IMG/VR virus record: IMGVR_UViG_3300032289_000750
Coordinates: 1-28,915 of that record
Source: a virus
Taxonomy: Duplodnaviria; Caudoviricetes
Reading direction: 5' to 3' (one strand)
DNA: 28,915 nt
Shown in pieces: positions 1 to 28,915 of the stretch (positions are counted from its first letter, which is position 1; the number at the start of each line of letters is the position of its first letter). Made by a program: the position numbers and the translations under genes. The notes below the pieces were generated by a model that was not told the origin of the DNA, did no database searches, and saw only the letters and a program-made list of their open reading frames with translations.

Positions 1-1338
1 AATGTAGTTCTTAAGTATGCCAAGAATCGTGTTATTGCTGCGTTTGGATTTACTGATGGAACTTTCTCAGCCTATGAACTTACATTTAAAGACCATGGTG
101 GTGCGCCTGTTGTTCAAATTAAAACAGGGATGAGCGCTTCCCAAGGCGACCTGATTAACGGGTCAACTTTAATGCCTGCATTGTGGCAGTGGACAGGCAT
201 TACCGAAGGAACCAACGCCATTTATTTTAGTGGTTACGCTGGCGACCACTCCGTTATCTTTAAATTACAAGTAGATAATACTGCTGCGTTAGGCACGCTT
301 ATTACCGCTGCCACCTTGCCACGAGGCGAAACTGTTTTATCTCTTTACTCATACCTTGGCACCTTCCTTATGGTTGGTACAAACAAGGGCGCTCGCATTG
401 CAACACTAGAGCAAAATGGTGACATGACATACGGACCATTGGTATTCCACAATGAGAACGGTGTCTATGACTTTGAAGGGCGTGACTCTTACATCTGGGC
501 TGGCAATACCAATCAAGTAAATACCAACTCAGGTACTACACGCATCAACCTTGGTCAGCCACTGACTCTTATTGGCTACGCTCAACCTATCTCCAGTGGC
601 GTGTATGCCCGTGCAACGGATGCCTATGCTGATGGTATCTTCGGTACAGTAAATGCCGTTCGTATTTTAGGCAATGCTAATCAAGTTGCCTTTGCAATTA
701 ACGGTTCAGGTGTCTGGCTACAACATGCAACAGAGTTGGTTGAATCTGGACAAATCCGTACTGCTCGTATTCGTTATGACACCATGGAAAACAAAGCATG
801 GAAGCGTATTCGTGTTCGCACATCTGATGATTTAGCAGGTGGCGATATTGAAGTCTTTAAAATTGGTCCAACAACAGACACTGTTATTACTACGCTTTAT
901 GAAGGCAATGCCACCACTGCTGATATTGATTTAGGTGATGCCTACCAAGCAGCAGGACCAGATGCATCGTTTAAACTTAATCTTACCCGTAACTCTACTA
1001 GCGCAACCACTGGTCCAGTAGTGGTAGGTATTGCTGTTAAGGCTTTACCAACACCTACTCGTGCTCGTGTGTTACAGATTCCTTTGTTCTGTTATGACAA
1101 AGAAACAGACAAGACAGGTAACATCATTGGTTACGAAGGTTATTCAAGAGAGCGTTTAAACGCACTAGAAACTATTGAAGCCAACGGACAAACAGTTATT
1201 CTTCAGGATTTTAACCAAGGTGGAGAGCCAACCGAAGTCATCATTGACCAAGTTACCTTCACTCGCTCTACCCCTGCTAATCGTAACTACACAGGCTTTG
1301 GCGGAATCATTACGCTCATAGCCAGAACTGTCGTATAA
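1..1338 (+). CDS. Tail/virion structural protein (beta-rich, possibly tail tubular/nozzle-like), 5'-truncated by the window
   Basis: Frame is open from base 1, upstream of the track's ATG at 130; beta-strand-rich Gly/Thr/Asn composition; last gene before the lysis cassette. Confidence 0.6.
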   Translation, partial: NVVLKYAKNRVIAAFGFTDGTFSAYELTFKDHGGAPVVQIKTGMSASQGDLINGSTLMPALWQWTGITEGTNAIYFSGYAGDHSVIFKLQVDNTAALGTLITAATLPRGETVLSLYSYLGTFLMVGTNKGARIATLEQNGDMTYGPLVFHNENGVYDFEGRDSYIWAGNTNQVNTNSGTTRINLGQPLTLIGYAQPISSGVYARATDAYADGIFGTVNAVRILGNANQVAFAINGSGVWLQHATELVESGQIRTARIRYDTMENKAWKRIRVRTSDDLAGGDIEVFKIGPTTDTVITTLYEGNATTADIDLGDAYQAAGPDASFKLNLTRNSTSATTGPVVVGIAVKALPTPTRARVLQIPLFCYDKETDKTGNIIGYEGYSRERLNALETIEANGQTVILQDFNQGGEPTEVIIDQVTFTRSTPANRNYTGFGGIITLIARTVV

Positions 1339-1351
1339 GGAGAACAATGTA

Positions 1352-1555
1352 ATGACTACTGCAAATTGGGCTGGACTAATCGTATCTGTAATAGCAATCG
1401 TAACTGCGTTTGCTGGTTCTATTAGATGGTTGGTCAAGCATTATCTGTATGAACTTAAGCCCAATTCAGGCGCAAGTTTAAAAGACTCTGTTATTAGATT
1501 AGAAGAAAAAGTAGAGATTTTGTATCAGATTTTAATAAGTAAAGATAAAAAATAA
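1352..1555 (+). CDS. Small membrane protein, holin-like/lysis-associated
   Basis: RBS AAGGAG upstream; N-terminal TM helix followed by ELKPNSGASLKD and a coiled coil; lies next to the lysin. Confidence 0.6.
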   Translation: MTTANWAGLIVSVIAIVTAFAGSIRWLVKHYLYELKPNSGASLKDSVIRLEEKVEILYQILISKDKK

Positions 1556-2203
1556 ATGCCAGAATTAAACGCTAATATCCCACCAATAAGTTGTTATGTA
1601 AGAGGTAACTTCTTACGCAATCAAGAGGATAGTCACGATAAGTATTTCCCTTGCGTAATCTTTGGAGTAAGTAGCGTACAAAACAGAAGCCCGCTATTTC
1701 ATTTTATGATGGAAGATGGTGGTCTTTGGTGGCGTATGCCTATCAATGCTTTTTGCAACGAGCCAGGAGTACCAGAGGTAAACCTGTATAACTTAGTTCT
1801 TTGGAACTCTTTTAGTCCATACATAACTGCTACTAAGTTTGCCAATCTAACAAACCTAAGCCTTCATTATACAGATAGAGATAGAAATAAAATTAGTGGT
1901 AAGTATCTTTTTACCCTTGACTGGCATAACCCTGACTCCAATAGGCTTGATGACGGATATTCAGAAACTCCTGATGAACACAAGTGCGGTCATGTAATAG
2001 AGCGAGATGATGGCAACTTTGCTATCCAACCGAACAATAGGATATTTGTTTTTGAACCATCATATACAACTAAATATGGTGACCCACTTATCCATAGGAT
2101 AATCAATGACCGTAAATGGGATGTTGAAGATAAAAAGAAATGGGTTACAGAAGATTCAAATGCTTTTCATTACGACATAGAAACAAAGAAGGATAGAAAA
2201 TAA
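1556..2203 (+). CDS. Hypothetical protein within the lysis cassette
   Basis: 215-aa ORF abutting both neighbours; His/Cys/Asp motifs (EHKCGH, DWH); function not recognised. Confidence 0.7.
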   Translation: MPELNANIPPISCYVRGNFLRNQEDSHDKYFPCVIFGVSSVQNRSPLFHFMMEDGGLWWRMPINAFCNEPGVPEVNLYNLVLWNSFSPYITATKFANLTNLSLHYTDRDRNKISGKYLFTLDWHNPDSNRLDDGYSETPDEHKCGHVIERDDGNFAIQPNNRIFVFEPSYTTKYGDPLIHRIINDRKWDVEDKKKWVTEDSNAFHYDIETKKDRK

Positions 2204-2697
2204 TGTCAAAGAACGCTACACCTGCAGCCATTGCAGTGCTACGCCAAGCCACGGCACTACAGCCTAAACGCAAGAAAGCATCCGATGGATTACTTCCAAG
2301 CGCTGCTCACATGAAGGCAAGTCCTACATCTGACCACAACACAGGCTATGCAGTTGATTTAACACATGACCCTAAAAATAACATTGACTGTGCTGACATC
2401 TTTGAAAAACTTAAAGAAGATAAGCGAGTTAAGTACCTTATTTTTAACAAGAAAATTTGGTCAAAGGATAAGGCTCGCCTTGGAAATCGCCCTTATACTG
2501 GCAGCAACCCGCACACTAAACATCTCCACATTTCTATCAATGATACCATGGGTGAGGACACAAGCCCTTGGTTTTGGTGGATGAATCAGCCAAAAATAAT
2601 CAATACTGTACTGGCAAGTCTTACCCCAAAGCCAGTCAAAAAGGCGTACCCTGTAGAGGTGTGCACCTGTTGTAAAGTACACGCCAAGAAATCCTAG
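2203..2697 (+). CDS. Endolysin, zinc peptidase (M15-like fold)
   Basis: SDHNxGxAVD and HxxHLHIS motifs typical of M15/LAS-type peptidoglycan peptidases; flanked by small membrane genes. Confidence 0.75.
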   Translation: MSKNATPAAIAVLRQATALQPKRKKASDGLLPSAAHMKASPTSDHNTGYAVDLTHDPKNNIDCADIFEKLKEDKRVKYLIFNKKIWSKDKARLGNRPYTGSNPHTKHLHISINDTMGEDTSPWFWWMNQPKIINTVLASLTPKPVKKAYPVEVCTCCKVHAKKS

Positions 2698-2705
2698 GAG
2701 GAATA

Positions 2706-2891
2706 ATGGAAGCACTAAAGCAAGTATCACTAACATGGTTCCGTGCAGCAGCATCGGCTGCTATCGCACTTTACCTTTCAGGTCAGACAGACCTTAAGAC
2801 ACTTGGAACAGCAGCACTTGCTGGTTTCCTTGGACCAGTACTTAAATGGTTAGACCCATCAGCCACAGAATTTGGTCGTGGCTCCGAGTAA
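2706..2891 (+). CDS. Putative holin
   Basis: 61 aa with two hydrophobic segments and a C-terminal LDPxxxxFGRG; directly after the lysin; RBS AGGAGG. Confidence 0.7.
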   Translation: MEALKQVSLTWFRAAASAAIALYLSGQTDLKTLGTAALAGFLGPVLKWLDPSATEFGRGSE

Positions 2892-2907
2892 ATAGTTTAA
2901 ACAGAAT

Positions 2908-2938
2908 AGCCCCTCGCTTTTTAGCGGGGGGCTTTTTT
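2908..2938 (+). terminator. Rho-independent terminator ending the late/lysis operon
   Basis: AGCCCCTCGCT-loop-AGCGGGGGGCT stem followed by a T run. Confidence 0.85.
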
Positions 2939-3283
2939 GCTTTCCCAATCTTTATTTTGTTGTGTCTTTAAGCGATGGCAGTTGGCACATAGTGTCTGGA
3001 GGTTATCTGGTTCATTGTTTAAATGGTTGCCATCTATGTGGTCAACATCTAATTGACTGCGGTGTTCTGCAACAAAGCCACACAATTCACAGTAATCTTT
3101 TTTATTTTTAAATTGACTAGAACGATACAAGTTATATTTATTTCTACAAGACCACCCATATTGTTTCTTCTTTAATCTTGCGGGTCCACATACTGCACAG
3201 ATACCCCATCGTTTGGTTGGGTTCTTGAGCAGCAATCTATGCTGCTTAGGCTTATCCGCCTGTGGAGTAGAACCCTGAGGCAT
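2921..3283 (-). CDS. HNH endonuclease
   Basis: CxxC...LDVDHIDGNHLNN...LQTLCANCH motif; true start uncertain because it overlaps the upstream gene. Confidence 0.9.
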   Translation of the reverse strand: MPQGSTPQADKPKQHRLLLKNPTKRWGICAVCGPARLKKKQYGWSCRNKYNLYRSSQFKNKKDYCELCGFVAEHRSQLDVDHIDGNHLNNEPDNLQTLCANCHRLKTQQNKDWESKKAPR

Positions 3284-3419
3284 TGAACTTTACTGGCACA
3301 GCACTGTAAACCTGTGTCATAGTAGTTTCACAGCAAACTGGAACCCAGTCGCTGCCCATTGGTTTGTCTATTTCTTGTACCCCACCGCATACGGCGCATC
3401 GGTAATCATATTTTGCCAT
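3252..3419 (-). CDS. FmdB-like zinc-ribbon protein, 55 aa (not in the ORF track)
   Basis: Manual translation MAKYDYRCAVCGGVQEIDKPMGSDWVPVCCETTMTQVYSAVPVKFNASGFYSTGG; YxYxCxxCG and FxxSGFYxT signatures. Confidence 0.85.
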   Translation of the reverse strand: MAKYDYRCAVCGGVQEIDKPMGSDWVPVCCETTMTQVYSAVPVKFNASGFYSTGG

Positions 3420-3555
3420 TTAATAACTTCTTTATGGTCGCTAACCTGCGAAGGCGAGCCTGTTGTTCTGTCTTAATACCGTATTTAAAACCAATCTTAA
3501 ACATAATTATATTGCTTAAGACATAAGCAACTAAGAAAAAAATATATTCAATCAT

Positions 3556-3798
3556 CTATATTATCTCATCTACTGGTGTTGGTACCTTGACTAAGGCTCC
3601 ACATAAAGCACACTCTGCATCTACAAACCACATGCTTATTTCGCCTTCTTCAAACATACAGCCCACTTTAAATAAGCGGGAGCCACACATACATACATGT
3701 ATTGGACCTAGGCTACGCAGGTCTGCTCCACTATACTTATCAACTACACCTGCTCGGCTTAACAGCCTCGCTGCAGTTCTATTTATCCTGTTCAACAC
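3556..3798 (-). CDS. Small Cys-rich (CxC...CxxC) zinc-binding protein
   Basis: HVCMCGS and ECALCG motifs; co-oriented with the zinc-ribbon and HNH genes. Confidence 0.7.
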   Translation of the reverse strand: MLNRINRTAARLLSRAGVVDKYSGADLRSLGPIHVCMCGSRLFKVGCMFEEGEISMWFVDAECALCGALVKVPTPVDEII

Positions 3799-3819
3799 GA
3801 ACAGGAGTGTAACGGTTAT

Positions 3820-3900
3820 TTAATTACAATCGTGTAATTCTGTTTGGCGTGTCGCATAATAGAGCAGAGATTGTGTAGTAGTCTCCTCTATTGAAGGAGA
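3820..3900. promoter_or_regulatory. Divergent promoter region with an inverted repeat and a GACAC (WhiA-type) motif
   Basis: AATTACA-atcg-TGTAATT at 3822-3839; GGCGTGTCG (reverse complement CGACACGCC) at 3846-3854; RBS GAAGGAG before 3905. Confidence 0.5.
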
Positions 3901-3904
3901 AACA

Positions 3905-4744
3905 ATGACACTTGAACTGGTTACGGGTAAGAACTATGTATCCCACTCCGCCATGTCTACATGGCTTGGGTGCGGGTGGCAGTATTACCTATCCCGTGTA
4001 GTCCATGTGCCCGAAGCGCCATCATACTGGTTAGCAGGGGGTAAAGCAGTACATGAGTGCACGGAATACTACGACATAAAGCCTGAGGGTTTTGACCCCG
4101 TTGCTGTATTTAAAGAGCGATGGGAACACAACTACAAAATGGCAGATAACGGCATGTCTTGGCGTGCTGGTGGCAAACAAACCAAAGCGAATCCTAATAA
4201 GGAAGATGCTAATTGGTGGCTTGCTAATGGACCAAAGATGGTTGATTACTGGATTCAATTCAGAGAAGAAAGTGGCTGGAAGATTTGGGATACTCCCGCT
4301 GACATCCCCGCTATTGAAACTGAAATGAACCAAATAATCAGGGGCGTTAACATTAAAGCGTTCCTTGACCGAGTAATGGTTGCACCATCAGGAGAGTTAG
4401 TAATTGTAGATATTAAGACAGGAAGTACTGAGCCTAAGTCTCAAACACAACTTGGTATCTACGCCATACTTGTGGAGAAAACCTTTGGTATTCGCCCACA
4501 ACTTGGTAGTTATTTCATGGCTCGCACAGGTGAACTTACCCAACCTGTTTCTCTTGACCGTTTTACTGAGGCACGCCTTGGTAATTGGGTTAAGGGATTT
4601 GAAATAGCAGTGACTAACAAAATCTTTATACCAGCACCTGGGTTTATGTGTGGCACATGCCCCGTAAACTCATCATGCTATGCAGTGGGTGGAAAAGACT
4701 CACACCTCTATCCCGAAATACCTATAGGAGAAACAAATGACTGA
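3905..4744 (+). CDS. PD-(D/E)XK RecB/Cas4-like exonuclease
   Basis: N-terminal SxS...C, AFLDRV...IVDIKTG...QLGIY, and C-terminal CxxCxxxxxC. Confidence 0.9.
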   Translation: MTLELVTGKNYVSHSAMSTWLGCGWQYYLSRVVHVPEAPSYWLAGGKAVHECTEYYDIKPEGFDPVAVFKERWEHNYKMADNGMSWRAGGKQTKANPNKEDANWWLANGPKMVDYWIQFREESGWKIWDTPADIPAIETEMNQIIRGVNIKAFLDRVMVAPSGELVIVDIKTGSTEPKSQTQLGIYAILVEKTFGIRPQLGSYFMARTGELTQPVSLDRFTEARLGNWVKGFEIAVTNKIFIPAPGFMCGTCPVNSSCYAVGGKDSHLYPEIPIGETND

Positions 4745-5141
4745 ACCGCTATATCAAATCAATGTAAAGACACCTAAGGGTTCTTTGCTTAACATCCGTG
4801 CATCATCAGAGGCAGAACTTGACCAAGCCCTTGATGGTTTAACAGTTCGTATTGCTTCAATCGCTGACCTTGAGTCAACCATTGATGCAATCTGTGCAGT
4901 ATCAAATGCAGGTCTTAAGCCAGAAGTTGCCAACCACTCTGCAGTAGCAGCAGTTGCACCTTCATATCCAGCACCAGCAGGTTACAAGCCAGCAGGTGTT
5001 ACACCTGATTGCACATGCGGTGGTGGACCAATGCGTTTGGTACCAGCAGGTATTGCTAAGGCAACAGGTCGCCCATACAAGGGATTCTATGCATGCCCTA
5101 AGCCACAGGGTCAGGCTTGCCAAAACAAGGTGCCTGCATAA
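4737..5141 (+). CDS. Hypothetical protein with C-terminal GRF-like zinc finger, possibly ssDNA-binding
   Basis: CTCGGGPM...TGRPYKGFYACP...C; lies between exonuclease and helicase. Confidence 0.6.
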   Translation: MTEPLYQINVKTPKGSLLNIRASSEAELDQALDGLTVRIASIADLESTIDAICAVSNAGLKPEVANHSAVAAVAPSYPAPAGYKPAGVTPDCTCGGGPMRLVPAGIAKATGRPYKGFYACPKPQGQACQNKVPA

Positions 5142-5144
5142 ACC

Positions 5145-5924
5145 ATGCGCCTACTCAGCCGTGCTATTAAGACAGAATCACGAGGGGGTGCAACCCTTCC
5201 AGCGGTGTGGCACTCTCTCGCTGCTCAACAAATAGCAATCCGTTACGGCGAAGTAAGCATGATTGCTGGACCGCCAGGGGCAGGCAAGTCAACGCTTGCT
5301 CTGTCCTTGGCTGTCAAGGCAGGAGTGCCTACTCTTTACATCTCAGCGGATACACACTCACACACGATGAGCCTTCGTTTGCTTGCATTATTAACGGGCA
5401 AGCCACAGTCAGAGGTTGAACCACTAATGGAAATGGACAGGGATTGGGCAGCACAAATGCTTAAGCCTGCCGACCATATCTACTGGGAGTTTGATTCTGC
5501 ACCAACGCTTAAAGATATTGAGGATGCAGTACTTGCTACTCGTGAGCGCTTAGGTGAGGATGTTCGTTTGATTGTGTTAGATAACGCAGTAGATGTAACA
5601 ATGGATTCCCAAGACGAGTGGGGTGGCTTGCGTACTTTAATGAAAGAACTTAAGTGGTGGGCAAGAGAGACAGGTGCAGCGGTTGTGGTTTGTCATCACA
5701 CATCAGAAGGTGTACTTGGTAATCCTTGCCCCCCACAAAAAGCACTTCATGGAAAAGTAGCACAGACACCTTCGCTTATTCTTACAGTACACAATCAGGT
5801 ATCAACTCTTGGTGTATGTGCAGTAAAGAATCGTTACGGACCAGCCGATGCCACAGGTGGCACACCCGTATGGCTTTCATACGACCCCGCAAGCATGCAG
5901 ATATTAGATGTAGGACAACCTTAA
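5145..5924 (+). CDS. DnaB-like (RecA-fold) helicase, ATPase domain only
   Basis: Walker A GPPGAGKS, Walker B LIVLD, and VKNRYGP arginine-finger motif. Confidence 0.88.
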   Translation: MRLLSRAIKTESRGGATLPAVWHSLAAQQIAIRYGEVSMIAGPPGAGKSTLALSLAVKAGVPTLYISADTHSHTMSLRLLALLTGKPQSEVEPLMEMDRDWAAQMLKPADHIYWEFDSAPTLKDIEDAVLATRERLGEDVRLIVLDNAVDVTMDSQDEWGGLRTLMKELKWWARETGAAVVVCHHTSEGVLGNPCPPQKALHGKVAQTPSLILTVHNQVSTLGVCAVKNRYGPADATGGTPVWLSYDPASMQILDVGQP

Positions 5925-5934
5925 GGAGAAGTAA

Positions 5935-6282
5935 ATGGGTGAGATGATTATTACACCAGTAGATAGTCCATGGGAATTAACTGTTGTACAAAACGATGGT
6001 GAAATCCCAGCAGATAAAGTTAAAGATGAGATTGCAGTACCAACAGCCCCATTGTTGACTGATATTAAGGCACAACTTATGACAGTGCCTCGCACACTTA
6101 CATACATAGTCGGATGGAGAGCACTTGTTTGGCAAAATAAAGAGACTGGTCGGTTTCAAGACCTCACAGAAGAACAATGGCAAGCCCACCAAAACGGAGA
6201 CATTGTTGCCTTCGGAAAAGGAATTAAGGAAAGCGATGACGAAGTTCCAAGTACCTCAGGAGATACAGGAAGCCCTGCTTAG
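5935..6282 (+). CDS. Hypothetical protein
   Basis: RBS AAGGAG; 115-aa ORF within the operon. Confidence 0.7.
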   Translation: MGEMIITPVDSPWELTVVQNDGEIPADKVKDEIAVPTAPLLTDIKAQLMTVPRTLTYIVGWRALVWQNKETGRFQDLTEEQWQAHQNGDIVAFGKGIKESDDEVPSTSGDTGSPA

Positions 6283-6538
6283 CGAACTACCTAATGTCAT
6301 AGAACAAGTTGAAGAAACAAGTAAACAAATCTATGACCCAAATACTATTTGGTTGGAAGCCATGCAGTATGCGGATTATGTTGAACAGTTGGCAAGGCAT
6401 TTGCAAGAGGACCATGGACCTGATTGCAACAATGCAATAGCAGTTAATTTAATTAACCTCTCTATTTCTTTTAAGGAAATGGGAGAGAGTGCACTAAGAG
6501 CGATAGATGAAACGGAGAATATAGATGGCGAACAGTAA
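6236..6538 (+). CDS. Hypothetical acidic helical protein (start moved to ATG 6236)
   Basis: AAGGA upstream of ATG 6236; overlaps both neighbours. Confidence 0.6.
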   Translation: MTKFQVPQEIQEALLSELPNVIEQVEETSKQIYDPNTIWLEAMQYADYVEQLARHLQEDHGPDCNNAIAVNLINLSISFKEMGESALRAIDETENIDGEQ

Positions 6539-7259
6539 TCAAGAAACATTATCTATCGGATGGTGTGATAACGGTATGGTAGATGGCAAGTTTGCCGAGG
6601 GTATTATGTACACCACGGTAACCGCACCCAGTCACAAGATGGCAATTAACAATGCTATTCGTGTGCAAGGTAATCAGATTGGCAGACAACGCCAAGCCCT
6701 GCTTGATATGTGGTATGACAAAGTAAAGACAGACTGGTTGTTATGGGTTGACTCTGACATTGTGCTTACCACTGAGGTGCTTGGCATGTTATGGAAGATA
6801 GCCGATAAGAATACCAAGCCAGTTGTATGTGGCACTTACTTTATCTCTAAGCAAATGGAATCTTCACTGATGCAACCTATGCCTGCTTTGTTCCACGAGA
6901 TAAGTGAGTATGAGATTAAGTATCTCCACCCACTGCCTAAGGATGAAGTAGTAAAGGTTGACTGTGCTGGCTTAGGTCTTACTCTTATGCACCGTAATGT
7001 TGTTCCTAAGTTGCGTGCCGTATCACCTGACTACTCAGTGTTTGCCGAGAAGGAAGGGCTGGGAGATAAGTATGTTGGTGAGGACATTGTATTCTTCCGT
7101 AACTTAAAGAAGGCGGGCGTTGATGTGTATGCACACACAGGTGCAGTTGTTAAACACATGAAGCGTTTTGCTTATGATGAGAATTACTACGCACTATACT
7201 GGCAGGCTGCTGCTGCAGCAGAAAGGCAGACAAATGGCGACACAACAGCAAGCAAATAA
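6525..7259 (+). CDS. Glycosyltransferase, GT-A fold (GT2-like)
   Basis: WLLWVDSD DxD motif, GxGxxLxHR, GEDxxF and a C-terminal H. Confidence 0.85.
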   Translation: MANSNQETLSIGWCDNGMVDGKFAEGIMYTTVTAPSHKMAINNAIRVQGNQIGRQRQALLDMWYDKVKTDWLLWVDSDIVLTTEVLGMLWKIADKNTKPVVCGTYFISKQMESSLMQPMPALFHEISEYEIKYLHPLPKDEVVKVDCAGLGLTLMHRNVVPKLRAVSPDYSVFAEKEGLGDKYVGEDIVFFRNLKKAGVDVYAHTGAVVKHMKRFAYDENYYALYWQAAAAAERQTNGDTTASK

Positions 7260-7599
7260 ACGCAGAGGAGCAGCCTTTGAAATTGATTTGGCTGACTGGT
7301 TTATCGAAGAAGAATACGAAGCACAAAGGTTACCTCGTGCTGGTCGCAACGATATAGGTGATGTCTTTCTTAAGACAGCAAATGATTCTTATGTCATTGA
7401 AGCCAAGGCACCACGGCGTGATGGCAAGGTAGATTTATCTGGTTGGATTCGTGAGGCACAAGTAGAGTCAGAAAACTATCGTGTTGCTAAGAAGTTAAAG
7501 TTAGCACCAACACCATTGGTTATCATCAAGGCTTCTAATAAAGGCATTGAGGAGTCCTATGTAGTGCAGAGGCTCAGTGATGTTATTGCAAAACTCTAA
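7234..7599 (+). CDS. Holliday junction resolvase (Hjc-like PD-(D/E)XK)
   Basis: KRRGAAFE...DIGD...VIEAK; start at ATG 7234 after GAAAGG. Confidence 0.8.
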   Translation: MATQQQANKRRGAAFEIDLADWFIEEEYEAQRLPRAGRNDIGDVFLKTANDSYVIEAKAPRRDGKVDLSGWIREAQVESENYRVAKKLKLAPTPLVIIKASNKGIEESYVVQRLSDVIAKL

Positions 7600-7957
7600 A
7601 CATGACCTCGGCAAAGTACTAGAACATTACGGATTTGATATACCTCAAGGCAAGCGTGGCTGGGTAACAGTACGGTGCGCCTTTCACGGAGACAGAGTAA
7701 AGTCTGCCCGTCTTAATACAGAAAACGGTGGGTTCCGTTGTTTCGGCTGTGACATGGCTGGCGATGTGTACTCAATCATTATGAAAAAAGAAGGAGTTAC
7801 TTTCAATGAGGCTAAGCAAATTGCAGAGAGAATTACTGGCGAGGGCAACGGAGAACTACGCTCAAAACATCGTGGAGATTCTTCCGTATCTGGAGAGTCG
7901 AGGTATAATGGAAACAACGGCTCGTACATTTCACCTCGGCTTCGTAAAGAATCCTGA
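7577..7957 (+). CDS. DNA primase zinc-binding (CHC2) subunit
   Basis: CAFHGD...FRCFGC...GD motif. Confidence 0.85.
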   Translation: MMLLQNSKHDLGKVLEHYGFDIPQGKRGWVTVRCAFHGDRVKSARLNTENGGFRCFGCDMAGDVYSIIMKKEGVTFNEAKQIAERITGEGNGELRSKHRGDSSVSGESRYNGNNGSYISPRLRKES

Positions 7958-8426
7958 GATGGGGCATGAACCTTATGTCGGAAAACTTAGTATCCCCTAC
8001 CTAACTCCTGCTGGTGCTATAGATATTCGCTTTCGTTCATTAGGTGTTGACACATCAGGACCCAAGTACATGTCAAGACCAGGTGCTACTACCCATATCT
8101 TTAATATCAACGCACTCAATAGAGATGATGATGTACTGATTGTATGTGAAGGTGAGTTAGATACTGTGGTTGCTACACAGGCTGGGTTTACTGCAGTTGG
8201 ATTGCCAGGGGCTAACAACTGGAAACCTTTTTACTCACGAGTCCTTGCTGATTGGGATAAAGTTATTCTTCTATGTGATGGTGACAATGCAGGCAGAGAG
8301 ATGGCTAAGAATCTAAGTCGTGAATTAGACAATGTGTTTCCTGTGTTCATGCCTGAGGGTCAAGATGTTAATGATGTATACCTACAAGAGGGTGCCGAAG
8401 GATTACGCAGAAGAATTGGTGTTTAA
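7806..8426 (+). CDS. DNA primase TOPRIM subunit
   Basis: YLESRGI, PKY, VCEGELD, DGDNAG and DVND motifs; has its own RBS AAGGAG at 7791-7796. Confidence 0.9.
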   Translation: MRLSKLQRELLARATENYAQNIVEILPYLESRGIMETTARTFHLGFVKNPEMGHEPYVGKLSIPYLTPAGAIDIRFRSLGVDTSGPKYMSRPGATTHIFNINALNRDDDVLIVCEGELDTVVATQAGFTAVGLPGANNWKPFYSRVLADWDKVILLCDGDNAGREMAKNLSRELDNVFPVFMPEGQDVNDVYLQEGAEGLRRRIGV

Positions 8427-8429
8427 GAC

Positions 8430-8816
8430 ATGACTGACCTCTCATCATTTGACCTTGACTTTCGCCATGGACAGGCTGGTGAGAAATTAGTAGAGGATTT
8501 ACTTACCGAAGGTAAGACTATAGAAGTAAAGCGTGACCGTAAATGGTGGTCAACTGGCAATGTATACATAGAAATATCGTGTTGGTATCAGCGTTCACAA
8601 TCATGGGAACCATCAGGATTGTATGTAACTGAGGCTGAATACTGGGCGTTTGTATTAGAGAAAGGTGTCCTTATGTTACCCACATCTCATGTACACTATG
8701 CGATAGAGCACTTCGGTAGAGAGATAACCTGTGAGATACCCCCAAACAGAAGCAAAGGCTACCTAATCACAGTTGATAATCTACTAGAAGCAATGAGGAA
8801 AATGCGAGATGAGTAA
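8430..8816 (+). CDS. PD-(D/E)XK-family nuclease-like protein
   Basis: GE...IEVKRD...TGNVYIE pattern. Confidence 0.6.
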   Translation: MTDLSSFDLDFRHGQAGEKLVEDLLTEGKTIEVKRDRKWWSTGNVYIEISCWYQRSQSWEPSGLYVTEAEYWAFVLEKGVLMLPTSHVHYAIEHFGREITCEIPPNRSKGYLITVDNLLEAMRKMRDE

Positions 8817-9462
8817 CGAGAGAGAATTACTTTGGGAAACAGTATACAGATGTGCCCGTCTCTCGGCTAACAGATGTGTTCGTATTCATCGCAATCTTAT
8901 TACATCAGATGATGTATTCCAACACCTTAGCCTTTGGGCTGCTGAACATTGGCACAAGATAGAGGAGTGGGAGTCACAAGATTCTCTTGTCTTTAAACTT
9001 AAGCGTACTTTTAATAATGAATCACAGAAGTATGCTGCTAGAGAAAGAGCACATCGTGCTAAGTCCATACCATCAGATGCTTTCTATTACACACATGAAA
9101 TCTTGCAAGAGTTACTTAAAGATGTATGGAACTATGAGCATTGGGTTGAATCTATAGCACACAATCCCGAAGGTGAGTTTGTTAGTAAGACAAGTAAACC
9201 AAGTGAAGGTATGAATCGTGAGGCTATGTTGAGTGATGTATCTTTTGCTCTTAGTAAACTACCTGAACAAGATAAAATTTTATTAGAGCGTAGGTTTGCG
9301 GAGGGTGGCACTGATATAGATGCACTTGCTATTGAGTATTCCATTAGCGATGAGGCTATCCGTAAGCGTGTATCTCGTGCACTTACCAAGTTACAAGAGC
9401 GTGTTGGTGGCGAACAACCTCAATGGAACAATCGTAGATATAGGAAACCTGATAATGATTAG
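8809..9462 (+). CDS. Phage RNA polymerase sigma-70/ECF-like factor
   Basis: Region-2-like DDVFQ and region-4 HTH (ALSKLPEQDKILL...ALAIEYSISDEAIRKRVSRALTKL). Confidence 0.8.
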   Translation: MSNERELLWETVYRCARLSANRCVRIHRNLITSDDVFQHLSLWAAEHWHKIEEWESQDSLVFKLKRTFNNESQKYAARERAHRAKSIPSDAFYYTHEILQELLKDVWNYEHWVESIAHNPEGEFVSKTSKPSEGMNREAMLSDVSFALSKLPEQDKILLERRFAEGGTDIDALAIEYSISDEAIRKRVSRALTKLQERVGGEQPQWNNRRYRKPDND

Positions 9463-9616
9463 ACCCAAGTACCAACGCATGAAACCATGGAACTTAATAG
9501 GACTCCCGTTGTATTATATTGGTATCTGTTTAAACGATATTGGATACTACATCTATGTAGCAGGTGATAAAATAATTTGGTATAAACGCAAGCAGATTGG
9601 ATACATAGATAAATGA
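9455..9616 (+). CDS. Small hypothetical protein
   Basis: ATG 9455 overlaps the sigma gene end; contains a hydrophobic stretch. Confidence 0.55.
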   Translation: MIRPKYQRMKPWNLIGLPLYYIGICLNDIGYYIYVAGDKIIWYKRKQIGYIDK

Positions 9617-9723
9617 AACAGTTGTTTAAAAAATTAAAGTGTTGGGTATTTGACCATGTTTGGTTTGTTGATGGTCCTAGCGGAGATGCAGTCTGTGTTG
9701 ATTGCGGTAAGGAAATGAAATGA
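9613..9723 (+). CDS. 36-aa putative zinc-binding peptide (not in track)
   Basis: MKQLFKKLKCWVFDHVW...CVDCGKEMK (C-H-C-C); ATGA overlap with the upstream gene. Confidence 0.65.
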   Translation: MKQLFKKLKCWVFDHVWFVDGPSGDAVCVDCGKEMK

Positions 9724-9742
9724 TTATTGGATACATAAAGAA

Positions 9743-9847
9743 ATGAGTGATAATAAAATAAATGTTAAATGTTTTCATTGCTCTAAAGAATTTCATATAG
9801 AGGAATCATTAGTAAGAACACCTTACTACTGCTGGAGTTGCCGATGA
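9743..9847 (+). CDS. 34-aa CxxC-CxxC zinc-ribbon peptide (not in track)
   Basis: MSDNKINVKCFHCSKEFHIEESLVRTPYYCWSCR; ATGA overlap with the kinase gene. Confidence 0.65.
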   Translation: MSDNKINVKCFHCSKEFHIEESLVRTPYYCWSCR

Positions 9848-10383
9848 TTATAGGTTTGAGTGGGTACGCACAATCAGGTAAAGATGCAACCGCTAACTTG
9901 TTGTGTCTTAATTACGATTACGAACGCCGAGCATTTGCTGACCCGATGCGACATGCATTACAAATTATCAACCCTAGATTAGATAGCATTACTCGTGTTG
10001 CAGATTTAGTAGATGAATATGGTTGGGATATAGCAAAGAAAAACCCTGAGGTTCGCCGTCTATTGCAGGTATTAGGTACTGATTTTGGTCGCAAGATGAT
10101 TGGCAATGATGTGTGGATTAAGATGTCACTATCTGACTTAAGACAGGGTGACCGTGTTGTTATTAGTGATGTGCGTTTTCCTAATGAGGCTGATGCAATA
10201 AAGAAACTTGGCGGTACTGTGTGGCGTATCAACCGCAGGAATAACACCGCAGTTAATCATCACACATCTGAACATGCTATGGATAACTATATGTTTAGTC
10301 ATGTTATCTATAACGATGGAACTCTTGATGACTTAAGTGATGAAGTATTTATGTTGGCTAAAGAGTTAGGTCTTAATACATAA
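9844..10383 (+). CDS. Deoxynucleoside monophosphate kinase
   Basis: MIIGLSGYAQSGKD P-loop, FADP, RRLLQVLGT, ISDVRFPNE and HxSE motifs. Confidence 0.93.
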   Translation: MIIGLSGYAQSGKDATANLLCLNYDYERRAFADPMRHALQIINPRLDSITRVADLVDEYGWDIAKKNPEVRRLLQVLGTDFGRKMIGNDVWIKMSLSDLRQGDRVVISDVRFPNEADAIKKLGGTVWRINRRNNTAVNHHTSEHAMDNYMFSHVIYNDGTLDDLSDEVFMLAKELGLNT

Positions 10384-10385
10384 AG

Positions 10386-10470
10386 AAGCCCACCAGAGAC
10401 AGGAGAGAATCTGATGGGCTTTTCTATGCACACCAACCGCTACGCTTCCCCCTCGCAAGGGCTGGTGTGC
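10386..10470. terminator. Two stem-loops between convergent operons, probable bidirectional termination
   Basis: AAGCCCA...TGGGCTT followed by Ts (10386-10423) and GCACACCA...TGGTGTGC (10427-10470). Confidence 0.65.
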
Positions 10471-10482
10471 CAAACAATCATA

Positions 10483-10824
10483 TCATGAGTTGTGTTGAGG
10501 GTCAGAGGCAATGATGTTGAGTCTCTTGCGTATACCAAACCTTTCAAAGGGTGTCGTACCCCCCCATATCCCATACCTTTCCATCACTATGCCCCACTCA
10601 AGGCAGGCTTCCATGACTGGGCACTCAACACAGATACGCTTGAGTAACTCGGCTTCGCCAGCCTCAAACTTATCCTGTGCTGGGTAGAAGAAGTCTGTCT
10701 CTATACCTGAGCATGATGCACCTTTGAATTGGTTACTGTCATAGCGTAACTCAATGGCGGTGTAACCCTCACCCCTTGAGCGTGCTGGTTTCTTGCTTAA
10801 GACACGAAAGAACTTAATCTCCAT
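10483..10824 (-). CDS. whiB: WhiB-family Fe-S transcription factor (start moved to ATG 10824)
   Basis: C...FFYP...CxxCPV...CL...GIWGG four-Cys WhiB signature. Confidence 0.93.
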   Translation of the reverse strand: MEIKFFRVLSKKPARSRGEGYTAIELRYDSNQFKGASCSGIETDFFYPAQDKFEAGEAELLKRICVECPVMEACLEWGIVMERYGIWGGTTPFERFGIRKRLNIIASDPQHNS

Positions 10825-10825
10825 A

Positions 10826-11269
10826 TCAGTACCAGTTTTTTGCCAAATGATGAGCGTATGCTCGGCATATACCACCTGTCTTTCCATATTTTCTTTCAAT
10901 ATAAGCAAGCCCTGCATCAACTTGTCTATATCCATTAAGTGTTGGTTTTATATTTATATTTACCCAAGTATCAGGCATGAGTTGTGCTATACCTAACGCA
11001 CCGCTTGATTTATTTAACGCTTTTGGTCGCCAGTTGCTCTCTTGTATCCACAATTCATAGAGGCATGAGTATTGTTCAAGTTGATTTCTTTCTATTAGTT
11101 TATCCACAGCGTAGCGTTGGTAATCGTTCTGATAATACGCAACCACCTTGCCATGTGGTGGCTCAATGAATACTGGTGGTGTCTTAAGAACTAAGATGAG
11201 TCCTAATACTATGGATGTTGCAATCCACAATCGTGCGTGTGGGTGTATCTGTCTTAAGTCATTGAGCAT
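10826..11269 (-). CDS. Membrane-anchored lytic transglycosylase (SLT-like)
   Basis: N-terminal TM segment; ESNW...A.N..SGA.GI.Q...YI..KYG motif; start could be 11269 or 11299. Confidence 0.8.
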   Translation of the reverse strand: MLNDLRQIHPHARLWIATSIVLGLILVLKTPPVFIEPPHGKVVAYYQNDYQRYAVDKLIERNQLEQYSCLYELWIQESNWRPKALNKSSGALGIAQLMPDTWVNINIKPTLNGYRQVDAGLAYIERKYGKTGGICRAYAHHLAKNWY

Positions 11270-11438
11270 CTTGTTCCAACTTTCTTTCGGCTTCGGCATG
11301 TAAGTAAGAATCTATCGCTCTTTCTTCTATCTCTCTTTGTTTATCAACACAGAAGTCACACTTCTCGTACATATAGTTCATTGTTCTTGGGTTAGTTACA
11401 ACTGTGCCACACCCTAAACATTGCATAAGAATAGTCAT
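11259..11438 (-). CDS. 59-aa CxxC-CxxC protein (not in track)
   Basis: MTILMQCLGCG...EKCDFC...; RBS AAGGAG; ATGA overlap. Confidence 0.7.
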   Translation of the reverse strand: MTILMQCLGCGTVVTNPRTMNYMYEKCDFCVDKQREIEERAIDSYLHAEAERKLEQDAQ

Positions 11439-11716
11439 GGCATCTCCTTCTTAGTGTGTGCTTCAAGTGAGTCAAGGAAATATCCAACGGACATCTCTCC
11501 ATCTTCATCTATCTTATCAGCCCACCATGGCGCACTAATCCACCTACCTTCAAGGTCAAGCCATTGAATATCAAAGCCATCGTGGTCATCCCAATGCAGG
11601 ATAACTCGTATCTCTTGACCATCAAAGGTTAGGTTCATGTCCTTGTCGTATGCAGTTTCTGTCTTAAGTAATGCTCCGACCTGTATACCTTTTAGTTCTA
11701 CTTCATGTATTGCCAT
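11435..11716 (-). CDS. Acidic hypothetical early protein
   Basis: ORF in track; start moved to ATG 11716 after GGGAG. Confidence 0.7.
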   Translation of the reverse strand: MAIHEVELKGIQVGALLKTETAYDKDMNLTFDGQEIRVILHWDDHDGFDIQWLDLEGRWISAPWWADKIDEDGEMSVGYFLDSLEAHTKKEMP

Positions 11717-11717
11717 G

Positions 11718-11855
11718 TTACATCTCTCCCATCTCATCGTGCAATCTGTCGGGGTCAGGCTCTCCGCACCCGCAGTCTATCTTCTCGCATGTGTCACACT
11801 CTTGGTTAATACCAAGGGCGTAGTCGTCACCCTCTAGGTAGCGTGGCTCACTCAT
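11718..11855 (-). CDS. 45-aa acidic Cys-rich peptide (not in track)
   Basis: MSEPRYLEGDD...CDTC...CGC; RBS ACAGGAG. Confidence 0.7.
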   Translation of the reverse strand: MSEPRYLEGDDYALGINQECDTCEKIDCGCGEPDPDRLHDEMGEM

Positions 11856-12001
11856 TTGTTTTCTCCTGTCTTAAGTAATGATGTGTAATGTTCATACAAT
11901 GCATGCCAGTAATCGAAGTCCTCATTGTTGATAGTGGCGTTGCGTTGTTCTTTTGCACGCTTGATGCGTTGTTGTATTACCTTGCGTTCGGCTGAGTTCA
12001 T
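11852..12001 (-). CDS. 49-aa hypothetical protein (not in track)
   Basis: MNSAERK...LLKTGENK; ATGA overlaps at both ends. Confidence 0.7.
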   Translation of the reverse strand: MNSAERKVIQQRIKRAKEQRNATINNEDFDYWHALYEHYTSLLKTGENK

Positions 12002-12144
12002 ACCTTAACCTCACTGGTTTGGCATAGAACTACATGGCTGTGCTTGCATGTGCATTGAGGTGCACGATTCTTTTTTCTGCGTGTGGTCACCTCCATTGAA
12101 GCATCGCATGAGGTGCAGATATACCAGTAACTTGTCCAAGTCAT
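11998..12144 (-). CDS. 48-aa zinc-ribbon-like protein (not in track)
   Basis: MTWTSYWYICTSC...QCTC; ATGA overlaps at both ends. Confidence 0.65.
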   Translation of the reverse strand: MTWTSYWYICTSCDASMEVTTRRKKNRAPQCTCKHSHVVLCQTSEVKV

Positions 12145-12434
12145 GATGCATCTTCTGTCTTAAGCACTGATAGCAATGCTTCAAGGTGGTCAAGCGCTTG
12201 TTGCTTACGCTTGTAGTTAGTGCCCAGCATTTCGTTAGCCTTCTTAAGTGTGCTCCCATGACGGGTCATCTTCATACCTGTCTTAAGTTCTAACTTAATC
12301 CAGCCAATGAGTGAGATGAGGACATATAAATCCACACCTGACCCATGTGCGCTAGTCATGTGTCCATCTTCGTTGAACTCCATGTTGTTGTGCCCGTTGG
12401 TTAGTGCTTCAAGTGTGTGTTCGGGTAGTGCCAT
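12141..12434 (-). CDS. Hypothetical early protein (start moved to ATG 12434)
   Basis: RBS GACAGGAG before ATG 12434. Confidence 0.75.
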   Translation of the reverse strand: MALPEHTLEALTNGHNNMEFNEDGHMTSAHGSGVDLYVLISLIGWIKLELKTGMKMTRHGSTLKKANEMLGTNYKRKQQALDHLEALLSVLKTEDAS

Positions 12435-12464
12435 TTGTTTTCTCCTGTCTAGTTGGTAGTGATT

Positions 12465-12520
12465 ACTTTGCCATCCGTTGGCATAGTAAGTCAAGCATTT
12501 GCGATGTGATGTTAGTCACC
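12465..12520 (-). promoter_or_regulatory. Early promoter P5 with CRP-type box
   Basis: TGTGA-TGTTAG-TCACC at 12505-12520; -35 TTGACT at 12489-12494; -10-like CAAAGT 18 bp downstream. Confidence 0.75.
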
Positions 12521-12745
12521 TGTCTTAAGTAATAAGTTCCATTTGTCTAGTGTTTGACTTAACTGTTCGCTAAGTTCTTGTTCTTGACCTACGAAGTTGC
12601 CATCTCCTGCATATCCATAGACCCAGCCCTCGTTGTCGTCATAGATTGTGCCATTAGGAAAGGCTGATTCCTCTCCATCTACATCTACACTCCAACTATT
12701 AGTTTCTTCATCGAACATAACTACATAGTGGTATGTCTTACTCAT
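12512..12745 (-). CDS. Acidic hypothetical early protein
   Basis: 77-aa ORF; RBS ACAGGAG. Confidence 0.75.
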   Translation of the reverse strand: MSKTYHYVVMFDEETNSWSVDVDGEESAFPNGTIYDDNEGWVYGYAGDGNFVGQEQELSEQLSQTLDKWNLLLKTGD

Positions 12746-12957
12746 TTGTTTTCTCCTGTCTTAAGACGACCTGCTTGTTCACATGTTGGGCATCCATCGG
12801 TTGGCGATACACCACAGAAAGGGCAGGTGTTTAGTTGTTGATTAAGTTTTGCTTTGATGCTGTCGGTGAGTGTGTTATCCCACATCCCGCCGTTGTCGTT
12901 GATTGTTTTATTGACTGAGTAAAGTACCCACTCAATCTCTTGTGCTGTTAGTTCCAT
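12742..12957 (-). CDS. Hypothetical early protein with CxxC-CxxC
   Basis: 71-aa ORF; RBS AGGAGG. Confidence 0.75.
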   Translation of the reverse strand: MELTAQEIEWVLYSVNKTINDNGGMWDNTLTDSIKAKLNQQLNTCPFCGVSPTDGCPTCEQAGRLKTGENK

Positions 12958-12958
12958 G

Positions 12959-13165
12959 TCACGCCTCCTGTCTTAAGTCAGACTGTTCTAGTACCTCGGT
13001 AAAATCGCTGTAATACCCTGAGGCTATGTCGTTTCTAATCCACTTCTCGGCTGTCATGCTCCATCTTGAAACATCACAATGAGAGGCGTGTCCGTTCTTT
13101 GTAATCGTATAAATAGTTCCACTTGTGGTGATGGTGTCACCCTTTGCGTTAATCCATGTTGCCAT
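12959..13165 (-). CDS. Hypothetical early protein
   Basis: 68-aa ORF; RBS GACAGGAG. Confidence 0.75.
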   Translation of the reverse strand: MATWINAKGDTITTSGTIYTITKNGHASHCDVSRWSMTAEKWIRNDIASGYYSDFTEVLEQSDLRQEA

Positions 13166-13193
13166 GTTCTTTCTCCTGTCTAGTTGGTAGTTA

Positions 13194-13249
13194 TATCTAA
13201 TAGGTTGGTTGGTAAATAGTCAAAGATATTTGATGTGATGTTGGTCACT
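13194..13249 (-). promoter_or_regulatory. Early promoter P4 with CRP-type box
   Basis: TGTGA-TGTTGG-TCACT at 13234-13249; -35 TTGACT at 13218-13223. Confidence 0.75.
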
Positions 13250-13400
13250 TCAATCCATCCTTGTTGCATGTCCACATATCACCCCAGCAGTAGCCGTCAC
13301 CGACCCACCAAATCTGACTTAAGACATATTGGAATCCGATTATGGCTATGATTGCGGGAATAATTACTAGAACTATCCAGCCTCGGCGTGTTAGTTTCAT
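13245..13400 (-). CDS. 51-aa single-pass membrane protein (not in track)
   Basis: MKLTRRG, a TM helix, then IWWVGDGYCWGDMWTC; RBS AAGGAG. Confidence 0.75.
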   Translation of the reverse strand: MKLTRRGWIVLVIIPAIIAIIGFQYVLSQIWWVGDGYCWGDMWTCNKDGLK

Positions 13401-13585
13401 CGTTTGTACTCCTTAGCGTGTGAGCAGGTTGATAGGGGGATAAGGCAGTCTCCGCAGATTGTCACCTGAATCCTTGCGTGAAACTCCGATAACTTTTCCG
13501 TTACATAATGTTTGCATGTTGCATCGTGTTGGTCATAAACATACGCATCACACACAACACAGTTATTGTTTGTGTCGTAAGTCAT
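13397..13585 (-). CDS. Cys/His-rich hypothetical early protein
   Basis: 62-aa ORF with two CxxC motifs; ATGA overlaps. Confidence 0.7.
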   Translation of the reverse strand: MTYDTNNNCVVCDAYVYDQHDATCKHYVTEKLSEFHARIQVTICGDCLIPLSTCSHAKEYKR

Positions 13586-14103
13586 GATGCCACCGCTGTA
13601 AGTTCTGTCTTAATAACTGAAAGGGCTTTAGTCAAGGTCAATAGCGTGTTGAGTTCTAGCGTTTCAATGCGGTCACCTCGGTAGATGTGCTCGCCCGTGA
13701 CTCGCTCAATCTCCTGACATAGCGCCTTGATTGCAGGTTCTATCTGTTCTTTTTGCATCTTGCGTGCCATGTGTCGGGCGTAGCGGTTGGCTGGGTCATC
13801 ATAACCTAAGCGCTGTCGGCGGTCATCGGTAAGAATCTTAACCGCTTCAATGAAAGGGCAACGCAGGTGGTTAAGTGGTACCCAAACTTGCTTGCCACTT
13901 GCTTTCTGTATTAAGACATTACGGGTGTTGTAAACCTTGTCGGATTGTGTCTTAAGTTGTGTCTCTATAACTATTACTTTATTACCGCTTAAAGATTCGG
14001 CGGTCTTGGCATAAGATTCGCTGATTCCATAATGGTAACCTTGCCAGTCGGTCACCTTGTTCATGTAATAAGCCTTACCGATGATTAGTTCTGCTCTTTT
14101 CAT
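13582..14103 (-). CDS. Hypothetical early protein
   Basis: 173-aa ORF; RBS ACAGGAG. Confidence 0.8.
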   Translation of the reverse strand: MKRAELIIGKAYYMNKVTDWQGYHYGISESYAKTAESLSGNKVIVIETQLKTQSDKVYNTRNVLIQKASGKQVWVPLNHLRCPFIEAVKILTDDRRQRLGYDDPANRYARHMARKMQKEQIEPAIKALCQEIERVTGEHIYRGDRIETLELNTLLTLTKALSVIKTELTAVAS

Positions 14104-14153
14104 AGTGCGTTTCTCCTGTTCTTGTAGGTAACGGGATTGTTACCAGTGCCCTA

Positions 14154-14210
14154 ATGGTGCCTTGCTCACCTCGTGCTCGTCAAGCATTTAGGGCTGTGAT
14201 GTTAGTCACA
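14154..14210 (-). promoter_or_regulatory. Early promoter P3 with CRP-type box
   Basis: Perfect TGTGA-TGTTAG-TCACA at 14195-14210; -35 TTGACG at 14178-14183; -10-like CACCAT. Confidence 0.75.
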
Positions 14211-14224
14211 TGTTTAGTTCTGTA

Positions 14225-14359
14225 TTAAGACACACTCACAATTCTTACTGATTGTTTGAGAGTCTCGGCTAGTTTGCGAAACTCTGCAAAATCTTCTGCG
14301 CTTAGTGTGTTCTTAGATTCAAAACCGCTTCCGCTGTAAAGGTTGAAAGTAATCTTCAT
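14225..14359 (-). CDS. 44-aa hypothetical protein (not in track)
   Basis: MKITFNLYSGSGFESK...; RBS GGAGGTG; ATGA overlap. Confidence 0.7.
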   Translation of the reverse strand: MKITFNLYSGSGFESKNTLSAEDFAEFRKLAETLKQSVRIVSVS

Positions 14360-14535
14360 GGTGTCACCTCCTCTGTCTTAAGTCCGACCTTGGCAATTCC
14401 AATCCATTTTAGAGCGATGCGGTAGGCATCCTCCGACCCTTGGCAGTTGTTAATCTCTGCTTCAAACTCTGTGGCTTCCATACCTGCTCGGCGTAGTGCC
14501 TTGTAAGCATCTGCCATTGCGTATCTTGCATCCAT
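14356..14535 (-). CDS. 59-aa hypothetical protein (not in track)
   Basis: MDARYAMADAYKALRRAG...GLKTEEVTP; RBS GAGGTG. Confidence 0.7.
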   Translation of the reverse strand: MDARYAMADAYKALRRAGMEATEFEAEINNCQGSEDAYRIALKWIGIAKVGLKTEEVTP

Positions 14536-14904
14536 TTATGCCACCTCATTTTCTGTCTTAAGACTTAAGAAAGTTCTTCCTGTTGAATAAGCCCAGCCTT
14601 CGCCTGCTTCGTATAGATAGAAGTACTCCTCACCTGAGTTGAAATTCTCCAGCCAATCGCTCACATTTTTAAAGGTGCGGGCGCTGTCGCTTGGTGTGCC
14701 ATAAGCGGTCTTGGCTGTCTCCTCCATCGTTTCTTGAAGTGATGAGATTCCTCCTAGGTTGATGAGTTCTGCCACCTGTTGCGGTGTGTTGTAAGACTGA
14801 ACGAGTCCAGCCCCTACCCCTTCGGGGTATCCATCCCAATGACAATAAATGGCTGTCACTTTTCCATCTGATGTCTTAAGTCCGATTGTGCTTCTTGTTC
14901 CCAT
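14536..14904 (-). CDS. Conserved phage hypothetical protein, IYCHWDGYP type (start moved to ATG 14904)
   Basis: MGTRSTIG...IYCHWDGYP...EEYFYLY; RBS ACAGGAG. Confidence 0.8.
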   Translation of the reverse strand: MGTRSTIGLKTSDGKVTAIYCHWDGYPEGVGAGLVQSYNTPQQVAELINLGGISSLQETMEETAKTAYGTPSDSARTFKNVSDWLENFNSGEEYFYLYEAGEGWAYSTGRTFLSLKTENEVA

Positions 14905-14966
14905 ATTTTTTTCTCCTGTCTTAATACACAAGGGGCGCTTTACCTCTTGCGGTCTTGCTTGGTGTA

Positions 14967-15022
14967 AGTGAATCACCTCCCGCCGTATGGTGTCTACCAT
15001 TTGGCGTGTGATGTCTGTCACA
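14967..15022 (-). promoter_or_regulatory. Early promoter P2 with CRP-type box
   Basis: Perfect TGTGA-TGTCTG-TCACA at 15007-15022; -35-like TAGACA at 14991-14996. Confidence 0.7.
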
Positions 15023-15112
15023 CCTAACCCTAAACTTTAGGTTTAGAGTTCGTGCCCCCGTTGGATTTTGAATCCGTACCCTTTCGGCGGGGGCTGTCTT
15101 ATGTCTTAAGTC

Positions 15113-15751
15113 TTAAGCCTCCTTGTAGATTTCTTCACATTGGTTGCATGTCACACCGATTTCTAAGACTGTTCGGCTTAGGCGGATGGTGTTCTCACAA
15201 TCGCATTGTGCTTTGATTAGGTTAGTGTTTCTGCCCTTAGGCTTGGCAGATTCTCCGCCAAGGGCGGTTAGGTCGTAGGCTGTCGCAACTATCTTGAGCG
15301 CCTTAGCCCATCGCTTGGCACCAAAATCGGTGAGTGAGGTGCTTGAGTAACCTTTCTTGGTTTTTTCTGTCTTAAGACCTAGCGCCTCGGCTTGTGTCTT
15401 GAATTTGGCATTGTGATACTGATTTGAGGAACAATCCTCAATCCCATTTTTATGATTCAAAGAGTGTGCCACCTCGTGCAACAATGTTGAGAATAAATCT
15501 TGAGCGCTTGAGAAAGTCTCAAGATTGAAAGCAATCTCGTTGAAAGATTCTCCGCCATTTTGCCAAGGGGTGAAAGGGGTGAAATGTCCTCGGCGACCCT
15601 TAAGGTCACGGGTTACCAAAAGAGTTGCACGGGGTGCACCTGTCTCGGTCTTGATGATTTCATGTGCTTGTTCTAGTGCACGGGTCAAGGTTGAAAGTGC
15701 CTCCGCCTTGGTTGATGCCTTGGCTGTCTTTGCTTGTGTTGCTTGTGTCAT
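15113..15751 (-). CDS. SprT-like zinc metallopeptidase, first early gene
   Basis: LLHEVAH (HExxH), a downstream YHNxxF, and a C-terminal CxC...CxxC ribbon. Confidence 0.8.
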   Translation of the reverse strand: MTQATQAKTAKASTKAEALSTLTRALEQAHEIIKTETGAPRATLLVTRDLKGRRGHFTPFTPWQNGGESFNEIAFNLETFSSAQDLFSTLLHEVAHSLNHKNGIEDCSSNQYHNAKFKTQAEALGLKTEKTKKGYSSTSLTDFGAKRWAKALKIVATAYDLTALGGESAKPKGRNTNLIKAQCDCENTIRLSRTVLEIGVTCNQCEEIYKEA

Positions 15752-15791
15752 TTTTTTCTCCTGTCTTATCGCCGTTGTTGGCTTAAGTCAG

Positions 15792-15883
15792 AAGATACAC
15801 GAGCCCCCCGCCAATACCTACGATTTTTGATGTGATGCCTGTCACATTGCCGATGTTGAGCGTGGGATGTGATGCGTTTCACA
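15792..15883 (-). promoter_or_regulatory. First early promoter P1 with two tandem CRP-type boxes
   Basis: Perfect TGTGA-N6-TCACA at 15831-15846 and 15868-15883; -35-like TAGGTA at 15815-15820; -10 TATCTT at 15792-15797 with 17-bp spacer. Confidence 0.75.
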
Positions 15884-16428
15884 TTGCCCCCCGCATGGTG
15901 AGCGTGTCTCAATATGTGAGACGAGCACAAGGCAAGGCGTGCCGATTCTTCCCCGATGCCCCCCGATTAAGGGCGAGCGTGTGTAGTTGTCGCATGCATG
16001 CGTGCTCGCTTTGCTTTATCCCTAGTGCAGCGCAAAAAAGCGGGGCAAGGGCTTTGCATCCTTGTAAATAGTGGAGACTTTGCGGGGTCAGCGACCCCAG
16101 GGTTTTAAATATGCGTGTATATATATGTATGTGTATCTACCCACATAACTTTGATAGGGGTCGTAATGTGGCGCTGACCTGCGCTTTTGGCGCAGTGGCA
16201 TAGGCAACAAAAAATATATTAGAAAAAGATGTCCAAAAAGTGTCCTTCGGACACCTAATACTATAGTGTAGGGCTTTACATATTACGCCCTACTACTTAG
16301 TGCATAGGGAGCCTAAGGCTCCCCCCTAGTTAATGCCCTAACCTACGGCTTCCGCCTTAGGGCTTCAGCCTACGGTTAGGAAAGGAAATGCTGCGAATCT
16401 AACATATAGCGGATTCGCTACACTGCCT

Positions 16429-18291
16429 ATGGAAAGAAAAAGAACTACTGCTGCATCCCATAAGTCGGATGCCATAAAGAAGCAGATTATTGAATTTTTA
16501 ATGGAAGGCTACTCCACACAAAAGGCTATGGATGCCGTGGGGCGCTCTATCAAAACTTATGAGTACTACCGAAAGACGGACCCCTCCTTCTCACTCCAGG
16601 TAGACAAGGTGCGGTCTATGACCGCCCGTGGCGAGATAGGTCAGTCAACCACCGAACTGCCTCCGTTCCCAGAATTTTCATCTAAGTACCTAGGGGTAGA
16701 AGTCTTTACCCATCAAAAGCACTGGATTGATTTATTGGAGGGTACCACCCCCTCCGAAGTACACCCAAGTATTATTTATGAACCTGGCGACCCTGATTTA
16801 ATTATTATCAATACACCGCCTGAGCATGCTAAATCTACGACTATTACAGTCAACTATGCTCTATACCAGATTTGCCGTAACCCTAACATCCGTATCTTGG
16901 TTGTATCCAAGACACAGGCTATGGCGCAAAAGTTCCTGCTCTCCATTAAGAACAGACTCACCCATCCTCGTTATCAGGACTTACACCTCGCCTTTGGACC
17001 TCCAGGCGGATTTGAAAAGAACTCTGATTCGTGGAAGCAGGACTTAATTTATCTATCATCCGAGGCTCGTAACTCTGGTGAAAAAGACCCAACAGTTCAG
17101 GCTATTGGTATTCGTGGTCATATCTACGGTGCCCGTGCTGACCTGATTATCATGGATGACTGTGTTGACCATACCAACGCCCATGAATACGAAAAGCAGA
17201 TTGATTGGATTCAGTCTGAGGTTATGTCTCGTATTGACAATGACGGGGGTAAGTTACTTGTCGTAGGCACTCGCCTTCGCCCAAAGGACTTGTACTCTGA
17301 ATTGCGTGACCCTATGCGTTACCCAGATGAGACATCCCCCTGGACTTATTTTGCACAACCTGCGGTATTAGAATTTAGTGATGACCATAAAGACTGGAAA
17401 ACTCTCTGGGCTAAAACAAACATGCCACCTGTATCAGGTAAAGGCGTGCCAGATAAAAACGGACTTTATGTTAAATGGGATGGCGAAGCGCTCTTTAAAA
17501 AGCGTAGTCGTATGTCACCCAATCTCTGGGCAATGGTTTACCAACAGCAACAGGTACATGAAGATGCAGTATTCCCAGGTGACTCCGTTAAAGGCGTTAT
17601 CAATGGAGCACGAAATATCGGCATCATCCCAAAGAACAAAGCAGGTAACCGACCAGAAGGTATGGATGGACTTGTAGTTGTTGCAGGGCTTGACCCAGCA
17701 ATGGCTGGATATACCGCATGTGTTTGTTTGGCTATTGACATTAACAATCAAAAGCGTTACCTACTTGATGTGTCCAATGTGCAGGGCATGAAGCCCGATG
17801 CAATCCGTGAAGTAATTAAGGATTGGACCGACAAGTACGGGATTTCTGAGTGGCGTGTTGAGAAAAATGCATTTCAAGCAATGTTAACTCAGGACCGAGA
17901 GGTTCGGGAATACCTCACAGCAAGGGGTGCCACACTCAAAGAACACCATACTGGAAACAATAAATGGGATACAAACTTCGGTGTGGCATCTCTTACTTCA
18001 TTATTCCATGGGCATGAGGATGGTACGAACCTTATTGAGTTTCCATCTACTCACATGTCCGAAGGCTTAAAGGCTTTGATAGAACAACTGGTTACTTGGT
18101 ATCCAGATGCGCCTAAGTCACAAAAGACTGACTGCGTTATGGCTTTTTGGTTTGCAGAACTTGCAGCCCGTGACCGTATTGCAAATGCTACTCACTTTGC
18201 CCGCACACATGCAGCAAAGTCCATGTTCCATACACGATATGACAAATCTCAACAGTTCACTGTTAGTTTGTCCGATTACTCATATAACTAA
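16429..18291 (+). CDS. terL: Terminase large subunit with an N-terminal HTH-like extension
   Basis: PPEHAKST Walker A variant, LIIMDD Walker B, VVGTR, nuclease GLDPA, VEKN and D.VMA motifs. Confidence 0.93.
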   Translation: MERKRTTAASHKSDAIKKQIIEFLMEGYSTQKAMDAVGRSIKTYEYYRKTDPSFSLQVDKVRSMTARGEIGQSTTELPPFPEFSSKYLGVEVFTHQKHWIDLLEGTTPSEVHPSIIYEPGDPDLIIINTPPEHAKSTTITVNYALYQICRNPNIRILVVSKTQAMAQKFLLSIKNRLTHPRYQDLHLAFGPPGGFEKNSDSWKQDLIYLSSEARNSGEKDPTVQAIGIRGHIYGARADLIIMDDCVDHTNAHEYEKQIDWIQSEVMSRIDNDGGKLLVVGTRLRPKDLYSELRDPMRYPDETSPWTYFAQPAVLEFSDDHKDWKTLWAKTNMPPVSGKGVPDKNGLYVKWDGEALFKKRSRMSPNLWAMVYQQQQVHEDAVFPGDSVKGVINGARNIGIIPKNKAGNRPEGMDGLVVVAGLDPAMAGYTACVCLAIDINNQKRYLLDVSNVQGMKPDAIREVIKDWTDKYGISEWRVEKNAFQAMLTQDREVREYLTARGATLKEHHTGNNKWDTNFGVASLTSLFHGHEDGTNLIEFPSTHMSEGLKALIEQLVTWYPDAPKSQKTDCVMAFWFAELAARDRIANATHFARTHAAKSMFHTRYDKSQQFTVSLSDYSYN

Positions 18292-18305
18292 GTTAGGAGG
18301 TGGAT

Positions 18306-20117
18306 ATGCCGCTTTCAATGGATGATATTACCAATTCCTATCAGCGCTATCGCAGGTCATTTGATGACCGTGACCAACGCATGAATCAGGTATTGCAAGT
18401 TCGCCAAGGAAAGATGCGTGATGTCTACCCAGACCTTTTCCCCGATGGTCCTTTTGAGAACCCTATCGTGGCAAACATGGTTGATATTGCTGCCCGTGAT
18501 ATTGCAGAAGTTATTGCACCTTTGCCTTCCTTCTCTTGTACATCAACCTCGATGGCATCAGAAGAAAAGCGCAAGAAGGCTGACAAGCGTGGTGAAATTG
18601 TTAACGGCATTGTTAACTTTTCAGACCTTCAAACTCAGATGTTTAATGCTGCAGACCGTTATGTAACCTATGGTTTTGTACCTGCACAGGTTGAATATGA
18701 TTTAGATGAGAGTATGCCACGCATTAAATTTCTTGATTCTATTGGTTCTTATCCAGTAATTGACCGCTATGGTCGTGTTACACAGTTCTTCCAACGCATA
18801 AATAAGCAAACAACAGAACTAATGGCTCAGTATCCAGACCTTGCTCACCTTATTTATGATAAAAATTCAGCATCTACTGTTTCAGAAATTGTGCGTTACC
18901 ACGATAAAGACCAAGATATTATCTTTATGCCTAACCGCAGCAATCTTGTTTTAGACCGTGCACCTAACTTAATGGGCGAGTGCATGATTCGTGTTGTACA
19001 ACGACCATCTATTGATGACCAATCTCGTGGACAGTTCGATGATGTTCTTGCTATTCAAGTTGCTAAGGCACGCTATGCGTTGCTTTCACTTGAAGCAGCA
19101 ACCAAATCAGTGCAAGCACCTATCGCTATGCCACTAGACAGTCAGGAGTTAGCCCTTGGACCAGATGCAATTATGCGTTCCAGTAAGCCTAACGAGATTC
19201 GCAGAGTACCGCTTGAACTTCCTAGTAATGTGTTCGCACAGCAGTCAGTTCTTGAACAAGAACTGCGCTTAGGTTCACGCTTTCCAGAAGCAAGAACTGG
19301 TAATTCAGATGCTTCTATCATTACTGGTCAAGGTGTTAAGGCGCTTATGGGTGGTTTTGATACACAAATCAAGACTGCACACTCAATGTTTGCTCGTGCA
19401 TTTACAGAATTACTTGCTCTTTGTCTTAAAGTAGATGAAAAACTATTTGGCGACCAAGAGAAAGAACTCATTGGTGTCTACAATGGAACACCTTACAACA
19501 TTAAATACAAGCCAACACGGGATATTAAGGGTGATTACACCGTAGATGTCCAATATGGCTTGATGGCAGGACTTGACCCTAACCGTGCACTTGTGTTTGG
19601 ACTACAAGCCCGTGGTGATAAGTTAATTTCTCGTGACTTTTTACGCCGTCAGATGCCTTTCTCCTTCAATGCAACTAATGAAGAACAAAAGGTTGAGACA
19701 GAAGAACTCCGTGATGCTATGAAACAGGCTATTGCCTCATACGCACAAGCAATTCCAGCCCTTGCAAGCCAAGGACAAGACCCATCCGACATCCTACGCA
19801 AACTTTCTACCGTAATCAGCGAACGCCAAAAGGGAACTTCTATTGAAGTTGCTATTCAAATGGCGTTTACCCCAGAGGCTCCCACCCCTGCTGCTGCCCC
19901 TGCGACAGGAAGTCCTGAACAAGGCATGCCAGGAGAGACTACAGCAGGTGGTGCGGAACTTGGTATGGGATTGTCTGAATCAGGTCGTATGCAAGGCGTA
20001 GCAGCAGGACAAATTGCCCCAGGCGGTAGACCAGATGTTCAATCATTGCTTGCATCTCTCGGTGCTCGTGGTGAACCCAACCTACAAGCAACAGTCGCAC
20101 GGCGACTACCTATCTAA
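18306..20117 (+). CDS. Portal protein
   Basis: About 600 aa directly after terL; helical, with a Pro/Gly/Ala-rich tail; RBS AGGAGG favours ATG 18306. Confidence 0.8.
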   Translation: MPLSMDDITNSYQRYRRSFDDRDQRMNQVLQVRQGKMRDVYPDLFPDGPFENPIVANMVDIAARDIAEVIAPLPSFSCTSTSMASEEKRKKADKRGEIVNGIVNFSDLQTQMFNAADRYVTYGFVPAQVEYDLDESMPRIKFLDSIGSYPVIDRYGRVTQFFQRINKQTTELMAQYPDLAHLIYDKNSASTVSEIVRYHDKDQDIIFMPNRSNLVLDRAPNLMGECMIRVVQRPSIDDQSRGQFDDVLAIQVAKARYALLSLEAATKSVQAPIAMPLDSQELALGPDAIMRSSKPNEIRRVPLELPSNVFAQQSVLEQELRLGSRFPEARTGNSDASIITGQGVKALMGGFDTQIKTAHSMFARAFTELLALCLKVDEKLFGDQEKELIGVYNGTPYNIKYKPTRDIKGDYTVDVQYGLMAGLDPNRALVFGLQARGDKLISRDFLRRQMPFSFNATNEEQKVETEELRDAMKQAIASYAQAIPALASQGQDPSDILRKLSTVISERQKGTSIEVAIQMAFTPEAPTPAAAPATGSPEQGMPGETTAGGAELGMGLSESGRMQGVAAGQIAPGGRPDVQSLLASLGARGEPNLQATVARRLPI

Positions 20118-20133
20118 CGGGAGGAGGAAAACC

Positions 20134-20334
20134 ATGGCGAATACAAGCACAGCGAAGTATCCAAACAACCAACCTGGCAAGGCATCAAAGCCTGCTAATC
20201 AGGGCGGTGCAGGAAACTCAAAGGTAGTTACACAGCAACCACGCTACGATGGTATGCCAAAGGCTTCTAAGCCTGGCGCATCCGTCACAATGCTTTCAGC
20301 ACAACCATCAGGAACACACGGGCGAGCAGTTTAA
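20134..20334 (+). CDS. Small basic low-complexity protein, possibly virion-associated
   Basis: RBS GGAGGAGG; 66 aa with KASKP twice. Confidence 0.7.
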   Translation: MANTSTAKYPNNQPGKASKPANQGGAGNSKVVTQQPRYDGMPKASKPGASVTMLSAQPSGTHGRAV

Positions 20335-20446
20335 TTTTCGCTTAGTTGCCACCGTACAGCAACTATAAACAAGGGGCGAACCCTCCTGAGCAAGAGTAAA
20401 ACTGCTCATAATTTTATTAACGCTCTTATAGCGAAGGAAATCAAAC

Positions 20447-20902
20447 ATGGCAAAACCAGCAACAAGTAACTTTCAAGTATCCGCTACAGGCGGTGCAGGT
20501 AGTGCAGGACAACCAGCGCAATATATGTCTAGTGACTACGAACGCACTGGTGATGCTGGCAATATGGAATTACAAACATCTGCCAAGATGAATAAATCTG
20601 GCGTTAATCTAGGACCAACACCAACTCTTTCTGCTATGTCAGCAATGATGTCCAGTGGCGATGAGGTTGTTCCTTTAGATGCCATGACACAACGCCCAGA
20701 TGAATTTCCTTCAACAGGTGCAGCAATGGGTCCAGGTGCAGGACCAGAAATTCTGTCTACACCAGGTATGTTAAGTGCACAGCAAAATGAAGATATGGCA
20801 AAACTTGCAGCGTTCCTTCCAATTTACGCTCGTATTGCAGAATCTCCAACAGCAACTAACGCAACTCGTAATTTTTACCGTTGGTTAAAGGCTAATGTCT
20901 AA
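20447..20902 (+). CDS. Hypothetical virion-associated protein
   Basis: RBS GAAGGA; motif T.RPDE..STGA..GPGAG; precedes the giant ORF. Confidence 0.65.
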   Translation: MAKPATSNFQVSATGGAGSAGQPAQYMSSDYERTGDAGNMELQTSAKMNKSGVNLGPTPTLSAMSAMMSSGDEVVPLDAMTQRPDEFPSTGAAMGPGAGPEILSTPGMLSAQQNEDMAKLAAFLPIYARIAESPTATNATRNFYRWLKANV

Positions 20903-23900
20903 TGTCATGGACCGATAACCTAGGCAAGATGGCAAAGGGTGTTGCGGATTTCACTGGTATTCCAGGACTTATCCACGACATGTCTAACACTTTATCTAAC
21001 GATGACCCATGGTATGTAGATGGTTTAAACCTTGTTAAAAATGTAGCCAAAATTGGAACTACTCCAGTTCGTGGCGCAGTTAAAGGTTTATTCTATGTAG
21101 GCGAAAAGTCATACGAAGCGGGCGGAGTTGTCCGTGAAAAAATGGTTGAGAATTTACTTGATACACCTTTGATGTATAACAAGTATAAGAACCCAGGCGA
21201 ATCTTACGAAAATTACCTTACTCGTGTTGCTTCTAATAAAGAACAAATTTCTTTAGGTCAAGCATCACTTGCCCTTTTATCTCCAGGCAAAAACGCTGCT
21301 GACCGTAGTGGTTGGTTTGCTGATGCACTTGATAATAACCTTGCTTTTCTTTCTGGAGGCTTTGACATCTTTGATGCCAATGACCGCAAAGTTGCATTTG
21401 ATGACCAGTTTACAGGTAAGTTTCTTTCTGGTACACAAGATTTAATTGCCTCAACTGTTATTGACCCACTTACATTTACTGGTTTCTTAGGTAAAGGTGC
21501 AGTCATTGCAAGTAAAGGTTTAATGTACGAGAACATCAACGGTAAGTTGGCTCGTGCCGTATTCGGCAAATTTGCTATGACTCCCGAAAAGATGGACAAT
21601 CTTCTTGAGCGTTCACTTAAAGGTGAAGGCGCTGCCGTTAAAGATGTTGAGTTCTTAGCACAAACAGATGCTAAAGGTCAGTATGGTTATTGGGCAAAGA
21701 AAAAAGTAACTAACCCTGATGCTTTGGCTTATATGTTTGGTAAGGCTACTACCAAAGAAGAAGTAGTTGCAATCTTCCGTGCCGTCATGCTTAAAGATAC
21801 AAAGGCTATGTCTGAAATTGCTGAAAAAGATTCAGAATTTGCTTTGATATTTGACAACATTACGGATGGTCCAACACACCCACAACGCCAGTTGATGGAT
21901 GGCAAGTTAGATGGAGATGTTCTTACAACTCCTGAATATAACAATGCCGTTGGTTCATACATAGAAGATTTAAAAAAGACAGACCCAGCCTTTCTTGCAT
22001 CCTACGAAATGGTTGCTACTGGTCGCCCTTTCCGTTACGGATTTGAAAAACAATTTTTACAAGATTCACGCTTTAGTGCAGTTGCCAAGGCTAAAAAGAT
22101 GTCTGCTCGCACATTTGGTGACTCTGAATCAATTACTTATCTTAAGACATCACTTCATCCGTTAGTTAAAATAGTTCATTTTTTTAATGAAGAAGTACCA
22201 AGCGGTGTATTCAGTGTCAACGATGGTAACTCATATATGGAGTTTAATACTTTCTTAAGACAGACAAATGACTTATCTGGTAACAAGTTTCAAGAAGCAT
22301 CAAGAGAACTTGCTGACCGTTATTTAGGAGCAGCCTCTCCTGCTGACCGCCTTGACATTATTAAAGAAGCAGAGCGCCGTGCAATCAACACTCTTTTTCC
22401 TAATTACGACCAAGATACATTAGATAAAATTTACAAGATTTATGATGCACGCCGTGCTTCGCTAATTGAGCGCCATAACAACCAAGGTTTCCTTGGGTAC
22501 TTTGATGGTGACCAGTTTGTTAATGCTAAGTCTCCATTACTTGAGCGTGAACAAGCAAACACAGTAGTCATTGCAGACCTTGCTCGTCTTAAGCAGGGTG
22601 TTGATGCCCACGAGCGTATACTTCCAACCGTTTTGCAAGGTATTGATGTTGATAACTTAGCCATCCGCACTCAAAAATCAATGGCTGCACTTGACACAAT
22701 CAATGATATTTTCAAAACATCTGTATTGATGCGCCTTGGTTACACAGTTCGTAACCTTACAGAAGCACAACTATCTATGATGGCTAAGGGTTTTGCTCTC
22801 CCATCTATGGTTGCCTCAGGTGGTTCGGCTGCAGTTGGTCGTTTCTTTAACAACCGTAAAGCAGGCGTTAATCGCATTATTGACAATGTTAATGTTATGA
22901 CTGGTAAAGCAGATGACTTTAATGTTATTCAAAATGAAATTAGTTCTCAGTTTGACATGCTTCGCTCAGTTGATATGGGTCGCCAACAACTGGCTAAAGA
23001 AGTTTCTACTCGTATTGCCGAACTTGAAGGCATGCGTGTTGGTAAAACTGTAAGAGGATTTACTCAGGCTATAACTTCTGACATTACTGGCGAAGCAGCA
23101 ATTACTGTTGCACAGGCAGAGAAGGCTGCATTTGAAGTAGAACTTCGCACACTTAAAGGAGTACTTGCTGACCTAGAGTCAGTTACTCTTTATCATGGTG
23201 CACCTGGTTCGTTTGAACTTGATAAGACTCGTGCCTTGGCTACATCTGCATCACCTGCAGTTGCACGCCGTTATGCCGAGGGTGGCATTATTCAATCAGT
23301 TGAACAATACATCCCTACGCCAACAGGTCGCCCTGGTCGTCTTGGACAAAAGCCAACTCCAGAAGGTGGAACTCTCCCATCTGAGAAGCGTGCAGATGTA
23401 CTCAATGAAGCAACTCTTAAACTCCAATCAGATATGATTGATGCAGTCAATGCTGGCAAACTTGTTGAATATAAAGATTCTGCTGGACAATGGAAAAAAA
23501 TTAAAAGCATTGATTACGAAACACTTGTGCTTGCAGCAGATACAGACGAAGCAGAGATAGTTCTATTTAAGAACTGGTCTAATCGCCCTATCTTTCGTGT
23601 TGGCGCAACTAAAGGTAATGTTCAGCCATACCGTGTATACGGCAAACCTTTATATTTACAACAATGGTCTGACATCCCATTAGAACTTCGTGATGCTGCC
23701 TTTGGTGGCAAGATTACTAACTTTAAATCATGGGTTAAGACAAAAGGTTGGAGTGACCCTAGCGACCCAGTGTTTAAATACATGCGTGAAAACGGATATG
23801 GTCGTGCTGTTGTCGCTGATGACAAGCGTGCTGGCGGTCTTTCACATATTGCCCTTCCAGAATCTATTGGAGAAAAGGGTCGTACTGCTGAGGTAAATGC

Positions 23901-26691
23901 ATACATTAAATCCAGGATGGAAAAAGAAGCACAAGTCTGGGATATGGATGCCACTGTCGGTCTTGAACCACGCCTTGATACGCCTAAAGCACGCCGTGCT
24001 GCAAAGCGCATGGCTGGTAAGCAGGCTCGTTTACAAAAGAAAGACTACGCAGTTTCTCCTTATTACACAGAAGATTCAGTTAATGCAATGATTAACAATG
24101 GCGTTGAAGATGCTGCTGCTAATCTTGCTCGTGACTATGCACAATCTCATGCTCACTTAGATGATTTGTTCTCACGCTTAGGTGCTGTTATTGACCGTGC
24201 AGAATCAACTACAGTCAAACAGCGTACAGGTTATGGAACTTTTAACTATGAAGCAAACGGTATTAACTACACATTGCCTAGGGCTTTTGAAGAAGCATCA
24301 TGGTTCCTTGGTCGCACATCTGCTGAAAGCACATGGAACGCATTAGTATCTTCACAAGAGATGGCGTTTATGGCAGGTATTGGTTCACGCTCAGTTCGCA
24401 CTATTGACCCTGCAGACCCTAAGTACTTTGAGGGTTGGGCAAACATTTTGAATATGCACTTCCGTGACCCTGAGTCAGGCATTATGGACCCAGTAGTTCG
24501 TAGGATTCTTGACGGTGAGGATAATGAAAAAATCCTTAATTGGTTCCGTACAAGCAAAGGTGCAATGTATGCAACAGAAGCCTACACACTTGTAGGTGCT
24601 GGCAAAGGTGTTACTAAGTTAAAAGGTGGCGAATTAGACGAACATCTTATGGCTAAGTTGCACGAAACTCGTCAAGCAGTTGCTTCTTATATTCCAGATA
24701 ATGAGACAGCGCTTATGCTCAGTGCTGCTAAAGAAACTGGCAAACCACTTTCTGGTGGAGAAGTACAACAGTTCCTTGTAGAACGCTTTGGTAAGAATCC
24801 TGAAAACTTGAAGCCACTCAACGGTATGTTAGTTACTTCATCAAAGGAATACAAAGACCAAGAGCGCATTATTGATACTATTAACCGCCGTGTTATGCGT
24901 TTCCTTGGCTCAATGCCAGAAGATACATTTGCTCGTCATCCTATGGTTACAATGGTATACGAAAAAGAACTTCGTTTAAACATTGCTGCTATGGCAGATG
25001 CTAAAGGTGTTGACCGTTTAACTCCAGATGAGATTAACCGTGCAGTATCTAATGCTCGTGAAACAGCACGCCAAGAAGTTGAGCGTACATTGTTCACTAT
25101 TGTTCGCCGTACTGGTGCATCATCTAGCCGTTCAGTAAAATTACTATTCCCGTTCTACGCAGCCTATGAGAATACTATTAAGCGCTGGGGCGGTATGGCT
25201 ATGGATAATCCACAGTTAGTTGCAACAGCAGCACGCACTATTGCACAAGTTGTTAATAGTCAGATGATTGTTGACCGTGATGGTAACCGTCTTACAAGTG
25301 CTGAGCAGTTACAAGAAAGCCAAGGTGCAAGCCTTGTTGTTAATGTACCGCAATCATTTATCAATGCATTGCCATCATCATGGAAACCAGTAGTTGAAAA
25401 CTCATTTAAGAGCATAAGCATCCCACTACAAAGCCTTGATGTAATTACACAAGGTCAACCAGGTAACCCAGGTTTTGGTCCATACGCCACCTTGCCTGCG
25501 TATTTAATTCTTTCGCAACGCCCTGAATTAGAAGATGCTTTTAAGCCTTTCTTCCCAGTAGGTTCTCCACAAAATGCAGTTGATATTTTTACTCCATCGG
25601 CTATACGCCGTCTTGCTACAGTATGGCGACAGGATGAACTTTATGTTCGTTCATATAACCAGATGCTTCGTTATGAGACTTATCTCTATAACCAAGGCAA
25701 GCGTACAGATGCTCCAACTCCGACAGAGATTAAGGATAAGACAAACAAGTTCTTTTTCCTTCGTGCTCTAACATCTATTTCAGCACCATTTGCTATTGCG
25801 CCTGAGGTTGATTTCTACGCCCAGACTTTCCGTCAATACCAGACTCAGTATGCTGACTACCGTGACCCAACTACTGGTGAGCGTGTATACGGCATGGCTG
25901 AGGCTAAGTTCCTAGAGCAGTATCCAGACTTCTTTGAAGCCACTGTGAGCCTGTCTAAGAACGAAGGAGGGCTAGAACCTAGCATCCAGACAGTACGCAA
26001 CCTACGCAAGCACAGTGACCTTATGGCATACGCCGAAGGTAAAGGTAACCCTGAGTTGATGGGCTTCTTGGCTGACGATGGCGACAACGCCTACACATTT
26101 AGCCAGGCTGCATATCAATGGCAATACAACAAAGGTGCCACCCCAGGTGGCGGTAGCACATACCGTCAAAACCGTACTCCAGGTGAGTTGCTTCGTGAAG
26201 CAAACATCAAGCGTGGTTGGGCTGAGTATCAACAACTAGAACAAGCAATCAATGCTTACAAGATTCAAAACGGAATAGCCGATGACAGTGACCCTGAAAT
26301 GGATATTGTTAAGCAGGCTAAGTCAATATGGATTCAACAGAAGGCAGGAGATAATCTTGACTGGTATTCCGAGTATGTATCCCCTGACCGTGCTAAGTAT
26401 GCACGCCGTGTTGATGTTCTTGAAAAAGCACTTAAAGATAAAAAATGGATGGCTCAAAATGGTGACCGTGCAGTAGTAAAGAGTATGGCTCTTTACCTAG
26501 AAGCACGAAATCAAATTGCAGAAATCCTTAAACAAAGAGATGCAGCGGGCGGTTCACGCAGTATAGATGCCAATTCAAACGCAGATGTTGCTGCAGCATT
26601 TGATATGTTTAGAACCAACTTAATCGCAGGAAGCCCTGAGTTTGAGCAATTCATCAATCGCTATTTTTCAAATGATACGGTGGTAATCTAA
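20902..26691 (+). CDS. Large (1929 aa) internal virion/ejection-type polyvalent protein with an ART-like domain
   Basis: Size, helical composition and location in the structural operon; internal LYHG...ATS.SP.VA..YA motif. Confidence 0.65.
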   Translation: MSWTDNLGKMAKGVADFTGIPGLIHDMSNTLSNDDPWYVDGLNLVKNVAKIGTTPVRGAVKGLFYVGEKSYEAGGVVREKMVENLLDTPLMYNKYKNPGESYENYLTRVASNKEQISLGQASLALLSPGKNAADRSGWFADALDNNLAFLSGGFDIFDANDRKVAFDDQFTGKFLSGTQDLIASTVIDPLTFTGFLGKGAVIASKGLMYENINGKLARAVFGKFAMTPEKMDNLLERSLKGEGAAVKDVEFLAQTDAKGQYGYWAKKKVTNPDALAYMFGKATTKEEVVAIFRAVMLKDTKAMSEIAEKDSEFALIFDNITDGPTHPQRQLMDGKLDGDVLTTPEYNNAVGSYIEDLKKTDPAFLASYEMVATGRPFRYGFEKQFLQDSRFSAVAKAKKMSARTFGDSESITYLKTSLHPLVKIVHFFNEEVPSGVFSVNDGNSYMEFNTFLRQTNDLSGNKFQEASRELADRYLGAASPADRLDIIKEAERRAINTLFPNYDQDTLDKIYKIYDARRASLIERHNNQGFLGYFDGDQFVNAKSPLLEREQANTVVIADLARLKQGVDAHERILPTVLQGIDVDNLAIRTQKSMAALDTINDIFKTSVLMRLGYTVRNLTEAQLSMMAKGFALPSMVASGGSAAVGRFFNNRKAGVNRIIDNVNVMTGKADDFNVIQNEISSQFDMLRSVDMGRQQLAKEVSTRIAELEGMRVGKTVRGFTQAITSDITGEAAITVAQAEKAAFEVELRTLKGVLADLESVTLYHGAPGSFELDKTRALATSASPAVARRYAEGGIIQSVEQYIPTPTGRPGRLGQKPTPEGGTLPSEKRADVLNEATLKLQSDMIDAVNAGKLVEYKDSAGQWKKIKSIDYETLVLAADTDEAEIVLFKNWSNRPIFRVGATKGNVQPYRVYGKPLYLQQWSDIPLELRDAAFGGKITNFKSWVKTKGWSDPSDPVFKYMRENGYGRAVVADDKRAGGLSHIALPESIGEKGRTAEVNAYIKSRMEKEAQVWDMDATVGLEPRLDTPKARRAAKRMAGKQARLQKKDYAVSPYYTEDSVNAMINNGVEDAAANLARDYAQSHAHLDDLFSRLGAVIDRAESTTVKQRTGYGTFNYEANGINYTLPRAFEEASWFLGRTSAESTWNALVSSQEMAFMAGIGSRSVRTIDPADPKYFEGWANILNMHFRDPESGIMDPVVRRILDGEDNEKILNWFRTSKGAMYATEAYTLVGAGKGVTKLKGGELDEHLMAKLHETRQAVASYIPDNETALMLSAAKETGKPLSGGEVQQFLVERFGKNPENLKPLNGMLVTSSKEYKDQERIIDTINRRVMRFLGSMPEDTFARHPMVTMVYEKELRLNIAAMADAKGVDRLTPDEINRAVSNARETARQEVERTLFTIVRRTGASSSRSVKLLFPFYAAYENTIKRWGGMAMDNPQLVATAARTIAQVVNSQMIVDRDGNRLTSAEQLQESQGASLVVNVPQSFINALPSSWKPVVENSFKSISIPLQSLDVITQGQPGNPGFGPYATLPAYLILSQRPELEDAFKPFFPVGSPQNAVDIFTPSAIRRLATVWRQDELYVRSYNQMLRYETYLYNQGKRTDAPTPTEIKDKTNKFFFLRALTSISAPFAIAPEVDFYAQTFRQYQTQYADYRDPTTGERVYGMAEAKFLEQYPDFFEATVSLSKNEGGLEPSIQTVRNLRKHSDLMAYAEGKGNPELMGFLADDGDNAYTFSQAAYQWQYNKGATPGGGSTYRQNRTPGELLREANIKRGWAEYQQLEQAINAYKIQNGIADDSDPEMDIVKQAKSIWIQQKAGDNLDWYSEYVSPDRAKYARRVDVLEKALKDKKWMAQNGDRAVVKSMALYLEARNQIAEILKQRDAAGGSRSIDANSNADVAAAFDMFRTNLIAGSPEFEQFINRYFSNDTVVI

Positions 26692-27038
26692 TGGCTGAAA
26701 AGAAAACTGTTGCTGAGCAACTTGCAGATGCAATTAAAACTGCACAGGCTAACAACTCTGGCAATGCAAAAGGTCCTGTTGTTACACGACAAGATGCCGA
26801 AGCAGATGTCCAGTCTTTGTTTACACAGATGTTTGGTCGCTCTGGCGTAGGTGTTGATTACAAGAAGGCTCTTAACATTTACCTTAGCCAATCTCAAGAC
26901 ACAGGTGCTCCTGGTCGTCAACAGGCTGTAATGTCATTTCTTCAAAGCACACCTGAGTTTGAGGCTCGTCAAGAGAATCGCTACCTAGATGCTATCTATA
27001 ACGCTATTCAGGCTGATGTACAGAAGGCGAGAAAGTAA
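26691..27038 (+). CDS. Hypothetical virion protein
   Basis: TAATG coupling on both sides. Confidence 0.7.
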   Translation: MAEKKTVAEQLADAIKTAQANNSGNAKGPVVTRQDAEADVQSLFTQMFGRSGVGVDYKKALNIYLSQSQDTGAPGRQQAVMSFLQSTPEFEARQENRYLDAIYNAIQADVQKARK

Positions 27039-28516
27039 TGGCTGAAACAATTACCCGTTACAACCGCCCAGATGCAGCACCTACTGCTGCCGAAAAATTA
27101 CGCCAAGAATACATGGGCTTGGAGCAAATTAGAAAAGCATTATCACGAGCCAAGGTTAACTCACCTGAGTATAAGAAAGCACTTGCTGCAAAAGTTGCTG
27201 CTGAAAAGCGTATTGCAGAATTAGAAAAAATTGACAAGGCTGAGCGTTCAACTATTGCTAATGAAAGAACTGCTAAAGAGCGTGCAAAACTTCAAGAAGA
27301 ATTACAGCGTGCAGAAGATTATGGAACACCAGCAGAAGTAACAAAGGCTAAGACAGCCCTTGAAACATACGATGGAAAAAATCCTTTTGTGGCACCAAGT
27401 GGAAATACTGAACTTCGTTATGGTCCAAAAGGCGAAAGCCTAGTACCAGGTACTCCCGCATACGAAAGCGGTTCTACCGTTAGACCAAAAGTAACAAGCA
27501 GTACAACAAATAAACCTGGTAGTTCTGGTAGTGGAGACATACAAGCAGGTCCTGGATACAAGCCAGGTGCTTCTACTGGTGACGGTGGTATACAGGCAGG
27601 TCCTGGATATAAACCAGATGCCAACAAAACTAAGACTGCTTGGATTGGTTACCTTGAGTCTACATTTAAAACATTGCCTAAAGAATACAAGGCTCAGATT
27701 GATAAGTTGTTTACAACTGCTAAGGCTGAGAATTGGACAGAAGTTACTTTTACAGAGGCTCTTAAACAAACTACTTGGTGGCAACAAACTCTACCTAGCC
27801 TGCGCTCTTTTTTTATTGAGACACATGACCCACGCAACGCTTCAACCTTTGCAGAAAAGTTAAATCTTAATACAGCAAATGTGGCTGCAAGTCTTGAGAA
27901 ACTGGGAATCCGTGCACAACAGATAGACCCAGTAACTGGCAAAGTAATTGATAACAACAAAACCATCCAAGGTATTGCAATGGATGCAATTAAAAATGGT
28001 TGGAACGATGTTCAAATTCTTCAACACCTAGGAGACAATGCTCAGTTGTTGTTTACTGGCGGTGGAACTATTGGTTCATCAGTAGATAACATTAAGAAGC
28101 AGGCTCTTAATTACGGCATTACTATTGACAACAACTATCTTAATACAATCCAGCGTTCACTCCTGGACCCAACAGATGGTCGTGACCAACAGTATTATCT
28201 TAACGAGATGAAGGCTCAGGCTATGGATTTGTATAAGCCATTTGCTTCTTCTATTAAAGAAGGTCGTTCATTATATGAGGTAACAAATAGTTATCGTAAT
28301 CAGATGGCTACATTACTTGAGGTTGACTCAACTAACCTTACATGGAAAGACCTTATGGCTAAGGTTGTAGACCCTACAACTGGTAATGCTCGTACCTTTG
28401 CTGACTTCAATAAGCAGGTTAAACAAGACCCATTATGGCAGTACACAAAAAACGCTAAAGAAACCTACTCAAATACGGCGCTTGATTTAATGAAGCAGTT
28501 TGGATTCATGGGCTAA
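27038..28516 (+). CDS. Putative internal virion protein
   Basis: 492 aa: coiled-coil N-terminus, Gly/Pro linker, helical C-terminus ending DP.WQYT.NA...FG. Confidence 0.6.
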   Translation: MAETITRYNRPDAAPTAAEKLRQEYMGLEQIRKALSRAKVNSPEYKKALAAKVAAEKRIAELEKIDKAERSTIANERTAKERAKLQEELQRAEDYGTPAEVTKAKTALETYDGKNPFVAPSGNTELRYGPKGESLVPGTPAYESGSTVRPKVTSSTTNKPGSSGSGDIQAGPGYKPGASTGDGGIQAGPGYKPDANKTKTAWIGYLESTFKTLPKEYKAQIDKLFTTAKAENWTEVTFTEALKQTTWWQQTLPSLRSFFIETHDPRNASTFAEKLNLNTANVAASLEKLGIRAQQIDPVTGKVIDNNKTIQGIAMDAIKNGWNDVQILQHLGDNAQLLFTGGGTIGSSVDNIKKQALNYGITIDNNYLNTIQRSLLDPTDGRDQQYYLNEMKAQAMDLYKPFASSIKEGRSLYEVTNSYRNQMATLLEVDSTNLTWKDLMAKVVDPTTGNARTFADFNKQVKQDPLWQYTKNAKETYSNTALDLMKQFGFMG

Positions 28517-28915
28517 TGGCACAACCAACTAAAGTAACAGTTAAAAAAGGCGACACAGTTAGTGCTATTGCCAAGGCTTCTGGCGTAAGCGTTGCTGCAG
28601 TTGCTGCTGCAAACCCACAAATTGCAAACCTTAGCAAAATCAATGTTGGTCAAAAGATTACTATACCTACAGTAACGCCTACTAAAACATCAGGCAGTAC
28701 TTATGCTGGTGGAGTAACTGGTGGAGCAAATCCGTTTACTGCTGGCTCTGGTGTCAATACAACAACACTTGAAGGAATTTTAAAAGCCTCTGGTGTAACC
28801 GCTGCTACGACTATTACATCTTCTGGTGCAGATGCTGCAGCAAAAGCAGCAGCAGATGCTGCAGCAAAAGCAGCAGCAGATGCTGCAGCAAAAGCAGCAG
28901 CAGATGCTGCAGCAA
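28516..28915 (+). CDS. LysM-domain virion protein, 3'-truncated (not in track)
   Basis: MAQPTKVTVKKGDTVSAIAKASGVSVAAVAAANPQIANLSKINVGQKITIP is a canonical LysM pattern. Confidence 0.88.
   Translation, partial: MAQPTKVTVKKGDTVSAIAKASGVSVAAVAAANPQIANLSKINVGQKITIPTVTPTKTSGSTYAGGVTGGANPFTAGSGVNTTTLEGILKASGVTAATTITSSGADAAAKAAADAAAKAAADAAAKAAADAAA
28828..28915 (+). repeat. 24-bp coding tandem repeat GCAGATGCTGCAGCAAAAGCAGCA (ADAAAKAA), at least 3.6 copies
   Basis: Exact copies start at 28828, 28852, 28876 and 28900 (the last is cut by the window end). Confidence 0.95.

Follow-up and report, generated by a model that had tools for sequence, protein, structure and literature searches.

The window analysed here, 28,915 nucleotides of a Caudoviricetes record from IMG/VR, carries a short word at high density in its early genes, which raises the question of what reads this word and to what effect. 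A first-pass annotation of the letters had listed 18 copies of GTCTTAA and four of TTAAGAC between 10797 and 15378; every one was found again, as were the nine positions given for rightward genes and the TTAATACA copies.

A word selected at the nucleotide level

The 22 sites form a dense array (10797..15378, no strand assigned) in which the core TTAAGACA lies inside a degenerate TTAA-centred inverted repeat, supporting the pseudo-palindromic site proposed earlier. Fifteen sites are in sense orientation, four are antisense and three are full palindromes (12758, 14555, 15369); the mean spacing of 218 bp is more regular than random (CV 0.51, p 0.0009). Sparser sites, likewise unassigned to a strand, are found in the lysis and replication genes (2794..10376; at 2794, 3470, 3516, 4413, 4912, 5167, 7370, 7710, 8423, 9905, 10138 and 10370), and a few in the portal and the 1929-aa virion gene (19423..23741; at 19423, 22142, 22255, 22586 and 23735). 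Altogether, the 28.9 kb contain 42 matches to the 7-mer, corresponding to 39 distinct TTAA-centred sites, most of them within coding sequence, and 34 copies of TTAAGACA compared with 2.1 expected from a Markov-2 model.

The suggestion that selection acts on the nucleotides is borne out, since the enrichment survives a synonymous-codon null: the leftward early genes contain 15 sense copies of TTAAGACA, while synonymous-codon permutation yields a mean of 1.8 and a maximum of 7 (300 permutations) and a codon-order shuffle 0.23. Under synonymous permutation the replication genes contain 5 copies versus 0.7, and the structural genes 4 versus 1.2, the latter being marginal with a permutation maximum of 4. 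Unrelated proteins do end in the word-encoded C-terminal peptides described before, and [FILV]KT tripeptides in early genes are encoded by the exact word in 79 of 98 cases (in the sister class introduced below, in none of 10). The TTAAGACA sites are a DNA word selected at the nucleotide level, and the force of this regulatory word suffices to alter the sequences of proteins. The orientation along transcription that had been claimed is strong in the early block (15:4) and weak elsewhere (10 sense versus 7 antisense), where only sense copies had been given.

Two exclusive spellings among relatives

The terminase large subunit (16429..18291, plus strand) places the phage in a freshwater actinophage group, with 44-45% identity to the Planktophila phages E7 and F5 and 48% to Streptomyces Beephvirinae. 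The same enrichment recurs in its relatives, which form two exclusive classes spelling either TTAAGACA or GTTTAAAC, homologous positions being re-spelled between them; at 7710 and 9905, for instance, the sister class has GTTTAAAC at the homologous position. Seven near-complete relatives contain 29-45 TTAAGACA each, and in five of the seven other genomes of this class the sites are evenly spaced (p<0.05).

Comparison with gene content, as had been advised, points to a candidate cognate protein. The first early gene is of the SprT type in 8/8 TTAAGACA genomes and 0/9 GTTTAAAC genomes, and the other first-gene type shows the reverse distribution. Of 80 SprT-type loci fetched, 69 extend 2 kb or more downstream, and 68 of these have at least 1.5 TTAAGAC per kb; 66 of 69 loci with the other first gene carry GTTTAAAC arrays. 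In a subfamily at only about 45% terminase identity, the array accompanies this SprT type at 28 of 32 loci. Six other class-linked small ORFs are often missing from array-bearing loci and reach at best 8/16 and 0/3 in distant groups. All these loci were retrieved via the SprT or first gene and are mutually related and non-independent. Virion genes have been exchanged between classes, capsid, portal and tail being up to 97, 94 and 96% identical.

The closest comparison is provided by the cultured Planktophila phage E7, which has neither the SprT-like gene nor the array, and locus L372, whose terminase is 97% identical and which has both; in genes shared by the two, sites arise by one or two substitutions. 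In a variant lineage (L257-L259) the entire early array is re-spelled as GTCTAAAC, while every residue of the zinc core is, by inspection, also found in GTTTAAAC-class proteins. The spelling of the word follows the first early gene, in co-segregation as well as in class-wise re-spelling. Integrases (PF00589, PF07508) are absent from all five complete genomes of the TTAAGACA class, and classical lysogeny is therefore not the context.

The SprT-like protein and its zinc domain

The leftward early operon opens with a gene (15113..15751, minus strand) for a SprT-like zinc metalloprotease with a C-terminal four-cysteine zinc domain. It lies at the right edge of the interval annotated before; although no repressor had been visible there, this ORF, and not WhiB, is the best candidate. 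The HEVAH motif comprises residues 92-96 (Pfam SprT-like, E 1.4e-6; phrog_6361), and His92, Glu93, His96, Cys183, Cys185 and Cys205 are invariant in 102 homologues, with Cys202 present in 90% or more. In the structural model (pLDDT 90) the zinc domain adopts a strand-strand-helix arrangement. The protease part superposes on SPRTN (6mdx: Z 9.4, rmsd 3.1, 102 aligned; 5xbn: Z 8.2); in whole-model searches the match spans residues 19-151 only and leaves the zinc domain outside, and a sequence search of solved structures gave nothing significant.

The zinc domain (about residues 172-212; 15116..15238, minus strand) is proposed to bind the DNA. The sister class has lost the HExxH motif or the entire protease domain and keeps full arrays; there, the zinc domain occurs as a stand-alone protein of 53-57 aa together with a full array, so that DNA binding, and not proteolysis, would be the shared function.

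Homologues in distant phages

Unrelated phages of Streptomyces, Arthrobacter, Microbacterium and Proteobacteria that encode homologues carry GTGTAAAC, GTTTAAAC or CTTTAAAG. GTGTAAAC occurs 40 times in Streptomyces phage Intolerant and not once in Immanuel3 of the same host strain; Maureen, Zeta1847, YesChef and Percival have 17, 22, 26 and 14 copies, respectively. GTTTAAAC is found 20 times in Dinoroseobacter phage R26L and 7 times in Burkholderia phage Mica, and CTTTAAAG 23 times in G029. Enrichment in ECO1230-10 is weak (5 versus 1.0), and none of these words occurs in Brahms, Katzastrophic, CN1 and Attoomi, four of the 13 distant genomes that encode SprT. In all eight distant word-bearing phages inspected and in 68/68 GTTTAAAC-class loci, a site is found at, or immediately upstream of, the SprT gene or its preceding neighbour. 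As judged by eye, this site lies between -35- and -10-like hexamers in Zeta1847 and Intolerant, and directly after a -10-like hexamer in ECO1230-10 and Mica.

Homologues are also encoded by two plasmids, of which one contains nine copies of an inverted repeat with a different sequence and the other none; they are not counted as support. Scanning bacterial genomes for the terminase yielded just two loci, neither from a host: both were phage contigs in proteobacterial-named bins. The 76-kb contig G025 consists of two phages and not of phage plus host.

Context of the early operon

The leader of the SprT-like gene (15750..15795, minus strand) harbors a degenerate site with two mismatches (15779-15790) and a half-site entering the ribosome-binding site (RBS). 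Its RNA folds into an RBS-hiding hairpin (z -7.7; 0 of 200 shuffles as stable), and the only Rfam match has an E of 0.72. Within the TTAAGACA class the exact leader site is present in 22 of 69 leaders and a degenerate one in 49. The reported fusion of the word to RBSs is real as an overlap; the RBS GACAGGAGA, however, predates the array, being used by phages E7 and F5 without any early array, and fusion is not the purpose of the word.

Six boxes resembling the CRP consensus TGTGA-N6-TCACA lie upstream of promoter-like stretches (12505..15883, minus strand; at 12505, 13234, 14195, 15007, 15831 and 15868), those at 12505 and 14195 adjoining array sites. Throughout the TTAAGACA class, 93 of 215 such boxes have a word site 6-19 bp upstream, and LanE-43, a host relative, encodes Crp. 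Promoter positions were judged by eye because a sigma-70 scan missed the early promoters (4 found versus 9.8 expected).

Proposed function and alternatives

Of the agents proposed earlier for this word, a phage protein is the one still standing. On balance, the selected TTAAGACA sites are likely binding sites of the SprT-like protein, whose zinc domain would read them and thereby shut down early transcription. Direct binding appears very probable; granted binding, repression would probably be the protein's job. Host polymerase, probably together with host CRP, would transcribe the early mRNA, and the SprT-like protein, as its first product, would accumulate and close the operon behind itself. 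A putative dimer on the pseudo-palindrome would occupy promoters and act as a roadblock within early genes. The result would be an early-to-middle switch; possibly, phages that share the word would also be excluded, or the phage would lie dormant without integrating. Counting against this reading are the GTCTAAAC lineage, the four distant genomes devoid of the words and the weak enrichment in ECO1230-10, the scarcity of exact leader sites, the even spacing of mostly coding sites, the missing integrase and the Liebe truncation described below.

The same reader, tethered evenly along phage DNA, could instead do another job, forming a coat or acting as a DNA-activated protease which clears silencers, nucleases or stalled polymerase of the host off the DNA that enters first. 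Sites tile the whole genomes of R26L and Intolerant (CV 0.37 genome-wide in R26L), and with the even spacing in the window, R26L and five of seven other class genomes, and with most window sites in coding sequence, a coating role fits as well. HExxH is intact in the TTAAGACA class, and SPRTN is described as a DNA-switched protease in the account consulted (PMC5128726). Furthermore, 6-bp palindromes are depleted, falling to 0.25 of the expected number in the early block, where the effect is strongest; this is a sign of nuclease pressure. Nevertheless this alternative is unlikely: the sister class maintains full arrays despite its lost protease, distant phages have sites at promoter positions, and the protein would have to be made before it could protect, unless packaged.

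A host protein that binds the word, with classes differing by host, is considerably less probable still. CRP-like boxes number 215 in the TTAAGACA class against 10 in the other for comparable amounts of DNA, a hint that hosts or regulation differ, and nothing visible in the phage protein accounts for the shift to GTCTAAAC. However, the same or nearly the same word occurs in phages of Actinobacteria and alpha-, beta- and gamma-Proteobacteria, and phages of one host disagree (40 versus 0 on one Streptomyces strain, 14 versus 0 on Microbacterium foliorum), as do E7 and L372 in gene and array. The near-identical capsid, portal and tail genes across classes imply shared hosts.

That SprT is merely linked, and that WhiB, a sigma-like protein or the product of a small early ORF is the reader, is given little credence. 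The trees of WhiB, dNMP kinase and resolvase split by class (3 of 27 genes, 17 genomes), and a 59-aa cysteine-rich ORF (11259-11438) is likewise distributed 8/8 versus 0/9. The WhiB-like protein encoded at the end of the leftward operon (10483..10824, minus strand), however, is 56% identical within the class, with 2 class changes in 86 sequences and no diagnostic column, while sigma requires 7 changes (counts covering 7 of 11 genes). The 59-aa ORF is found within 6 kb in only 4/16 and 0/3 distant array-bearing loci, and E7 carries WhiB and sigma yet no array. On class distribution and trees WhiB, sigma, resolvase, HNH and the small early ORFs were rejected as readers.

A role of the sites in marking the DNA for nicking, modification or recombination is just as improbable. 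Some podoviruses have nick sites, an HNH gene is present in the window (2921-3283) and a glycosyltransferase is common to the family; against this, the HNH cluster occurs in 4/8 TTAAGACA-class and 7/9 other-class genomes, and glycosyltransferases of the two classes reach 96% identity. Host methylation of TTAA was rejected since, in the account consulted, it is reported for Chloroflexi while acI bins have no methylated motif (PMC6329791). The host-protein, methylation and RNA-tag proposals of the first-pass annotation are all disfavoured.

Least probable of all is a cleavage or translation tag in mRNA, for although the word overlaps the RBS and is biased to the sense strand (451:104 in coding sequence, where encodability yields only 125:92 and a pure coding artefact is rejected, and 157:23 in non-coding sequence without RBS; early block, pooled from loci that are related and have only rough gene calls), the word of the sister class is perfectly palindromic, GTCTAAAC occurs both ways round, orientation outside the early block is 10:7 and distant phages have promoter-spacer sites.

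Implications for clusters AZ and EH

SprT-like proteases are described for phages of Arthrobacter cluster AZ and Microbacterium cluster EH (bioRxiv 10.1101/2025.05.26.655371; PMC8758107; PMC7302621, as far as consulted). According to the consulted parts of these sources, AZ phages are temperate and homoimmune with a repressor that is not known (PMC8758107), and SprT truncation accompanies clear plaques (bioRxiv 10.1101/2025.05.26.655371, section 14). In Liebe, which has clear plaques and three other changes, the truncation leaves the zinc domain intact. For the repressor that publications on these temperate clusters failed to find, the SprT homologue is a candidate. A named candidate with its sites is thereby at hand in phages which grow on laboratory hosts; the 'SprT-like protease' of unexplained role is now paired with a predicted, changeable DNA target, so that its function is directly testable. 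The phages of the window's group are related to those infecting the most abundant freshwater bacteria.

A wider interpretation, to be regarded as tentative, is that SprT-zinc-domain proteins form a widespread, unrecognised class of phage repressors which are sequence-specific and contain their own DNA-activated protease. They would read a genome-wide array, silence the phage, set immunity groups by re-spelling and, in response to a DNA signal, degrade either themselves or DNA-bound proteins of the host, serving as the AZ/EH repressor and, in abundant lake phages, as a CRP-wired, integrase-free dormancy switch. No description of these arrays was found among the literature results listed, and the repressor would apparently be of an undescribed kind.

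Comparison with known systems

Repressors of cluster A mycobacteriophages are helix-turn-helix (HTH) proteins, whereas the proposed reader here is a SprT protease-zinc domain protein; no cluster A type repressor family was detected among the 48 window proteins by PHROGs and Pfam, the 12 kb missing from the window being excluded. With SPRTN and Wss1 (6mdx, 5xbn) the protein shares the protease fold, the HExxH motif and a zinc domain behind the protease. SPRTN itself is described as DNA-switched, self-cleaving and devoted to crosslink repair, and the account consulted mentions no sequence-specific site array (PMC5128726).

The operator and stoperator arrays of L5 and Bxb1, as far as the consulted account describes them (PMC6550527), follow the direction of transcription, while the sites here do so in the early block (15:4) and in pooled loci, with a weak bias elsewhere (10:7). 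The stoperator is a 13-bp motif, compared with an 8-bp core in an 8-12 bp TTAA-centred pseudo-palindrome, and the present sites differ in being evenly spaced and mostly inside coding sequence. Cluster A phages are temperate with integration or partition genes, in contrast to 0/5 complete genomes with PF00589 or PF07508, and their repressor blocks elongation and gives immunity, whereas repression is here a predicted role. Common to both systems, within that same account (PMC6550527), are 20-40 short sites per genome with many off promoters, a spelling which diverges with the phage protein, and sites at the locus of that protein. The stoperators invoked by the first-pass annotation are thus a sound analogy, and the array is best read as a set of operators and roadblocks, stoperator-like but with a non-HTH reader.

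The word array and its distribution

The array of short sites with the core TTAAGAC (the word) is a real feature of the window, where TTAAGACA is found in 34 copies against 2.1 expected and every site coordinate of the first-pass annotation was confirmed. Its proposal that selection acts on the nucleotides is upheld by permutation of synonymous codons, which leaves 1.8 sense-strand copies of TTAAGACA in the leftward genes compared with the 15 observed. In early ORFs of eight genomes of the window's class (phages with TTAAGACA/TTAAGAC arrays) the exact word spells 79 of 98 [FILV]KT tripeptides, as opposed to none of the 10 found in the sister class (relatives with GTTTAAAC arrays). The 22 sites of the leftward early block (10797-15378) have a mean spacing of 218 bp and are more evenly placed than random (CV 0.51, p 0.0009); a profile over 1073 sites depicts a fainter mirror image on the left side of TTAA. 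The orientation along transcription claimed earlier is marked within the early block (15:4, plus 3 full palindromes) and amounts to 10:7 elsewhere, and coding constraint accounts for only part of the pooled bias. Outside the early block the window carries six copies of GTTTAAAC (0.8 expected) and the near-identical genome G001 ten, the former being likely traces of acquired sister-class genes. Separately, 6-bp palindromes are scarce genome-wide (0.25-0.63 of expectation in the phage genomes and loci G001-G018, L124 and L125), most strongly in the early block of the window's class.

The window represents a 28.9-kb fragment (72% complete) of a phage of about 40 kb and comprises terminase, portal, a replication block, a sigma-like gene and WhiB, with a leftward operon of small genes (15751 to 10483, minus strand) immediately upstream of the terminase. 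The latter is 48% identical to that of Streptomyces Beephvirinae and 44-45% to those of E7 and F5, cultured phages of Planktophila (PMC10202952), and from this kinship we infer a freshwater actinobacterium as host. A conserved 128-aa protein (phrog_13596; 8430-8816, plus strand) resembles restriction-fold nucleases by eye and is not class-specific.

The relatives form exclusive word classes: 29 of 80 terminase loci extended far enough upstream to be scored, and these gave 12 arrays of TTAAGACA, 17 of GTTTAAAC and none of both. Whole genomes display an identical gradient, with peak density in the 6 kb preceding the terminase. At the primase zinc-finger site the word is present in 5/7 other genomes of the window's class and GTTTAAAC in 9/9 sister genomes, and homologous positions in the kinase and transglycosylase genes are likewise re-spelled. 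Since no more than 3 of the 27 shared genes follow the class division and virion genes are nearly identical across classes (up to 97% for capsid, 94% for portal and 96% for tail), the classes recombine and, judging from these sequences, probably have hosts in common. In the sister class the small early genes of the window are replaced by a cassette of amidoligase, class II glutamine amidotransferase and DUF3846 (locus L025, 6610-8604, minus strand). The 76.6-kb record G025 (L286-L289) is made up of a pair of related phage genomes joined end to end; the array and the SprT-like gene are present in one and absent from the other.

A SprT-like protease accompanies the word

By motif and fold, the product of the first early gene (ORF 15113-15751, minus strand) belongs to the SprT-like proteins, with an HEVAH motif and a C-terminal four-cysteine domain; its model matches SPRTN over the protease part only (Z 9.4; PMC5128726). 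Correlation with gene content, by which the first-pass annotation had hoped to find the cognate protein, identifies this gene as what follows the word. It is present in 8/8 genomes of the window's class and 0/9 of the sister class, whose first gene encodes a homologous protein without HExxH. Where a locus extends 2 kb or more downstream, the window's SprT type is accompanied by a TTAAGAC array at 68/69 and the other first-gene type by a GTTTAAAC array at 66/69, the remaining three bearing a third word, GTCTAAAC; these counts, and those below for the E7 subfamily, overstate independence, as the loci were retrieved via the gene itself and are related to one another. Many sister-class phages encode the zinc domain alone (53-57 aa) and possess a full array. 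In the E7 subfamily, 28/32 loci with the window's SprT type have the array and two have TTACGACA; the array is present in L372, whose terminase is 97% identical to that of E7, while neither it nor the gene occurs in E7 and F5 themselves, which have 0 and 1 sites in 6 kb. Locus L401 (11015-19446) uses TTACGACA (7 copies), and its zinc domain is diverged. Six other class-linked ORFs were rejected as trackers, being missing at many array-bearing loci.

A related word was found in 8 of 13 distant genomes with a SprT homologue: GTGTAAAC in Intolerant (40 copies), Zeta1847 (22) and Maureen (17), GTTTAAAC in R26L (20), Mica (7), Persinger (4) and, weakly, ECO1230-10 (5 versus 1.0), and CTTTAAAG in G029 (23). 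YesChef and Percival carry 26 and 14 word copies. Immanuel3, which lacks the SprT gene and shares its host strain with Intolerant, has none. Searches for these words in Brahms, Katzastrophic, CN1 and Attoomi yielded none, and their C-terminal segments differ. By eye, the segment ahead of the first cysteine matches the word, KQ[TSG]TR pairing with GT[TG]TAAAC, KKKTY with CTTTAAAG and GRN[TK]N with TTAAGAC. In 8/8 word-bearing distant phages a site is located at, or immediately ahead of, the SprT gene or the one preceding it, and correspondingly for the first gene at 68/68 sister-class loci, several falling between or right after promoter-like hexamers. In phiAsp2 (W06), which has an unlike repeat instead, and in the Amycolatopsis plasmid L419, SprT homologues adjoin TGACAC-type inverted repeats (17 and 9 copies, respectively), one of them near the gene.

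Putative mode of action and alternatives

The zinc domain of the SprT-like protein would bind the word; the protein would be made first and then repress the early operon, both from sites close to promoters and by roadblocks within the genes. Six CRP-like boxes are located at early promoter-like stretches (12505-15883, minus strand). In the window's class, a site precedes 93 of 215 boxes by 6-19 bp, as it does in the window at 12505 and 14195, and a row of a published supplement lists Crp in a Planktophila genome; this pairing suggests that sites interfere with CRP-driven early promoters, and early transcription may sense the host cAMP state. Unique boxes number 215 in TTAAGACA-class versus 10 in GTTTAAAC-class loci and occur in E7 and F5 too.

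Several observations count against this model. In the GTCTAAAC lineage, early sites were converted singly without visible change of the zinc core. The leader of the window's SprT-like gene contains only a degenerate site, within a strong predicted RNA hairpin masking the RBS (15750-15795, minus strand); exact sites occur in only 22/69 leaders of the class, and leader inverted repeats persist in relatives even after word loss. Sites serving a coat or a tethered protease fit the data too, the spacing being even and genome-wide, and no integrase was found among five complete genomes. In L257 and L295 (1-4500) the early array is entirely GTCTAAAC, downstream genes mostly retain GTTTAAAC, and the (near-)absence of TTTAAA from the early part could reflect restriction avoidance.

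After the first early gene lies a three-way RNA element (15051-15094, minus strand; z -2.3) with a GC closing stem, a T-loop-like hairpin and no Rfam match, which looks like a tRNA-like processing signal; it occurs three times in E7, with similar ones in the early region of L124.

Comparison with known systems

AZ phages establish immune lysogens and have no known repressor (PMC8758107), and one is likewise missing for EH phages (PMC7302621). An AZ preprint (bioRxiv 10.1101/2025.05.26.655371) highlights a SprT-like protein whose truncation is linked to clear plaques. Literature searches, covering freely readable main text, brought up no account of the arrays. The array would be a variant operator system whose reader is probably of a new kind, and would work like the stoperators of cluster A mycobacteriophages (PMC6550527); the analogy drawn in the first-pass annotation applies to the working of the system and not to membership, as the kind of motif, the family of the repressor and the integration genes differ.
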